Shown piece by piece: positions 1-64,000 of a DNA stretch of 64,000 nucleotides. Position 1 is the stretch's first letter, and each line of letters begins with the position of its first letter. The DNA is from a virus (taxonomy: Duplodnaviria > Caudoviricetes): positions 1 to 64,000 of IMG/VR virus record IMGVR_UViG_3300042340_000394. One strand, given 5' to 3'. Both the position numbers and the translations under genes were made by a program. The notes beneath the pieces are model-generated. The model made no database searches. It had not been told where the DNA came from and saw only the letters and a list, made by a program, of their open reading frames with translations.

Positions 1-2
1 CC

Positions 3-899
3 GGTTCGGTGGTGTACCCCGACATCGCCACCGCGACGCTCGCGCCGGGGTCGTCGTCGTACCTGCGCATGCGCGACATCGCGACGGGCCGCGACGTGGC
101 GCTGGCGCCCGTGACGCTCCCGTCGGGGCAGACGGCGAACCTCCCCACGAACGCGAACGTGCCGCCGCCCGTGTCGCCGACGCCCGTGCCGGTGGCTCCG
201 ACGCCCGCTCCCGCGCCCGCTCCCGCGCCGGTTCCCGCGCCGGTTCCCGCGCCGGTTCCCGCGCCGGTTCCCGCGCCGGTTCCCGCGCTCCCGCCCACAC
301 GCACCGAGGAGCGAACGCTCACGGACGCCGATCGTCGTGTGCTCAACATCGGTGCGCAGGTAGCGCCCGCGCAGCAGAGTCTCGCCAGAGCCTTCGTGAG
401 TTCGACCGCGCCCGCGAACATCACCGTGCGTCCGTGGGCCGTGCAGCCCCCGTGGCGCATGCTCTCGCAGGAGCCCACGGGCAACTCGTTCCGCGCGCTC
501 GCCGAGGGGCCTCCCGACTCGGCGGGTTCGATCACGATCACGATGGACAACGGTCGCACCTCGCGCGTGCCGATTTCCACGACCGCGGGCCAGCAGACGA
601 ACGTGGTGGTGGCGATCGATTCGCAGGGCAACGCCACGATCCAGTCGGAGTGGCGCACGCCCATCGGCACCGATGCCGCGGTCGCGACGCCCACGTCGGG
701 CACGCGCCCCGAGTCGGTTCCCGGCAACAACAACGCGCTGGCCCCCGGACCCGCGCCGACGTACCCCGTGGCGCCCCCGCAACAGCCCACCGCACCGCCG
801 CAGCCGATGGGCACCGCGACGAAGGTCGGCATCGCCGTCGTCGGCGTCGCCGCCATCGGTGGCCTCGCGTGGTACGCGAAGAAGCGCCGCTGGATCTGA
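3..899 (+). CDS. 5'-partial Pro-rich protein with C-terminal membrane anchor, candidate virion spike or surface protein
   Basis: Frame is open from the window edge. It has a PAPV linker, a beta-rich middle, and ends KVGIAVVGVAAIGGLAWYAKKRRWI (TM helix plus basic tail). Paralog of 943..2169. Confidence 0.7.
   Translation, partial: GSVVYPDIATATLAPGSSSYLRMRDIATGRDVALAPVTLPSGQTANLPTNANVPPPVSPTPVPVAPTPAPAPAPAPVPAPVPAPVPAPVPAPVPALPPTRTEERTLTDADRRVLNIGAQVAPAQQSLARAFVSSTAPANITVRPWAVQPPWRMLSQEPTGNSFRALAEGPPDSAGSITITMDNGRTSRVPISTTAGQQTNVVVAIDSQGNATIQSEWRTPIGTDAAVATPTSGTRPESVPGNNNALAPGPAPTYPVAPPQQPTAPPQPMGTATKVGIAVVGVAAIGGLAWYAKKRRWI
204..287 (+). repeat. 12-bp tandem repeat encoding a PAPA/PVPA linker
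   Basis: Two cccgctcccgcg units followed by five ccggttcccgcg units (228-287). Confidence 0.9.
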
Positions 900-910
900 G
901 GAGAACGAAC

Positions 911-946
911 ATGGCAGCGAAGAAGAAGACGAAGAAGCCGAGATGA
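911..946 (+). CDS. 11-aa basic peptide MAAKKKTKKPR
   Basis: GAGGAG upstream; its stop overlaps the ATG at 943 (ATGA). Confidence 0.4.
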   Translation: MAAKKKTKKPR

Positions 947-2169
947 CTCCCTCCGAACAGGCAGAATTCAATCGCGTCGTAAGCGACTTCGTGATCGGTC
1001 CGTACGAGGTCGTCTCCGTCAACGGGCGGAAAACGTCGTCGTTCGTCTCCGGCGCGCAGGGCTCCGCGGTGTTCTTCTGGCGCGCTCCCGCGGGCCGCAT
1101 CTACATCGTCAACACGCAGGCGCCGTGGCTCATCCGTCTGATCCAGCAGGCGGTGGGCGCTCACGTCGATGGACGTTTCGGCGACAACACGCGCATCGCG
1201 ATCGTGAATGACGCACGTTCGCGCGGCGTGAACTTCGCCAACAACGAACCCGTGCTCGCGCCGCTGATGTCGTACGCGATCTGCCGCGCGCTGTTCGGCG
1301 GCATCGGCGACGTGGGCCTCCCCGGTTCGGTGGTGTACCCCGACATCGCCACCGCGACGCTCGCGCCGGGGTCGTCGTCGTACCTGCGCATGCGCGACAT
1401 CGCGACGGGCCGCGACGTGGCGCTGGCGCCCGTGACGCTCCCGTCGGGACAGACGGCGAACCTCCCCACGAACGCGAACGTGCCGCCGCCCGTCACGACG
1501 AACCCCGTGCCGGTGGCGCCCATCACTCGCACGGAGACGGCACCGCCCGAACTGCTCATCGCGGAGTGCTTGGTGACGTTCCTCCCGCCTCCCGCGAGCG
1601 AACTCGGTGGCCCCCCCGCGGGGTTCACTCCGTGGGCCGGTTCTGGCAACGTGCGCATCGTCTCGCAGTCCGCGGACGGCACGAACTCCACGAGCGCGCT
1701 GATCGAAGTGCGCCTCGCTCCCGGCGCCAGTGACACGCTGCCGGGGACGGTCACGCTCACGCGATACGACGGGTCGAGGGTCGTGTTCAACCTCACGCTG
1801 CCGTTCACGGCGGACCGGCGCACGATCGTTCGCCTTCAAGGGCACGTAACCCCCGCGGGCGTCACCAGCGTGACGGTGCTCTCGCAGACGAGCGAGGAGA
1901 TCCCGCCGCACGTCATCGCGCCCGTCATCCCGCCCGGTCCCGGTCCCGGTCCCGCGCCCGGTCTCCCGCCGACGCGCACTGAAGGGCTCCCCGGCAACAA
2001 CAACGCGCTGGCCCCCGGACCCGCGCCGACGTACCCCGTGGCGCCCCCGCAACAGCCCACCGCACCGCCGCAGCCGATGGGCACCGCGACGAAGGTCGGC
2101 ATCGCCGTCGTCGGCGTCGTCGCCATCGGTGGCCTCGCGTGGTACGCGAAGAAGAACCGCTGGATCTGA
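943..2169 (+). CDS. Pro-rich protein with C-terminal membrane anchor, paralog of the upstream gene
   Basis: Shares near-identical DNA blocks with the upstream gene and ends GGLAWYAKKNRWI. Confidence 0.75.
   Translation: MTPSEQAEFNRVVSDFVIGPYEVVSVNGRKTSSFVSGAQGSAVFFWRAPAGRIYIVNTQAPWLIRLIQQAVGAHVDGRFGDNTRIAIVNDARSRGVNFANNEPVLAPLMSYAICRALFGGIGDVGLPGSVVYPDIATATLAPGSSSYLRMRDIATGRDVALAPVTLPSGQTANLPTNANVPPPVTTNPVPVAPITRTETAPPELLIAECLVTFLPPPASELGGPPAGFTPWAGSGNVRIVSQSADGTNSTSALIEVRLAPGASDTLPGTVTLTRYDGSRVVFNLTLPFTADRRTIVRLQGHVTPAGVTSVTVLSQTSEEIPPHVIAPVIPPGPGPGPAPGLPPTRTEGLPGNNNALAPGPAPTYPVAPPQQPTAPPQPMGTATKVGIAVVGVVAIGGLAWYAKKNRWI
1322..2169 (+). repeat. Duplicated blocks: 1-172 matches 1322-1493, and 720-899 matches 1990-2169
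   Basis: Direct comparison shows only scattered substitutions; the sequence between the blocks is largely unrelated. Confidence 0.95.
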
Positions 2170-2182
2170 TCCCACGCCGCGC

Positions 2183-2218
2183 TTGAAACGTTCCGACGTT
2201 TCGCGCATTCTGCGGTGT
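2183..2218 (+). promoter_or_regulatory. Sigma70-like leaderless promoter (class II)
   Basis: TTGAAA-N17-CATTCT-N7-ATG. Confidence 0.55.
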
Positions 2219-2938
2219 ATGCACAACCGCCGCCGCCCCGCCCGACGATCCGTCCGCAACTCCAACCACGACGCAACGCCCTCCGCGATCATCAAGCGGT
2301 ACGGGCTCGCGCCCGAGTACGCCCACGTCACGACGGTGCCCTACCCCGAACTCCCGAACGAGGCCGACGTTCGCGCGTTCGGCCCGCTCGTGTGGCTCGA
2401 AGTCGAACGCTTCGACGGCAAGAAGGAGTTCTGGGACTTCGCCGCGCAGCCGAACCACGTCACCGACGCCGACCGGCAGTTCATGCCGCGCGTGTTCTAC
2501 GATCGCCGGAACGAGCAATACTGGTTCGTCGGCGGCGTGTTTCAAGTCGACGGCAAGGGGTTCCACCGCACGAAGAAGGGGCCGTGCGCTGCGTTCAAGC
2601 ACCGCGCGTGCGACCTCGACGCGGCGAAGCGCAAGCACCGCGCGCAGAACGACGATTACGCCTCGCACCACGGCGGACTCGAACCGCACGAGTGCGCTGA
2701 AGCCGAGATCGTTTTCCCCGAACGTGTGATCTGCGTCGGTCGGTGCCTCGCCGCCGCGTACGAAGCGAACCGCAACAACGGTAAGGGGCTCGTGAACTAC
2801 CGCCACGAGATGGCCGAAGACCACCCCGAGAGCGAACGTCACGAGAACCTCCCGTTCGTGGACGTTTCGGAGAGCGGGTGCCGCGTGTTTCTGCGGGGCG
2901 GCTCGATGCGCGTCAAGGACGGCTGGATGATCGACTGA
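2219..2938 (+). CDS. Hypothetical protein with basic N-terminal RRSVRNS tag
   Basis: Starts MHNRRRPARRSVRNSNH; the remainder looks globular. Confidence 0.75.
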   Translation: MHNRRRPARRSVRNSNHDATPSAIIKRYGLAPEYAHVTTVPYPELPNEADVRAFGPLVWLEVERFDGKKEFWDFAAQPNHVTDADRQFMPRVFYDRRNEQYWFVGGVFQVDGKGFHRTKKGPCAAFKHRACDLDAAKRKHRAQNDDYASHHGGLEPHECAEAEIVFPERVICVGRCLAAAYEANRNNGKGLVNYRHEMAEDHPESERHENLPFVDVSESGCRVFLRGGSMRVKDGWMID

Positions 2939-2982
2939 ACGCGCTTGACGGACGCCGCGAAGTGTGGTTGTCGCGGCGCTTC

Positions 2983-3351
2983 TCAGCCTCCGGTCACGGA
3001 TCGCTTGTTCGGCGACGTGATCGCGTTCCCTCCCGCGGACCGCATCGCTTTACGCAGTGAAACACGCACAAAACGAGTCACGTCGTACGGGTCGTCCGGG
3101 TGCGACGTGTTGATCTTCTTGACGTGCGCGGACACCTCCGCGATGAGCGTTTCGTCGAGGATCACGTCGTCTACGCGCACCATTCCCGCGAGGTACGCGC
3201 GCAGCGCTGCGCGCATGAACGAGGCGAGCGTCATCGGGTCCGATTGCGGGTGCGCGACGTTCCACGCCGAAATCGCCACGTCGACCTTCGCGCGCAGCGG
3301 GGCGTCCAGAAGCGAGAACGACGTTGCGGAATTCTGCGGTTTTCGCGGCAT
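2983..3351 (-). CDS. Putative tandem ribbon-helix-helix-type DNA-binding protein
   Basis: Two similar units (TLASFMRAALRAYL and DVTRFVRVSLRKAM); divergent from the structural operon. Confidence 0.5.
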   Translation of the reverse strand: MPRKPQNSATSFSLLDAPLRAKVDVAISAWNVAHPQSDPMTLASFMRAALRAYLAGMVRVDDVILDETLIAEVSAHVKKINTSHPDDPYDVTRFVRVSLRKAMRSAGGNAITSPNKRSVTGG

Positions 3352-3368
3352 TTGAACCGACGCTAACC

Positions 3369-3407
3369 CAACGAAACTCAATTCGCAACAACGTTTGAGT
3401 TTTGTTG
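3369..3407. promoter_or_regulatory. AT-rich inverted repeat, candidate operator
   Basis: caacgaaactcaa-N13-ttgagttttgttg (12/13 match) in the divergent intergenic region. Confidence 0.55.
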
Positions 3408-3480
3408 TGAATAGACTGCGGGCATGGCGTTCGCAATCGTAGACGCGATTGCGGCGAGTCGGTATCTACGCTTCACACCG

Positions 3481-4059
3481 ATGGCGCACGACAACCGCAA
3501 CACCCGAACCGTGACGCTGCTCAACCCCGGTGGGAGGTCAGACAACATGGCTCATCGTTCGCTCCGCAACCCGCCCGAGGGCGGCTACCTCAAGACGGCC
3601 CTGCGCATGCTCGGCGTGACCGCCGTCGCCGCCGTGGGCGCTGGCGCCGCCTCGTACCTCGTCGCTCGCTTCGCGGGCACGGAGGGCGAGGGGACGCAGG
3701 ATCTCATCATCGGCCTGAGCGGCTTCGGCATCGGCGCCGCGCTGATGCTGCTCGGCACCCCCGGCATGGTGCGCTCGTCCGTGGGCCTCGGCATCGCCGC
3801 GGGCACGGGCACGCTCGCGGTGCTCCGCTACAGCGCGTACAAGCTCGGCGGCGATCAGGTCGCCGCGGCCCTCGACGCGCAGCGCACCGCGATGGCCGCG
3901 AGCTACGGCTCCGCCTCCGGCGTCTACGGCGCGGGCGGGCTCCCCGTCGGCAGCAACGCCTACATGGGCCTCGGCGCGGGCTACCCGTACTCGACGATCC
4001 CCGCGGGCGCTCCCGTGGGCGACAACGCGTACCGCGGGTGGGGCACCGCCGCCGCCTGA
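3481..4059 (+). CDS. Gly/Ala-rich membrane protein with LLNPGG and RSLRNPP tags, candidate virion membrane protein
   Basis: About three hydrophobic segments; lies directly upstream of the candidate capsid gene. Confidence 0.7.
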   Translation: MAHDNRNTRTVTLLNPGGRSDNMAHRSLRNPPEGGYLKTALRMLGVTAVAAVGAGAASYLVARFAGTEGEGTQDLIIGLSGFGIGAALMLLGTPGMVRSSVGLGIAAGTGTLAVLRYSAYKLGGDQVAAALDAQRTAMAASYGSASGVYGAGGLPVGSNAYMGLGAGYPYSTIPAGAPVGDNAYRGWGTAAA

Positions 4060-4151
4060 GCAACCACGCCCGACCGCGTGAGTGAGTCGGGCACGCACAA
4101 GTCTTCAACGGGCCGATGGCCCACAAACGTTCGCAGAAGAAGGATCAGACA

Positions 4152-5063
4152 ATGGCTCAGTGGATTTCCAAGAACGGCACGTCGAGCGTCAACCTGAACG
4201 ATCGCGTCTCGTCGCTCCGCGTTCATCACCAGAAGATGGCGTTCGTGTGGCAGTACGACCTGCCGACGAACACCTGCATCCCCCTCACCAGCCTCCTCAC
4301 CGCCTTCACCAGCGGCATCGACGACACCACGGCCCTCCCGTTCGCGCAGGCGGGCTACTCGACGGCGACCGTGCCGAACAACTCGATCGACGTGACGTCG
4401 ACCTACAAGGGCGGCGCGTTCTCGATCACCGACCCCTGCATCATCCTCTCGGTGGGCCTCATGCCCGAGCAGACGCTCCGCGTGATGCCCCTCGCGAGCG
4501 GCACGTCGCTCGACTCGGGCACCCCCCAGGTTCCCCGCTTCGGCGGCACCGTGACCGACCTGTCGGCGCAGTTCGACGACTTTTGGGGCGCGATGGTGCA
4601 CCAGTCGTTCGCGAACGTGCTGCCCCCCGGCAACAACACGATGTGCTCGGCGTTCCTCGGTCTGCCCCAGTTCTTCAACTCGGGCATGGGCCAGTCGAAC
4701 TCGCCGAACCTCTCGACCCCCGGCCAGAACCGGCCCGAGGCGCGGTACACGTTCGCCAACGAGATCTTCGTCGAGCCGAACCTGCGGAACATGGGCGACT
4801 TCAACCCGAACCGCCTTCAGTTCACGTTCGGCCCGAGCGTCGCTTCGACGTCGGTCCCCGGCACCGCGTCCCTGAACGTGCAGAAGCTCCCCGCGCTCTC
4901 GGCCCTCACCGACAACGACCTCATCGTGCTCGACCTGATCGTGAGCGTCGAGTACGCGCGCGTGAAGTTCTCGGCCGACGAGTCGGAGTACGACGGCGTC
5001 GAGGAGATCGACAAGCGCAAGATCGCGTACTTCCGCGGCGCCAACTCGTTCTGCGGCATCTGA
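4152..5063 (+). CDS. Candidate major capsid protein (about 303 aa, beta-rich)
   Basis: AAGGA ribosome-binding site, strongly biased codons, S/T/N/P/F-rich, set among membrane and beta-rich genes. The CDS is secure; the capsid function is inferred. Confidence 0.5.
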   Translation: MAQWISKNGTSSVNLNDRVSSLRVHHQKMAFVWQYDLPTNTCIPLTSLLTAFTSGIDDTTALPFAQAGYSTATVPNNSIDVTSTYKGGAFSITDPCIILSVGLMPEQTLRVMPLASGTSLDSGTPQVPRFGGTVTDLSAQFDDFWGAMVHQSFANVLPPGNNTMCSAFLGLPQFFNSGMGQSNSPNLSTPGQNRPEARYTFANEIFVEPNLRNMGDFNPNRLQFTFGPSVASTSVPGTASLNVQKLPALSALTDNDLIVLDLIVSVEYARVKFSADESEYDGVEEIDKRKIAYFRGANSFCGI

Positions 5064-5146
5064 TCGCGCACTGCTGACATGGCGGCGGGCGGGAGCGATC
5101 ACGATCGCCCTGTACCGCCGCCGCGTCGCAATGAAGGAGCAACGAA

Positions 5147-5662
5147 GTGGACACGCGTGGCGCACTGATCGTAGACCTTTCGGGCAACAACAAGATGTCC
5201 CCGGTTGCTCCCTACGTGGTGCGCAACATCCCCGCGCTTGTCCCCGCCGCCCCGCCCGCCGCCGACACTGCGTTCGCCAACATGGTATTGTGGTACAACG
5301 TCCCGCAAGGCGCCACCACGATCTACGTCGGCGACAAGTTCGATCTGATGGGCGTGCCATTCACGTTCCCGTTCCAAATCGACTGGCGCCTCTACCACGG
5401 CGTCGGATGCGAAGGTTCGGGCGCGGTGTTCGATCAAGAGCCCGCCGCGGGCACGACGAACGTCAAGTCGGCGTCGGACTTCTCGCGTGAGGGTATGCTG
5501 TTCCAGTTCGGCGGGCTGCAAGCGGACCAGTTCCTACTGCAAGCCCGCGTCCGTGTCGCCGCCGCGAGTGCCACGCAACTCAAGGCGACGATCTTCGCTC
5601 GATTTCAACCGGGATTGCAGCAGGGCGCACCCGCAATTTCGGTCGGTTCCGTCATCGGCTAG
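5147..5662 (+). CDS. Beta-rich candidate minor structural protein
   Basis: AAGGAG before GTG; same operon as the candidate capsid gene. Confidence 0.55.
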   Translation: MDTRGALIVDLSGNNKMSPVAPYVVRNIPALVPAAPPAADTAFANMVLWYNVPQGATTIYVGDKFDLMGVPFTFPFQIDWRLYHGVGCEGSGAVFDQEPAAGTTNVKSASDFSREGMLFQFGGLQADQFLLQARVRVAAASATQLKATIFARFQPGLQQGAPAISVGSVIG

Positions 5663-5682
5663 CGCCAGAAAAAGGCAATCAA

Positions 5683-6126
5683 GTGAGAGACATCAAGTTT
5701 CCCGAAGCCCTGCCCGATCGCATCTTCACGCTGTCGAACACCGCGAACGCGGCGTCGGCCGTGCGTCCCGTGATCCGCACCGTCGATGCGACGACCAACT
5801 TCGTCACCGACGGCGGTTCGCACATCGTGACGCTCAACCTCAAGTTGGTCAACGCGAGCGGCGCGGCGACCCGCGGCACCGTGAACTTCGCTGTCGTGCC
5901 GTCCGGTACAACGCTCGCGAACAACGCGTTCGGCGTGAGCGTCGGCGTGCTGGCAGGCCCCAACAACGGATCGACGACCCCCGCGGGCGGCTCGATCAAC
6001 ATCGTCTCCGCCGCGACCGGCATTATCACGGCAACGTGCACGCTCTCGGGCGCGTCGGCCACGACCCAGATCATCATTTCGTACGGTGGCTACCAGATCG
6101 TCGTGACCGATCTGCCGATCGCCTGA
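5683..6126 (+). CDS. Ig-like, T/S/G/A-rich candidate structural protein
   Basis: Alternating beta-strand pattern (VTLNLKLVNASG, GIITATCTL). Confidence 0.55.
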   Translation: MRDIKFPEALPDRIFTLSNTANAASAVRPVIRTVDATTNFVTDGGSHIVTLNLKLVNASGAATRGTVNFAVVPSGTTLANNAFGVSVGVLAGPNNGSTTPAGGSINIVSAATGIITATCTLSGASATTQIIISYGGYQIVVTDLPIA

Positions 6127-6131
6127 TCCGG

Positions 6132-6650
6132 TCACCACACCCACGCCTTCCCGCACGAATCGCTGCGCGGACCGATTCGCCTTCCGAAAACGCAGCGGTC
6201 GATCCCCACGCACCACCCACACCCGGTCCCGTCGGCGTACCGCACGGCGGTGCACTCCGCGATCGTAGAGATGCGCTCGCAGACGGCGAACACGTCCACG
6301 TCTGCGGGCGCGTCCACCGCGTCGCTGGCATCCACCGCAGCGTCGCCCGCGTCGAGCGCCACGTCGCCCGCGGAGGCGTCGCTGGCGTCGTCCGTCGCGT
6401 CGGCAACCTGCACGTCGGCGTCGGCCACCGCCGTCTCGGTCACGTCGGCATCGTTGCTGGCGTCGTCCGCGAGCACCACGTCGGGCTGCGCGGCATCGGC
6501 GGGCGCGGCATCGTCCGCGCCGTCGCGGACGTCCGCGTCGCCGCGTGCGTCGTTCGGGGCGGCGTCGGGCGAGGTGACGGCTGAGAGCACGAAGGCGTCG
6601 GGCGCGTTGCACCCGGCGACGAGAGCGATGATGGTGAGGTGCTTGAACAT
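6132..6650 (-). CDS. Lipoprotein with DA-rich low-complexity linker and Cys-rich C-terminus
   Basis: MFKHLTIIALVAGC lipobox, DAGDAAVDASDA repeats, CGWCVGIDRC motif. Confidence 0.75.
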   Translation of the reverse strand: MFKHLTIIALVAGCNAPDAFVLSAVTSPDAAPNDARGDADVRDGADDAAPADAAQPDVVLADDASNDADVTETAVADADVQVADATDDASDASAGDVALDAGDAAVDASDAVDAPADVDVFAVCERISTIAECTAVRYADGTGCGWCVGIDRCVFGRRIGPRSDSCGKAWVW

Positions 6651-6688
6651 GGTGGGCATTCTACGCCTCCCGCGTAGTGAACCTTACG
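6651..6688 (-). promoter_or_regulatory. ECF-type promoter (class I)
   Basis: cGTAAGgttcactacgcgggaggCGTAGAAtgcccaccATG. Confidence 0.7.
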
Positions 6689-6977
6689 CCGCCCCGCCGA
6701 TTTCCTCCGCCGCGAGCGGGTGCCTCGCGCGCCACCACCGCCGCCACGCGGGGTAGGCCAGAAACAACGCGCACCCGACCAGCGCGGACCAGCAACGTCC
6801 CGTGACGAAATACGCGAACCACGCGGCCTCGCGCATCACGAAGTACCGCACGATCCACTTGTGGTAAGACACGGTGGGCAAGGCGCGCGATGCCTTCCGC
6901 TCCGCGAGACGGTCGGAGAGCACGACCGCGGCGAGCACCACGGCGACGACGACGGCCTCGACGTGCCACGTTTTCAC
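6684..6977 (-). CDS. Small membrane protein
   Basis: Hydrophobic segments; 4-nt overlap with the upstream gene. Confidence 0.5.
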   Translation of the reverse strand: MKTWHVEAVVVAVVLAAVVLSDRLAERKASRALPTVSYHKWIVRYFVMREAAWFAYFVTGRCWSALVGCALFLAYPAWRRWWRARHPLAAEEIGGAA

Positions 6978-7591
6978 GTCGCCTCCAGTTTCGCGCGCCA
7001 CGCCTCTTGCTCGCGGACGAGTGCGTCGCCGACGATTTCGGGCCGCTTGACGGTGACCTTGACGTTCCACGCGGAACCGAAGTCCCACTGCGTCTCGCGG
7101 TAGCCGGTGTCTTCGAGCACGTACCGCCCGTCGCGCTTCACCTCGCGCTTGCGGGCGACGGTGAACGTCACCGTCGACTCACCCGAGAGTTCGTATCCTT
7201 GCAGTCCCGTGCGAGCGTTTTCGAGCGCGATGCGGCTCAGAAAATTCTCCGCGAGCGTGTGGATCGCGAAGCCCTCCTCGGCGCTCCCGTCGATGTAGTA
7301 GCGATAGATCGCCTTGTCGCCGTTCGCCGCAGTGCCGACCCACACGGTGTCGCACGCGAGCCCGCTCCGCATCGTGAGGTCGCGCACCCCGTGGCGCGCT
7401 CGCACGAGACGCTCCCACTCGCGGAGCCACTCGATGCCGTGCGCGTCCGCGGCGTCCGACGCCTTGCGCTTGCCCTTCGCGAGCAAGCGGTCGCGTTCGT
7501 CGAAGTACGCGCGGCGCATGGCCCACGCGTGATCGCACGGGGCGAGCCCCGCCTTGTTCCATTGCAGTTCCGCGATCGTTCGCTTGCTCAT
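6974..7591 (-). CDS. Hypothetical protein
   Basis: Overlap-coupled operon; protein-like composition. Confidence 0.65.
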   Translation of the reverse strand: MSKRTIAELQWNKAGLAPCDHAWAMRRAYFDERDRLLAKGKRKASDAADAHGIEWLREWERLVRARHGVRDLTMRSGLACDTVWVGTAANGDKAIYRYYIDGSAEEGFAIHTLAENFLSRIALENARTGLQGYELSGESTVTFTVARKREVKRDGRYVLEDTGYRETQWDFGSAWNVKVTVKRPEIVGDALVREQEAWRAKLEAT

Positions 7592-7806
7592 CGCCCCATC
7601 CTCTTGCCTTCGCCGTTGCCTACGAGGTCGTTGTAGCGCGCGAGCCACCACGACGACTTGCGGTACGCCTCCGCTGCACGCTTCGCGTTGCCGACGGCCT
7701 CCGCCTCGTTGTGCTCGCCGAGCCACGCCGCGCTCATGTTCATCGCGTGCTCCGCGGGCGTGAGCCGCCCGATGTTCTGCGGGTCGCCGATCGTTCGCTT
7801 GCTCAC
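7588..7806 (-). CDS. Hypothetical protein
   Basis: 4-nt overlaps on both sides; starts (M)SKRTI like its neighbour. Confidence 0.55.
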   Translation of the reverse strand: MSKRTIGDPQNIGRLTPAEHAMNMSAAWLGEHNEAEAVGNAKRAAEAYRKSSWWLARYNDLVGNGEGKRMGR

Positions 7807-8102
7807 GGCGCGTGCATCCAATCGTTCGCGTTGGGCGCCGGGAACGCCCACCGCTCGCCGCGTTCGGCGCCGATCCACGGAGCGATGGCGGCGTCTACCG
7901 CGTCGTCGTGGCGCTTGTAGGTCGGCGTCTCGGCGGTGCCGCCGTCGGGCAACTGCACGGTCGCGACGTACGCGCCGCGATTGCCGCGGATGGTGGCGAG
8001 CACTCGCGCGTGGCGATCGGTCGAGACGATGTTCCACGTTGCGCCGTCGCGGCTCACGCGAGCGCCTACGGTGCGAAGGTCGTGTGCGGTGTCGGCGTTC
8101 AT
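7803..8102 (-). CDS. Hypothetical protein
   Basis: Class I promoter immediately upstream (8103-8141). Confidence 0.65.
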   Translation of the reverse strand: MNADTAHDLRTVGARVSRDGATWNIVSTDRHARVLATIRGNRGAYVATVQLPDGGTAETPTYKRHDDAVDAAIAPWIGAERGERWAFPAPNANDWMHAP

Positions 8103-8363
8103 AGTGCCTCTTGTACGGCGCGGGGCGACCGATTCTTTACGGCGAAACGACCGCGCCATCGCCGCACTTACCGCAGAGTCGATTCATGCGACATTTGCCG
8201 TTGGTGAGCGGTCGCCAAGCGACGTTTCCCTTCGCAATCGCGACGTGGCATCGGATGCGCTCGTGCGCCTTGCGCGCCACGCCAGCGTTCCACACCATGC
8301 CGCAGTACCGCGCGAGCCCGCGGTCGACTACGGTGCGGAGGCTGCGTGCGGAGTCATCGTTCG

Positions 8364-8852
8364 TCACGACAACCTCGCGCGGTCGCCGAGAAGCGTCGCG
8401 ATCATCCTCGGGCCGACGCCGTTCTTCCGCAGCGCGGCGTCGTACCGGATCATGGCATCGTCGAGGCCATCCAGCGCGCGGTCGAGCGTCCGATCGAGCG
8501 TCGTCAGGACGTGGCGCCAGCGCATCGCGCAGTGAATGCTCCATGCTTGGTCGCGCACCAGCAACCCGCGCTTGATGCCCTCGCCGACGTGCCGCGCGGG
8601 GAGGCCCGCGAGCGCCGCCGTGTGCATCGCGACGGCCCGTGCGAGAACGTTCGCGTCGCAGTCCTTGACCCACACGCGTATCGTAGACGGCGTGGGGAAC
8701 GGCGACTCGCCCGCGAACGCCCGCAGCACGTCGCCGAACGCGATCAGTCGCGCGAGGGCTACGTCGTCGGTCACCGGGGCGTCCGCATCGTCGGCGAGCG
8801 CGAGCGCGAGGGCGGCGTCGAGAACCTGTTGCTGGAGTGCGGTGGTCACCAT
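8364..8852 (-). CDS. Hypothetical helical protein
   Basis: Coupled ORF in an operon. Confidence 0.55.
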   Translation of the reverse strand: MVTTALQQQVLDAALALALADDADAPVTDDVALARLIAFGDVLRAFAGESPFPTPSTIRVWVKDCDANVLARAVAMHTAALAGLPARHVGEGIKRGLLVRDQAWSIHCAMRWRHVLTTLDRTLDRALDGLDDAMIRYDAALRKNGVGPRMIATLLGDRARLS

Positions 8853-9085
8853 TTGCCTGCCTTCTGGATCGCTTCGATTTGCGCCTTGTGCGCGTCGGTG
8901 AGCGCGACGTTCGACGTGCTCGTCGCGGCCTTGCCGCTGCCCGTGCAGTAGGCGCCCTTCGGCCCGTGGTTCGTTGCGCGGTAGCGACCGTAGGGGTCGC
9001 CCTTCGCGCGGAGTGGCTTGCCCATCATGTTCTGAGCGCGGACGACGCGCTGGCAGAACGGGCAGACGACGTGGATCTTGTTCAC
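8846..9085 (-). CDS. Small zinc-finger-like protein
   Basis: CPFC...H...C pattern. Confidence 0.55.
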   Translation of the reverse strand: MNKIHVVCPFCQRVVRAQNMMGKPLRAKGDPYGRYRATNHGPKGAYCTGSGKAATSTSNVALTDAHKAQIEAIQKAGKW

Positions 9086-9303
9086 GCCGCGCTCCCGTCG
9101 AGGTTCGGGAGCACGATCACGCGCGCTTCGAGGCGACGGGAGAGTTCTTCGCGGATCGCGACGATGCGCGCGCTGGTCGCCGCGTCGAAGCCTGTGAACC
9201 CTTCTACGTCGTCGGCGTGGGCGCCGTCGAGCACGTCGAGAAGGGCGCGGGCCGCGATGGCGGCGAGTTCGTCGTTGCGGCGATGCTTGAGTTCGTTGTG
9301 CAT
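9082..9303 (-). CDS. Hypothetical protein
   Basis: Class I promoter upstream (gcaagatc...cgtagaagaggcaccATG). Confidence 0.6.
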   Translation of the reverse strand: MHNELKHRRNDELAAIAARALLDVLDGAHADDVEGFTGFDAATSARIVAIREELSRRLEARVIVLPNLDGSAA

Positions 9304-9450
9304 GGTGCCTCTTCTACGTCGCCCGCGTTGGTGATCTTGCGCGGCGTCGCCGATTTCTTGCGGAGGCCAAATAAACAACGGGCGCCGAAACGTTCGACGC
9401 CCGATGCCCCAAGAACTGCGGAACTTGGCTTGTCGTTCGCCGAAGCGAAC

Positions 9451-9823
9451 TGGTGGAGTCGCGGGGAATCGAACCCCGGTCCTGCACAACTAAGAGTCAG
9501 AGCATTTGCAGCGTTTCCAGTGGTTTATCAGCTACCGCGTCGCGCCCACTGGCAGGCTCAACACGATCGGCTCGACTGTTAGGTTTTCATCTGCGGCGCC
9601 CGTCGGCGGCGTCGCGGCCTAGCTCACTTTATTTGCACTCCGGGTCACCATGAGCGGGGTGACGATCGGAGAGGCTTTCGCGGGTCGCTCTCAGGCAGCG
9701 GCGGCGAAGGCGGGAACGAAGTTATCGTTCGCATTTGAGGCTTCCGCGCGTGTTTACGTTGTGCGCGAACTCAACGGCTGCACCTCAATCGTCGTCGCTG
9801 CCCAGTCGAAACCTTTCGACCCC
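9451..9823 (-). ncRNA. ssrA: tmRNA; tag peptide ANDNFVPAFAAAA
   Basis: 5' GGGGTCG pairs with 3' CGACTCC-ACCA, including the G3-U70 Ala determinant. T-arm is GGGGTTCGATTCCCC. Resume ORF reads GCG AAC GAT AAC...GCT GCC TGA. Confidence 0.96.
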
Positions 9824-9952
9824 GTGGTGAAAACCTAACACACACCCGACGTTGTGTCCGCCGAGAACATTCACCCGATGCGAGAAGTCGGCTCGGCTGG
9901 AGACGCAGAATAGACAGCGTGCGACACTGTTAAGTGACGCCCGCGGGAAATA

Positions 9953-10720
9953 CTACGGGATACCAGCCTCGTATCCCCGTCGCATCGCCTCGGCGTCCCC
10001 GTTGAAGCATCGGCGGCAGGCGTCGCACGCCCCGGTGCAGTCTGTGAGGGTGTTGAGCGGGCAGACGGCGGGATCGGAGATGTCGCTGCCGGTCGTCGGA
10101 GTGTATCGCTTGTAGAAGATCACCGAGACGCCGAGCGTCGCACCGGGCGGCGGGACTTCGTTCTTCTCGCACTGGTAGCTAAAGAAGTAGTTCCGGCTCT
10201 TCGGGGAGTTCGCGAGGAATGCGTCCTTCCGATCCAGCGACGTTTTGTCGAGCGAGAAGTGTACGTGCGCGTTTTCCCCGTGATCGATTTGTGCGGCGAG
10301 CGCAGGGATGCGCGTGACGATCCAGAGCGTGATGTCGGGCCGCGTCGCGATGATGCGGTTGATCGCGACCACCGCTGACGGGGTGAGGTCGCCTACGCCG
10401 TTCCACCTCAGATACGGGAGCTTGCCCTTGTCGTACTCTCTGATGATCCGCTCTGCGAACGCCACCGGGTCGGCATCCATCGTGCGTTGTGTGCGAGACT
10501 GTTTTCGGAGCGAAGACGGCCACGATTGGCTGTTGTTACCGGCGTAGCAGTCGCGGATACAGAGCTTACTCGGCTGACACGTACCTGCGATCGGAACGTT
10601 GACAGTCGCTCCGGCGACGCGGTTGGAGGATAGAACCTTCTCGCTCGGAGCGAGCATCGGCGACTCTTGAAGAATCGGCAGTGTCTTGCGGATGAGTTTC
10701 GCGACAGTCGGTTCCGTCAT
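9953..10720 (-). CDS. Phage GP88-like Cys-rich (Fe-S / radical-SAM-like) protein
   Basis: TCQPSKLCIRDCYA, LRWNGVGDL and C-terminal CP...CDACRRC motifs. Confidence 0.65.
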   Translation of the reverse strand: MTEPTVAKLIRKTLPILQESPMLAPSEKVLSSNRVAGATVNVPIAGTCQPSKLCIRDCYAGNNSQSWPSSLRKQSRTQRTMDADPVAFAERIIREYDKGKLPYLRWNGVGDLTPSAVVAINRIIATRPDITLWIVTRIPALAAQIDHGENAHVHFSLDKTSLDRKDAFLANSPKSRNYFFSYQCEKNEVPPPGATLGVSVIFYKRYTPTTGSDISDPAVCPLNTLTDCTGACDACRRCFNGDAEAMRRGYEAGIP

Positions 10721-11056
10721 AGGCCGTACCTTTACGTGATTGCGCGTCGAGTTTTCAACTCGCAAACGTAGTCTACGTCTGTAACGTATTAGATATTCAC
10801 GACAATCGGCGATGCTCCGGCTCGATCCCCGACGTGGCGCAGTCGCGGAACGCCGCCTCCCACGTCGCACCGCGCCCGTACGCGATGGTCACCAGCGGGC
10901 GACCGTGCAGCGTGTACCGGACGCCCACGGCGTAGCGCCGCGCGGGCTCCGACGGTCCGAGGTCGAGCGCCATTCCCCCGTCGCCCCACCGAGCGCGTGC
11001 GTCCCGAAGCGCCGCCTCGCGGTCGAAGTTCGGCGGGCGCATTCTGCCACCGCGGC

Positions 11057-11335
11057 TCACGACCACGCCTCGCAGAAGCACGCGCCGTTGCCCTGATCGT
11101 CGTCCCAGCACACGTCGTCGGGAACGTTGCCGCCCGCGAGTTCGTGTTGCAGAAGTCCGGGGCACGCGCGCACCTCGCGCCAGCGGCCCGAGAGGTTGCG
11201 CGACCATCGCCCGCCGCGAGCACGGCGCCACCGCTGCCTCGACGCGCCCCACCGGGCGGGCATGATGGCGGCGCAGAAGCGCACGTACGCCCGCACGGGC
11301 GGCATCGTTGGGGTGTCGGTTAGGTCGAGGTTCAC
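11057..11335 (-). CDS. Hypothetical protein
   Basis: AGGAGA before GTG; operon context. Confidence 0.45.
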   Translation of the reverse strand: MNLDLTDTPTMPPVRAYVRFCAAIMPARWGASRQRWRRARGGRWSRNLSGRWREVRACPGLLQHELAGGNVPDDVCWDDDQGNGACFCEAWS

Positions 11336-11344
11336 GTCGTTCTC

Positions 11345-11734
11345 CTAGAACTCCAGTGCGAGAATGCGCTCCGCGAGCGCGAGTGTCTGCGGGCAGTCGA
11401 GGCGCTTGCGCGTGCCTTCGACGATCACGTCGATGGGAACGTCCATGCGGTTCTTGAGCGCCTCCATCGAGGTCAAGAACGCCCACGTCTCGATCGGCGC
11501 CGTCGCCACGCCGAGTCGCGCACAGACGATTTGCTCGACGGCGCGAGCGCGGCACTCCATCGCCACGCGGTCGCCGGGACGCACGTCCATCAAGGCGTAG
11601 TGCACGCTCTCGCGGTCCCACTCGGGCAGCGCGAGTTCGATGCCGTGGCACGCCTCGTGGGCGGCGTCCCGAAGGTCGTGCGGGTTCGACCCGCGCGCCG
11701 CAACAGCGGCGATGATTGCGGCGGCGGTGCTCAC
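11345..11734 (-). CDS. HExxH putative metallopeptidase-like protein
   Basis: AAHEACHG plus a downstream E (MECRARAVE). Confidence 0.55.
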   Translation of the reverse strand: MSTAAAIIAAVAARGSNPHDLRDAAHEACHGIELALPEWDRESVHYALMDVRPGDRVAMECRARAVEQIVCARLGVATAPIETWAFLTSMEALKNRMDVPIDVIVEGTRKRLDCPQTLALAERILALEF

Positions 11735-12033
11735 GATGCCTCCTTCCCCGCGTCGCACGCGGGCTCCGCCGCGGGTTCGGCGCTCGCGTCGCACTCGAAG
11801 TACCAGACGCTCGCGCCGTAGACGTTCTCGTCGCGGTGAATGATCCCGCCGACGCGGAACGTCGGGTCGACGGCGCCGCGTACCGAGATGCGGCGGCTGC
11901 GATCGCCGTAACCGCGTTGCGCGATGCTCGCGGGGCCGATGCTTGACTCCGTAACGACGCAGCGCACGATCGTTCCGTCGGAGTCGCGAACCATCACGTC
12001 GGTGCCTACGGGCGGGAGCGGCTTGGTGTTCAT
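11731..12033 (-). CDS. Hypothetical protein
   Basis: Class I promoter at 12034-12070. Confidence 0.6.
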   Translation of the reverse strand: MNTKPLPPVGTDVMVRDSDGTIVRCVVTESSIGPASIAQRGYGDRSRRISVRGAVDPTFRVGGIIHRDENVYGASVWYFECDASAEPAAEPACDAGKEAS

Positions 12034-12085
12034 GCCCACTTCTACGCCCGACGCTCCGCAGTTCTTTACGGAGCCGCGTCGATTT

Positions 12086-12859
12086 TCAGAAGCGGCCCGC
12101 GACGACCACGCCGTCGGCCGACACGCTCACCACCACGGGCGTAGGCGAGCGGAGCGCAGTCGCGATCCACCACGCGGCGCCCGCACCGACGGCGCCGAGC
12201 CCGACGCCGAGCGCGACGTTCGCGCCCGTGGCGTAGTCCGTCGAGGTGCGCGCCCGCGCGAGGCCCTCTTGCGTGGCGCACGTCGCCACGTCGTTCTGCA
12301 CCGTGCAGTCGGAGGTCGCGTCGTTCGCGAGCACACCGAACACCACGCTCGCGGCGAGTGACGCGGCACCGACGGAGAGCAGTGCCACCGCGGGCGTCGT
12401 CGGGGCGAGACTGCGGGGCGGCGTGACCGCCACCACGCGGCGCACGGGTGCCACCGCTGCGACCGTCGGCGGCGCTGCCACGGGCGGCGGAACCGGCGCG
12501 ACGGGCACCGCGGCACTCAGGGCCGCTCGCGCACGGTCACGGATGCGCTCGCAGTCGGTACGCGCCGTCGCGGCGAACGCCTCCGTCGAGTGCGCCGCCG
12601 TGTCGAGGCACACGCCCGCCGCCGTGTTCGCGTCGGCGTTGCGCTCGCCGAGAAGAAGCGCCTGCGCGCGTGCCCACCGCGACCGCAGCGACGGCCCGCT
12701 CGCGCGTTCCAGTTCGTCGATCAACGTCACGGCGTCGGCGTACCGCGACTCGGCCATCGCAGCGCCGATACGCTCCGCGATCGTAGGATTGACGGCGTGG
12801 GCGACGCTCGGGAGTGAGCACGCGACGGCGAAAATGATCGAGGCGATCGAGTGGCGCAT
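12086..12859 (-). CDS. Secreted TPR/PEGA-type protein of myxobacterial style
   Basis: Signal peptide, helical repeat, Pro linker, two Gly/Ala hydrophobic helices, C-terminal GVVVAGRF. Confidence 0.65.
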   Translation of the reverse strand: MRHSIASIIFAVACSLPSVAHAVNPTIAERIGAAMAESRYADAVTLIDELERASGPSLRSRWARAQALLLGERNADANTAAGVCLDTAAHSTEAFAATARTDCERIRDRARAALSAAVPVAPVPPPVAAPPTVAAVAPVRRVVAVTPPRSLAPTTPAVALLSVGAASLAASVVFGVLANDATSDCTVQNDVATCATQEGLARARTSTDYATGANVALGVGLGAVGAGAAWWIATALRSPTPVVVSVSADGVVVAGRF

Positions 12860-12985
12860 TTGGTTCTCGTGGACATGGTACGACACTCGCCGAAAAAATC
12901 TTCACGTCGGTGTTGAATATGTTTCACGGGTGCGTGTAGAGTCGGGTTCTCAGCATCGCAAATCGCGATCACAAGGAGTTACGTC

Positions 12986-13168
12986 ATGGCCCGTGCGAAG
13001 AAGTCCGCGAAGAAGCCCGCCCGCAAGTCCACCAAGAAGGTTCCCGTCAAGACGATCCCCGTGATCGTCGGCGGCAAGACCCACCGCCTCCAGATCAAGG
13101 CGCTGGAGCGCAAGATCAAGGCCGCGAAGGCCGGTCGCAAGCCCGCGAAGCGCCGCTCCGCCCGCTAG
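12986..13168 (+). CDS. Histone H1-like basic protein, candidate DNA condensation or core protein
   Basis: AAGGAG ribosome-binding site; K/A/R-rich (AKKSAKKPARKSTKK). Confidence 0.75.
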   Translation: MARAKKSAKKPARKSTKKVPVKTIPVIVGGKTHRLQIKALERKIKAAKAGRKPAKRRSAR

Positions 13169-13292
13169 TCCGCTCCGCCCGCTCCCGCCTCCGCGTCGAT
13201 TTCTCGACGACCGACTGAATAAACCTCGCGCGCAATCGTCGAACCATCAACGCCGCCCCGGCGTGGTCGCGTTTTCGCGCGAGGAGTTCAAC

Positions 13293-14147
13293 GTGAGCGA
13301 TCGAGTTTCGTCCATGCCCCACAAGCACCACGCACTGGCGTTCGGGTTCCGCTTCGACGCGGAGACGCGTTCGCTGGTGCCCGTCACCCGCGAACTGCTC
13401 GCGTTCGAGCACGGGATCGACGACACGGTACGGTTCCCGTGGGTTCGCGCGGGCTACAGCACCGAGTACGTGCCCGACAACAGCACCGACGTGACGAACA
13501 CGTACGCTGGCGGCGCATGGTCGCGCGCGTGCCCCGTGTTGCTCACGGGCGTCACACTGGTGTTCCCGTCGATCGCCCGTGTCGTCGCCGCGAGCGACGT
13601 GAAGCACGTTCCGATCGACGACAAGCGCGAGGCGTTCGCGTTCCCGCGGCACGGTGGCGACGTTCTGCCCGACACGGCGACCGTCGCCGAACTGCAAGGC
13701 GTGCTCACCGACGCGCTCCTGCACGGCGGCGAAGCGCGCATCCAGCCTCCCGGCAACAACTCGTCGTGCTCCCTCTTCGTGGGGCCGACGCGGTTCCTCC
13801 GTGGCGACGACGGCACGATCGCGTGGCGCCCCGCGGGTCACGTCATCGCCGATCCGGTGGACGCGAAGACGCGCCGCGACGCGGAGGGCGCGATGTGCCA
13901 CCCCAACCGCATCGAGTTCGTGTTCCGCGAGAACGTGCGCAGCGTGCCGTGGCCCGTCACCCTCGACGCGCCCGCCGACGGCGCCTACGTGGTGGTCGAC
14001 TTCGACGTTCGCTGCGAGGTGGCGGAGATCGAGTTCTACAATTCGTTCGACGGCGCGAACGACATCGACAAGCGTAAGGTCGCCGCGCACATCGCCGCCT
14101 TCGGCCCCGAAGCGAACGGCCCGCACGCCGTCCCGAAGCGCGGTTGA
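13293..14147 (+). CDS. Divergent paralog of the candidate capsid protein
   Basis: GAGGAG before GTG. Shares DRVSS, GIDDT, AGYST, DVTxTYxGGA, PPGNNxxCS, PNR and IDKRK in the same order. Confidence 0.8.
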   Translation: MSDRVSSMPHKHHALAFGFRFDAETRSLVPVTRELLAFEHGIDDTVRFPWVRAGYSTEYVPDNSTDVTNTYAGGAWSRACPVLLTGVTLVFPSIARVVAASDVKHVPIDDKREAFAFPRHGGDVLPDTATVAELQGVLTDALLHGGEARIQPPGNNSSCSLFVGPTRFLRGDDGTIAWRPAGHVIADPVDAKTRRDAEGAMCHPNRIEFVFRENVRSVPWPVTLDAPADGAYVVVDFDVRCEVAEIEFYNSFDGANDIDKRKVAAHIAAFGPEANGPHAVPKRG

Positions 14148-14176
14148 TACCTCGCCTCGCTCGCCTCCCTCACCCC

Positions 14177-14211
14177 TTGCGCAGCGCGACGTTTGCGGGC
14201 ATTCTCGCCCC
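14177..14211 (+). promoter_or_regulatory. Class II leaderless promoter, near-identical to the ECF sigma gene promoter
   Basis: TTGCGC-agcgcgacgtttgcggg-CATTCT-cgcccc-ATG. Confidence 0.65.
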
Positions 14212-14769
14212 ATGCCGCGCCACGCCACCCGCAACCCACCCCGCTACGTCGTCGAGTCCGACTACTCCTACGATCGCCCGCACGCCGTCGTGAACGTGCA
14301 GACCGGCGAGCAAGTCGGCCGTCGCTACGCCACGAAGCAGAAGGCGATCGACCTCGCGGAAGCGGAGAACGCGAGTGCCTCCCGACCGCGCCGCGAGTCG
14401 TTCATGTACGCGTACATGCCGAACGGTCGAGCGCAGCGCGCCGGTCGCAAGTCCGCGCGCAACCCGCTCTACCCGTCATCAACGCGCGGCACGAAGCCGC
14501 TCGACGCTCGCACTCACGAGAGTGTGTGGTCCGCGGGATACGAGGCGGCATCGGAGGCGGCGACCTACGCCGCCAAGCACGGGAGGCCCCGCCGTGTCGC
14601 CGCCGATGACCTCTTCGTGATGGCGGCTGGCAAGGACCGGCGTATCCCGTCGGGCATCAACGAGAACCATCCGCAGTTCTGGGGTTACCTCGGCACGTTC
14701 ATCGAGGGAGCGAGGGCGTACGCGAGAGAGCACGCGACGGACCCCGACCGCAGGATCGTCGTCCGATGA
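14212..14769 (+). CDS. Hypothetical protein with two RNP tags
   Basis: MPRHATRNPP and internal RKSARNPL. Confidence 0.75.
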   Translation: MPRHATRNPPRYVVESDYSYDRPHAVVNVQTGEQVGRRYATKQKAIDLAEAENASASRPRRESFMYAYMPNGRAQRAGRKSARNPLYPSSTRGTKPLDARTHESVWSAGYEAASEAATYAAKHGRPRRVAADDLFVMAAGKDRRIPSGINENHPQFWGYLGTFIEGARAYAREHATDPDRRIVVR

Positions 14770-15356
14770 CTACGGCGGCGCGCGATGGCATCATGGCGCT
14801 GCCCGACGATCGCTACCGGCGCGCGATCCTCGCCGCGGTGCGTGCCGTCGGCTCGCTGCACGAGTCGCACGTCGCCGTTCGGCAACTCGGGCGCAGGCGC
14901 TTCATCGCGACGGTGAGCGTGTCGGCTGTTGCGCACAGTCGCATCGGCGACCGCGTGACAACGTGGCGCGACCACGGCGAGGGCGCGACGGAGGCGGAAG
15001 CGATCAACGACGCGATGGCGTCGATCGTCGCCGAACTGCCGCGCGTCGCCCACGCGAACGGCTGCGGGTGCAGCAAGCGCCCGTCGAGTCGCGCGAGCTA
15101 CCGCAACCCGAGCAAGGCAACCGAACTCACGTTGCGCGACAACGCCACCACGCGGGCGATCCTGCGCAAGATCAAGGCGTTCGGCGAGTTCTACGGGGCG
15201 ACGGTCAAGCCGCTTCGTGGCGGCGGCGTCCGCGTGACGCTCACCGTCGAGAACGACCGCAGCCGGGAGTTCGAGCGGTGGAGCGACGTGGGCCGCGGGC
15301 GAACGTCGGCGGAGGCAATCGACGACGCGCTCGAAGGCATCCTCGCGCAGTTGTGA
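14766..15356 (+). CDS. Protein with an internal domain duplication separated by an RNP tag
   Basis: WRDHGEGATEAEAINDA and WSDVGRGRTSAEAIDDA; linker RASYRNPS. Confidence 0.75.
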   Translation: MTTAARDGIMALPDDRYRRAILAAVRAVGSLHESHVAVRQLGRRRFIATVSVSAVAHSRIGDRVTTWRDHGEGATEAEAINDAMASIVAELPRVAHANGCGCSKRPSSRASYRNPSKATELTLRDNATTRAILRKIKAFGEFYGATVKPLRGGGVRVTLTVENDRSREFERWSDVGRGRTSAEAIDDALEGILAQL

Positions 15357-15389
15357 TTGCGTTCTGCGCGGCGTTCGTGTGCACACGGT

Positions 15390-15600
15390 CAAGCTCGCGA
15401 AGGCCGCGATCGGCCCGAGCCCCGAGAGCATCCACGGCTGGACGGAGCGCATGGCGCAGTACCGCCCGCGCGTCGGGCTGCGGCTCTAGATTCGCTGTTG
15501 TGACCGCCCCTCCCCTGACGCTGCTCGGCTTCGGGGAGGGGCTAACGCGGGGAAGCAGCAGAAATCCGCGAACGGTCGGTCGCCTTCGTAGCAGCAACGG
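15390..15600 (+). ncRNA. Candidate structured ncRNA of unknown family
   Basis: Intergenic. Long-range closing stem, perfect 10-bp hairpin, second hairpin with a complementary loop, and an upstream promoter-like sequence shared with 57180. Confidence 0.5.
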
Positions 15601-15618
15601 TACGATCCCGTCAACCGC

Positions 15619-16014
15619 CTAACTGCGAGGGCCGCTGTACGTTCGCGGCGTAGCGCGGTTGCGCCACTTGCTCTTCGGCCCAGTCGGTCGGGGCTGGTAG
15701 GTGTAGCCCGCGACGTACGCCGGGTTACCGGGATGCGCCAGCGGTACGCCAGTCACGGCGTCGATGATGCCGCGAGCGTACGTCACGTCGCCGTTCCATC
15801 CCGCCATGTAGGCCGGGTCTGCGGGGAACTCCGGCGTGCGCTCGCCACGAGCGCGATCCTTCCCGGCGTGGAGGTAGCTCGCAACCTCGTCCTCAGTGCC
15901 CTCTCCGCCCTTCACGTAGCCGATCGGCACGATCGTCCACGCGGCGAACTTCTTGCCGCCGATCGCGGTCATGATGCTGCGCGTCCCCTCCCATGCGTGC
16001 CATCGGATGCTCAT
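15619..16014 (-). CDS. Hypothetical protein
   Basis: Class I promoter; internal PAYxAG repeat. Confidence 0.6.
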   Translation of the reverse strand: MSIRWHAWEGTRSIMTAIGGKKFAAWTIVPIGYVKGGEGTEDEVASYLHAGKDRARGERTPEFPADPAYMAGWNGDVTYARGIIDAVTGVPLAHPGNPAYVAGYTYQPRPTGPKSKWRNRATPRTYSGPRS

Positions 16015-16066
16015 GAGCCATCATACTCCTCTCGCGCCGTGAACCTTACGCGACGGCGTTGATTTT

Positions 16067-16501
16067 TCACGCCACCGCGGCGGCGTAGTCGCGCTGGCAC
16101 GTCGCAGCGAAACGCTCGCGGTCGGCGATGTGAAACTCGATCGCCGTGGGGTTCCACCCGCGCCGCACCTTCGCTGCCGTTTCAGGCGTCACGCGGGTGA
16201 TCGTCTTCTCGTTTTCGTTGACGATGGCCCACGCGGCACTCGCCTCCTCTGGCGTGCCCGCGAGGAACACGCGCAGCCACTCCGCTTCGGCGAGCGCGAC
16301 GGCGCGCATCACGTCGAGGCGAAACAGCCTGTAGGTCGCCGCGCGGTACACGCGGTCGCGAGGCGAGGGGTCTCGGCCGATCGAGCGCGCGAACGCGCAG
16401 ACGTCGGCCACGTCGTTGCGAGAGGATTTCACGCGCAGCGCGTTGCGCCGGAGCGTGACTTCGACCATCGAGGCGACCTGTTCGGGGCGGTTCGTGTTCA
16501 T
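16067..16501 (-). CDS. Hypothetical protein
   Basis: Class I promoter variant (gataagaac...agtacaac). Confidence 0.6.
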   Translation of the reverse strand: MNTNRPEQVASMVEVTLRRNALRVKSSRNDVADVCAFARSIGRDPSPRDRVYRAATYRLFRLDVMRAVALAEAEWLRVFLAGTPEEASAAWAIVNENEKTITRVTPETAAKVRRGWNPTAIEFHIADRERFAATCQRDYAAAVA

Positions 16502-16555
16502 GCTGGTTGTACTCCGTGAGTCCGCGAGTTCTTATCGAGCCCGTGCGAGAAATCG

Positions 16556-16945
16556 CTAGCTCCGCGCGGGGCGCACGTCTCGTCGCGCAACCCACTTCTC
16601 CGACGCGCCGCCGTGGCGGAACACGTACGAGACGCGAACCCGCGTCGCCGTCTCAGCGACGACGGTGCCGAACCGACGCGCGCCGTTCGTCCCCGCCGAC
16701 TTCGACGGGAACGAGACGCGCTGGCCCTCGCGCACGTCGAAGCGCCGGGTGTCGAGCGGGTAGTGGTCGAGCACGACGCCCCATGCGCCGAGGATGCGAA
16801 CCTGCGTGGCGCCCGCGGAGAAGGCCGACTCTTCGATGCCGCGGCGGAGCACGTCGCGCTCGCGGAGAGCCGCCTCGCGGTCGGCGATATCGCCTTCGAC
16901 TGCGGGCCAGCGGACGGTTACGGCGTGGATCTTCTCGGTGAGCAT
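16556..16945 (-). CDS. Hypothetical protein
   Basis: Class I promoter (gcaagaat...cgtagaagggccATG). Confidence 0.6.
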   Translation of the reverse strand: MLTEKIHAVTVRWPAVEGDIADREAALRERDVLRRGIEESAFSAGATQVRILGAWGVVLDHYPLDTRRFDVREGQRVSFPSKSAGTNGARRFGTVVAETATRVRVSYVFRHGGASEKWVARRDVRPARS

Positions 16946-17252
16946 GGCCCTTCTACGCCCGCCGAGCGGCGATTCTTGCGGGGCGATGCGACGCGGCGTC
17001 GGATTTGTCTCGCAGGCAGGCGCACACCTTCTCCCGCGCCGCTCGGGCGGTGTTGACGAGGCGTCGCGAGTGCAGCGGAGCCTCCTCGCCTTCGGTGCCT
17101 TCGGCTTCGGCGAGGAGTACGTCGAGCGCCTCACGGATCGCGCGTAACTGCGCGGGCGTGAAGGTGACGCCGTGGTGGGGTTTCGGGGTGGTTGCGGGAC
17201 GGTTGCGCGGAGGGGGCACGGCTAGATAGACGGCGCCGAACGGGCGTCGATT

Positions 17253-17744
17253 CTAGTCTTCGCCCGTCCACCACTTGAACTCGCCGGGGTCGCGCGGGTC
17301 GTTCGGGAACTTCGCGCGAACGCGCGCGTTGTGCTCGTTCACGAATTCGCAGATATCGCCCGCAACTTCGTTGATCGCCTCGATGTTGCGATCTCGCTCC
17401 GCACGGGCCTTCGCCATGCGGCGCTCCTCGGCGGATCGCGACGTGGCGAACCTGTTCGGCTTCGGCTCCTCGGCGCGCAGCCCCCATCGCCGTCGCGCCT
17501 CGTACCACTTCAGTCCCTTGCTCGCGAAGAACCCGCGCGAGTCGAAGGTATCGCCCCACGCTTCGAGCGTTCGCGTCTTGCCCCAGTCGTCGCTCTGGTG
17601 CCTGTAGTGCAGGAACGGGTCGGTGTAGAACTGCTCGCGCGTGAGCGGCTTCGTGTTGTTCACGGAGCGTCTTACGTCGCGAGACGCGGTGTTCTTGCGT
17701 CCGTTCGCGCGAAATGTTACGTCGGCGTTTCGTCGCTGATTCAT
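17253..17744 (-). CDS. Hypothetical protein with a basic leader (RANG, RRSVNN)
   Basis: TAGACG-N17-TAGCTT-N7-ATG promoter. Confidence 0.65.
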   Translation of the reverse strand: MNQRRNADVTFRANGRKNTASRDVRRSVNNTKPLTREQFYTDPFLHYRHQSDDWGKTRTLEAWGDTFDSRGFFASKGLKWYEARRRWGLRAEEPKPNRFATSRSAEERRMAKARAERDRNIEAINEVAGDICEFVNEHNARVRAKFPNDPRDPGEFKWWTGED

Positions 17745-17848
17745 GAATCCGAAGCTACCCGGTTGCGGCGTTTTCGTCTACCAGCGGCACGGCGCCGCGC
17801 CGATTTCTCCGGCGCCCGCTTCTCCGCGAGGTGTGATACCGTCGGCCG

Positions 17849-18565
17849 ATGGCTCGATCGTGGTTCTCCCGTAACGGCGTCGAGGTTGCCGCTGGCGTCG
17901 CCGCGGTGACTGGCCTCGCCGTGCTCCTATGGCCCCGCAACTCCGAGGCGTCCGCCATGCCGCTCAACCGTTCCACCGCCCTCGCCGACCTCCGCGCGGA
18001 GTACGCCGCGATGTACGACGCCGCGCAGATCCGCCCCGAACGTCTCGCATCGGTCGATCGCGTCGTTGACGTGCTCGCCTCGCACCGCGACCGCTACGAG
18101 CGCGCCGGGAACCCCGTCGGCGTGCCGTGGTACGTCGTCGCCGCGATTCACTCGCTCGAAGGCGGCGGGTCGTCGGGACGATTCACCGGGCACCTTCACA
18201 ACGGCGACCCGCTCACGGCGCGAACGGTTCACGTACCTGCGAACCGCCCCGTGGCGCCTCCTACAGCGGGCGAGGGACAACCCTATACGTGGGAGGAGAG
18301 CGCCACCGATGCGCTCGCACGTTTCCGCGGGTGGGGAGACTGGAGCCTCCCGGCGACGCTTTGGCAACTCGAAAAATACAACGGGTTCGGCACGCGCTCG
18401 CGTGGCATCCCGACGCCGTACCTGTGGTCGTTCACCGACCGATACGCGAAGGGCAAGTACGTTCGCGACGGCGTGTGGGATGCGAACGCGGTGAGCGGTC
18501 AAGTCGGCGCCGCCGCGATCCTCAAGCGCATGGAACAGCGCGGGCTCATCGCGATCCCGAGGTGA
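17849..18565 (+). CDS. Lysozyme-family protein (COG5526-like) with N-terminal TM anchor
   Basis: GVPWYVVAAIHSLE, HLHNGDPL, LEKYNGFG, PYLWS and GKYVRDG motifs. Confidence 0.85.
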   Translation: MARSWFSRNGVEVAAGVAAVTGLAVLLWPRNSEASAMPLNRSTALADLRAEYAAMYDAAQIRPERLASVDRVVDVLASHRDRYERAGNPVGVPWYVVAAIHSLEGGGSSGRFTGHLHNGDPLTARTVHVPANRPVAPPTAGEGQPYTWEESATDALARFRGWGDWSLPATLWQLEKYNGFGTRSRGIPTPYLWSFTDRYAKGKYVRDGVWDANAVSGQVGAAAILKRMEQRGLIAIPR

Positions 18566-19227
18566 TCGTGTCACAAGTTGTCCCGGCCGTCCGCACCGCC
18601 GCTGGTCTCTCTCGCGAGGCGTGGGTTCGCTCACGCCACGGCGCCGCGTACAACGTTCTCCTCGGTCGCGGACTCGAACCGTCGCTCGCGTGGTGGGTCG
18701 CTGCAACGCTTGTCGCGCAGTGGCTCCGCGAGACGGGCGGCGGGCGAAACGAGTGGGGCTGTAGCGAGGGGAACATCCGCGCGACCGCGGCGTGGACCGG
18801 CGCGGTGCAGTACCTACAGGGCGGCGACGATGCGCGCGAGGCGCCGTACCGCGCCTACCCGACGGAGCCGAACTGCGAGACGGGCGTTGCCGACGCGATC
18901 CGCCTCGCGATCGACGGGCGTCTGTACCACCCCGCCTACTTGCGCTTGCTCGCATCGGCGAGCGGCGGTCCGTACATCGTCGGGTCGAGCGCGCACCAGT
19001 ACGCCGTGCCGCTCGACTCCGTGCAGTGGATGTCGGACGTTCTGCACGCGGGGTGGAGCCCGTGGTCGGAGGCGGCGATCGACGAGTACCGCTCCATCGC
19101 CGGAACCGTCGCGGGCATCGTCGGAGCGCCGCCGTACGTTCCGTCGGCGTGGGGCAAGGTCGCCGTAGGCGCTGGCGTCGCGGCGGTCGGCATGGCGATC
19201 TACGGCGTGCTGCGCGGGCGACGTTAG
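18562..19227 (+). CDS. Putative lysozyme-fold (glucosaminidase-like) enzyme with C-terminal TM anchor
   Basis: AQWLRETGGG...GNI motif; ends VAVGAGVAAVGMAIYGVLRGRR. Confidence 0.55.
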   Translation: MIVSQVVPAVRTAAGLSREAWVRSRHGAAYNVLLGRGLEPSLAWWVAATLVAQWLRETGGGRNEWGCSEGNIRATAAWTGAVQYLQGGDDAREAPYRAYPTEPNCETGVADAIRLAIDGRLYHPAYLRLLASASGGPYIVGSSAHQYAVPLDSVQWMSDVLHAGWSPWSEAAIDEYRSIAGTVAGIVGAPPYVPSAWGKVAVGAGVAAVGMAIYGVLRGRR

Positions 19228-19964
19228 CGGGCGATCTTCTTCGCGGCGTCGCTGAGTTTCCGCAGCGCGACGGCCTCGATTTGGCGAACACGCTCGCGAC
19301 TCACGCCGATGCGGTCGCCGATTTCTTGCAGCGTCTCCTCCGGGTCGTTGAGGTAGCGCGCTTCGACGATCAGGCGTTCACGGTCGGTGAGCCCCGACGT
19401 TGCGAGCATACGATGCGCGAGGGCCGATCGCTGCGTCGCCTCGGCGGCTTCTTCTGCGGTCGGCCCATCGTCCGCGAGTGTGTCTTCGAGCGTCTGCGGG
19501 TGCTCCGATTGCTGGTCACCGACGACTTCGGAGAGCGAACGTTCGCCGAGCGAGAACGTGAAGAACGCCCTCGCATCCCAGTGTCCGTGCGAGTCGCCCG
19601 TGAACGCTTGCGCAAGAACATCCTCGACACCCGACGTAGTGTTCGTCCCGCGGCGCTCTAACACGCGGAACACGCGCGCCACGGCGGCGGGAACGACGCC
19701 GATGCAGCGCGAGCGACGCCATTCCTTGATGGCACGTCCGCGCATGCAGGAATAGGCGTAACTCCCGAACTCGACGCCCTCGTCGGGGTCGTATAGTTCT
19801 GCGGCGCGGTACAATTCGAGCCACGCCGACTGCGTGAAATCGTCCCACTTCTCGCGGTCGCGGATCGTCTTGCGGACGGCGGCGTGCATCACGCCGATGT
19901 GCGTGGCGGCGAGCGCAAGCGCCTCGCTCGGGGAACGTTTCGGTTCGCGTCTTGTGAACGTCAT
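19224..19964 (-). CDS. Sigma70-family RNA polymerase sigma factor (group 3-like)
   Basis: Region 2 AAELYDPDEGVEFGSYAY; region 4 TLQEIGDRIGVSRERVRQIEAVALRKL. Confidence 0.9.
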   Translation of the reverse strand: MTFTRREPKRSPSEALALAATHIGVMHAAVRKTIRDREKWDDFTQSAWLELYRAAELYDPDEGVEFGSYAYSCMRGRAIKEWRRSRCIGVVPAAVARVFRVLERRGTNTTSGVEDVLAQAFTGDSHGHWDARAFFTFSLGERSLSEVVGDQQSEHPQTLEDTLADDGPTAEEAAEATQRSALAHRMLATSGLTDRERLIVEARYLNDPEETLQEIGDRIGVSRERVRQIEAVALRKLSDAAKKIAR

Positions 19965-22531
19965 CGCCGCAGGAACCCGTGATCGTACACGCCGTCTTGC
20001 AGTCGCGCGGCGAGGGCCTTGTGCGCGGCGGTGAGCTCCGCCCACTCCGCGGGCAACAGTTCGCGCCAGAGGTGCTTGCTCTGGTAGCAACCGGAATCCC
20101 ACGCGGCGAGGTGCAGTTCCGGTCGGCCCGACGCGAACGACTCGCGCAGCGGGAGTGACTTCACCCACAAGGCGTCGAGAAGATCGAGCACCTTGCGCGC
20201 GTCGGCGGAGAGCGTGAGCGACGGGAGAACGTGGGCGAAGTACGGGTCGCCCGTCACCTCCCACGGCTGCGCCGTCGCCTCGCCAGTGAAGTGATTGCGC
20301 CCGATCTTGACCGTCGGTTCGGCCTTGCAGTCGCGGTAGAGCGACGACGTTTCGCGCGTGTCGAGCGCGGCGAGCGACGCCTCGCGGGTGCGCCAGAACC
20401 AGTGGTTTTTGATGCGCCACGACTTGCCCTTGTACGGCACGTCGCGCATGGCGGTGCAGTTGTTAGAGCCGTGCAGGAGCGCGTAGACGTGGCAGTCGTC
20501 GACCCAGCGGTTGTAGGCCGCGGACGCCTCGGTTTTCGCAGTCGGCGCGAGGTACTCGTCCTTGTCGTTGATCCAGTTCCCGGTGACGAGCTTGCGGGCG
20601 GCGAAGAGCGAGACGACACGGCGGTAGTTCGCGGGCAGAACGGAGAACCCGGTGGGCGTCATCTTCGATGATCCCCACGCCGAAAGCGTGCCGCTGTCAT
20701 ACACGGCGTTAGAATTATTGACGAGGTATGCGATGTATCCTGACGCCATTTTTCCCGTCGCTGCCGCGCTAATAGTCAACCCGCTGCTGAACTGGGGCGC
20801 GTCGATTTTGCTTGTCAATGCCGCGGACTCTCTAGCCCAGTCCGATGCCGATTGATTGTCCGCGCAGTGCACTCGCTTGACGCCGATAGACTTCACGCGG
20901 AAGGCCACGACGTCTTTCGTCACGAGTGTTACGTTTGATCGCTTGCTCGACGTAGACCCGTCGTTCCATACGGTAAACGAAACGCCCCACGCTCCGCTAA
21001 CATCCGCGAAGTGAGAGGCTTGAAACATGAATCCGCTAACGTACTCGTGTCGTTGATACCACCACTCCCTGAACGGCTGGAAAGAACCACTGAACATAAA
21101 CCTGGGGTTCGAGAAAACCGCGACGGTAACGCAACTGAACCCGTAATGCTCCGCCACGATCGAAGCTCGAAACATGAACTGCGCATAAAGCTGGTGGCAC
21201 GAGGCTCCCATCGAAGCCGACTTCATGGAATCGTTGACAGCGTTCTTCGCGATGCCCGCCCTGCCTGCTTCACTCAACCCGGCGCCCGCGGTCCCGTACG
21301 GCGGGTTCATATAGAACACCAGTCGCTTGCCCGCCTTCGCCGCCGCGCGGAGCACCTTCTCGACCCGCGTCGGCACGCGGTTGTCGCCGTCTTCGAGCGC
21401 GAAGAACGGGGACTGCGCGTTGTCGTTAAGAAAATCGTACTGGAATACGTGCTGCCCGCCCCACCCTTGCTCGCGCATTACGTTCACGTCGGGGCGTTCG
21501 GCGGTGCTCGAAATGAGGCACCCCCAGTCGTTGTAGTCGCGCGTGAGGTTGCCCGTGCCCGCGGCGCAGTCCCACACGACGCACTCGCTCCGCCAGTTCG
21601 CGCCGAGCACACGTTCGAGTTCCTTGTTCGCTTGCTCGGACCAGATGGCCGGTGTGAAGAACGCTCCTTGACGGCGGCGCGCATCATCTTCGACGAGTCG
21701 GTCCTTGTCGGCGTAAAACGCCTCGACTTCGGAGGGCTTGTACCCTTGCTCGAAGTGCGCGAAGAAACTGCGGTACTGGTCCGCGTTGACCAGCACGGCG
21801 TCGTCGTAACCGGGCACCACGAGCACGCCGCGCTTCGTCGGGTGCGGGTGAACTTCGTCGGGGTGGAACAGGCACCGCAGGAACACATCGACTTGCTCCG
21901 TCGGCGTGAGCGCGCCCTTGCCCTTCTCCGGGTTCTTGAAAACGTTGTCGCGCCAGTACACGAAGATCGCGCTCAGGTTCGTGCGCGTCGCGCGGACGTG
22001 ATGCGTGTTGCCCGCCGCGAGTGTCTCGATCTTCGTGAGCACATCACCGAAGTCGAGGTCACCGTTGACGTCGTAGACGTAAGGCAACAAGTTGAACCCG
22101 CTCACCAGCGCACGAGTGAGTTCCGGCGATCCCGCCGACGGCGCGACGTTCCAGTCGAGGCTCATGTTGAGGAACCCACGCACGGCGTCGGTCGCGAGCA
22201 CGAAGCACTCGTTCCTGTCGCCGACGAGGAGCACGTTCGGCATCGCCGCGCCGCTCGCCTCGAACTTCTTGAGGTACAGGATGAGTTGCCCGAGAACCGA
22301 GCACACGGGGCCTCGCGACTTGAAGTCGAGGTCGTACTTCGCTTCGAGAAGCAGGCGCACGCTCACCGGGGGCGTGCTCGCGCTCCACACGGCGAGTCCG
22401 TCGGTGGCGTGCGGCGAAGACCACGAGGCGTCGGGGCGTTGCGCGGAAACCTCCGCGCGGTAGGCGTTCTCGACGTCCTTCTCCACGCGAGAGACGGCGA
22501 GTGCGGCGCTCAATGCAGTACGTTTGCTCAT
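19961..22531 (-). CDS. Type IIG-like fused restriction endonuclease / N6-adenine methyltransferase
   Basis: N-terminal TDG...LEAK nuclease-like motif; GAFFTP, WDCAAGTGNL (motif I) and NPPY (motif IV). Confidence 0.8.
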   Translation of the reverse strand: MSKRTALSAALAVSRVEKDVENAYRAEVSAQRPDASWSSPHATDGLAVWSASTPPVSVRLLLEAKYDLDFKSRGPVCSVLGQLILYLKKFEASGAAMPNVLLVGDRNECFVLATDAVRGFLNMSLDWNVAPSAGSPELTRALVSGFNLLPYVYDVNGDLDFGDVLTKIETLAAGNTHHVRATRTNLSAIFVYWRDNVFKNPEKGKGALTPTEQVDVFLRCLFHPDEVHPHPTKRGVLVVPGYDDAVLVNADQYRSFFAHFEQGYKPSEVEAFYADKDRLVEDDARRRQGAFFTPAIWSEQANKELERVLGANWRSECVVWDCAAGTGNLTRDYNDWGCLISSTAERPDVNVMREQGWGGQHVFQYDFLNDNAQSPFFALEDGDNRVPTRVEKVLRAAAKAGKRLVFYMNPPYGTAGAGLSEAGRAGIAKNAVNDSMKSASMGASCHQLYAQFMFRASIVAEHYGFSCVTVAVFSNPRFMFSGSFQPFREWWYQRHEYVSGFMFQASHFADVSGAWGVSFTVWNDGSTSSKRSNVTLVTKDVVAFRVKSIGVKRVHCADNQSASDWARESAALTSKIDAPQFSSGLTISAAATGKMASGYIAYLVNNSNAVYDSGTLSAWGSSKMTPTGFSVLPANYRRVVSLFAARKLVTGNWINDKDEYLAPTAKTEASAAYNRWVDDCHVYALLHGSNNCTAMRDVPYKGKSWRIKNHWFWRTREASLAALDTRETSSLYRDCKAEPTVKIGRNHFTGEATAQPWEVTGDPYFAHVLPSLTLSADARKVLDLLDALWVKSLPLRESFASGRPELHLAAWDSGCYQSKHLWRELLPAEWAELTAAHKALAARLQDGVYDHGFLRR

Positions 22532-23120
22532 CGGTTCCCTTGTACGTTAACGTCGCCGTGGCGATTCAGTTCACGCCCGCGTCGGTGGCGTGTTGCTTCT
22601 CCGTCTGCAACGCTTGCAGGCCGTCGATGCAGCCGCCCACGGTGTCGCAGAGGCGTTGAATCGCGAGGTAGCGGTCGCCCGGTTCCAGTCCGCCGTACCC
22701 CTCGCGGATATCGACGGCGGCGCTGTACGACGCCCGCGCGGCGCTCGCGAAGAGGCGCGCGGTGCGGAACCGCTCGACGCCACCGCCAAGGCAATCGTTC
22801 GCGAGTTTCGTCGCGTACTCCGCGCCGCGCTTCATCGCGCGGAGCATCGTATCCATCTCAGTCGCGAAGTTGTCGTTCGTCACGTCGGCCTCCTGCATCG
22901 AAACTTGATCCGCTCGCTCGCGCGGCACGTATTGCCACGCTTGTGCCATCCATCGCACCGGCACCACCCGACGAAAACCAGTCGGTGTTCGCCGCCGCAC
23001 GGATTCTCTACGTCGCGCGGCGGGAGCGACTGCAACAGCGGCGGACTCGGGCGCTGTTGCAGTTGCAGGAGGGCGAGTTCCATCCTCGATACCCGATGAA
23101 GTGGCTCCATCGCTTGCACC

Positions 23121-23468
23121 TTACCCGCGAACCAACCGGGTGACGGCCACGACGTGGCCCTTCTCGTTTCGCACGGCCCCATCGTTCGGGCCGGTGCCGG
23201 GACCGACTACGTCGGGGCGCGAACCGCGAAGCGCCGCGAGCACCATCGCGCTCACGATGAACATCGTGCCCTCCGCAGGGGCCGGGAGCCCCTCGACGCC
23301 GCCGAAGGTCTGCATCCCCGCGACGGGGACCGGAATGCCCGCCACGGTCTCCAGCGCACCGGGGGTGCTGGAGACGCGAGCGACAGTGCCGCTCGGGGGT
23401 ACGATGGTATCGGTGCCGTCGGCGGAGCGGAGGGTGATGGCGTGCGGCGTGAGGTTCGTGAGGTTCAT
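23121..23468 (-). CDS. Conserved phage-type hypothetical protein (NLTPH motif)
   Basis: NLTPHAITL, IVSAMV; class I promoter. Confidence 0.7.
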   Translation of the reverse strand: MNLTNLTPHAITLRSADGTDTIVPPSGTVARVSSTPGALETVAGIPVPVAGMQTFGGVEGLPAPAEGTMFIVSAMVLAALRGSRPDVVGPGTGPNDGAVRNEKGHVVAVTRLVRG

Positions 23469-23605
23469 GCCCACTCTTACGAACCGGGTGGCTGAGTTCT
23501 TACAACCCCCGCCTCGTTTTTCTCGAACACTCTATTCTCATGCGGTTTCCAGAAAACATCACGTCGCCGTGTCAGAATCGGGTCGCTCCGCACGTAGAAG
23601 GGAGC

Positions 23606-24304
23606 ATGAACCCCAACGAACTCAACTGGTCCGACGGCATTGGGCACCGCAGCCGCGCGTCGTGGCTGCTCTTCGTAGACGCGAAGCGCGACCGCGTGAT
23701 TCGCTTCGTGAGCAGTTCGATCGACGGCGTGGTCGCCGTGGTCGGCACGTCCTTCACGCGCAACGGCAAGTGGTCGCACACCACGTACCGCTTGCTCGTC
23801 GCGGACGGAATCCGCGCGATCACGGGTCTCGACGGATGGGAGACCGGGCGTTTCGTCGAGGGTCTCCAGCGCGCGGTAGGCGCGTCCGCTCCCATCGACC
23901 GCTGGCCCGCGGTCGCGGAGGCACTCGGCGTGAGCGTCCCCGCTGCGATGGAGTTCCTCCGGGCGTGGCGCCCGAAGGCCGCGGAGGCGCTCGACGAGGT
24001 CGATGTGAAGCTCGAACTGTTCGAGGCGCAGACCGACGCCGATGCGGCTGCGGTGTCGGAGGTCGAGACCGTCGTGGTGTCGTTCGGTTCGCCGACGCGA
24101 CGCCAGCGCGAGGAGGGGTTCTGGCACGCCCCGAAGGCCATTCCCGGCACCGACGAGGGCGAAGTCGCGCTCATCGCCTCCGACGGCGGGTGGGTTGCTG
24201 GCAACGTCGCGGTGCACGGCGTGAGCGGCGTCGTGACCGACGTGCGGCAGTCCGGTGGCTACGGCGGTGGTTACGTCGCCGTGACGGTCGCGATCCGCAA
24301 GTGA
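23606..24304 (+). CDS. Hypothetical protein
   Basis: Class I promoter divergent from the previous gene. Confidence 0.7.
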   Translation: MNPNELNWSDGIGHRSRASWLLFVDAKRDRVIRFVSSSIDGVVAVVGTSFTRNGKWSHTTYRLLVADGIRAITGLDGWETGRFVEGLQRAVGASAPIDRWPAVAEALGVSVPAAMEFLRAWRPKAAEALDEVDVKLELFEAQTDADAAAVSEVETVVVSFGSPTRRQREEGFWHAPKAIPGTDEGEVALIASDGGWVAGNVAVHGVSGVVTDVRQSGGYGGGYVAVTVAIRK

Positions 24305-24343
24305 GCGTTGCCACGGCGTCGCCCGCCGCGTTACGGTGGCGCC

Positions 24344-25282
24344 GTGGCAAAACGTCGTGCATCCCGCAACAGCGCCCCGTCGTCGTTCTGGTGGATCGCG
24401 CCCGCCGCACTCGCGGTCGGTGGCGTCGCGGTGATCGCGCTCACGGCAACCGCCAGCGCAGCGTCGAGCGCGACGCAAGTGTTGATGCTCGACCTTGCGA
24501 CCGGCCCGTTTCCAGAACAGCGCAAGCCCTCCGCCGTGGTGATCCCCTCGGGCCTCGGTCCCTCCGACCCGCTCGACGTGTGGGTCTACTTCCGCGGCGT
24601 GCTAAAATGCGTCGATCGCGTGCTCGGCGACACCGACGGGCCATGCTCGTCGTCGGGGCACCCCCACAAGGCGTCGCACCTTCTCGCGCAGTTCGTCGGC
24701 TCGGGATCGAAGGCGCTGCTGATCGTGCCCGAACTCCGGTACGACGCCGCGGGGATGGATGCTGGCGCGCTCGCGCAACCGGGCCGATTCGCAGCGATGC
24801 TCGACGAGGTGCTCGCGCATCCCGCGGTCGCCGCACGACTCGGCGCGAGAACATCCGCGAACGTTCGCCGACTCGGCGTGATGGCGCACTCGGGTGGCAT
24901 CTTGCCCGCGGCGGCGGTCGTGCGTGACCGGCCTACCGGCCTCAACTCCGTGGTGCTCCTCGACGCGCTGTACAACTCGGAGGCCGTGTTCGCCGCGTGG
25001 ATCGCCGAGAACGCGCGACGTTTCGGGCCGGGTGGCGACCGTCGGTTCGCGACCGTCTACACCGACAACGGCGGCACGATTACGCGAGCGCAGGCGCTCG
25101 CCGGTACGACGCGAGCAGCGATCGACGCGGTGGGGCTCGGGAGCGAACTCCTCGACGATCGCAGCACGCGAACGCTCACGCCCGCCGACTACGCGAAGCA
25201 CGCGATCTTCAAGCGCAGCGCGCTCGACCACGACGCGCTGGCGCCGTATTACCCGCGCCAGTTCTGGTCCGCAGGGTGGTGA
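24344..25282 (+). CDS. Alpha/beta-hydrolase-like protein with RRASRNS tag and N-terminal TM anchor
   Basis: AHSGG nucleophile elbow, LLDALY, C-terminal His; promoter TTGCCA...TACGGT-N6-GTG. Confidence 0.7.
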   Translation: MAKRRASRNSAPSSFWWIAPAALAVGGVAVIALTATASAASSATQVLMLDLATGPFPEQRKPSAVVIPSGLGPSDPLDVWVYFRGVLKCVDRVLGDTDGPCSSSGHPHKASHLLAQFVGSGSKALLIVPELRYDAAGMDAGALAQPGRFAAMLDEVLAHPAVAARLGARTSANVRRLGVMAHSGGILPAAAVVRDRPTGLNSVVLLDALYNSEAVFAAWIAENARRFGPGGDRRFATVYTDNGGTITRAQALAGTTRAAIDAVGLGSELLDDRSTRTLTPADYAKHAIFKRSALDHDALAPYYPRQFWSAGW

Positions 25283-25338
25283 GGCGTGATCGCTATTGAC
25301 TCTGCGATGATCCGACTGGTACGATCAAATTCACGACC

Positions 25339-25755
25339 ATGAAAAATCGCAAGTCTCTAAAGAACGGTCACGGTTCTGTCGAAGATGTGCTCTCGCGTTA
25401 CGACGGAACACGCAAGCGCGTGCGGATCTTCCACGGAGACTCCGACACGGGACGTGATTCGATGGAGGAGTGGCGCGTTGCCGGGATCATCAGTCACTCG
25501 ACGGGGCCTTCGCGAGTGTTCCTCCTTATGCCTACGAGGCGTTCGCTCGGGGGCATTCAGGTCACGCCGAGTTCGGTAGTCCGCATGATCGTGGACGGCA
25601 ACGAGGTGTACCGTCACCCGTCCTACCACCTTCCCAAGATGACGATCGACGGAACCACCGTCTACGTCAACGGCGAGGTGCATGCCCGGTTCAAGACCGT
25701 CGCCGCCATGAACCGCTGGATCGCGTTCATGGAAGGCCGTCGGATGGCGAAGTAG
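25339..25755 (+). CDS. Hypothetical protein with RKSLKNG tag
   Basis: TTGACT...TACGAT promoter at 25296. Confidence 0.7.
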   Translation: MKNRKSLKNGHGSVEDVLSRYDGTRKRVRIFHGDSDTGRDSMEEWRVAGIISHSTGPSRVFLLMPTRRSLGGIQVTPSSVVRMIVDGNEVYRHPSYHLPKMTIDGTTVYVNGEVHARFKTVAAMNRWIAFMEGRRMAK

Positions 25756-25775
25756 CCTCTCGCCGCGCCGCTCCC

Positions 25776-26666
25776 ATGCCCCGATCATGGCTCTCGCAGA
25801 ACGGCGTCGAGGTTGCCGCTGGCGTTGCCGCGGTGACCGGCCTCGCCGTGATCCTATGGCCCCGCAGCGCGGCGCCCTCCGTCGCCGTGCCCGCCACTCC
25901 GACGCCCCTCCCCGCCACCCCTCGCCCGCCTACAGTGCCCACGATGCCGTCACCTCCCGCCCCGGTGCTCACCGACTTCGCCGCCGCCGTCGCCTCGATG
26001 ACCGCCGCGCAGTACGAGCGCGCCGTGCTCGACACCGCCCTCGCGGGGAACGTCCCGACCGGCATCGTCGCCCCGTCGCAGTTTGTGCCCGTCACGGCGA
26101 CGGCTGGCGGGCGCACGGGGACGTTCTTCTGCGCGTCCATGCCCTTGTGCGTCGGTCCCGACTCCGCGCCGTTCCACGCCCCCGTGAGCGTCGTTACGGC
26201 GCAGCGCATCGCCGACCACTACGGCGTCTCGCTCCCGACGCGCAAGATGGTGGACGCGATCCACGCCAGCGCGACGGCGCGGGTGCCGTTCCGCGCGTAC
26301 TCCGCCGACCGGCAGTCGCCGCGAACGTTCGTCACGTCGAGCGCCGCCATCGAAGCGAGACGCGCGGGGCGTACCGGAATCGTGAGCGATTTCTCGAAGG
26401 ACTACGTGCTCACGAACATGCGGCGCAACACGCCCGACAAGTGCGCGATCTACGGCGGGTGGGATGCGTCGGGCGCCCGCGTGCAGTCGCTCTCGACGGT
26501 GCACTCGCGGACGTACTACGACTACTCGCAGCAGCCCCGCTTCGTGGCGGGCGTAGTGCTCGTGGATGGTGCGCAGCGGTCGCTGGCGGAGGCGCTGGCG
26601 GACCCCGCGACCGCGCCGCTGTTCTCCGACGAGGGCACGATCACGGGGGCCATGCTGCGGTACTAG
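25776..26666 (+). CDS. Membrane-anchored hypothetical enzyme
   Basis: N-terminus shared with the lysozyme at 17849; AQRIAD...LPTRKMVDAIH and YYDYSQ motifs. Confidence 0.7.
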   Translation: MPRSWLSQNGVEVAAGVAAVTGLAVILWPRSAAPSVAVPATPTPLPATPRPPTVPTMPSPPAPVLTDFAAAVASMTAAQYERAVLDTALAGNVPTGIVAPSQFVPVTATAGGRTGTFFCASMPLCVGPDSAPFHAPVSVVTAQRIADHYGVSLPTRKMVDAIHASATARVPFRAYSADRQSPRTFVTSSAAIEARRAGRTGIVSDFSKDYVLTNMRRNTPDKCAIYGGWDASGARVQSLSTVHSRTYYDYSQQPRFVAGVVLVDGAQRSLAEALADPATAPLFSDEGTITGAMLRY

Positions 26667-26919
26667 CCGCCGACCCGCTTGCCGCCGAACCTGCGCGCGA
26701 ACTCGTCGGCGAAGTGCTCGCGGCGCCCCGAGTCGTCGTCCGTGATGGTCGCCTCGTACGGGGTGAAACTGATGCTGAACGATCGCTGGCTCCCGATCGG
26801 GAGCACGCGCATCGACGTGAGCCGCCCCATCGTGTGGTGCATCGCGAGCGCCGACCGGAAGTGCGAGTTGCACGCCCGCTCGACGTTCTCCGCGGTGAGC
26901 GGCGTCGCGGTGGTGATGG

Positions 26920-27363
26920 TCACCCGGTTGTTCGCGCTGCACCGCACACGACCGGGCGAACGCTCAGGGGCGCCTTGTCGTAATACGTGGGGCTTGCGGC
27001 ACGTCCGAGCGCCATGAACGGTTCGTCGTGCAAGAACGTTTCAACGACGATCCCAGCGGCGTCGAGCACGTCGTAGCGCAGAACGCCCTTCGCGCGACCG
27101 AGGATCTCCGCGGAACGTGCGATCGCGAGAATGGCATCGGACGGTTTCTCGACCGCTCCGGTGCTCGCGTCTCGCGAGACGTACCAGCCCTCGTCGCAGT
27201 CGCGCAGTTGCGCAATGCACGACGCGCGGTGGGGGAACTCCGCAGCGAAGCGCAGAAGGTCGATCGCCGCGCCGACCCACGCCGCGGGGACGGCGAAGCA
27301 CTTCGCCGAGTCGAAGGAGGTGGCGATGACGTAGCGGACGGAGGGGGCGTGCGTCGTGTTCAT
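26920..27363 (-). CDS. Hypothetical protein
   Basis: Class I promoter at 27364-27402. Confidence 0.6.
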   Translation of the reverse strand: MNTTHAPSVRYVIATSFDSAKCFAVPAAWVGAAIDLLRFAAEFPHRASCIAQLRDCDEGWYVSRDASTGAVEKPSDAILAIARSAEILGRAKGVLRYDVLDAAGIVVETFLHDEPFMALGRAASPTYYDKAPLSVRPVVCGAARTTG

Positions 27364-27397
27364 GGTGTCCTCTCTTACGCTCCGAGTGACGGCAACC

Positions 27398-27964
27398 TTA
27401 CGCCGTCGCCGCCGATTTCTTCGCGAGGCTCGCGAGGCACTTCGGGCACGTCGCCGCGTCGGCATTCTCAGTCACGGCGCGGTTCGCATAGAACGACGTG
27501 ATGCGGCGCGCACACGCCGTGAAGCCGCGGTAAGAACCGCGTGCGTGCACGAGCCGCGGCTTCTTCTTGACGGTGACAACCTCCGCGAGAGCCCACGTCT
27601 CGATCGCACGAAGGCAGTACGCCGCGTCGCTGGCGATGTAATCGCGCCGCTTGGTGAGTTCCTGTGCCGCGGCATCGCGGAGGGCGGCCTGCGCATCGAG
27701 CGCGTCGAGTTGCGCACCCGTGTCGAGCGCCATTGGCAGGAGTACATCCGCCACGAACGCGACGGTGCAGTCGGGCGATAACTCGAACGGGAGGCGATTG
27801 CTCCCGAAGCACGGGCCATGATGGTCCGCGTTGCCGTACACCGCCGCTCGGCGCACACCGGGCTCGCGCCAGTCGTGGCGCTTTACGCGACCGTCCACGT
27901 CGAGCGCCATCGGCAGGAAACACGCGCCGCAAGTGCCCTTGACCGTAATCTTCGTGGTTGCCAT
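27398..27964 (-). CDS. Zn-finger protein, internally deleted paralog of the next gene
   Basis: GTCGACF, GPCFG, PFELSP and CPKC motifs. Confidence 0.75.
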   Translation of the reverse strand: MATTKITVKGTCGACFLPMALDVDGRVKRHDWREPGVRRAAVYGNADHHGPCFGSNRLPFELSPDCTVAFVADVLLPMALDTGAQLDALDAQAALRDAAAQELTKRRDYIASDAAYCLRAIETWALAEVVTVKKKPRLVHARGSYRGFTACARRITSFYANRAVTENADAATCPKCLASLAKKSAATA

Positions 27965-27994
27965 GCCTCTCGTATGCCGCCAGTTGCAGCAACC

Positions 27995-28729
27995 TTACAC
28001 CGTCGCCGCCGATTTCTTCGCGAGGTTCGCGAGGCACTTCGGGCACGTCGCCGCTTCGACATTCTTCGCGACGTGGATTCTCGCGCCCGACAACGAAATG
28101 AGGCGCCGCCCACACGCCGCGAGCACGGGGTGCGAGCCGTGCGCGTGCACGAGCGCACCCTTCTTCTCGACCGTGGCGACCGCGGCGGGCGCCCACGTCT
28201 CGATCGCGCGGAGGCAGTGCATCGCGTCGCTGGCGATCGCGTCGCGCTTGTCCGTGAGTTCCCGCACGGCGACCTTGTGCAGCGCGGCGTACGACGGGAT
28301 GCGCGCGTTGGAATCTTCGTGAAGCGCCTCACCGTACCAGCGCAGCGGGCGCGTCTCGCCCTCGCCGTGTTGAACACGAACCTCGAACGCTCCCCACTCG
28401 CGCTCCTCGCGGCCATACCCGACGGTAACGCAACCCGTGTATTTGATCGGCGGGTTCGCCGCCAGCGCGTCGATGCGCGTGCCAGTGGCGAGTGCCATCG
28501 GCAGGAGCACCTCCGCGACGAACGCGATGGTGCAGTCGGGCGACACCTCGAACGGGAGGCGTGCGACGCCGAAGCACGGACCCGAGTGGTAGACGTTGCC
28601 GTACGAACCGACACGCCGCCCGCCGACTTCGCGCCACCCGTGGCGCAGAACGCGACCGTTCGCGTCGAGCGCCATCTTGCGGAAACAGGCGCCGCAGGTT
28701 CCCTTGACCGTTTTCTTCGTGGTGGTCAT
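27995..28729 (-). CDS. Zn-finger protein
   Basis: GTCGACF, HGW, GPCFG, PFEVSP and CPKC motifs. Confidence 0.75.
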   Translation of the reverse strand: MTTTKKTVKGTCGACFRKMALDANGRVLRHGWREVGGRRVGSYGNVYHSGPCFGVARLPFEVSPDCTIAFVAEVLLPMALATGTRIDALAANPPIKYTGCVTVGYGREEREWGAFEVRVQHGEGETRPLRWYGEALHEDSNARIPSYAALHKVAVRELTDKRDAIASDAMHCLRAIETWAPAAVATVEKKGALVHAHGSHPVLAACGRRLISLSGARIHVAKNVEAATCPKCLANLAKKSAATV

Positions 28730-28866
28730 GCCCCTTCTACGTGGCGGGCGACGGCAACCTTACGGCGGGCCGTCGGTTTTCTCCCGCACGCTGCGAAACA
28801 AGGCGCTGCGAGAAAACCGACGGGTGACGTAAAGAACTCGGCGCCCCGTTGCGTAGAAGGGCCACC
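28730..28866. promoter_or_regulatory. Divergent pair of class I ECF-type promoters
   Basis: Both arms carry gagaaaaccgacg, then cGTAA(A)G, N17, CGTAGAAGG. Confidence 0.8.
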
Positions 28867-29457
28867 ATGAAGATCACGAAGGCAGAGGGCAAGACGCGAG
28901 AAAAACTGGCGGACAAGTGCGACGAGGCGCAGAACGCGCTCGCGAGCGCCATCGCCGAATACAACGTCGCGCTGGAGCGCACTGCCGCATACGCGGCTCG
29001 CATCATGCTTACGCCGCTCGACTTCTCCGACGACGAGCGTACCGAAATCGCGTTCGCCGTCTGCACCGCGGCGGATGCACACTCCGACGCGGTGAACGCG
29101 TACAACGACGTGATGACCGAGGCGAAGGAATTCGTCGAGGAGGTCGCCTCGCGTATGCGGGAGGTGTACGACGGGCGCTCCGAGAAGTGGCAGGAGGGCG
29201 ACAAGGGCCAGTCCGCGGACGCGTTCATCCAGACGTGGGAGGATTTCTCGCCCGACGAGGAGAGCGAACTCGACGGCAACGTCGCCGACGAGTTCGAGCG
29301 CCTCCCCGAACCGACGGGCGACGCGGAGTCCGACGTAGACGTCGACCGTGGCGGGTGGCGCGCGGCGTGGGAGGAGTTCGGCCCTTCCGAAGCCGACGAC
29401 CCCGCGGAGGAACTCGCGGACCTTCTGCGCGACCTCCCCGAAGAGAGCGACGAGTAG
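28867..29457 (+). CDS. Highly acidic protein
   Basis: D/E-rich C-terminal half. Confidence 0.75.
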   Translation: MKITKAEGKTREKLADKCDEAQNALASAIAEYNVALERTAAYAARIMLTPLDFSDDERTEIAFAVCTAADAHSDAVNAYNDVMTEAKEFVEEVASRMREVYDGRSEKWQEGDKGQSADAFIQTWEDFSPDEESELDGNVADEFERLPEPTGDAESDVDVDRGGWRAAWEEFGPSEADDPAEELADLLRDLPEESDE

Positions 29458-29495
29458 CCACCGCGCCCCCGATTGCCCACGGCGTCGGGGGCGTC

Positions 29496-29882
29496 GCAAT
29501 TCAACCGGGGCGACGTAAGGTCGCCGCGAGTCGAAGCGTACAAGAGGCACTATGAACACCGCCGAAGTTGTCCGAGTCGCAATCATGGAAATGTACGTCG
29601 AGACGGGACGAGCCGTGACGGCGGCGGAGGTCGCGACGCGATGCGGGATGACCAAGACGAAGGTCGCCCGCGCGCTGGTAGACTCGCAGCAGTTCGCGAT
29701 CGAAGGGGTGGAGATGACAGAGGAGTCGCGGCCCTCGTACTCTCGCAACTACCCGTGGATGGTAGTCGGCGAGCGCATGGTGCAAGTGTTCGCGCCGACT
29801 CGCGAGTCGCTGCGCGCGGAGTTGATCCGCGCCCGCGCAGCGCGGTGAACGAGCAATTCAATCGGGGCGACGTAAGGTCGCC
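29496..29882 (+). repeat. 30-bp direct repeat (29496-29525 and 29853-29882) containing class I -35 boxes
   Basis: gcaattcaa(c/t)cggggcgacgtaaggtcgcc, 29/30 identical. Confidence 0.9.
29552..29848 (+). CDS. Small HTH-like protein
   Basis: VTAAEVATRCGMTKTKVARAL; class I promoter. Confidence 0.6.
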   Translation: MNTAEVVRVAIMEMYVETGRAVTAAEVATRCGMTKTKVARALVDSQQFAIEGVEMTEESRPSYSRNYPWMVVGERMVQVFAPTRESLRAELIRARAAR

Positions 29883-29909
29883 TCGGCTGGCGACGTAGAA
29901 GGGGCCACC

Positions 29910-30128
29910 ATGAACACCGCGACCACCGAACCCGTCACCTACTCCGTGACCTTCTCCGCAGGATGGACCGCGGAGGCGAACGACGCGCTCGCCGCCATCG
30001 CGGAGCAGCCTCGCACACTCGAAGAAGTGCGCGATGCGTGCGACGAGTACAACGTGAGCGCGTCGCTGTACGACGCAGCGGGCTTCGGGCGCGGGTTCGT
30101 GCACCGCGCCGCGTACAGGCTCATTTGA
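29910..30128 (+). CDS. Hypothetical protein
   Basis: Class I promoter. Confidence 0.6.
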   Translation: MNTATTEPVTYSVTFSAGWTAEANDALAAIAEQPRTLEEVRDACDEYNVSASLYDAAGFGRGFVHRAAYRLI

Positions 30129-30144
30129 GCGCGAAGGGGCAACG

Positions 30145-30402
30145 ATGCGAACAGAACAAGAATACATGCGCGAGGCGTACGTCGCCTCGCAAGAGATCGC
30201 GCGCCGCGCGGTCGCCACCGCGGAGCGCATCGGCGCGGAACTCGCTGCCGCCCGCGCGGACTACCTCGCCGAACCCACGGCGATGAAACAAGCGGTGTGC
30301 TACGGGCTCACGCTCAAGCACGGTGCCGCGCTCGACACGGCGAGGAACACACGCGCGCTCGTCGAGCACTACCGCCTCGCACTCGAAGGAGAAAACTCGT
30401 GA
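30145..30402 (+). CDS. Hypothetical protein
   Basis: AAGGGG ribosome-binding site; operon context. Confidence 0.55.
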   Translation: MRTEQEYMREAYVASQEIARRAVATAERIGAELAAARADYLAEPTAMKQAVCYGLTLKHGAALDTARNTRALVEHYRLALEGENS

Positions 30403-30741
30403 ACAAGACTCGTCGTCGTCTCCAGAAGGCCCGCCGTCGCGGCGAGAAGGCCAACGCATGGTTCCGCGGGTTCCAGAAGCGCCACGCATCGTTCGCGCGA
30501 GACCTCGACGCGCTGGCGATCGCAACCGCAGGGAGCGCGCTGTGAACAAGCGCCGCCGCCACGTTCAGAAGCAGCGCGCCCGTGCGCAGAAGCGCATCGT
30601 CGCCGAGACGCGGCGCCGACTGCGCAACCTCGTGCCGGTGAAGCGTGATGGGATTTCGTCGTTCGACGAGGCTGCGATCAGGTGGTACGGAGCGATCGTC
30701 GGATCGTGTTTCGTCCGCACCGGGTCGATGCTCGAACGCCG

Positions 30742-31530
30742 CTAGCCCGCCATCGCTTCGGCGAGCTTCGCACGGATGCGGTTGATCTTCACGTCGACCG
30801 TCCCCGGCGCGATGCCCACGCGGGCCGCGATTTCCTTGGACGGCAGTTCCTCGACGAAGCGCAGCACAGCGAGTTCCTTCTCCGGGTCGCTCAGGTGCCG
30901 CATCACCGACGCGAGTTCCGCGCGCGACGCCGTGCGCATGAACGCATCGGGCGAAGCGTCGGCGAACTCCCGCACGCCCGAGTCGTCGTCGTCGCCCATC
31001 GGCGTGTCGAGGGACGAGGTGCGGCGCCGCTTGCCACCGCGAACGTAGTCCCATGCGGCGTTGCCCGCAATCATGTGCACGAACGAGCCGAGCTTCTGCC
31101 CCCTCGCAGCATCCCACGCACGCAGTTTGTGAAGATCGTTCGCGAGGAGGCTCGCGTACACGTTCCCCTTGATCTCGGCCACCGCGTCGGAGGCGTTGCG
31201 ACCCTTGCTCACGACCTTGTCGGCCGCGCTGGCGATCAGCTTGTCGTACCGCTTGTGGAACTCACGCCATGCGCCCGCGTCGAGGGAGAGCATCGCATCG
31301 CGGAGGGTCACCTCGCTCGCGGTGCCCCAGTCGGGGTTGCGGTGGGCCTTGCGGCGCCCCACGGGGCCACGGGAGAGCGCCGCCACGCGAGTGACGTGCC
31401 CGCGCCCGTCGATCACGCGCGCGGTCTTGCTGCGGTGAATGCGGGCGAGGAGCGACGCCTCAAGGGCGGCGGTGGCGTAGTGGCGGTGGGAAACTGCGGA
31501 AACGTGGCGTCCGATCGCGGCGGTGTACAT
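30742..31530 (-). CDS. ECF sigma factor with an N-terminal extension ending in RRKAHRNP
   Basis: Region 2 AWREFHKRY...LRAWDAARG...IAGNAAWDYVR; region 4 LPSKEIAARVGIAPGTVDVKINRIRAKL. Confidence 0.88.
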   Translation of the reverse strand: MYTAAIGRHVSAVSHRHYATAALEASLLARIHRSKTARVIDGRGHVTRVAALSRGPVGRRKAHRNPDWGTASEVTLRDAMLSLDAGAWREFHKRYDKLIASAADKVVSKGRNASDAVAEIKGNVYASLLANDLHKLRAWDAARGQKLGSFVHMIAGNAAWDYVRGGKRRRTSSLDTPMGDDDDSGVREFADASPDAFMRTASRAELASVMRHLSDPEKELAVLRFVEELPSKEIAARVGIAPGTVDVKINRIRAKLAEAMAG

Positions 31531-31565
31531 CCCGCGAAAATGCCCGCAAACGTCCGCGATGGCAA
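31531..31565 (-). promoter_or_regulatory. Class II leaderless promoter of the ECF sigma gene
   Basis: TTGCCA-tcgcggacgtttgcggg-CATTTT-cgcggg-ATG. Confidence 0.65.
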
Positions 31566-31568
31566 GGG

Positions 31569-32234
31569 CTACGTGGGCGGGAACCTGAGCGCCAGCGTCG
31601 AGTTGAGGTTGCGGAGCACCCCGAGCGTGCCGACTTCGGGCACACGTCCGTCGGGCCGTCGGGCGCCGATCACGTAGTCGCAGGCGCGGTCGATCAACTC
31701 GCGTACCGAGTCGGGCGTCGTGCGGAACCAGAACTCGCGCGCATCGTCGGCGGTGAGCGCGACGGCCCGGTTGAAGCGGGCGAACGCGGGCGACTTCGCG
31801 AGGCGAGAGACGGCGAGGATATCGCGTTCGGCGAACGCCTTCGGGGCGATGGCAGGCTCGGGCGGCTTCGGTCGCGAGGATCGCTTCTGCGAAGCCTTGC
31901 GCTCGCGGTTGCGCACCTCGCGCCCCCGCACGTCGAGGTCGATCGCGTGGTTGCGACCCGCCTTCGTCACGCGGAACGTTCCCGGCGCGGGGCGCTCGAA
32001 CCACCGGAGACCGACGAGGCCGTCCTTGCCGCAGAGCCTCGCGATCACCGCGTTCGAGTCGGGGTAAGGGTGTGCTCCGAGTGAGAACGACTCGGGGTAA
32101 CGCTTCCACGCGCACACGACGAGGGTGTCCGTATCGAACGTTTCGGCTTCGAGGGTGATCGCGGCGAGGAGGATCTTCTCGCGAACGTTGAGCTTCTCCG
32201 CGGGCGGAGCGACGATGGTGGCGTGCGTGGGCAT
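31569..32234 (-). CDS. Winged-helix-like hypothetical protein
   Basis: AWKRYPESFSL...YPDSN; FRVTKAG. Confidence 0.6.
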   Translation of the reverse strand: MPTHATIVAPPAEKLNVREKILLAAITLEAETFDTDTLVVCAWKRYPESFSLGAHPYPDSNAVIARLCGKDGLVGLRWFERPAPGTFRVTKAGRNHAIDLDVRGREVRNRERKASQKRSSRPKPPEPAIAPKAFAERDILAVSRLAKSPAFARFNRAVALTADDAREFWFRTTPDSVRELIDRACDYVIGARRPDGRVPEVGTLGVLRNLNSTLALRFPPT

Positions 32235-32267
32235 CGCGAGAGTATACGCTCCCGCGCAGTCGCGTAT

Positions 32268-32645
32268 TCAGCGTCGCTTCGACTGGCACCCGTCGCACCA
32301 GTCACGGGTGTTCGCTGCGTCGCGCTTCGCGACCTTGAGCGTCTCGTCGGCGAGTGTGTTCGAGTGCGTTTCACACACCACGACGTACTTCGTGTCGGCG
32401 TCAACGCCTTGCTCGCTCGCGAGGTACACCGACCCGACTGCGCCCGTCTCACGGTCCGTCGTGCGGTAGAGCAGCCCCGCGGGTTCGTTCTGCACGGCCT
32501 TGACGCGCTTGCGTTGTGCGGGCGTCGCCTTCGCGAGCAGTTCGATGGCGACCGGCAACTTGAGCACCGCGGCGCCGTGCTTGCGAACGGCGGTGAGCAA
32601 CCGGCGCATCGTGTCCGCACTGAGTCCCTTAGTGGCAGTTTTCAC
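32268..32645 (-). CDS. Hypothetical Zn-binding protein
   Basis: CETH...WCDGC; class II promoter before GTG. Confidence 0.55.
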   Translation of the reverse strand: MKTATKGLSADTMRRLLTAVRKHGAAVLKLPVAIELLAKATPAQRKRVKAVQNEPAGLLYRTTDRETGAVGSVYLASEQGVDADTKYVVVCETHSNTLADETLKVAKRDAANTRDWCDGCQSKRR

Positions 32646-32695
32646 GCCGCGCAGGCTATCACGCGAGGCGGGCTCCCGAAATAGTTTCGTCGGCC

Positions 32696-32730
32696 CGTAA
32701 GGTTCGGTCGCCACGAGGCGTAGAAGGGGC
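32696..32730 (+). promoter_or_regulatory. Class I ECF-type promoter (consensus example)
   Basis: cGTAAG-gttcggtcgccacgagg-CGTAGAAGgggcATG. Confidence 0.8.
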
Positions 32731-33018
32731 ATGGCAACCACGAGCACCGAGAAGCCCGTCCCCTCCCCCTTCAGCGGCGCGAACTACTCGAAGAACGAAG
32801 GCAAGTGCGGCGACGACGCGACGCCGTGCGTGATTTGCGGCAAGCCCGTCAAGAACTCCTCGCCCGCGAAGTTCGCGGAGGTCGCCGACGGCGGCAATCG
32901 CTTCGTCCCGATCGGCGAGAAGGCCGACGAGAACGACGATGGCTACATGGGGTTCTACCCCGTCGGGAGTGAGTGTGCGCGGCTGTTCCCCGCGGGCTAC
33001 CTGCACAACCCGAAGTGA
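32731..33018 (+). CDS. Small Zn-finger protein
   Basis: CVICGK...GSEC. Confidence 0.7.
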   Translation: MATTSTEKPVPSPFSGANYSKNEGKCGDDATPCVICGKPVKNSSPAKFAEVADGGNRFVPIGEKADENDDGYMGFYPVGSECARLFPAGYLHNPK

Positions 33019-33075
33019 TCGCATCGAGCGATTGACGCCCGACTACAAATCGGGCAACGCCGCGCGGAGGAAACG

Positions 33076-33399
33076 ATGGGCATTCTCAAGTCCGAAGCAC
33101 TCCATTACGTCGCGCGGGCGCTGCGTGACGGGATGGTGATTGTCACCGACGAACTCACCGCGGGGCCGATGGGCAACGCGACCGGCACGGGGCCGGAGTT
33201 CAAGATCCACGTCGATGAGGCGTTCCCGAACGGTATGCCGAAGGGGACGTACCCATTCTTCGACGCGCGCGACGCGGCGATGGTCGTGGTCGACCGCTAC
33301 GGTCGCGGCAAGGCGCGGCTTCTCGTGGTCAACGCTTACGAGCGCAAGGGGCTCCGGGCGCCCGACTACGTTCGCGAGAAGAAGCGCCGCACGCGCTAG
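33076..33399 (+). CDS. Hypothetical protein with a basic tail
   Basis: GGAGG ribosome-binding site. Confidence 0.65.
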   Translation: MGILKSEALHYVARALRDGMVIVTDELTAGPMGNATGTGPEFKIHVDEAFPNGMPKGTYPFFDARDAAMVVVDRYGRGKARLLVVNAYERKGLRAPDYVREKKRRTR

Positions 33400-33439
33400 G
33401 CCATTCCCCTCGCCCCGCGGAGTGGTGTACGCTCGCCGC

Positions 33440-34468
33440 GTGCCCCGCCCTCGCCGACAACGCCACGACGCCTCCCCGCAGCGCGAACTCCCCTTCGCCG
33501 CTACCCCTCGCGCTCGCGGCTCGTGGCACTCCGTCGAGTTGCCCGATGCTCGCGTGTTCGGCGGCGATGCGACGGAGCGCATCCCGCTCACGCCCGCCCT
33601 CGTCGAAGCGTTCCGCCGCGCGTACCTCGCCGCCATCACCGCCGCACGCAACGCGGGCGACTACCGCGAGGCGCTCCGTGCACGCGACACGCTAGCGGAA
33701 CTCGCGGCGACCTACGGCGCCTACCTCCGCGGACTGCGCGCGGGCCTCGACGCTGCGGGCATCGCACCGAAGGCGGTCGCCTCGTTCGTCGCGAAGGTCT
33801 CGCTCGCGCCCGGTGTGTTCTCCCCGCCGATCGAGGAGCGGAGCCTCGCCGCGTGGCAACGCGATGCGTTCCAGACGTTCACACGGCGCCGTGGCGAGTG
33901 GGAGCGCGCGGCGTGGTCGCGGGCGCAAGTGGCGTTCGCGGACCTTGCGTCGCTCGCGTCGAGTCGCCCCGTCACCCTGTACGTTGCTCGCGCGGAACGG
34001 GTCGTCGTCGAGGGCGTGAGCGTCGGCTTGCGACCGATGGCGGAGCGCACCGCGGCGCGGGCGCTCGACGTGCTCGCGGAGGCGCTGCGGCTGCTCCGGG
34101 TGCAGCGGCGCGTGCCGTGGCTCCTCGCGAGGATGCCGCCGCTCGTGCTCACCGTGGAGTGCGTTTCCGACGGCGTGCGGGTGGCGGGTGGCTACGAGCC
34201 GTCGAGGCGCACCGTCGAGGTGTGCGCGTCGCTCGCAGCGGACGAGACGCCGCGGGAACTTGCGCGAACGCTCGCCCACGAGGCGGGGCACCACGTATGG
34301 CGAACGTCGCTCTCCGGGGCTGCGCAGGCCGCGTGGGAAGCGTTCCGCAAGGGCGGGCACTGGATCAGCGACTACGCGCAGAAGAACGCAGAAGAGGCGT
34401 TCTGCGAGGCGCTAGGGTTGCTCGCGGCCTATGGCCCGCGGGCCGTCGGTGCGGAGGTCGCCGCGTAA
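33440..34468 (+). CDS. Zincin-type metallopeptidase domain protein; 3' end abuts the IscB element
   Basis: LAHEAGHHVW...ISDYAQKNAEEAFCE. Confidence 0.7.
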   Translation: MPRPRRQRHDASPQRELPFAATPRARGSWHSVELPDARVFGGDATERIPLTPALVEAFRRAYLAAITAARNAGDYREALRARDTLAELAATYGAYLRGLRAGLDAAGIAPKAVASFVAKVSLAPGVFSPPIEERSLAAWQRDAFQTFTRRRGEWERAAWSRAQVAFADLASLASSRPVTLYVARAERVVVEGVSVGLRPMAERTAARALDVLAEALRLLRVQRRVPWLLARMPPLVLTVECVSDGVRVAGGYEPSRRTVEVCASLAADETPRELARTLAHEAGHHVWRTSLSGAAQAAWEAFRKGGHWISDYAQKNAEEAFCEALGLLAAYGPRAVGAEVAA

Positions 34469-34777
34469 ACGACCTCATCCTGAAGGGTGAGGCTTTCTAA
34501 GGAGACTGAGAAAGCCCATGTTTACCAGTGTTAGCGAGGGTAGGGTTGGCAACCCGTTCGAGCCTCGCTACGTCGATCGGAACGCTTGCCTCGGGCAACG
34601 TACGGATGCTTCCTCAGTCCGTACCCACTTGCAGTGCGTGCAGTAGTCACGTCGGGTCAGACAGAAACGGGTGCGCACATGGGCGACGATCGACATTCAC
34701 GAGGGGAGCACCGCGGGGGAGCCACTCCGCGGTCGTCACGACAAGGCCGCAAGGCCCCAACTGAGGCGGTAACGCCA
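34465..34777 (+). ncRNA. omegaRNA scaffold, copy 1
   Basis: Non-coding region of about 310 nt upstream of iscB, near-identical to copy 2, with compensatory hairpin changes. Confidence 0.85.
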
Positions 34778-36145
34778 ATGATCGAGAAGAATCGTTCCGA
34801 AGAAGCGTGGGTTCCGGTGCTGGACAAGCGTGGCGTCCCGCTGATGCCGTGCCATCCCGCGCGAGCGCGTCAGATGCTTCGTGCGGGGCGTGCCGTGGTG
34901 GCGCACCACACGCCGTTCGTGATCCGACTCAAGGATCGCGTGGGCGGCGACGTTCAACCCGTCCGCGTCTGCGAAGATCCCGGCAGCAAGACCACGGGCA
35001 TCGCCGTGGTCCGCGAGATTCCCGCCGCCAGCGACGGCGATGGCCCGACCCGCGTCGTGCTGTTCAAGATGGAACTCGCGCACCGCGGCGCCGACGTCCA
35101 CAAGCAGATGGGGCAACGTTCGGCGAACCGCAAGCGCCGTCGCAGCGCGAACACGCGCTACCGTGAGCGACGGTACAGCAACCGCGCATCGTCGCGCCGC
35201 AAGGGTCGCCTTGCACCTTCGCTGCGTACGCGCCTCGACACGACGCTTTCGTGGACGCGGCGCCTCATGCGCTGGTATCCCGTCGCCGCCGTGAGCGTCG
35301 AGCGCGTTCGCTTCGACACGCAACTCATGGAGAACCCGGAGATCAGCGGCGTGGAGTACCAGCAAGGCACCCTCGCCGGATACGAGACGCGCGAGTACGT
35401 TCTGGAGAAGTGGGGCCGCTCGTGCGCCTACTGCGACGCGGGGAACGTGCCGCTCAACCTCGATCACGTCGTCCCGCGAGTGAGCGGCGGGAGCAATCGT
35501 CCGAGTAACCTCGTGCCCGCGTGTGTGCCCTGCAACCAGAAGAAGGGCGCGCAATCACTGACGACGTTCCTCAAGCGCGACCCGAAGCGTGCGGCACGCA
35601 TTCTCGCGGGGCTCAAGAAGCCCCTGCGGGACGCGGCGGCGATGAACTCGACGCGATGGGCGCTGGATCGTGAACTGCGGGCGCTCGGGGTGCCCGTCGA
35701 GGCAGCATCGGGCGGGCGAACGAAGTGGAACCGCCACCGCTTCAACGTTCCGAAGACGCACGCCAACGACGCCGTGTGCGTGGGAAACGTCGGCGGCGTG
35801 ATCGGCGCCGACACGCAGACGCTATACGTGGAGTGCATGGGGCGCGGCACGTATCAACGCCAACACTCGAACGCCTATGGTTTCCCTCGTGGCGCTCCGA
35901 AGATGCGTGAGAAGCGCGTACGGGGCTTCGGCACGGGTGATATCGTGCGCGCCGTGATGCCGAAGGGAAAACACGCCGGTATGCACGTCGGACGTGCCGC
36001 AGTCCGCGCGAAAGGTCAATTCGCGGTCTATGCGCAGGGCAAGAGGATCGACGTGATTTGGAAACACTGCCGCGTGTTGCAGCGCGCCGATGGCTACCGC
36101 TACGCGTGGCGCGAGGAGAAAAACGATGCGGTTACTAACCGATAG
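34778..36145 (+). CDS. iscB: RNA-guided endonuclease IscB
   Basis: PLMP, RuvC-I DPGSKTTG, Arg-rich bridge helix, RuvC-II ERVRFD, HNH (CAYC...DHVVP...N...CVPCN), RuvC-III THANDA. Confidence 0.95.
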   Translation: MIEKNRSEEAWVPVLDKRGVPLMPCHPARARQMLRAGRAVVAHHTPFVIRLKDRVGGDVQPVRVCEDPGSKTTGIAVVREIPAASDGDGPTRVVLFKMELAHRGADVHKQMGQRSANRKRRRSANTRYRERRYSNRASSRRKGRLAPSLRTRLDTTLSWTRRLMRWYPVAAVSVERVRFDTQLMENPEISGVEYQQGTLAGYETREYVLEKWGRSCAYCDAGNVPLNLDHVVPRVSGGSNRPSNLVPACVPCNQKKGAQSLTTFLKRDPKRAARILAGLKKPLRDAAAMNSTRWALDRELRALGVPVEAASGGRTKWNRHRFNVPKTHANDAVCVGNVGGVIGADTQTLYVECMGRGTYQRQHSNAYGFPRGAPKMREKRVRGFGTGDIVRAVMPKGKHAGMHVGRAAVRAKGQFAVYAQGKRIDVIWKHCRVLQRADGYRYAWREEKNDAVTNR

Positions 36146-36281
36146 GCGCTTCCCCACCGCCATGAATGGCTGTGCACCCGCGCTGGCAAGTCATGACGAC
36201 CACCGCCGCGTGGTTGCAGACCGTCGTGCCGACCGTGCGGACGTACGCGAACGGGCGGCGGGCAATGAAGGGTAAACGACG

Positions 36282-37211
36282 ATGAAATCGCGTAGGCACG
36301 AGGGCGCATTGAGCATCACGTCGCTTCGCGGGGCGAGAATCGCCGTCGATGTTCGCGATGGTCGCACGACCGTATCCGTCGGAGTTCCGCGTCACGGGTG
36401 CGCCAGCGTCGGCCACACAACGCTGCGCGACAACGCATGGGAGTCGCTGCGGGCACTCGCGCGATCATTGATCGCGGACGGCATCAAGGTGAAGTTCGGG
36501 CGCGAAGAAGCCACGGGGCAGCGCCGCGCGAACAGTCCCGAGTCGATCATCGTCGCAGCGGAACTCGATGCAGCGATCGTCGCGGAGCGACTCGCGGGTC
36601 GCTTCGATGCTGCGGTGGAGCGGGTGGCCCGCTCGATCGCAACGCCCATCCCGCGGGCGCAGTCGGTTCCGCTCGAAGAGGTTGTCGAGGAGGCGCGGAG
36701 GCAGGAGCAGTTCCAGTTGCCGCGACGCTTCGGGATGTACGAAGGTCGCCCACCGCAGACGCAGGAGTCGGCAGCGAAGATGGCGCGCGGAACCACGCGC
36801 ATCATCGAACGCGACGGGCGCGAAGGCGGCGGCTACGTGCTCGTGAACGTGCCGATCGACTGGTTGCACACGTCATCGTCACACGTCGACCCCGACCGGC
36901 AATCGAGGCAGGGGACCATCGGCGGGACGGCGGACCCCGCGTTCTCGACGAGTTACTACGGGCACGCGAGCGGCATGAGCGCAAGCGACGCGGCAGGGCC
37001 GTGTCTCGGTCTGGAGAACGGCAACAACCGCGTGTTCTTCGCGCGAGCGCATGGGCGTTCCAGTTACCCGGTGTTCGTCGTGCGATCGGCGTGGGAGCGA
37101 CTGGTGCGTGAGGTGCGGGACGCCCGACGTTCGGCGAGCGATGCGCCGTGCGAGACGCGCAAGTCGTCGCCGAACGGACGGCGGGCGATGAAGCGCCGCC
37201 GACGGCGCTAG
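36282..37211 (+). CDS. Hypothetical protein with a basic C-terminal tail (SPNGRRAMKRRRRR)
   Basis: LENGNNRV resembles a ParB/Srx-like motif (weak). Confidence 0.6.
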   Translation: MKSRRHEGALSITSLRGARIAVDVRDGRTTVSVGVPRHGCASVGHTTLRDNAWESLRALARSLIADGIKVKFGREEATGQRRANSPESIIVAAELDAAIVAERLAGRFDAAVERVARSIATPIPRAQSVPLEEVVEEARRQEQFQLPRRFGMYEGRPPQTQESAAKMARGTTRIIERDGREGGGYVLVNVPIDWLHTSSSHVDPDRQSRQGTIGGTADPAFSTSYYGHASGMSASDAAGPCLGLENGNNRVFFARAHGRSSYPVFVVRSAWERLVREVRDARRSASDAPCETRKSSPNGRRAMKRRRRR

Positions 37212-37735
37212 GCCGCGACGACCTTCGCGTGCGTGAGCCCGTGCTCGATCGCCACCGCGGCGGTCATGCGGGCGCCGTTGAGCAGCGACGCGGGGAGCGT
37301 GCTCGGGGCGATCGGTTCGCCGGGGTGGAACGTGAACACGATCTCGTGCCCCTCGTCGGTGCCGAGGATGATAACCGCGAAGTCGACCGGCGTGGTGGCG
37401 GCGCCGGGAACGGTCGCCTCGACGTAGCCGGTGCGCTTCGCGTCGGCGAGCACGACCGTCGTGTCGGCGGGGAGCGACGCGAGCGCCACGATGCCCACGC
37501 GGCCCGCCATCGGAGCGCGGAACGCGGCGCAGCCCGCCATGATAGCGGGGTGCTCGTACGCCTCCCACGCGGCCGACTGGAGGGCGTGCAGAAGGGCGGC
37601 GGGGTCGCTGTAGTCGGCGAACACCGACCCGCAGGCGTCGGCGCCGCGGCACCGCTGCGCGAGGCAACGGGCGAGGTAGTCGGCGGGGGTGGCGAGGAGG
37701 GCGGCGGCGATGCGCGAGGCAGTCGAGGTGTGCAT
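37208..37735 (-). CDS. Hypothetical protein
   Basis: Class I promoter; VFTFHPGEP motif. Confidence 0.7.
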   Translation of the reverse strand: MHTSTASRIAAALLATPADYLARCLAQRCRGADACGSVFADYSDPAALLHALQSAAWEAYEHPAIMAGCAAFRAPMAGRVGIVALASLPADTTVVLADAKRTGYVEATVPGAATTPVDFAVIILGTDEGHEIVFTFHPGEPIAPSTLPASLLNGARMTAAVAIEHGLTHAKVVAA

Positions 37736-37838
37736 ACCGCTTATACGCTCGGGGGCGGCGAGTTCTGACACGGGGGCGGTGATTTGTTTTCGACGCGGTG
37801 GCGTAAAGAACTGCGGGGCGGCGGGCGTATGAGGGTGC

Positions 37839-38219
37839 ATGAACCCCGTAAACATCACCGTTTCCGACGTGAACGGCGTCGAGTCGCCGTACGAGTTCTG
37901 CTTCGCTGGCGGTCGCAAGGCCGTGGTTCCGCGCGAGGAACTCACCTCCGCGCTGGTAGCGCGCATCGACGCCGCGCTGGCGTTCGCGAAGTGGGAGGAG
38001 TACGCGGACGTGGGTGGCCCCGACGAGCCCGTGTTCGTCGAGCACTACGCGACGGTCTCGCTCGAAATGAGCGACGAAGAAGTGAGGTCGGTGTTCTCGC
38101 CGCCGCCGCCTCCGATCAGCGCGCAGCCCGCGACGTGCCGTGGCGAGATGATCTGCCGCGAGTTCTCGACGGGCGACGGCGACTGCTGCTGCGGGATGCG
38201 CTACCCCGGCGAGGGGTGA
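37839..38219 (+). CDS. Hypothetical protein
   Basis: Class I promoter at 37802-37838. Confidence 0.65.
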   Translation: MNPVNITVSDVNGVESPYEFCFAGGRKAVVPREELTSALVARIDAALAFAKWEEYADVGGPDEPVFVEHYATVSLEMSDEEVRSVFSPPPPPISAQPATCRGEMICREFSTGDGDCCCGMRYPGEG

Positions 38220-38257
38220 GCGTTGACGGGCGCGGCGCGGGCGTGTATTTGTGGCCC

Positions 38258-38686
38258 ATGCCCACCCGCAAGCGAACGTCCATCCACAATCCAAAGCGTC
38301 TCACGCTGGCAGAGCAGTGGGATGCCTACGACGCTGCCGTCGCGGAAACTTACCGCAGAAACATTATCCAAATGCAGTGGGTCGATCAGGGCGAGAAGTG
38401 GGCGCGTGAGTTCGTGTCGAGGCCGTATGCGGCGAAGATGATGAGCGCCCCGTCGTTCGACCCCGAAGAAGAAGCCACGGAGTGGTGGATCGAGGCAGCG
38501 ACGGAAGAAGAGGTAAAGGATAGCCTCGGATTTATGGGGGTGCAGGTCGGTTTCGCTGATGAACTGGAGCGTCTCACGGGCCGCAAGTTCTTGCGTTCCA
38601 GTACGTCACGCGAGCAGTGGAACATCCCGTTTCATGAGGTCCAGAAGATGTTCAAGCGACCGCGCGGGGCGAGGCCGAACTACTGA
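38258..38686 (+). CDS. Tagged hypothetical protein (RTSIHNP), paralog A
   Basis: LAEQWD, FDPEE and ELERLTG shared with the next gene. Confidence 0.8.
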   Translation: MPTRKRTSIHNPKRLTLAEQWDAYDAAVAETYRRNIIQMQWVDQGEKWAREFVSRPYAAKMMSAPSFDPEEEATEWWIEAATEEEVKDSLGFMGVQVGFADELERLTGRKFLRSSTSREQWNIPFHEVQKMFKRPRGARPNY

Positions 38687-38777
38687 GTCGGCACGCCTCG
38701 CGGGAACCTCTCGCACGTCGAGGGTGAGCGCGAAGTTGAGCCAGCGGCAGCATCCACCGCACACGAAGGAAACGTCA

Positions 38778-39221
38778 ATGCCCGCCAGCAAGCGTCGCTC
38801 GCTCCGCAACCCGCCGTCGAAACGTCCGTCGCTCGCGGAGCAGTGGGACGAGTACGACGCCATCGTGCACCGCATCTTCCACGAACACGGTCAAGAGTTG
38901 TGGTGGATCGACGAGGGCAAGGCGTGGGCGCAGCGGTTCGTGACGAACCCGGTGGCGATGGCCCGACTTGACCGTGGGAAGTTCGACCCGGAGGAGTACG
39001 CTGCGGACCGATGGACGGACACGGCGTCGGAGGCGGAGGCGCGCGACTCGATCGGACACATGGGCGCGATGATCGGGTTCACCACTGAACTGGAGCGCCT
39101 CACCGGGCACAAGTTCCACCGCTTCAACACCGCGGATGCCGCCGACTACATCAAGACGTGGAGCGTGCCGATGGCGCAGATCCAGAAGTCGGTCAAGAAG
39201 CCGCGCGGTCCGCGACCGTAA
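38778..39221 (+). CDS. Tagged hypothetical protein (RRSLRNPP), paralog B
   Basis: AAGGA ribosome-binding site; same motifs as paralog A. Confidence 0.8.
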   Translation: MPASKRRSLRNPPSKRPSLAEQWDEYDAIVHRIFHEHGQELWWIDEGKAWAQRFVTNPVAMARLDRGKFDPEEYAADRWTDTASEAEARDSIGHMGAMIGFTTELERLTGHKFHRFNTADAADYIKTWSVPMAQIQKSVKKPRGPRP

Positions 39222-39302
39222 CGTTCCGCGGCAAACGACGCCGAACGAGAACGTCGCGTTTTCCTCCCCATCGCGCCGCGCATGGTGTAACGTGAGGGCG
39301 CG

Positions 39303-40565
39303 ATGACCATTTTTCTCGACCACCACTCGACCACCCCTCCCTCCGAAGCCGTGATCGACGCCGTGGTGCGGGCGATGCGCGTCGCTGGCAACGCCTCGTC
39401 GTCGCACGAGGGTGGGAAGGCGGCGTCGAAGATCGTCGAGGATGCCCGCCGCTGCGTCGCCGAGACGATGGGCGGCGTCGATCCGGCAGACATCTACTTC
39501 ACTTCGGGCGCTACAGAATCGAACGGCATCGTACTCAGGTCAATCGTCGATGGCGAGAACGAGCGCGGGCGGCGCCCTCACATCGTCACTTCTGCGATCG
39601 AGCACAGCGCCATTCTCGTGCCCCTGCGTCAACTCGCGAAGCGCGGGCAATGCACGTTCACGGCAGTCCCCGTGGGCGCGTCGGGCATCGTGAACCCCGC
39701 CGACGTGGCCCGTGCGATCCGCCCCGACACGGTGCTCGTTTCCGTGATGGGCGCGCAGAATGAACTCGGCGGTATCCAGCCGATCGAAGAAATCGCAGCG
39801 GTCGCGCACGCTTACGGCGTGCCGATGCACTCCGATCTATGCCAGTCGTTCGGCAAGATTCCGCTGCGCGGCTTCGACTTCGCGAGCGCGAGCGCGCACA
39901 AGCTCAACGGACCTACCGGCGTGGGCTGCGTTCTGATTCCGCAACGTTTACTCGCGCGTATGTCGGTGCCTGCGCTCGGTGGCTCGCAGCAAAACGGCGT
40001 GCGCGGCGGCACGCTGAACCTGCACGGCATCGCCGGTTTCGGCGCCGCGTGCCGCGAAATGCGAACGTGGAACGTGGGGCCGCAGAACGTCGGCGGGCTC
40101 GCGGGTGAGGCGCTGCGACTCTGCCGCCTGCGCGACCTTATGCTCCGACTCCTGCGCGAGTCGCTCGGCGACGAAATCGTTCAGGTGAACGGCGCGATCG
40201 ACGCTCCGATCGGTTCGCCGCAAGCGACGAACGATCCGGCGCGACGACTGCGACTCCCGCACTCGCTCTCGGTTCGTCTCGTGGGCGTGTGCCCGATTTC
40301 GCTCGACGCCGCGGTGCGGAGCAAGATCGACGTGTCGGCGGCGGCGGCGTGCAAGTCGCTCGGCGGCGAGCGGAGTCACGTTCTCGAAGCGATGGGCATT
40401 CCCGACGATGGCGCGGTAGTTCGCATCGGCCTCGGCAAGTGCAACAACGAAGAGAACGTTCGCATGGCGGCGAAGGTGATTGCCGACGCGGCGATGCCGC
40501 TCGTGGGCGTAGGGTGCGACGTTCCCGCGGGCTGCGACGGCGGCGTGTGTCCGGCGCGGCGGTAG
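39303..40565 (+). CDS. iscS: Cysteine desulfurase (IscS/NifS family)
   Basis: FLDHHSTTP, FTSGATES, IEHSAI, SAHKLNGP (PLP lysine), SAAAACKS (catalytic Cys). Confidence 0.92.
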   Translation: MTIFLDHHSTTPPSEAVIDAVVRAMRVAGNASSSHEGGKAASKIVEDARRCVAETMGGVDPADIYFTSGATESNGIVLRSIVDGENERGRRPHIVTSAIEHSAILVPLRQLAKRGQCTFTAVPVGASGIVNPADVARAIRPDTVLVSVMGAQNELGGIQPIEEIAAVAHAYGVPMHSDLCQSFGKIPLRGFDFASASAHKLNGPTGVGCVLIPQRLLARMSVPALGGSQQNGVRGGTLNLHGIAGFGAACREMRTWNVGPQNVGGLAGEALRLCRLRDLMLRLLRESLGDEIVQVNGAIDAPIGSPQATNDPARRLRLPHSLSVRLVGVCPISLDAAVRSKIDVSAAAACKSLGGERSHVLEAMGIPDDGAVVRIGLGKCNNEENVRMAAKVIADAAMPLVGVGCDVPAGCDGGVCPARR

Positions 40566-40566
40566 G

Positions 40567-41022
40567 CTAGCGCGAGGAGCGACGGGCGCGGCGCGCGGGG
40601 GCGTCGGCCACCGCATCCTCGACGCTCTCGCCCATTTCCATAAGCCTTCGCGCGCACGCGAACGAGAAGGCGGTCTCCGCTTCGAGACCCTCCTGAATCC
40701 ACGCCTTGCCGATGTAGGCACGCTCCTCGGCGCTGCACCCACCGATCACGGCGCCGAAACACCGCTCGGTATGCAGGATCGCGATGGCCGTTGTCGCCGT
40801 CGAATAGGCGGTGAGAAGCGCCACGAGGGCGCCGCCCGCGGCGGGAACCTCGTCGAGCACGATGCCGGGGATCGCCTCACCGTAGATCCTCGCCACGTCC
40901 GCCCACTGGCGCTTGCCCGCGTCGACCGCTTGCCCCGCTCGGTACACGAAAACATGAAGCGGGTTCTCTCGCATGATGGCGACGAACTCGGGGTCGGGAG
41001 CGGTGCGGGCGGTGTTCTTCAT
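40567..41022 (-). CDS. Hypothetical protein
   Basis: Class I promoter. Confidence 0.65.
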   Translation of the reverse strand: MKNTARTAPDPEFVAIMRENPLHVFVYRAGQAVDAGKRQWADVARIYGEAIPGIVLDEVPAAGGALVALLTAYSTATTAIAILHTERCFGAVIGGCSAEERAYIGKAWIQEGLEAETAFSFACARRLMEMGESVEDAVADAPARRARRSSR

Positions 41023-41102
41023 GGTGAACCTTCTACGGCGGTGGCGACCCGATTCTTGCGCGGCCACACTGATTTCTCCTGCACGCACCGTGCGGCGGTA
41101 GG

Positions 41103-41330
41103 TTACCCGATCACCGCGTCGAGCGCGTCGACTCCGCTCTTGATCCGCGCCTCGATCGCACACACCGATGCGCCCTTGGTGGCGACGGTGAGTTCCGTGG
41201 CCTCGCACGGGTCGGCAACGTACTCCGCGATTGCGCTGCGGAGGCACCGACGCGCGGTTTCGAGTTGCGCGCGGAGCGTGCGGAGGTTCTGGCGAGCGGC
41301 TTCGAGTTGATTGCTGAATTGGTCTCGCAT
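41103..41330 (-). CDS. Small coiled-coil protein
   Basis: Class I promoter at 41331-41368. Confidence 0.6.
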   Translation of the reverse strand: MRDQFSNQLEAARQNLRTLRAQLETARRCLRSAIAEYVADPCEATELTVATKGASVCAIEARIKSGVDALDAVIG

Positions 41331-41470
41331 GGTCCCCCTTCTACGTCGCCAGCACGACGGACCTTACGCCGCGTCGCCGATTCCTCTCGCGCGCCGCGCA
41401 GCAAGCGGTGCGGCGGAAACCGACGGTGCGACGTAAGAACTCCGCGGCGCGAGGCGTAAGAGTGGGCACC

Positions 41471-41863
41471 ATGAACACGAACCCGATGGTTTCCGCAGTG
41501 TCCCGCTACGAAGATGCCGCCCGCGCCGCCGATGCCGCGCTCAACGCGATGTTCACGGCGTTCGGCATCGTCGGTCGCAAGGTCGTGTCCGTCGGTGGTG
41601 CGTACATCCCCGGCACCGAAGTCGGCGTGCGTGAGGCGAACGTCCTTCGCGGTCAACCGTGGAGCGTCCGCAAGGCCGACGGGTGCCTCGCCCGCCTGTA
41701 CGTCGGCGCGGGCGAAGCGGAGGTGTGCGTCGGCACCGTCGAGTCGGCGCGGTTGCGCGACGAGTTCGGGCACGTTGGCATCGTGGTCGACGTGACGCAG
41801 TGCATGGAGCACTGGAACGAGTTCGTGCTCGTGGTGCTCACGGGGATGCTTGAGCAGAAGTAG
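41471..41863 (+). CDS. Hypothetical protein
   Basis: Class I promoter at 41432-41470. Confidence 0.65.
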   Translation: MNTNPMVSAVSRYEDAARAADAALNAMFTAFGIVGRKVVSVGGAYIPGTEVGVREANVLRGQPWSVRKADGCLARLYVGAGEAEVCVGTVESARLRDEFGHVGIVVDVTQCMEHWNEFVLVVLTGMLEQK

Positions 41864-41948
41864 TCCGTCGCGAGAAGCGCGCCGTTCGCTATTGCAATCG
41901 CCCGCATAATCGGGCACCGTCGGCAGGGAACACTCGGAGAAAATCACA

Positions 41949-42539
41949 ATGGCAACCACACGCAAGTCCCCCAAGCGCGCCGCTGCTCGCAAGCCCGCCG
42001 CGAAGCGCCGCGCCGTGCGAAACCCCGTCGCCCGCGGCCTCGGCCCGGTCGATCGCGCGCTCAAGAAGATCGAGCGCGAAGTCGGCGAGTACGCCGGTTC
42101 CGACGCCGCGCAGAAGGCGATGGAGGCGCTCATCCTCGCCGTCCCGCTCAAGGGAAACATCGGCGAGTGGAAGAAGCAGATCAAGGACGCCATCATCGCC
42201 GATCGTGGCGAGAGCGACCGCAAGTACGTCACGGAGGCGATGCGCTCCGGCAAACCCGGTGTCTTCGTTCGGGCGACGAACCTCGTCGACTACTGGCAGT
42301 TCGAGGGCGACCTCATTCTGATCCACGGAGGCAAGTTCGGCGGCACCGAGAGCACGGGAGAAGTGGTCGTTCTCACGAAGGATCAACTCGTGCTCAGCAA
42401 GGCCGTCGCCGTGGACGGGAACATGGAGCACTACCCCGTCGAGAAGGCCGCGAAGGCGATCATCGAGGCGTACGGCTTCGGGAGTACCACGCGCGACCCG
42501 TGGTTCGAGGCGCCGAGCGCGCGCAACCGTCGGTACTGA
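41949..42539 (+). CDS. Tagged protein with an H1-like leader ending RRAVRNP
   Basis: MATTRKSPKRAAARKPAAKRRAVRNPV. Confidence 0.8.
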   Translation: MATTRKSPKRAAARKPAAKRRAVRNPVARGLGPVDRALKKIEREVGEYAGSDAAQKAMEALILAVPLKGNIGEWKKQIKDAIIADRGESDRKYVTEAMRSGKPGVFVRATNLVDYWQFEGDLILIHGGKFGGTESTGEVVVLTKDQLVLSKAVAVDGNMEHYPVEKAAKAIIEAYGFGSTTRDPWFEAPSARNRRY

Positions 42540-42562
42540 GAACGTCGAGCGAGAACACGAAC

Positions 42563-43186
42563 ATGGAAACCGAACGAGAGTACGCCGCGCGCGAGAAGCG
42601 CATGTTTCGTGCGCAGATCGCCGACACGGAGAAGCAGCCCCTCCGCGACCGTCAAGAGGCGCGCAGCGAGTTCCGCGAGGTGATGGCGCAGCACCCCGAT
42701 CGCGTCGCCGAACGCATCGCGTGGATTCTCGAAGGGAACTACGGCTTCGGGGCCTACACCGAGGCCCGCGAAGTGGTCGTGAACAAGCGCATGAACCGCG
42801 CTGCGTGGTTCGTGTCGATGGTCGGCGCGCTCGACCACTCGTGCCCGCCCGAGTTCACGATGGGCGCGTGGAAGACGCTCACCGCCGCGCAGAAGAAGAA
42901 CCTCGACGTCGCCGTGATGGCCGTGATCGAGGAGTACGCGAAGCAACTCGCCCCGGCGCGCAAGCCCGCCGCGAAGCGCAAGGCGTCGCGCAACGGCGCG
43001 AAGCGCGGCAAGATGATGAGCAAGGCCGAAGTGAACCGATCGTTCCGCGAGAACGTGCTCCCGCACCTTCGCCACACGGATCGCGTCTCGGTGCGTACGG
43101 CGTGGCTCGACTACACCGACGAACTGAACCGCGACGGTCGCATCTCGGATCACGCGCGGAACAACTGGGTCAATCCCTACCGCTGA
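42563..43186 (+). CDS. Two-module protein with an internal KRKASRNG tag
   Basis: PARKPAAKRKASRNG linker between modules. Confidence 0.75.
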   Translation: METEREYAAREKRMFRAQIADTEKQPLRDRQEARSEFREVMAQHPDRVAERIAWILEGNYGFGAYTEAREVVVNKRMNRAAWFVSMVGALDHSCPPEFTMGAWKTLTAAQKKNLDVAVMAVIEEYAKQLAPARKPAAKRKASRNGAKRGKMMSKAEVNRSFRENVLPHLRHTDRVSVRTAWLDYTDELNRDGRISDHARNNWVNPYR

Positions 43187-43574
43187 ATCCCGCCGCCCGT
43201 CGCTTCGTCACACGGAGCATGAACTGCACCCGCCGCCGTCTCCAGAAACACCGTCGCGCCGCCATCCGCACGCCCGCGTGGCGGAGCAACGGCACTTCGC
43301 ACGTTTTCCGCTGGTCCCGTGCGCTCGACCTGATCGAGTGCGCCGCGGTGCTCGACGGCGTGCGTGGCGAACCGCTGGCGCTCGGCGCGGGCGAACTCGC
43401 ATCGTTCGTCGGGCGCACCGCGGAGGCCACGGCGTGCCTCGCAGGGGCGCCGCCGTGGTTCGTCGCTGCGGTCGCCCGCCGCGCCGTGCGACTGCGCCTC
43501 GCGGACGAACTGGACGCCTTGCTGGCGTGGTGAAACGTTGCGACTGCGGGCGATCCCGTAGTACGGTGCCACGC

Positions 43575-44186
43575 ATGGCAACCACGAAAACAGAAGCCGC
43601 GCGCTACGTCGCGCGAGCGATCGGCGACGGCATCGTTCCCCTCACCGACGACGTGACCGTCGGCGCTGGCGACCTCACGGGCACGCGCCTGTTCGCCGTC
43701 TACGTCGATCGTGGGCGCAACAAGGGCCGCTACGACTTCTTGACGGTTCACGCCGCCGCGAGAGCGTTCGTCGATTTCGTCGGGGCCGACGAGGCGGTTG
43801 CCGCGGTCGATCGCGCCTACCTCCGCCGCGACGGCGAAGTGCCCGCCCGTGTGTCGGCGACGGCCCGCTACGACGACGTTCTCGCGCAGGCGGGCGTTCG
43901 CCCCGGCGCTCGCGTCGTGGTGGTGAAGGGCTCGCGCGGCATCGGGATCGACAAGGGCGTGACGCTCGCGATCGAGAACACGACGGTGTTGCCCGAGTCG
44001 AGCATGGCGGTCGCGGTGCGATTCATGGCGATGAACGGGAGCGCGTCGGGCCAGAAGCGGGTGCTGTACGCGCGCCACCCGAACCGACTCAGCGACGCCG
44101 ACGTGAGCCTCGCGAGCGGCAACGGCGCCGACAAGATCGTCGTGCGCGTGTCGCGCCCGTCGACTCGCAACGGTCGCTGCCGGTAG
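43575..44186 (+). CDS. Hypothetical protein with C-terminal STRNG
   Basis: TTGCGA...TACGGT-N7-ATG promoter. Confidence 0.7.
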   Translation: MATTKTEAARYVARAIGDGIVPLTDDVTVGAGDLTGTRLFAVYVDRGRNKGRYDFLTVHAAARAFVDFVGADEAVAAVDRAYLRRDGEVPARVSATARYDDVLAQAGVRPGARVVVVKGSRGIGIDKGVTLAIENTTVLPESSMAVAVRFMAMNGSASGQKRVLYARHPNRLSDADVSLASGNGADKIVVRVSRPSTRNGRCR

Positions 44187-44247
44187 CTCCGACGAGAAAA
44201 TCGACGCGGCGGTGATAGGTTCGGCGCCGACCCGACGTACAAGCGGC

Positions 44248-44490
44248 ATGAGCAGCAACGAAGTTTCGGTTCGCATTTTCGTCGAAGTAGTCAACGGCAC
44301 GATCGGCACCGGGCGGTACGAGTCGTACGGGCGCACTTCGACGGCGGTCCCGCCCGCCATCGGCGACTCCGTGGTGCTCGAAGACGGACTCAAGCGCCGC
44401 GTGGTCGACCGCGTGTGGTCGTGCCCCGATATCTTCCGGGGCGTCACGCTTTACCTCGACGACCCGCGCATCACGGAGCGGCACGCCTAG
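44248..44490 (+). CDS. Hypothetical protein
   Basis: Class I promoter variant. Confidence 0.6.
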   Translation: MSSNEVSVRIFVEVVNGTIGTGRYESYGRTSTAVPPAIGDSVVLEDGLKRRVVDRVWSCPDIFRGVTLYLDDPRITERHA

Positions 44491-44553
44491 CGGGAGCGAG
44501 AAATCGCCGCAGCGCCGCAAGAACACCCGCCCACCGCACGCAGAAGGCACACC

Positions 44554-44838
44554 ATGATCGACACGAAACCGTTTCTGTTCGACACGAGTAAAGACATCAA
44601 GAACCACACCGCGGTGAGTGTGTGGCTTCTCTCGGGCCGCAAGATCCGGGTGACCACTTCGCGGTGGGAGAACTTCGGCAACGAGCCCGACGACGTTAGC
44701 GCGAAAACCGAGCACTTCCACGACGGCCAGTGGCGCGAGGTGCTCCCGTGGCACCGCATCGAGGCCACGGGCGAGAACGAGACCCCCGCCGCGCACCTCG
44801 CCCTCGCAGCGCGCACGATCGAGTTTCTCGATGCGTGA
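44554..44838 (+). CDS. Hypothetical protein
   Basis: Class I promoter variant. Confidence 0.65.
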   Translation: MIDTKPFLFDTSKDIKNHTAVSVWLLSGRKIRVTTSRWENFGNEPDDVSAKTEHFHDGQWREVLPWHRIEATGENETPAAHLALAARTIEFLDA

Positions 44839-45115
44839 CGCGACCGACACCACCGACACCGCCACGCGCTACCGCATCACGATCGCGGGAGTGAGCGACG
44901 ACTACAAGGTCACCGCCGTGCTCGCGCTTCGCAAGCACTTCGGTCTCGGGTTGACCGATGCCCTCACGATGCTCCGCGAGGGCCGCGTCGGCGACTCGCG
45001 CATCGCGTTCCAGTTCTCGCGCGACGACGCCGAAGCGATGGCGCAGGCGCTCAACTCGATCTTCGCCGCTCACCGCGGCACCGGGCAACCGTTCCGCACC
45101 TCGGAGGCACCGTGA
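44831..45115 (+). CDS. Ribosomal L7/L12 C-terminal-domain-like protein
   Basis: KVTAVLALRKHFGLGLTDA...DAEAMAQAL. Confidence 0.55.
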   Translation: MRDATDTTDTATRYRITIAGVSDDYKVTAVLALRKHFGLGLTDALTMLREGRVGDSRIAFQFSRDDAEAMAQALNSIFAAHRGTGQPFRTSEAP

Positions 45116-45891
45116 GACACACGATCGACGTTCTCGCAGAACTCGCGAAACTCAACGCCGCCACGCACGCTGCCCGCAAGGAGTCGGAGCGCATCGAGGC
45201 CGTGCTCAACGCTACGGCGAGGAGCATCGCCGACGCTGCGCGCACGGGCAAGGCGATCGACCCGCAAGACCTTCGGCGCGCGAGCGAGTACGGTGCCGAG
45301 AAGGCTCGCAACGACCGCGTAGTCGCCGCAGCGAAGGCTCAGGACACCGCGCGTCGGGCGCCGCTCGTTCGCGAACTGCGCGGCGTGACGGACGACCCCG
45401 CGAGCACGTACGCTGCGATCGTTGCGACGCTCACGGAACGGTACGGCGCCCCGAGCGCCGAGCCGTACCTCTCGGGCAAGGACCGCTGCGGGTGGGAGGT
45501 TCTCACGCATACGACGAAGGCGCCGCGGTGGCGCATCGGTCGCGCGACGTTCATCGTGTCGATCGACGAGCGCGGTGTGGGCGTGTACGCGACAGGCGAC
45601 CACGATCACTTCGGCCCGACCCGAAGCGTGAGGTTCATCGTTCGCCCGAACGCTGAACTGGCGCGTCGCATCGTCACTGGCGAAGTCTCGTTCTCGTCCG
45701 TCGCATCGGTGGGCGAAGTGCAGATGCGTTACGGCTACTGCGCGCCATTGCTCGCGCCCGTCGCCGTTGCGCTCGACGTGATCGATCACTGCGTCCGGTA
45801 CTCCCGCAACGAAGAGTGCGCGTTCCTCGATGCGCAGGCCATCGCAGATTTCGCTGAATACAGGCGCCGCTACAACGTCGGATGGGGATGA
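45112..45891 (+). CDS. Hypothetical protein
   Basis: Coupled ORF. Confidence 0.6.
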   Translation: MRHTIDVLAELAKLNAATHAARKESERIEAVLNATARSIADAARTGKAIDPQDLRRASEYGAEKARNDRVVAAAKAQDTARRAPLVRELRGVTDDPASTYAAIVATLTERYGAPSAEPYLSGKDRCGWEVLTHTTKAPRWRIGRATFIVSIDERGVGVYATGDHDHFGPTRSVRFIVRPNAELARRIVTGEVSFSSVASVGEVQMRYGYCAPLLAPVAVALDVIDHCVRYSRNEECAFLDAQAIADFAEYRRRYNVGWG

Positions 45892-46352
45892 TCCCCACCG
45901 TCACACAACTCCTCGCGCTCGCCCCCGACGGCAACGTCACCCTCCGGGTGGTGAGGCGCGAGCACGTCGGCCCCTCGCCGCACGTCGAGGTGACCGCCGA
46001 GGTGGTCTCCGTGAAGCGCGGCATCGTCGTGTGGCGCGACGACGACGGGCGCACGATCACGCCGCGTGACTCGTGGCTGTTCGAGACGCTCCGCGGTGCC
46101 CCCGTCGGGACTCCCGCCGCCACGGTCGCGGAGAAGGCCCGCGAGGCGCGGGAGAGCGCCACCGTCGGGCCGTTCGTGATCGAGTCGAGCCTCACGTCGC
46201 GCAAGGTGACGCTGCGCCACGCACACGGCGGGCTCGTGCCGACGGGCGACGGGCGCACCGAAACGGAGGTGTCGTTCGCGGACTTCACCGCAGCGCGAGA
46301 GCACGCGAAGGCTTGCCTCGACGCGCTCCTCGCGGGGCGGGTGCATCCGTGA
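45888..46352 (+). CDS. Hypothetical protein
   Basis: ATGA coupling. Confidence 0.55.
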   Translation: MIPTVTQLLALAPDGNVTLRVVRREHVGPSPHVEVTAEVVSVKRGIVVWRDDDGRTITPRDSWLFETLRGAPVGTPAATVAEKAREARESATVGPFVIESSLTSRKVTLRHAHGGLVPTGDGRTETEVSFADFTAAREHAKACLDALLAGRVHP

Positions 46353-46506
46353 TCGTTGTCTCGCTCGAACGTGCGGCGACGAAGTGCCTCTACGCGATCG
46401 ACGGCGCGTTCTTCGCGCTGGCAGCGTCGCGTCTCGACCCGATGGCCTTGTGCTGTTTTCTTCTCACCACCGCCGTGCTAATCGGCATCGAAAACGAGGA
46501 ATCGTA

Positions 46507-47008
46507 ATGCGTCACGTTCTCACAGCACTCGCGACCGCCGACGCGCTCGGCAAGCCCTTCGAGCAATCGCGCGACGACCGCGCCCGCTACTCGTGGTGCC
46601 ACGACCCCGACAACACGTTTCTCGCGTGCGACGACGGCGGGCGCCAGTTCGGCCTCGGACCCGACGGCGAGAAGGCGGGGGCGTTCACGGACGACACGCA
46701 GATGGCGGTCGCCCTCGCGCAGTCGCTCCTCGCGTGCGGCGGCTTCGATGCCGAACACGCGCGAGGTGAGTACACCGAGTGGTATCGCGGCGCGGGCTTC
46801 GGCGGGCGCGCTCGCGGAACGGGCGGCACGATCCGCACTGCGCTCGAAACGGGTGCCCCCGTCGACCTTCGCGCGGGAGGCCAGTACGTCGGCAACGGCG
46901 CGGCGATGCGTGAAAAGACAAAAAACGAGACATTGCTGGATGGAATCGCGCTATAGTGTCGCGAGACATGCACCACGACGCTCCTATTCGCGTCGCTCCC
47001 ATCGGCGT
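46507..47008 (+). pseudogene. ADP-ribosylglycohydrolase (DraG/ARH family), disrupted
   Basis: ADALGKPFE, FTDDTQM and GNGAAMR, then an 80-bp insertion, then RVAPIGV, then the IscB element. Confidence 0.85.
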
Positions 47009-47319
47009 GTAATCGACCTCCGCCTTCGGGCGGAGGCTTTCTAAGGAGACTGAGAAAGCCCATGTTTACCAGTGTTAGCGAGGGTAGGGTTGGCAACCCG
47101 TTCGAGCCTCGCTACGTCGATCGGAACGCTTGCCTCGGGCAACGTACGGATGCTTCCTCAGTCCGTACCCACTTGCAGTGCGTGCAGTAGTCACGTCGGG
47201 TCAGACAGAAACGGGTACGCACATGGGCGACGATCGACATTCACGAGGGGAGCGAACCGCGGTGCCTCGCGGTTCCGTCACGACAAGGCCGCAAGGCCCC
47301 AACTGAGGCGGTAACGCCA
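47009..47319 (+). ncRNA. omegaRNA scaffold, copy 2
   Basis: Near-identical to 34465-34777. Confidence 0.85.
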
Positions 47320-48702
47320 ATGATCGAGAAGAATCGTTCCGAAGAAGCGTGGGTTCCGGTACTGGACAAGCGCGGCGTTCCGCTGATGCCGTGCCATCCC
47401 GCGCGAGCACGCCAGTTGCTCCGTGCGGGGCGTGCGGTGGTGGCGCATCACACGCCGTTCGTGATCCGTCTCAAGGATCGTGTCGGTGGTGACGTGCAAC
47501 CCGTCCGGGTCTGCGAAGATCCCGGCAGCAAGACGACGGGCATCGCCGTCGTCCGCGAGGTTCCCGCCGCCAGCGAAGGCGACGGCCCGACGCGCGTCGT
47601 CCTGTTCAAGATGGAACTCACGCACCGCGGCGACGTTATCCGCGGGCAGATGGAGAGGCGATCGTCTAGCAGAAGGCGCCGTCGCCTAGCAAACCTTCGC
47701 TACCGACCGGCGCGTTTCAGCAATCGCCGACCCGCGAAGGGCACGCTGCGACCGTCTCTCAACCACCGCGTCGAAACGACGCTCTCATGGACTCGTCGTC
47801 TCATGCGCTGGTATCCCGTCGCCGCCGTGAGCGTGGAGCGGGTGCGTTTCGACACGCAGTTGATGCAGAACCCGGAGATCAGCGGCGTGGAATACCGGCA
47901 AGGCACGCTCGCAGGTTACGAGACTCGGGAGTGGGTGTTGGAGAAGTGGGGTCGCTCGTGCGCCTACTGCGACGCCGAGAACGTGGCGCTGAACCTCGAT
48001 CACGTCGTGCCGCGGGTGAGCGGCGGAAGCAGTCGCCCGAGCAACCTCGTGCCCGCCTGCGTTCCCTGCAACCAGCGCAAGGGCGCGCAACCACTGGCGG
48101 TGTTTCTCCAACGTGACCCGAAACGCGCGGCGCGCATTCTCGCAGGACTCAAGGAGTCGCTGCGCGACGCGGCGGCGGTGAACTCGACCCGATGGGCGCT
48201 CGATCGCGCGCTGCGGTCTCTCGGGGTGCCCGTCGAGGCGTCAAGTGGCGGGCGAACGAAGTGGAACCGCCACCGTTTCAACGTTCCGAAGACGCACGCC
48301 AACGACGCCGTGTGCGCGGGTAACGTCGGCGGTGTGATTGGTGCCGACACGCAAACGCTCTACGTTTACAGCACGGGGCGCGGCACGTACCAACGGCAAC
48401 ACTCGGACGCCTACGGTTTCCCTCGCGGCGTTCCGAAGATGCGCGAGAAGTCCGTGCGTGGATTCCGCACTGGCGATATGGTCCGTGCTACACCGCCGCG
48501 AGGCAAGTACGCTGGAACGTACGTCGGGCGCGTTGCCGTGCGGGCGAATGGTCAATTCGCCATTTGCGCTAAAGACAAGAGGATCGACGTGATTTGGAAA
48601 CACTGCGGCGTGTTGCAACGCGCCGACGGATACCGATATGCGTGGCAAGAGGAGAAGCGCGATGCCGTCGCGGTCCGAAAATCCGCTCCCCTTCCGCCGT
48701 GA
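47320..48702 (+). CDS. iscB: RNA-guided endonuclease IscB
   Basis: PLMP, split RuvC and HNH motifs all appear intact. Confidence 0.95.
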   Translation: MIEKNRSEEAWVPVLDKRGVPLMPCHPARARQLLRAGRAVVAHHTPFVIRLKDRVGGDVQPVRVCEDPGSKTTGIAVVREVPAASEGDGPTRVVLFKMELTHRGDVIRGQMERRSSSRRRRRLANLRYRPARFSNRRPAKGTLRPSLNHRVETTLSWTRRLMRWYPVAAVSVERVRFDTQLMQNPEISGVEYRQGTLAGYETREWVLEKWGRSCAYCDAENVALNLDHVVPRVSGGSSRPSNLVPACVPCNQRKGAQPLAVFLQRDPKRAARILAGLKESLRDAAAVNSTRWALDRALRSLGVPVEASSGGRTKWNRHRFNVPKTHANDAVCAGNVGGVIGADTQTLYVYSTGRGTYQRQHSDAYGFPRGVPKMREKSVRGFRTGDMVRATPPRGKYAGTYVGRVAVRANGQFAICAKDKRIDVIWKHCGVLQRADGYRYAWQEEKRDAVAVRKSAPLPP

Positions 48703-49250
48703 ATAGCGGCGCAACCGCTCGGGCAAATCGTGACTACCGCCCAATGGCGGAACCGCAAGTGAGCGGGCAACTCACCGACCGCGAGGCTTCGGCGCTGGCC
48801 GAAGCGAGGCGCCTTCTCGCCGCTGCGGAGGCCGAAATGCGTTACGGCGCGGGGTGCCGCGCGGCGGCTCTCCCGATGCTCTACGACGCCCTCGCCGCCG
48901 TCGCGGCGCTGGTGTCGGCGACCGCGACGGAACTCGAACGATCGCGGGCGCGCGGCGAGTGAGAACGATTAGTTCCACCACGTTCGGAGAGTATTTCGCC
49001 GACGCTCCGCCGTCTCTCGCGACGGAGCGACTGCGACGCGTCGTGTTATCGGGCAACCCTCCGCATTCTGAGTACGAGTACGGGTGGATGGCAGACCGCT
49101 TCGGTCGGCACACCGCCGATGCCGAGAAGTCGTGGCTTCGAGCGAACGGTTTCCGGTTCAACGGCGGCAAGTGGTGGCGGAGCGATGGGTGAGAAGGCGC
49201 AGCAACAACGAAGTTGTGCCGCCCCGCGCTCTCCGGTATGATCCTACCCC

Positions 49251-49871
49251 ATGAGCAAGAAAAGCAAGACGCGAGTCCGACGTTCGGTTCGCAACTCCGG
49301 CGAGATCACCATCTATCTCAAGTCGTCGGACGGGTACAGTGCGACGCGACACTTCAAGACCCTCGCTGGCGCACGCAAGTTTGCGCGCAAGACGATGGGT
49401 GAGCGTTACAAAATCGGATCGTGGTACGCCGTATCCGGCGGCGGTACGATGCGTATGACGTCCGTAGGCGCGTCGCCCGAATCGCTTCTCGCGCCCGAGC
49501 CGAAGGCCGCTCCGACCGCGTGTGAGTGCGACGCAGGCTACAACGAAGACACCGGGCACTGGGCAGGCCCGTGCGACTACTGCCGTTCGCCCGCGGGGCT
49601 CGCCGCGAAGGCGAAGCAGGAGGCGAAGGCGAAGCTCGACGACGAGAAGTTCATCGAGCTCCGCGCGCTCGCCCGAAAACTCGGGAACGATCGGTACGGC
49701 AACGTGGCTCGCGTAAGCGGAACGGCGCACCATTCCCGCGGGCTGCGGTGGGATGAAGTACACCCGAAGGACCGCAAGGCCATCGAAGCGGCGGCGAAGC
49801 GCATGAAGCTCGACATCAAGCACCGCGAGTACAGTCTCGCGCTCGCCTACGATTTCGACCCCGGATTCTGA
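49251..49871 (+). CDS. Tagged hypothetical protein (RRSVRNS)
   Basis: TTGTGC...TATGAT promoter; CEC...CDYC motif. Confidence 0.75.
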   Translation: MSKKSKTRVRRSVRNSGEITIYLKSSDGYSATRHFKTLAGARKFARKTMGERYKIGSWYAVSGGGTMRMTSVGASPESLLAPEPKAAPTACECDAGYNEDTGHWAGPCDYCRSPAGLAAKAKQEAKAKLDDEKFIELRALARKLGNDRYGNVARVSGTAHHSRGLRWDEVHPKDRKAIEAAAKRMKLDIKHREYSLALAYDFDPGF

Positions 49872-49899
49872 ACCACTGAATCCACGGCGTCGGCGCGGC

Positions 49900-50421
49900 C
49901 TAGAGGGCGCGGCCCTCGTACGGGTCGATGCGGTTCGCTTCGGCGAAGGCGCGAACGTCGCGCCGAAGTTGCTTGCGCGCGGCTTCAACCGACGCCTTCG
50001 TGCGACCGAGCGAGACCTTCTTCGTGCCCGTGATGTGCGCGAACATTTCGGCGCTGCGACTCACGGCCTCGCGAGGATCATCGTCGGGGTCGAGCAGCGG
50101 CGTGTAAACGCTCTGCACGTCGTATGCAATCCGCTGGCGGTCTACGCGAACGAGGCGAGGCTTCATCGCGAAGAACTCCGCCTCGTCGTGGATGCCCACC
50201 GGCCCCGCGCCTGTCTGCGGCGTAGCGCCAGCACGATCGAGCACGAACGCCGCCCCGCGATACCCCAACCTCAGTACGAAAACGCCATCGACGAAGTTGT
50301 CGAAACTGTACTCGGCGCCGATGATGAACGGGGCTCGCACCGGGCGCATCCCGTCGGGGTAGAGAATCGTCGGCTCCGGGTTGAGGAGCGAACGTCGGCG
50401 AGCGGGCTTGCGGGTGAGCAT
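49900..50421 (-). CDS. Tagged hypothetical protein (RRRSLLNP)
   Basis: TTGCCC-N18-TAGAGT-N6-ATG. Confidence 0.7.
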   Translation of the reverse strand: MLTRKPARRRSLLNPEPTILYPDGMRPVRAPFIIGAEYSFDNFVDGVFVLRLGYRGAAFVLDRAGATPQTGAGPVGIHDEAEFFAMKPRLVRVDRQRIAYDVQSVYTPLLDPDDDPREAVSRSAEMFAHITGTKKVSLGRTKASVEAARKQLRRDVRAFAEANRIDPYEGRAL

Positions 50422-50542
50422 CGTGCGACTCTACGCGAGCACGCCGCGCACGGGCAAGCGCCGCGAATCCCCGCCACGCGCTCCCCGCGTAGCGACGTTT
50501 TCGCCGTTGACACCCCCCCCCCTCCCGTGCTCCGATGCGGGT

Positions 50543-51046
50543 ATGTTCACACGAGCGATTTGCACGGTCGACTTCACGTTCGAGCAAGACAACTTCGACG
50601 ACGACGCCAAGGGTGATCGCGACGCCGACGCGAAGAAGTTCGCGAAGGGGCTGCTCAAGAAGTACAAGCGTCCGCACATGGACGACCTCACGAGCATGGT
50701 GATGGCGCTCGAACAGAAGGCGTCCGAAGCGGTCGCGAAGAAGGCGAAGGTCCGGCAGATCAACGGCGGCTCGTACGACGGCGGAGACGTGCTCTCCGTG
50801 CCGTACTCCGTCGAGAGCGTGGCCGACGTGCAGCGCCTCCGCGACGTGTTCGACAGCGAAGGTCGCAGCTACGACGAAGCGCCCTACATCACCGCGAGCG
50901 GCATGATCCTCTGGCTCGACGGCTACAACGGCAAGGCGTACGGACTCAGTTCGTCCGTTCGCAACGACTCGGACCTCGACGAGTGGCTCGAAGCGAACAC
51001 GCCCAAGAAGCGCGTCGCCCGCAAGCCCAAGAAGTCGCGCCGCTGA
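50543..51046 (+). CDS. Hypothetical protein with a basic C-terminal tail
   Basis: TTGACA followed by C10 upstream; ends KKRVARKPKKSRR. Confidence 0.7.
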   Translation: MFTRAICTVDFTFEQDNFDDDAKGDRDADAKKFAKGLLKKYKRPHMDDLTSMVMALEQKASEAVAKKAKVRQINGGSYDGGDVLSVPYSVESVADVQRLRDVFDSEGRSYDEAPYITASGMILWLDGYNGKAYGLSSSVRNDSDLDEWLEANTPKKRVARKPKKSRR

Positions 51047-51077
51047 ATCCCCGCCCCGTCACTCGCGTCTACTCGGA

Positions 51078-51551
51078 GTGACCGTCTCCCTCCCCACCGC
51101 CCACGCGGTCGCCCTCGCGCTCTCGGCGCTGTTCCCCTCCGTCGCCCGCACGCTGCACGACCCGCTGGCCCGCGACACGTTCGTCGTGCGCGCGAAGATG
51201 GTCGACTACGCTTGCTCCGACGCGGGCGTCACACGTTGCGCCACGCTGCACGCGATCGTGTTCGTCGAGTCGGGCTACCGGCTACGCAACGCGCGGGCTT
51301 CGCTGGCGGCGTGCAACCCGTACGGCACCGACGACTGGCAACAGGCGACGTGCGCCGCCCGGTCGCTCGCGTCGGCCCTGCGCCGTTGTCGCGCTACACC
51401 GCGGGCGTTGAATCGTTACCAGTTCGGTGAATGCGCGGTGCCTCGCGGGCGTAGATATCGTAGAGCGCGCCTACGTTCGGCGATCTACGTTCGCAGCGTG
51501 ACGCGCATCGCAACAGCAATCGAGAGGCAACTTGAACAAGTACGACATTAG
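51078..51551 (+). CDS. Lytic transglycosylase-like protein
   Basis: LHAIVFVESGY (catalytic Glu motif), ALNRY; signal-like N-terminus. Confidence 0.5.
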   Translation: MTVSLPTAHAVALALSALFPSVARTLHDPLARDTFVVRAKMVDYACSDAGVTRCATLHAIVFVESGYRLRNARASLAACNPYGTDDWQQATCAARSLASALRRCRATPRALNRYQFGECAVPRGRRYRRARLRSAIYVRSVTRIATAIERQLEQVRH

Positions 51552-52107
51552 CCTTCTGGCCGTGATGCTTGCAGCGGTGGCGGCGGTGTACGCGGTATGG
51601 CGGGCGCGGCAACGACGCGCGAAGGCCACTGCGCGCCCCACGGCGGCGCTCCCGAGCCTCGACGCGACCACGGCGACGGAGCCCTCCGTGCCGCCACCGC
51701 AGCGGGCGCTCACCGTCCGCGAGCGACGGCGCGAGGAGATCGTGACGCTCGCGCAGGCCGACCGATGCCTGTACTGCTCCGCGGAACCGACCGCGCCGCT
51801 CCCTTACGCGCAATTCACCCGTCCGTCGGTCGACGTGACGGCGCTCCTCACGGGCGACCTCCCGAAGCACTGGCGGGTGCATAACCCGACGGAACTCGAT
51901 GCGATCCCGCTTGTCTGCGACGCCCACGCCACGATCGCACGTTCGGCAGTGGAACTGCGCGCCGCGAAGGCGCACGCCGCCTACGCCGAGTTCGTGAGCG
52001 CGCAGAAGGAGGAAATGCACGAGTTCACGGCGCACGGGCTCGACGAACAGATGCGAGCGGAGGCCGATCGTGTCCGCAAGGGCGTGGCCCGCGGAGGGGC
52101 GTCGTGA
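51532..52107 (+). CDS. Membrane-anchored hypothetical protein
   Basis: N-terminal TM; CLYC...CDAH. Confidence 0.6.
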   Translation: MNKYDISLLAVMLAAVAAVYAVWRARQRRAKATARPTAALPSLDATTATEPSVPPPQRALTVRERRREEIVTLAQADRCLYCSAEPTAPLPYAQFTRPSVDVTALLTGDLPKHWRVHNPTELDAIPLVCDAHATIARSAVELRAAKAHAAYAEFVSAQKEEMHEFTAHGLDEQMRAEADRVRKGVARGGAS

Positions 52108-52658
52108 GACACGCATGGAAACGCTCCGGTGGCGTGTGGCAATGCGCGAACTGCGCGCTGGCACGGTGGGCGGAGCGCCTCGACAACGGGCGCAAGTACC
52201 GCACGTTCAACGTCTACTCGCGCGACGCAGTAACGCGATTCAGCGCCGACGATCAACCCGTGCCGCCGTGCGAACCGGCGACGCTCTCGTCGTGCGTGCT
52301 GATCGAGCGCAACGGACGTTTCGCGACCATCAAGTCGCGCAAGCACAACGGGCAACCGGAACTCCTCGGCGGCAAGGCCGAACCCGGCGAGTCGCCCGAA
52401 GAGACGGCGGTGCGAGAGGCACGCGAAGAGGGCGGCGTCGAGGCGATCAACCTGCGCCTCGTGCTCGTGGCGAGCATCGGCGGGCACCGCTGCTCGGTGT
52501 TCGCTGCGGAGGTCGCCAGCGGCGCACGACTGCGTGGCGGCGCCGAAGGCGAGGCCGTGTGGAGCACGCGCGAGCAACTGCTCACGGAGGGCACGTACCG
52601 CGCCGACTTCCCGGCGATCGTCGAAGCGTACGATCGGGTGACTCGCGCGCCGCGATAA
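52104..52658 (+). CDS. Nudix hydrolase
   Basis: GGKAEPGESPEETAVREAREEGG Nudix box. Confidence 0.88.
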   Translation: MRHAWKRSGGVWQCANCALARWAERLDNGRKYRTFNVYSRDAVTRFSADDQPVPPCEPATLSSCVLIERNGRFATIKSRKHNGQPELLGGKAEPGESPEETAVREAREEGGVEAINLRLVLVASIGGHRCSVFAAEVASGARLRGGAEGEAVWSTREQLLTEGTYRADFPAIVEAYDRVTRAPR

Positions 52659-52681
52659 TCGGTGTTATCGTGGTCGCCATT

Positions 52682-53368
52682 ATGAGACAACTGCGACTGC
52701 CCGTCGCGCCCGCTCCGAGAATCGTCCGCGAGACAAACGCCGTCGCGCTCACGGGGGTGGGTCGCGTGCGCACGAACAACGAAGACTGCGTGGGCATCCG
52801 CGAAGAGCTTCTCGTTCTCTCCGACGGCATGGGCGGGCACGCTCACGGCGAAGTCGCCTCCGAGGCGGCGGTGCGAACGTTCCTCGACTACGCGAAGCGC
52901 GTGCGGTCGCAACGTGCGGAGGGCGTGCTCGAAGAGGCGTTCCGACTCGCGCAGCGCACGGTGGCGCTCGTGCCCGATGATGCGGGCTGCACGCTCGTGG
53001 CGGTGCGCGTCGAAGAGCGATGCGTCGTCGTGGGTCACACGGGCGACTCGCGGGCGTACCTTCTGCGGCGCGGAAACGCGATCTCACTCACGCGCGACCA
53101 CGCGGTGCAGAGCATGCTCACGCGATGCCTCGGTGGCGGTTGTCGCGTCGCGTGGGAACCGACGATCGCGCGCATCGCCACGCTCCCCGGTGACGCCGTG
53201 ATGCTATGCTCCGACGGGCTGCACGGCATGATCGACGACGAAACGATCGCGTCGCTGTGGGATGCGTCGGGCGGCGATATCGAACGTTTCGCCGTCGATG
53301 CGCACAACGAAGCGATGGCGATGGGCGGCGACGACAACTGCTCGATCGTCGTGGCGAGGTGCCGGTGA
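52682..53368 (+). CDS. PP2C-family Ser/Thr phosphatase
   Basis: RTNNED, SDGMGG, GDSRAY, LTRDH, CSDGL and GGDDN motifs. Confidence 0.93.
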   Translation: MRQLRLPVAPAPRIVRETNAVALTGVGRVRTNNEDCVGIREELLVLSDGMGGHAHGEVASEAAVRTFLDYAKRVRSQRAEGVLEEAFRLAQRTVALVPDDAGCTLVAVRVEERCVVVGHTGDSRAYLLRRGNAISLTRDHAVQSMLTRCLGGGCRVAWEPTIARIATLPGDAVMLCSDGLHGMIDDETIASLWDASGGDIERFAVDAHNEAMAMGGDDNCSIVVARCR

Positions 53369-53572
53369 GCCTCGCGCTGCGAGTGACGATGGCGGTGTTC
53401 CGCGAGGGGTGGCGCCCGTGCGACGCGCGATGCGAGCGGTGGCGCAACTGCGTTTCGGGCGCCGTCGGTACGCGGGCCGACGTGCTCCGGTGCGGGCTCG
53501 CGCTGCTAACGGCGGGCGGAGAGAATCGCACGGCGTCGTGAATAATCGCGGGGCGCGGGCCGTCGCAAGGGC

Positions 53573-53833
53573 GTGACAAGCAAGCCCTTCAACACGATCC
53601 CTCCGCTGGATCGAAAACTCGTGACCATCCCGGTGTACGGTGCTCCGTCGCAACCGCGTCAACCGCCGTTCGTGCGCCACGTCGAGCCTCTCTCGCCGAC
53701 TGCCGCGCAGGCCGTCCGCGAGCAAGTCGAGCGCCTCGTCGCGCTGCGCCTCTCGCCGACGATCACGTCGCCCGCCGACCGGGCGGAACTCGACTCGATC
53801 ATCGGCGCCCTCACGGTGGCGGTGGCCTCGTGA
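53573..53833 (+). CDS. Hypothetical protein
   Basis: Coupled to the next ORF. Confidence 0.5.
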   Translation: MTSKPFNTIPPLDRKLVTIPVYGAPSQPRQPPFVRHVEPLSPTAAQAVREQVERLVALRLSPTITSPADRAELDSIIGALTVAVAS

Positions 53834-54117
53834 GCGATCGGACGATAACGCCGCCGAAGGCCGAGTCGTACTACGACGCTCACGCGCTCGTCGCGTTTCT
53901 CGAACGCCGACGCGGTGCCGAAGCAGGATCGTTACTCGACGAGTCTCTGCGAGAAGTGCTCAAGCACTACGGCGCGAAGAACAGGGAGCTCGTCCGTCTC
54001 GATCGCAAGTACCGCAAGGAAAACGAAGACGACTTCTTGAGCCCTTACGACGGCCCGCTTCTCAACGAACTGCACGACGTTCTCAGCGACGCCTTTTGCG
54101 TCCACGTTTACTGGTGA
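53830..54117 (+). CDS. Hypothetical protein
   Basis: GTGA overlap. Confidence 0.6.
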   Translation: MSDRTITPPKAESYYDAHALVAFLERRRGAEAGSLLDESLREVLKHYGAKNRELVRLDRKYRKENEDDFLSPYDGPLLNELHDVLSDAFCVHVYW

Positions 54118-54122
54118 GCACG

Positions 54123-55349
54123 ATGAACATCGCATTCAAGTGGCGGAGCAACGCCGAAGGCGAGCGCGACGGCGGGAGCATCACCCTGCGCGTCGGCGCG
54201 GCGTCGGTCTGCGCGACGATCGTTCGCCCCGCCGTGGGGCGCGAGGTGATGCGCGGCGCGTCGTTTCTGGAGTACCTGCGCGGGCGAGGCTTCACGGCGA
54301 CGTTGGCCCCCGCGCCGCGTCTCGGCGTCGCGCTCGCGGGCGCGATCGGTCCCGCGCAGTTCGTCGAAGGCTGGCGATGGCGCAAGAACCCGGAGAACGT
54401 CCGCAACGCGCGCGAAACGTCGCTCTGGTTCACGCGCGATATGGTCGGGTGGCGCTGGCGTGCGGAGCCTCGCGAGCGGAGCCTGTACCAGCGCAACACG
54501 CCGACCGACGGGTTTGCAACGTGGGCACGGGTGATCCTCGGGGAGCGCGACGTTCGCGAGGTGCATCGTTTCACGCGAGACGTGGTGGTGCCGATGCCCG
54601 AAGGCGACTATGCCGCGACGGCAACGACGATCGTCACCGAAGAGGTGCGGGCGCGTGTGCCCGCGTGGTTGCGGGAACTCGCGCCGCAGTTCACTCGCAC
54701 GACGACGGTCACGACGGAGCGCGTGATCGAAGCGCCGATCGGCATGTTCCGGTCGCACACGATCGACGGCGACGATCCCGAAGCGGCGGCGCGGGCGTTC
54801 GCCGAACGTGTCGAGGCGAGGCGCGCGGAGCGCTCCGGGTGGGCACTCCCGCTGCGCATGCGGGCGTCGGGCGACGACGTGTGGGAGGCGTACCATCACG
54901 CGAGCGGCGAGTGGCGCTCGTGGGGCACTGCGAAGCGCGAGGCGCTCCCGAAGGAGGCGCGCGTCGAGGAGTGCCGCCCGTGCTCCGACGAAGCGATCGC
55001 GCGGGTGCTCACGCCTAAGACGTACGGCGTCGAGGTTGGCGAAATGCGCAAGCGTCTCGGGCGCGAGGCGCTGGAGCACGTCGCGGAACTCGCGGAGGGC
55101 CTCGTGTCCGCGAACGAAGTGACGCGCCACGCCGCGCAAGTCGAGGTGGCCCGCGCCCGTGCCGAAGCGCAGGCGAAGATCGCGGCGCTCGGGCCGAACG
55201 CGGCGAAGGATGCCTTGGCGGGCGTGCTCGCGGCGACGCTGGTGCCGCCGCTCCCGTCGTGGGCGAAGTATGCGGTGCTCGGCGGGCTCTTCTCGCTCGG
55301 GGTGATGAACATGGCGATGCTCGGCGTCGCGAACGTGGGGCGCGTGTGA
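54123..55349 (+). CDS. Hypothetical protein with C-terminal TM segment
   Basis: Ends YAVLGGLFSLGVMNMAMLGV. Confidence 0.65.
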   Translation: MNIAFKWRSNAEGERDGGSITLRVGAASVCATIVRPAVGREVMRGASFLEYLRGRGFTATLAPAPRLGVALAGAIGPAQFVEGWRWRKNPENVRNARETSLWFTRDMVGWRWRAEPRERSLYQRNTPTDGFATWARVILGERDVREVHRFTRDVVVPMPEGDYAATATTIVTEEVRARVPAWLRELAPQFTRTTTVTTERVIEAPIGMFRSHTIDGDDPEAAARAFAERVEARRAERSGWALPLRMRASGDDVWEAYHHASGEWRSWGTAKREALPKEARVEECRPCSDEAIARVLTPKTYGVEVGEMRKRLGREALEHVAELAEGLVSANEVTRHAAQVEVARARAEAQAKIAALGPNAAKDALAGVLAATLVPPLPSWAKYAVLGGLFSLGVMNMAMLGVANVGRV

Positions 55350-55631
55350 GTGACTACCGAACGTCGCCCGACGACACGGTGCCGCGCACCGACTACGAGC
55401 GCGTGGTCGCGGAGAACGTCGCGCTGCGGGCGGAACTCGACCGCGAGCGCAGCATCGCGCCGGAGTTGCAGCGCATCGTGCAGCACAACGTCTCGCCCGC
55501 GCGAGTTATCTTCTACGCCACGCTGGCGCTCGTGGTGGGCAACAACATCGTGTACGCGCTCGGCTGGTTCGCGGTGCAGTAAATCGCCGCCGCGCCGTGA
55601 AGAACGGCGGCGCTGGCGACGTAGAAGGCGC

Positions 55632-56021
55632 ATGAACACGCCGAACCTCACCGAACTCGCAACCGCGATCGCCTGCCTCACGCCCGCCGACCGCGACGCC
55701 GTGCTCGCGGAGGCGTACACGCTCGCGGCGAAAACCCACGCCGGGACCGTGTACGTCGTCGCGTTCACGACGCCCGACTACACGAACTGCACCGGGCGCT
55801 ACAGCAGGGTCGACGCGATCAAGGCGCTCCGCGCGGCGACCGGCTTCGGTCTCGGCGAGGCGAAGGCCGCGATCGAAGCGGGGGTGTTCCACGGCAAGCG
55901 CACGGCGCTCGACGCCACCGCCCTCGCGAGCAAGATCAACGCGGAGTGGGCGAAGATCGCCCACCACACGATGGCGACCGTCGCCATCGCCGCCGCGGTT
56001 CCCGCTCCGGTGGCGCCGTGA
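55632..56021 (+). CDS. Ribosomal L7/L12 C-terminal-domain-like protein
   Basis: RVDAIKALRAATGFGLGEAKAAIE; class I promoter. Confidence 0.65.
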   Translation: MNTPNLTELATAIACLTPADRDAVLAEAYTLAAKTHAGTVYVVAFTTPDYTNCTGRYSRVDAIKALRAATGFGLGEAKAAIEAGVFHGKRTALDATALASKINAEWAKIAHHTMATVAIAAAVPAPVAP

Positions 56022-57175
56022 TCGGCTCGCTCCGGCTGCACAACATCGGCCCGTTCGCCGACGTTCGCGTACGGTTCCCGCCCGCTCGCGGCGGGCAGTT
56101 CCTCGCGCTCGTCGGCGAGGGCGTCACGTCCGCGCTGCGAGGCGCCGCCGTCGCGCTCGCAGGGCCGAACGTCTACGCGGGTGCGCCGACGCGACCGATC
56201 TACCCGATCGTACGCGACGGGTGCCGCGAGGGCATGGCGATCATCAATACGGGCGAAGAACCGTTCGCGACGTACTTCTCCCGCGACGGCGCCCACTGGA
56301 ACCCGGTGCAGTCTCGGGAACCGACGTTCTGCGGGTTCTTCGTCGCGTACGGCGCCGACCGCGTGCGCGACGACAACGTGGGCGACAACCGCCTCGACGA
56401 CTGCGACGGCTTCAACGGGTGGCGGCATATCGGTTCCGTGTTCGGCGACCGGGCGTGCCTTCTGCGACCGCGACACGTTCTCGCGGAACTGCTACGCATC
56501 GCCTCGTTCGTCGGCGAGTCGGAGTGGGCCGCGCTCTACGGCGGCGCGTACGACGGGACGTGCGGCGCGCTGGCGGCGATTCTCGGCGCGGAGCGAGTCC
56601 GCATGGGCGAGGATCACGTCGAGGTCGACGGCGTGCCCCTGCGGCGCCTCGGGAGCGGCGCGAACGGCATCGCCGCGTGGGTCGCCGACTTGTGCGCCCG
56701 GTGGGTGGTGCGCGAGGTCAAGGCGGGGCGCACGGTGCCCGCCGACTTCTACGCCGCGATGGATGGCGTGTGCATCATCGACGCGATCGACGCGCACCTC
56801 CCGCCCGCGGAGCAAGTCACGCTCGTCGAGCGCGTGCGGGCCACGTTCCCGCGCATGACGTTCATCGCGGGCGTCGAGGCGCCGCTCACGCTGTGCGGCC
56901 TGCGCGGCGACGAGGTGGTGGTGCTCCGCGACGGCAAGGCGATGCACAACGTCGCGGACCCTCGGTTGCAGACGGCCAGTGAGCTCTACGAAGCCTTCTA
57001 CGGCATCGACCGCCTGCACCCCGAAGGTCTCAGCAACACGCTCGACCTCTACACGCGGCTCGCCCGAAACCCGCGTCGCGACGATGCGGACGAACGCGCG
57101 CTCGAAGAACTCGCGGCGGTTCTGCACGAGGCTGGCATCAAGCGTTCGCCACCGTGCCGACGCAGAAGCGACTGA
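56018..57175 (+). CDS. Degenerate ABC/AAA_21-type ATPase
   Basis: LRLHNIGPF, eroded Walker A (LVGEGVTS), LGSG signature, CIIDAIDAHLPP Walker B lacking the Glu. Confidence 0.65.
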   Translation: MIGSLRLHNIGPFADVRVRFPPARGGQFLALVGEGVTSALRGAAVALAGPNVYAGAPTRPIYPIVRDGCREGMAIINTGEEPFATYFSRDGAHWNPVQSREPTFCGFFVAYGADRVRDDNVGDNRLDDCDGFNGWRHIGSVFGDRACLLRPRHVLAELLRIASFVGESEWAALYGGAYDGTCGALAAILGAERVRMGEDHVEVDGVPLRRLGSGANGIAAWVADLCARWVVREVKAGRTVPADFYAAMDGVCIIDAIDAHLPPAEQVTLVERVRATFPRMTFIAGVEAPLTLCGLRGDEVVVLRDGKAMHNVADPRLQTASELYEAFYGIDRLHPEGLSNTLDLYTRLARNPRRDDADERALEELAAVLHEAGIKRSPPCRRRSD

Positions 57176-57213
57176 GCGGTTGCGTTCTGGCGGCGTTCGT
57201 GTAGCGTCGCAGC

Positions 57214-57789
57214 ATGGCAACCACGAAGAAGTCTCCGAAGAAGCGCCCCGCGAAGTTCGCCTCCGTCCGCAACGGTAGCGTCTACGACGCGAGGTTCGCT
57301 GAACGAACCGATGGTATGACGCGAGACGAAGCGCAATCGCTCATGCGAAGCATCGAGTTCGGTGACACTGTGTCATATGCGTCGAAGAATGGTCGCGTGT
57401 ACTCCGCAACCGCGTGGATCACTGATCGTAGCAATCCGAGCGAAGGCATCAAGTGGTTGCTCGCCCGTCGAACGTCATCGCGCAAGCGCAGCGAGGCAAC
57501 CGGCGTCAAGCAGAGGGCTCTCGGGCATACTCCGATCGTCGGATGGAAGAACGTCGTGTCGGTTCAGAAGCGCACCAGCGTCCGCAACGGTCGCGCGAAG
57601 TACGGCTACTACGTCGTCGACAAGGTCACCGGGCTCGTGCACGCGGGCAACGAGTTCCGCGAGGATGCGGTCGACGAGCGCAAGGCGATGGTCGAAGAGG
57701 GCGTGCCCGCGAGCCGCGTCGCGGTGATGACCGCGGCCAGCGTGCGGAGCAAGTTCGGCCAGATCCGGTGGGGCACCGGGCGCCCCTGA
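57214..57789 (+). CDS. Tagged two-module protein (SVRNG twice)
   Basis: KKRPAKFASVRNG and KRTSVRNG; TTGCGT...TAGCGT-N6-ATG promoter. Confidence 0.75.
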   Translation: MATTKKSPKKRPAKFASVRNGSVYDARFAERTDGMTRDEAQSLMRSIEFGDTVSYASKNGRVYSATAWITDRSNPSEGIKWLLARRTSSRKRSEATGVKQRALGHTPIVGWKNVVSVQKRTSVRNGRAKYGYYVVDKVTGLVHAGNEFREDAVDERKAMVEEGVPASRVAVMTAASVRSKFGQIRWGTGRP

Positions 57790-57837
57790 TGCCGCGCTCC
57801 CGCTGAATACGGCGCTCGCAGCGCACGTCGGTAGCGT

Positions 57838-58230
57838 ATGCCGACCACACGCGAGCGCCTCGCCGCCCGACTCAACACCATCGTCGCCGCACTCGGGATC
57901 ACCGACGTTCGCATCGAGCCCGACGACGTGCGCCGCGTTCACGCGGGGCGACACCAGCGCAGCGAAGGTGCGTTCTCGTGGTTCGCGCAACCACGGAGCA
58001 TCACGGGGCGACTGGTATCGCTCGGCAGTCAATTCACCGCCGCGGAGTGCGTGCGCTTGCCCGTGATCGTTTCGCCGTCGTTCGATGGGTGGGTGCTCGA
58101 CCCCGTGTTCCGCGAGCATCGCGCGCACAACGGCGTGCCGCAAGGCGCGGCGTTCGGCACCATCGACGACCTCACGTTGTCGGGCGTCGGCGCCGTGCGG
58201 TGGTACGACGCCGCGGGCGTGGCGTTGTGA
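57838..58230 (+). CDS. Hypothetical protein
   Basis: Protein-like composition. Confidence 0.55.
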   Translation: MPTTRERLAARLNTIVAALGITDVRIEPDDVRRVHAGRHQRSEGAFSWFAQPRSITGRLVSLGSQFTAAECVRLPVIVSPSFDGWVLDPVFREHRAHNGVPQGAAFGTIDDLTLSGVGAVRWYDAAGVAL

Positions 58231-58276
58231 TCGGCCATTGCGGGCGCACTGCGCATCGGGCATAAAGGGGACGGAC

Positions 58277-59326
58277 ATGAAGAACACGCGACACCACGTC
58301 CGCAACGGCAAGCCGCTCTCCGACGACAAGTTGCGCGAGGTGATGCTCAAGATCCGCAAGGGCGCGACGGCATCGCTCACGTTCGCGCAACTGGCGGCGG
58401 TTCTCGAAGCGATCGGTGGGCACGCGGAGGAGTTCGTCGCGCTCGCTCGCGTCGGAGACAACAGGCCAGCGCACGCATACGCCGACGACGAAGAGAGTTT
58501 CGCGACGCTCGCCAGCGCGCTCCGCACTCGCGTGGTCGACAAGATCCCCGCGAAGTTCAAGTCGGGCGCCGTGTTCCTCTCCGACGTTCGCCGAAGCGCC
58601 GAAGACGTCGCGCATGGCTACTGGTACGTCACCTACGAGGGCGTCGTCGCGGTCGACGCGATCCGCGCATCGCTCGACGGCAAGTCCGTGGAGCTTCTGC
58701 CGATGCGGGGCCACGGCACCTACGTCGTAGACGTAACCAGCGGTCGCAAGCGTCGCGCGCCCGGTGTCTCGACGTACGAGTTGACCTCGTGGCTCGACGA
58801 AGAGACCGACTGGGTTGCGCGCGTGAATCGTTTCCTGAACGTCGAGGAGCACGTTCCCGCGGAGGCGCGGACTCGCGACAACACCGGAACGTGCCCCGTG
58901 TGTTTCCGCAACATCAAGCTCGAAGCTGGGCGCGGCGACCTCCCCGTGATGGTGCTGCACGGCTACGAGCGCCCCCGCTATCAGGGCGGCATCGAGGGAC
59001 GTTGCGACGGCGTTGCGTTCCCGCCCTTCGAGTTGTCGCCCGCGGGCACGGTGAAGAACGTCGCCGCGCTCGGCGAGTTGATCGAGTCGATGCAGCGCGC
59101 CGCCGAGAACGCGACGAAGAAGTTCGACCGCGAGCGCATCGAAGCCACGATCGCGTCTGCGCAGCGGGAACTCGATGCGTTCCGTCGCCTCGTGATGTAC
59201 TGGCGCAAGCGCCCGCTCCCGCGCGAGGGCGAACCCGACCGCAACCTGTTCTCGGTGGGCCAGTTGCCCGACGACCGCAGGAGCGAGCAGAACGGTCGCC
59301 GGTCCGTGCGGCGCCGCACGCGGTAG
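58277..59326 (+). CDS. Tagged protein (RHHVRNG) with a Zn domain shared with 27398 and 27995
   Basis: GTCPVCF...HGY...C.G...PFELSP; basic tail QNGRRSVRRRTR. Confidence 0.75.
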   Translation: MKNTRHHVRNGKPLSDDKLREVMLKIRKGATASLTFAQLAAVLEAIGGHAEEFVALARVGDNRPAHAYADDEESFATLASALRTRVVDKIPAKFKSGAVFLSDVRRSAEDVAHGYWYVTYEGVVAVDAIRASLDGKSVELLPMRGHGTYVVDVTSGRKRRAPGVSTYELTSWLDEETDWVARVNRFLNVEEHVPAEARTRDNTGTCPVCFRNIKLEAGRGDLPVMVLHGYERPRYQGGIEGRCDGVAFPPFELSPAGTVKNVAALGELIESMQRAAENATKKFDRERIEATIASAQRELDAFRRLVMYWRKRPLPREGEPDRNLFSVGQLPDDRRSEQNGRRSVRRRTR

Positions 59327-59395
59327 GCTCTGCCCGCTCGAAGAAAACTTCGGGGGCGTGTAAGAAGCGGGTCGTTGCGGTGCGTATAACTGCGC

Positions 59396-59623
59396 ATGCG
59401 CAATCCTACGAAAACGAAGTCGTGGCAGAAAATCCTCGCGCACCCGCGCGTTCTCTCGGCGTGGGACGAGACGGTCGATGAAGTGCCTAGCTTGTGGGCG
59501 GAGTTGCGTCCGGGGTGGGCGTACGAGGGGACGCACTGCGTACACCGCGAGTCCGTAGCGGCGCTCCTGCGCGACGTGGTGAGCGCCGAGCCGTGCGACT
59601 GCGAGCACTGCGCGGAAAAATGA
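59396..59623 (+). CDS. Small Cys-containing protein
   Basis: Class I promoter. Confidence 0.6.
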   Translation: MRNPTKTKSWQKILAHPRVLSAWDETVDEVPSLWAELRPGWAYEGTHCVHRESVAALLRDVVSAEPCDCEHCAEK

Positions 59624-59670
59624 TCGGGCGTCGTAAAGAACGGCGCCCCGACGGGCGTAGAAGAGACACC

Positions 59671-59874
59671 ATGAAGAACACGACCGACACGGTTTCGCTC
59701 GCGAAGGCACTCGAAGATATGCGCGGTTGCTTCGGCCGCGCCCCGAAGGCCGGGTGGATCGCCGCCATCGACGAGAGTGGCAAGGTCCGCATGACGGCGG
59801 GCAAGGCGGCGCACGGCCTCCTCCGCATGAACGCCAGCGTGCAGGGGTGGAAGGTCGTCCGCATCACGAAGTGA
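59671..59874 (+). CDS. Hypothetical protein
   Basis: Class I promoter at 59632-59670. Confidence 0.6.
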   Translation: MKNTTDTVSLAKALEDMRGCFGRAPKAGWIAAIDESGKVRMTAGKAAHGLLRMNASVQGWKVVRITK

Positions 59875-59946
59875 GGCACGCCGCCGCCACGACGCCCGTA
59901 CCTGCGCAACTCGCGCGGTGCGGGCTCGCGGCGTTGGGAGAGCAAG

Positions 59947-60507
59947 ATGAGTGAGAACCCGCGCGAAACGTTCCGCCGCCTGCACGCCATCGCGTCGTGC
60001 GAAACCGCCACCGCCGAGGAGCGCGAGAACGCGCGCCGCGTGATGGATCGCTACATCGCGAAGTACGGCGCCGAAGTGTCGATCCCCGAGAGCGAACCGC
60101 AGATCGAGCAGTGCGTAACGTACGCGCACGAGTACGAGGAGCGCCTCTCGGTTCACTGCGCGGTGTTCGCGGGCTGCGCGGCATTCAGCATCGGGCGGAC
60201 CCTCTACCGTGGGCGAGCGAACGAGAAGTTTCGCACCGACGGCAAGACCACGAAGTTCCGCGGCTCGGAGTCGGCGGTTCTCTCCGCGGTGGAACTCTAC
60301 GAGCACCACCGCGCGAAACTCGCGGAACTGTTCGAGACGGTGGAGAACGGCTACCGTTTCGCAGCGATGCCGCTCCCGCCCGTCGAGGGCCGCAAGAGCG
60401 GCGTGGTGGCGCCGCACCTCCTCAGTGCGCTCCGCGCCGCGCAGAACGTCGGGCGCACGCACTCGCTCACGAACACGCTGCCCGCCACCGCGGGCGGCAA
60501 GCGATGA
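59947..60507 (+). CDS. DUF2786-like protein
   Basis: RRLHAIA...ATAEERENARRVMDRYIAKYG. Confidence 0.6.
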   Translation: MSENPRETFRRLHAIASCETATAEERENARRVMDRYIAKYGAEVSIPESEPQIEQCVTYAHEYEERLSVHCAVFAGCAAFSIGRTLYRGRANEKFRTDGKTTKFRGSESAVLSAVELYEHHRAKLAELFETVENGYRFAAMPLPPVEGRKSGVVAPHLLSALRAAQNVGRTHSLTNTLPATAGGKR

Positions 60508-60567
60508 CCGCCGACGAAATCGGCGAGGCGACGTAAAGAACTCGCTCGCTCCGCTCGTACAAGTCGC

Positions 60568-60798
60568 ATGGCATTCACCGTAACCGAGGCTCGCGGCAAC
60601 CGCCGCGCCGCAATGCACTGCGTCCGCGGGCACGTATTCACCCTCGCAACCGCGAACACCGACGACTACGGGTCGTGGTGCCCGCAGTGCGGCGGCACCG
60701 CGCACTCCGACGTGCGCAAGGGCTGCACGTTCTGCGAGGAGCACGACGCCTCGCCCGACGAGTGCCACGAGCACTGCGCCCACGGAGCGCGGACGTGA
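60568..60798 (+). CDS. Small Zn-ribbon protein
   Basis: CVRGH...WCPQC; class I promoter. Confidence 0.65.
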   Translation: MAFTVTEARGNRRAAMHCVRGHVFTLATANTDDYGSWCPQCGGTAHSDVRKGCTFCEEHDASPDECHEHCAHGART

Positions 60799-61142
60799 GC
60801 GACGAACGCAAGCAGGCCGAGCTCGTGGCACCGTTCTTCGCCGCGCTGTACGACACGCTGGCGGCGAACGGCGCGGAACTGCGCATCCTCTCCCGCGAGG
60901 AGTACGTGCGGCACGAGTCTGAACGGGTAGCCCGCGGCGAGCGTCCGTCGACCGAGTTGCGCATCGTCGGCGCGCTCGGGCACGGAGGAAAACTGCGCTA
61001 CGTCTCGTACCAGCGCAGGTTCTACGTTGACGGCTACCCCGAAAACGAGACGCCGAAAACGCGCGCGATCGAAGCGCGATGCAACGATGCGCTGCGCGAC
61101 TTCTGCGCTGCGTGGGAGGGAGCGACGCCGTGGCGGGACTGA
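60795..61142 (+). CDS. Hypothetical protein
   Basis: GALGHGGK motif; coupled ORF. Confidence 0.6.
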   Translation: MSDERKQAELVAPFFAALYDTLAANGAELRILSREEYVRHESERVARGERPSTELRIVGALGHGGKLRYVSYQRRFYVDGYPENETPKTRAIEARCNDALRDFCAAWEGATPWRD

Positions 61143-61663
61143 TGCGCCTCTACGCGATCGACCCCGACGAGACGCGCGTGTTTCTCGGCGAGCACACCGC
61201 GGAGTCGGCCGACGCGCGCCTCGCCCGCCGCAAGCGCCCGTGGGTCGAAGCCGTGCTCCGCGAGGGCGACTCCGTTGTCGCTCGCAGGTTCCCGGCGACA
61301 CCGTGGGTTCCCGCGCTGCACTGGCCCGACGAGAAGCCGGTGGTGTTCGAGCACGAGGCACGGCGCATCGTCGCGTGGTTGCGCGAGGCGGGCGTGAAGG
61401 CGACGATCAAGGGGCTGCGTCGCGCACCGTGGCCCGGTCGCGAGCCGAGCGCCGGGTGCATCGGCGAGCAGAACCGATACCTCCGTGACGAGTCCGACGG
61501 CGTGTGGGCGCTCGTGGTGCTCTTGCTGCAAGAGGGCATCGTGCAGGGCGGGTTGATTGAGCGCGAGCAGTCGAAGCCGATCAGGCTGATGCTCGCGATG
61601 GCCGAGGAGGCGAACGATCTTCTCAGGGCCGAGATCGCGAGAATCGAGGGGCAGAAAACGTGA
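61142..61663 (+). CDS. Hypothetical protein
   Basis: TGATG coupling. Confidence 0.55.
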   Translation: MRLYAIDPDETRVFLGEHTAESADARLARRKRPWVEAVLREGDSVVARRFPATPWVPALHWPDEKPVVFEHEARRIVAWLREAGVKATIKGLRRAPWPGREPSAGCIGEQNRYLRDESDGVWALVVLLLQEGIVQGGLIEREQSKPIRLMLAMAEEANDLLRAEIARIEGQKT

Positions 61664-62070
61664 GCAATCGACTCGACGCCGTCGCCAACCGACTGATCGA
61701 CGCTGCGGTCGCCGCGGGGTTCAACAACCCGTACGTGAGAGCCGCTGGTGACGTGTGGATCAAGGCGTATGTTATCCACACCTCGGTCTGCGCATCGCGT
61801 GGCGATAGCGGCGAAATTCCTCCGCATCGGACGCCAACGATCGGCGTGATGCCTGCGATCGATGCGGACCTGTACGTCGCTCTCGCGGAGTACCTCGACT
61901 GCATAGCAGTCCGCTCGCCACCGACACGCCCGATGTTCGCGTGGGAGGGCGACGTAGTGAGCCTGAGCGACCTTCGAGCGGCGATGCGCGACCGCTTGCC
62001 CGTAGCGGAGGCGTGGGTGGCGATGGTGTGGCGTCTCGCCGCCGACGGCTTCGGTCTGAGAACGGGGTAG
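61660..62070 (+). CDS. Hypothetical protein
   Basis: GTGA coupling. Confidence 0.55.
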   Translation: MSNRLDAVANRLIDAAVAAGFNNPYVRAAGDVWIKAYVIHTSVCASRGDSGEIPPHRTPTIGVMPAIDADLYVALAEYLDCIAVRSPPTRPMFAWEGDVVSLSDLRAAMRDRLPVAEAWVAMVWRLAADGFGLRTG

Positions 62071-62103
62071 ACGTTCGGCACGATTCCGCGGTAGTGTCCC
62101 GCC

Positions 62104-64000
62104 ATGCGTCGCTCCGCCCGCCGTTCGCCCCGCATCGTCCGCTCGCGCAAGTCGCACCGCAACGGGAGCACCCCGACGGTGTGGACGCGCAACTTCGGGT
62201 TCCCGACGTCGTGGAGCACGACGATCGGCGACAACGTGGTCGCAGTTACGATGATCGCTGGCGAGCCGCTCGTTCGTCCCGCGGGCTTCGTGGCGCTCCT
62301 GAACGGTTCCAGCATCGGAGTGTTCTCGCAAGCGGACAAGGCGAAGGACGCAGCCGAGCGCGCCGCGATCCCCACGGTTCCCGTCGCGCGACAAGTGACG
62401 GTGGTCGAGCCCGCGATTCCCGTGAACGAAGCACCGTCGAGTCGGGAACTGGCAATCGTGCCCGACGCTCCGAAGGATGCGATCGTCAAGGAGGCTTCAA
62501 CGCCCGTAGGCGCGGTGCTCGAAGCGCGCCCCGAAGACTCGCGCAGCAAGGCCGTCGCAACAGCCGAACGCAAGTGGTCGCACTACCAGACGGCGATCTT
62601 CGATGAGATCCGCAACGGCGTCGGACACCTCGTGATCGAGGCAGTCGCAGGGGCGGGAAAAACTACGGTTTTGATCGAAGCTCTCAAGCACATCGACCCT
62701 TCCCTCTCCGTTCTCGTGGTGGCCTTCAACACGAGCATTCAGAAGGAACTCGACGCTCGCATTCCCGCGAACCTCACGAACGTTACGGTCGCGACGCTCT
62801 CGGCGCACGGTTACTCGATCCTGCGGCGATACTGGCACGCTCGCTACGCCGCGGGCAAGAAGCACAAGAGCTCCGGCATCCTCGACTACCTTCGCGACAA
62901 GGCGGTGATGAGGGCTGCGGTGCCCGAACAAATCGGCGGCGACAAGCTCCGTGACGTTCTCGAAGGCATCGAGAAGTTGTGCTCGCTCTGCGAGTGCTAC
63001 GTCGCCCTCAGTGACGACGAAATCCGCGCCGTGCAAGTCGACCACGACCTTCTTCTCCCCGAGTCGGGCGACCCGCGAGAGTGGGAGTACATCGGCGGCA
63101 CGCAGGCGAAGCCGCAGCGGTTCACGCACGCGAACGTGCTGCGGTGGGTTCATGCTGCGCAGCGCGCGCGACTCACAGAGCCGCCCGCCAATGCCAAATA
63201 CGCTCGCAGCATCGCGAGGCCGCAAGACCTCGCGGCGTACGACGAGATCACCGAGAACGGTAGACTTCCGTTCATTTCGTTCCGCGACATGACGTTCGTG
63301 GTCGCGGCGACGCCTGACATGGAACCCGAACGTCGGTACGACGTGATCTTCGTCGATGAAACGCAGGACATGGACAAGGCGCAACTCGCGCTCGTGTTCC
63401 GCAGTCTCGCGCCCGGTGGACGCGTTGTCGTCGTGGGCGACTCCAAGCAGGCGGTGTATCGATTCCGCGGAGCAGACTCGGACGCCATCAAGCGCCTCAT
63501 CAAGCAGTTGAATGCGACGGTTCTGCCGCTCTCCGTATCGTATCGCGTGCCCGCGTGTTCCGCAGCCGAAGCGCGAAAACTGGTGCCGCAGTTCGAGGTG
63601 CCCGAAGGCACCCCCGAAGGAACGTGCGCTCGCATCGACTCGCGCCAAATGGTTCAGATGTGGGGCCGCGGCGATATCGTAATCACTCGCGTGAACATGG
63701 CGCTCGTGCCGATGGCGCTCATCGCGATTTCGCAGGGCATCACCCCGTGGATTCTCGGAGAGGGCAGTTCGATCGCGAAGGAACTCAAGGAGATCATGTA
63801 CAAGATCCGAGCGCGCACGCGCGACTCGGACGATATGGGCGTGTTCATCGAGGCGCTCCAGAACTGGCACGAACGTGAGCGCGCCACGCGATCCGCGGAG
63901 GTAAGGGAGCGCCTTACGGAACTGCAACGTCGAAGCGGGAAGGAGTTCCGCAACATTTCGCAGATGATCGACGAAGATCACGAAGTCGTGATGGTCGACC
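62104..64000 (+). CDS. UvrD/Rep-like SF1 helicase, 3'-partial, with N-terminal RKSHRNG tag (absent from the ORF track)
   Basis: My translation gives AVAGAGKTT (Walker A, 62641), VAFN, VIFVDETQD, VGDSKQAVYRFRGAD and LSVSYRVP. Confidence 0.92.
   Translation, partial: MRRSARRSPRIVRSRKSHRNGSTPTVWTRNFGFPTSWSTTIGDNVVAVTMIAGEPLVRPAGFVALLNGSSIGVFSQADKAKDAAERAAIPTVPVARQVTVVEPAIPVNEAPSSRELAIVPDAPKDAIVKEASTPVGAVLEARPEDSRSKAVATAERKWSHYQTAIFDEIRNGVGHLVIEAVAGAGKTTVLIEALKHIDPSLSVLVVAFNTSIQKELDARIPANLTNVTVATLSAHGYSILRRYWHARYAAGKKHKSSGILDYLRDKAVMRAAVPEQIGGDKLRDVLEGIEKLCSLCECYVALSDDEIRAVQVDHDLLLPESGDPREWEYIGGTQAKPQRFTHANVLRWVHAAQRARLTEPPANAKYARSIARPQDLAAYDEITENGRLPFISFRDMTFVVAATPDMEPERRYDVIFVDETQDMDKAQLALVFRSLAPGGRVVVVGDSKQAVYRFRGADSDAIKRLIKQLNATVLPLSVSYRVPACSAAEARKLVPQFEVPEGTPEGTCARIDSRQMVQMWGRGDIVITRVNMALVPMALIAISQGITPWILGEGSSIAKELKEIMYKIRARTRDSDDMGVFIEALQNWHERERATRSAEVRERLTELQRRSGKEFRNISQMIDEDHEVVMVD

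Follow-up and report, generated by a model that had tools for sequence, protein, structure and literature searches.

Copy 2 of the two IscB-omegaRNA copies in the window, the 64,000-nt stretch of DNA analysed here, is probably an ordinary IscB-omegaRNA (OMEGA) element that inserted into a phage ARH gene, at a locus that has since decayed (Table 1). The feature is a real and largely ordinary phage-borne member of the IscB/OMEGA group, and there is nothing new in a guide derived from the disrupted gene, which is what such elements are expected to have. A single part of this otherwise largely ordinary feature is unexplained, namely an 80-nt insert that interrupts the ARH sequence just upstream of the guide.

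Table 1. Coordinates of the two IscB-omegaRNA copies and their flanking sequences in the window
Feature	Position	Strand	Basis or remark
Copy 1 guide: final 20 nt of the interrupted gene (HExxH motif) ahead of the element	34445..34464	+	Sequence; HEARO from 34465
Copy 1 element: scaffold 34465-34777, iscB 34778-36145, 3′ end to 36209	34465..36209	+	Clean insertion by comparison with P0039
GTGGTT, candidate TAM	36210..36215	+	Directly 3′ of copy 1; interrupted gene resumes in frame (W L Q ...)
ARH N-terminal 135 codons, ending GNGAAMR	46507..46911	+	PF03747, PDB ARH/DraG matches, 84% DNA identity to L004 7336-8404
80-nt orphan insert	46911..46990	.	Missing from intact ARH of L004, L005 and L006
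ARH-derived 20-mer, codons R135-V141, omegaRNA guide segment	46989..47008	+	Homologues, L004-L006 DNA, directly 5′ of HEARO position 1
omegaRNA (HEARO) scaffold, copy 2	47009..47319	+	RF02033 at 47009-47257; 93% identical to copy 1
iscB copy 2, 460 aa, open frame	47320..48702	+	NCBIfam guided_IscB, Pfam RRXRR + HNH, PDB IscB
Element 3′ non-coding end, copy 2	48703..48741	+	Still aligns with copy 1; the last ~5 nt of copy 1 unrecognisable
12 nt between element and ARH remnant	48742..48753	.	Absent from copy 1 and from L004
Last two ARH codons and stop (R K *)	48754..48762	+	L004 homology resumes at 48754

Source record and assembly

The window makes up the first 64 kb of the 87.6-kb virus record G000, which is linear and estimated to be 71% complete. 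Contigs matching this record are present in many lake-water metagenome runs. Those of two other runs, X13 (46206-47058) and X15 (46709-46947), span the junctions of the copy-2 locus without differences; the two source runs may share one sampling campaign. Since these contigs agree with the junctions, an assembly artefact is unlikely as the source of the copy-2 arrangement. Among the matches listed from four runs compared with the window at low depth, there was no joint skipping the insert or the element, no loose end at 46910 and no element-free variant, and no RNA run holding the record was among the matches listed. The run comparison, which used an 80% likeness setting, also displayed many third-position differences over iscB; these are probably contigs of copy 1 matched at that setting. 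The small genes flanking the locus belong to no family recognized by Pfam or PHROGs, and a search of a phage collection with positions 45800-49300 returned no match.

The disrupted ARH gene

The open reading frame beginning with the ATG at 46507 matches PF03747 (ADP_ribosyl_GH; E 2.8e-19) with residues 5-135 on positions 3-128 of the 287-position model, and it retrieves DraG/ARH structures from the PDB. The final residue in the ARH frame before the insert is R (46909-46911), and the frame is ended by a TAG within the insert (46954-46956). The closest ARH proteins, P0001 and P0002, are about 90% identical to it over the N-terminal part. Alignment of full-length homologues, the best 8 of 37 proteins found at E <= 0.001 among 3123 candidates and 62-85% identical overall to the 149-aa query, reveals the motif GNG[A/G/T]AMRVAPIGV, with W or Y as the next residue, in all eight. 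IMG/VR yielded one ARH relative, at 36% identity, and a profile search of the same database for ARH found none.

A related metagenome contig, L004, carries an intact 321-codon ARH gene at the same locus, and its DNA is collinear with that of the window on either side, 45852-46910 corresponding to L004 7336-8404 (84%) and 48754-48962 to L004 8958-9166 (83%). The element is thus present at this locus in the window and absent from L004, and the target is intact in the empty allele. Comparison with L004 reveals that the part of ARH lying 3′ of the element is missing save for its last 9 nt, which are overlapped by the downstream gene through its GTG start (48759). The missing part comprises ARH codons 143 to about 318 (~176 codons), together with the candidate TAM. 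The ARH gene of the window is dead.

The guide, its candidate TAM and its targets

The order in the window is GNGAAMR, 80 nt that are not of ARH origin, CGCGTCGCTCCCATCGGCGT (46989-47008), which encodes RVAPIGV, and then the scaffold. An earlier note on this DNA had described the same layout, with the 80-nt segment as AT-rich, had derived the 20-mer from ARH and had called the gene disrupted with its remainder not recognisable; all of this was recovered at the same coordinates. The 20-mer is 18/20 identical to the DNA of each of L004, L005 and L006, and given this identity to L004 its ARH origin is not a matter of chance. The identity with ARH may extend 2 nt farther (GT, 47009-47010); the junction is ambiguous by these 2 nt because the scaffold itself begins with GT.

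Copy 1 provides a second site for comparison. Its host gene has an intact homologue in P0039 (81% identical, one of 5 matches), which reads ...AVGAEVAAWLQTIVPTVRTYANGRRAMK..., where the window has ...AVGAEVAA before copy 1 and AAWLQTVVPTVRTYANGRRAMK after it. This is a clean insertion, without any insert beside the guide, and its boundary is ambiguous by a 5-nt GCCGC present on both sides. The two copies become homologous at 34465 and 47009, where each scaffold has its first base, and cease to be so about 40-60 nt past the stop codons, so that at both copies the guide is flanking DNA. The preprint by Meers et al. likewise places the IscB guide outside the element, in the DNA flanking the omegaRNA end. 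Since an IscB guide is flanking DNA by construction, and copy 1 obtains its guide in the same manner with no insert, an ARH-derived guide needs no special explanation, and the proposal of the earlier note that the guide had been specially kept becomes superfluous.

In the intact ARH genes of L004, L005 and L006 the guide match is directly followed by GTGGTA (3/3), and at copy 1 the corresponding hexamer is GTGGTT. The two sites have 5/5 bases in common at the position expected for a TAM, for which the chance is roughly 0.002 at this composition, and this supports a canonical insertion at both. GTGGTW is accordingly named here as a plausible TAM, a candidate drawn from two sites, of which one is known from relatives. 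The Meers et al. preprint also describes IscB as cutting the empty donor joint beside a TAM.

The guide differs from L004 at positions 9 and 12, and from L005 and L006 at positions 12 and 18, the last lying 3 nt from the candidate TAM; all of these differences are synonymous. As each relative is mismatched at 2/20 positions, cleavage of its ARH gene by the copy-2 IscB is uncertain. IMG/VR holds no exact match to the 20-mer, and within the window there is no second site at <=3 mismatches, its own locus being the sole hit. The earlier suggestion that the nuclease is aimed at relatives with an intact ARH gene holds insofar as such genes exist and present the site followed by the candidate TAM; that these alleles would be cut is the part left in doubt by the mismatches. 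The target falls in the most conserved motif of the ARH protein, a location typical for homing sites.

The 80-nt insert

The insert is 48.8% GC, against 72.2% for the ARH fragment, and 0.24% of the 80-nt windows in the 87.6-kb record are as AT-rich. Set against the intact ARH gene of L004, it is bordered by CG on each side, and it contains an A-rich tract (46912-46925) and the hexamer TATAGT (46952-46957). BLAST against G000 and 140 fetched loci returned short matches only: the longest among loci chosen independently of the query was 12 nt, or 14 nt with a 100-nt query, and matches of 15-25 nt occurred in L135-L142, which had themselves been retrieved with the insert as query. Two exact scans of IMG/VR gave 0 matches, and there was none in one lake MAG that encodes a 55%-identical IscB. 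The 401 genomes of the phylum of that MAG gave matches at chance level only (37 genomes with E <= 0.1), the best of which was 92% identical over 25 nt (E 0.0013 per genome). An Rfam scan found HEARO and a weak antisense match (E 0.027), and nothing else. Two candidate identities were rejected. As a structured RNA the insert has a fold z-score of -0.51, and the 10/12 local match that might make its 3′ end a degenerate duplicate of the guide was equalled in 165 of 5000 shuffled sequences and in 1849 of 5000 windows taken at random from the genome.

Transcription of the guide

Between the guide and the upstream genes, which run in the same direction, there is no terminator-like site. Read-through from these genes could therefore supply the guide, as copy 1 must rely on the same source, and it is most simply to read-through that we would attribute transcription of the guide. 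IscB elements preferentially share the orientation of the upstream gene, according to the Meers et al. preprint, a bias that would fit transcription of the guide from outside the element.

The earlier note had instead given the guide a promoter of its own, acquired after the gene had died. The insert contains one -10-like hexamer, TATAGT; the nearest -35-like hexamers stand 13 nt or 19 nt from it, outside the 16-18 nt spacing applied, and an equally good -10 appeared in 3990 of 20000 shuffles of the insert (20%). A sigma-70 scan found 0 promoter-like sites in 46300-49300, 0 in 35001-55000 and 1 in 15001-35000, a number equal to chance; the scan may not suit the promoters of this phage. The evidence for promoter activity in the insert is thin, and the order of events proposed, death of the gene followed by gain of a promoter, is not readable from the sequence.

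These data bear directly on a reading that we regard as doubtful, in which copy 2 would be a domesticated, self-promoted nuclease. The guide-sized ARH remnant would have been retained by selection after the gene died, the insert would act as a promoter (-10 TATAGT, start near 46964) that frees the omegaRNA from reliance on read-through, and the immobilised IscB would serve as a fixed-guide weapon against phages with intact ARH. TATAGT agrees with TATAAT at 5/6 positions, the base composition of the insert resembles that of regulatory DNA, and from general promoter knowledge the A-rich tract would occupy the position of an UP element. The loss of the far end and the TAM, with IscB and omegaRNA left intact, is a pattern that fits domestication. 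Against this stand the results of the scan, the spacing of the -35 candidates and the shuffles; moreover, copy 1 is without such an insert, the read-through on which it must rely is open to copy 2 as well, no second example is at hand, and the searches gave the insert no relatives. The length of the remnant can be argued in either direction. The insert ends at the 5′ edge of 20-22 nt of ARH sequence, enough to cover the 14-16-nt spacers given as effective for engineered IscBs in PMC11666462, but one HEARO nuclease prefers 24-nt spacers according to PMC9755519, and with such different values elsewhere the statement that 20 nt is exactly the guide is not a sharp one.

It is unlikely, in addition, that the phage made of the transposon-borne IscB a weapon or homing cassette with a fixed guide, its excision end and own TAM having been deleted, preserving the guide-sized piece of ARH and using a captured AT-rich segment both as a private promoter and as a stop that keeps ribosomes off the guide. 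The target would then be the catalytic-loop motif that is invariant in the ARH of rival phages. If true, such a fixed-guide cassette would stand, as a naturally occurring intermediate, between OMEGA elements that are selfish and guided nucleases that serve their host with a single spacer.

Homing mobile elements favour conserved motifs, and two insertions 20 nt apart therefore need no functional link with the guide. The insert might be a scar left in the conserved ARH motif by another mobile insertion unrelated to the first, or filler from the repair of a break, and without any role, which we consider quite unlikely. Both insertion points do fall where the protein is most conserved, GNGxAMRVAPIGV being invariant save for x in 8/8 homologues. 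The CG at the borders is a 2-nt microhomology, and the insert is devoid of structure, relatives and coding capacity. It lacks, however, terminal repeats, hairpins and likeness to known elements, and no other ARH homologue has been seen with an insertion here (L004, L005 and L006 were read at the site). A chance landing within a few bases of the 5′ edge of the guide would be of the order of a few per cent, an a-posteriori figure.

The IscB protein and the omegaRNA scaffold

The protein encoded by copy 2 is assigned to NCBIfam NF040563 (guided_IscB, an equivalog model) with E 4e-118 and 394 bits against a cut-off of 175, and to Pfam RRXRR (E 6.7e-63) and HNH (E 4.9e-10); its best PDB matches are IscB chains, and it has the sequence PLMP at residues 21-24. 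It shares 83% protein identity with the IscB of copy 1, and the HNH and RuvC-type motifs, to which we presume the usual catalytic roles, are identical between the two. Both iscB frames are open, with dS 0.58 and dN/dS 0.18, the latter being an average over the whole divergence of the copies that is compatible with a recent loss of function in copy 2. The nearest IscB in IMG/VR is 51% identical (14 loci), and among the best 80 of 245 relatives in genomes the nearest is 58% identical over a partial match and 56% at full length.

The HEARO model (Rfam RF02033) starts at exactly 47009 and both copies match it in full (positions 1-211), copy 1 at 34465-34714 with 83.3 bits and copy 2 with 73.5 bits (E 7.9e-15), the gathering score being 83. 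Copy 2 differs from the family in falling below that score, and there are two extra hairpins between the model end and the iscB start codon. The scaffolds of the two copies are 93% identical, as against 82% for the coding DNA, and the changes between them are limited to two hairpins; of 94 predicted pairs, 2 show compensatory and 3 one-sided changes, and 0 are broken. A 32-mer from the scaffold had 0 exact matches in IMG/VR. From these comparisons the IscB and omegaRNA of copy 2 look functional, and its working parts look maintained.

The least probable of the readings considered, that copy 2 is a decaying relic whose far end, TAM flank and host gene are gone and whose guide and insert are irrelevant, could draw on three rearrangements at one locus, a HEARO score lower than that of copy 1 and the lack of a perfectly matching target in IMG/VR or L004-L006, but it is opposed by the open 460-codon frame, the unaltered nuclease motifs, the dN/dS value, the kept scaffold pairs and an arrangement that is unchanged in the contigs of other runs.

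Probable insertion and decay of the locus

The history that we favour, that of an ordinary OMEGA element at a decayed locus, can be set out as follows. Comparison with intact ARH shows that an IscB-omegaRNA element of the ISC/IS200-IS605 type entered the gene between codons V142 and W143, beside GTGGTA. In such elements the scaffold constitutes one end and the guide is transcribed from the host DNA just beyond it; here an omegaRNA with the ARH guide would be made by transcription entering from upstream. The IscB-omegaRNA complex may then recognise and cut element-free ARH alleles in which a guide match is followed by the TAM, and such cutting would result in homing into, or damage to, co-infecting relatives. 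Later decay would have removed the far end of the element and, from ARH, codons 143 to about 318 with the candidate TAM. With these gone the element is no longer excisable, or, more cautiously, excision of copy 2 is hardly possible any more. The 80-nt AT-richer fragment, situated 20 nt upstream of the scaffold, may have arrived before or after the element, the order not being readable. Deletion and insert are secondary in this account, under which it is a coincidence that the insert stops exactly where a guide-sized piece of ARH begins.

No Y1 TnpA (PF01797) was found in the 87.6-kb, 71%-complete G000 by a search whose control matched 6/14 known genomes, and the element may have arrived by transposition or by homing. 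TnpA is lacking from most IscB elements, according to the Meers et al. preprint.

Relation to known systems

The nearest known systems are the OMEGA elements of the ISC and IS200-IS605 type, with which copy 2 shares the protein family and an omegaRNA upstream of iscB on the same strand. The guide as flanking DNA, a motif across the empty site (here the candidate GTGGTW) and the orientation of the upstream gene are common to both as well, as described by Meers et al. Copy 2 differs in residing in a virus record in which no TnpA was found, in having lost its far end and TAM flank and hence being immobilised, and in the orphan insert that abuts its guide.

A second comparison is with phage homing endonucleases, including what PMC13565253, a 2026 review, terms "transposon non-restorative homing". 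Here too a nuclease gene is absent from the locus of a relative (L004), the target is a conserved motif in a conserved gene and the carrier's own site is destroyed. Free-standing homing endonucleases recognise their sites by protein, whereas recognition here is predicted to be by an RNA guide. In that review, OMEGA homing between co-infecting phages is treated as theoretical. The TldR proteins, domesticated relatives of TnpB, offer a further parallel, in that a phage encodes a transposon nuclease with an adjacent guide RNA after the loss of mobility; TldRs are described as nuclease-dead, TnpB-derived repressors, whereas the nuclease motifs of the present IscB are apparently intact.

OgeuIscB has the same domain order (PDB 7xht/7utn matches), although it is a distant relative of the copy-2 protein, aligning partially at E 1e-20. 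Its TAM is given as NWRRNA and its spacer as 16 nt in PMC12660989 and PMC11666462; GTGGTA fits this TAM at 6/6 positions and GTGGTT at 5/6, the phage TAM itself being a candidate only.

The phage constitutes a concrete test case for OMEGA homing, having two diverged, intact IscB-omegaRNA copies, each in a conserved gene. The empty site of copy 2 is available at the DNA level in a related genome and that of copy 1 through the protein homologue P0039, and the two have a candidate TAM in common. Cas9 descends from IscB elements, and to our knowledge there is little documentation of what these elements naturally do outside bacterial chromosomes. If the insert were a promoter, it would illustrate one way in which a guide lying outside its element gains independence from transcription of the host gene.

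Termini of the two IscB copies

In both IscB copies, the reading frame of the interrupted upstream gene (the HExxH-motif gene for copy 1, the ARH gene for copy 2) continues across the guide and ends at a TAA (34466-34468 in copy 1; 47010-47012 in copy 2) that the omegaRNA scaffold supplies with its second to fourth bases. Since only two cases are available, a scaffold-made stop common to both copies may be due to chance. Where copy 1 ends distal to the omegaRNA (36199-36214), an element-internal ACCAC is complementary to GTGGT in the candidate TAM and can base-pair with it around a 6-nt loop; this pairing could be related to end recognition by a transposase of the IS200/IS605 type. The counterpart of this motif in copy 2 is ACTAC, the pairing partner of which is absent.

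Surroundings of the ARH/IscB locus

The neighborhood of the ARH/IscB locus is mosaic. Two adjoining segments, of approximately 0.7 kb (45117-45851) and 2.1 kb (48963-51087), are absent from L004, a related metagenome contig carrying an intact ARH gene, which is elsewhere collinear; a scan of the ORFs of the larger block matched no Pfam family. Within this block, the summed contig depth in sequencing runs X13 and X15 is approximately 360-400 at 49525-49725 versus approximately 5 elsewhere, with a peak of approximately 2400-2700 at 49618. A short stretch of this interval is similar to something highly abundant in those samples.

Among the 80 of 245 relatives that were kept, one of the closest IscB proteins in cellular genomes (55% identity) is found in a lake-derived Opitutaceae MAG (contig L056), a weak hint as to the host phylum.

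Other RNA genes and matches

Two further RNA genes or matches are found in the window.

Additional RNA features of the window
Feature	Position	Strand	Rfam family	Score
tmRNA gene, full-length	9451-9823	-	RF00023	113.9 bits
CyVA-1 sRNA match	15501-15578	-	RF02965	52.9 bits (gathering score 41.4)
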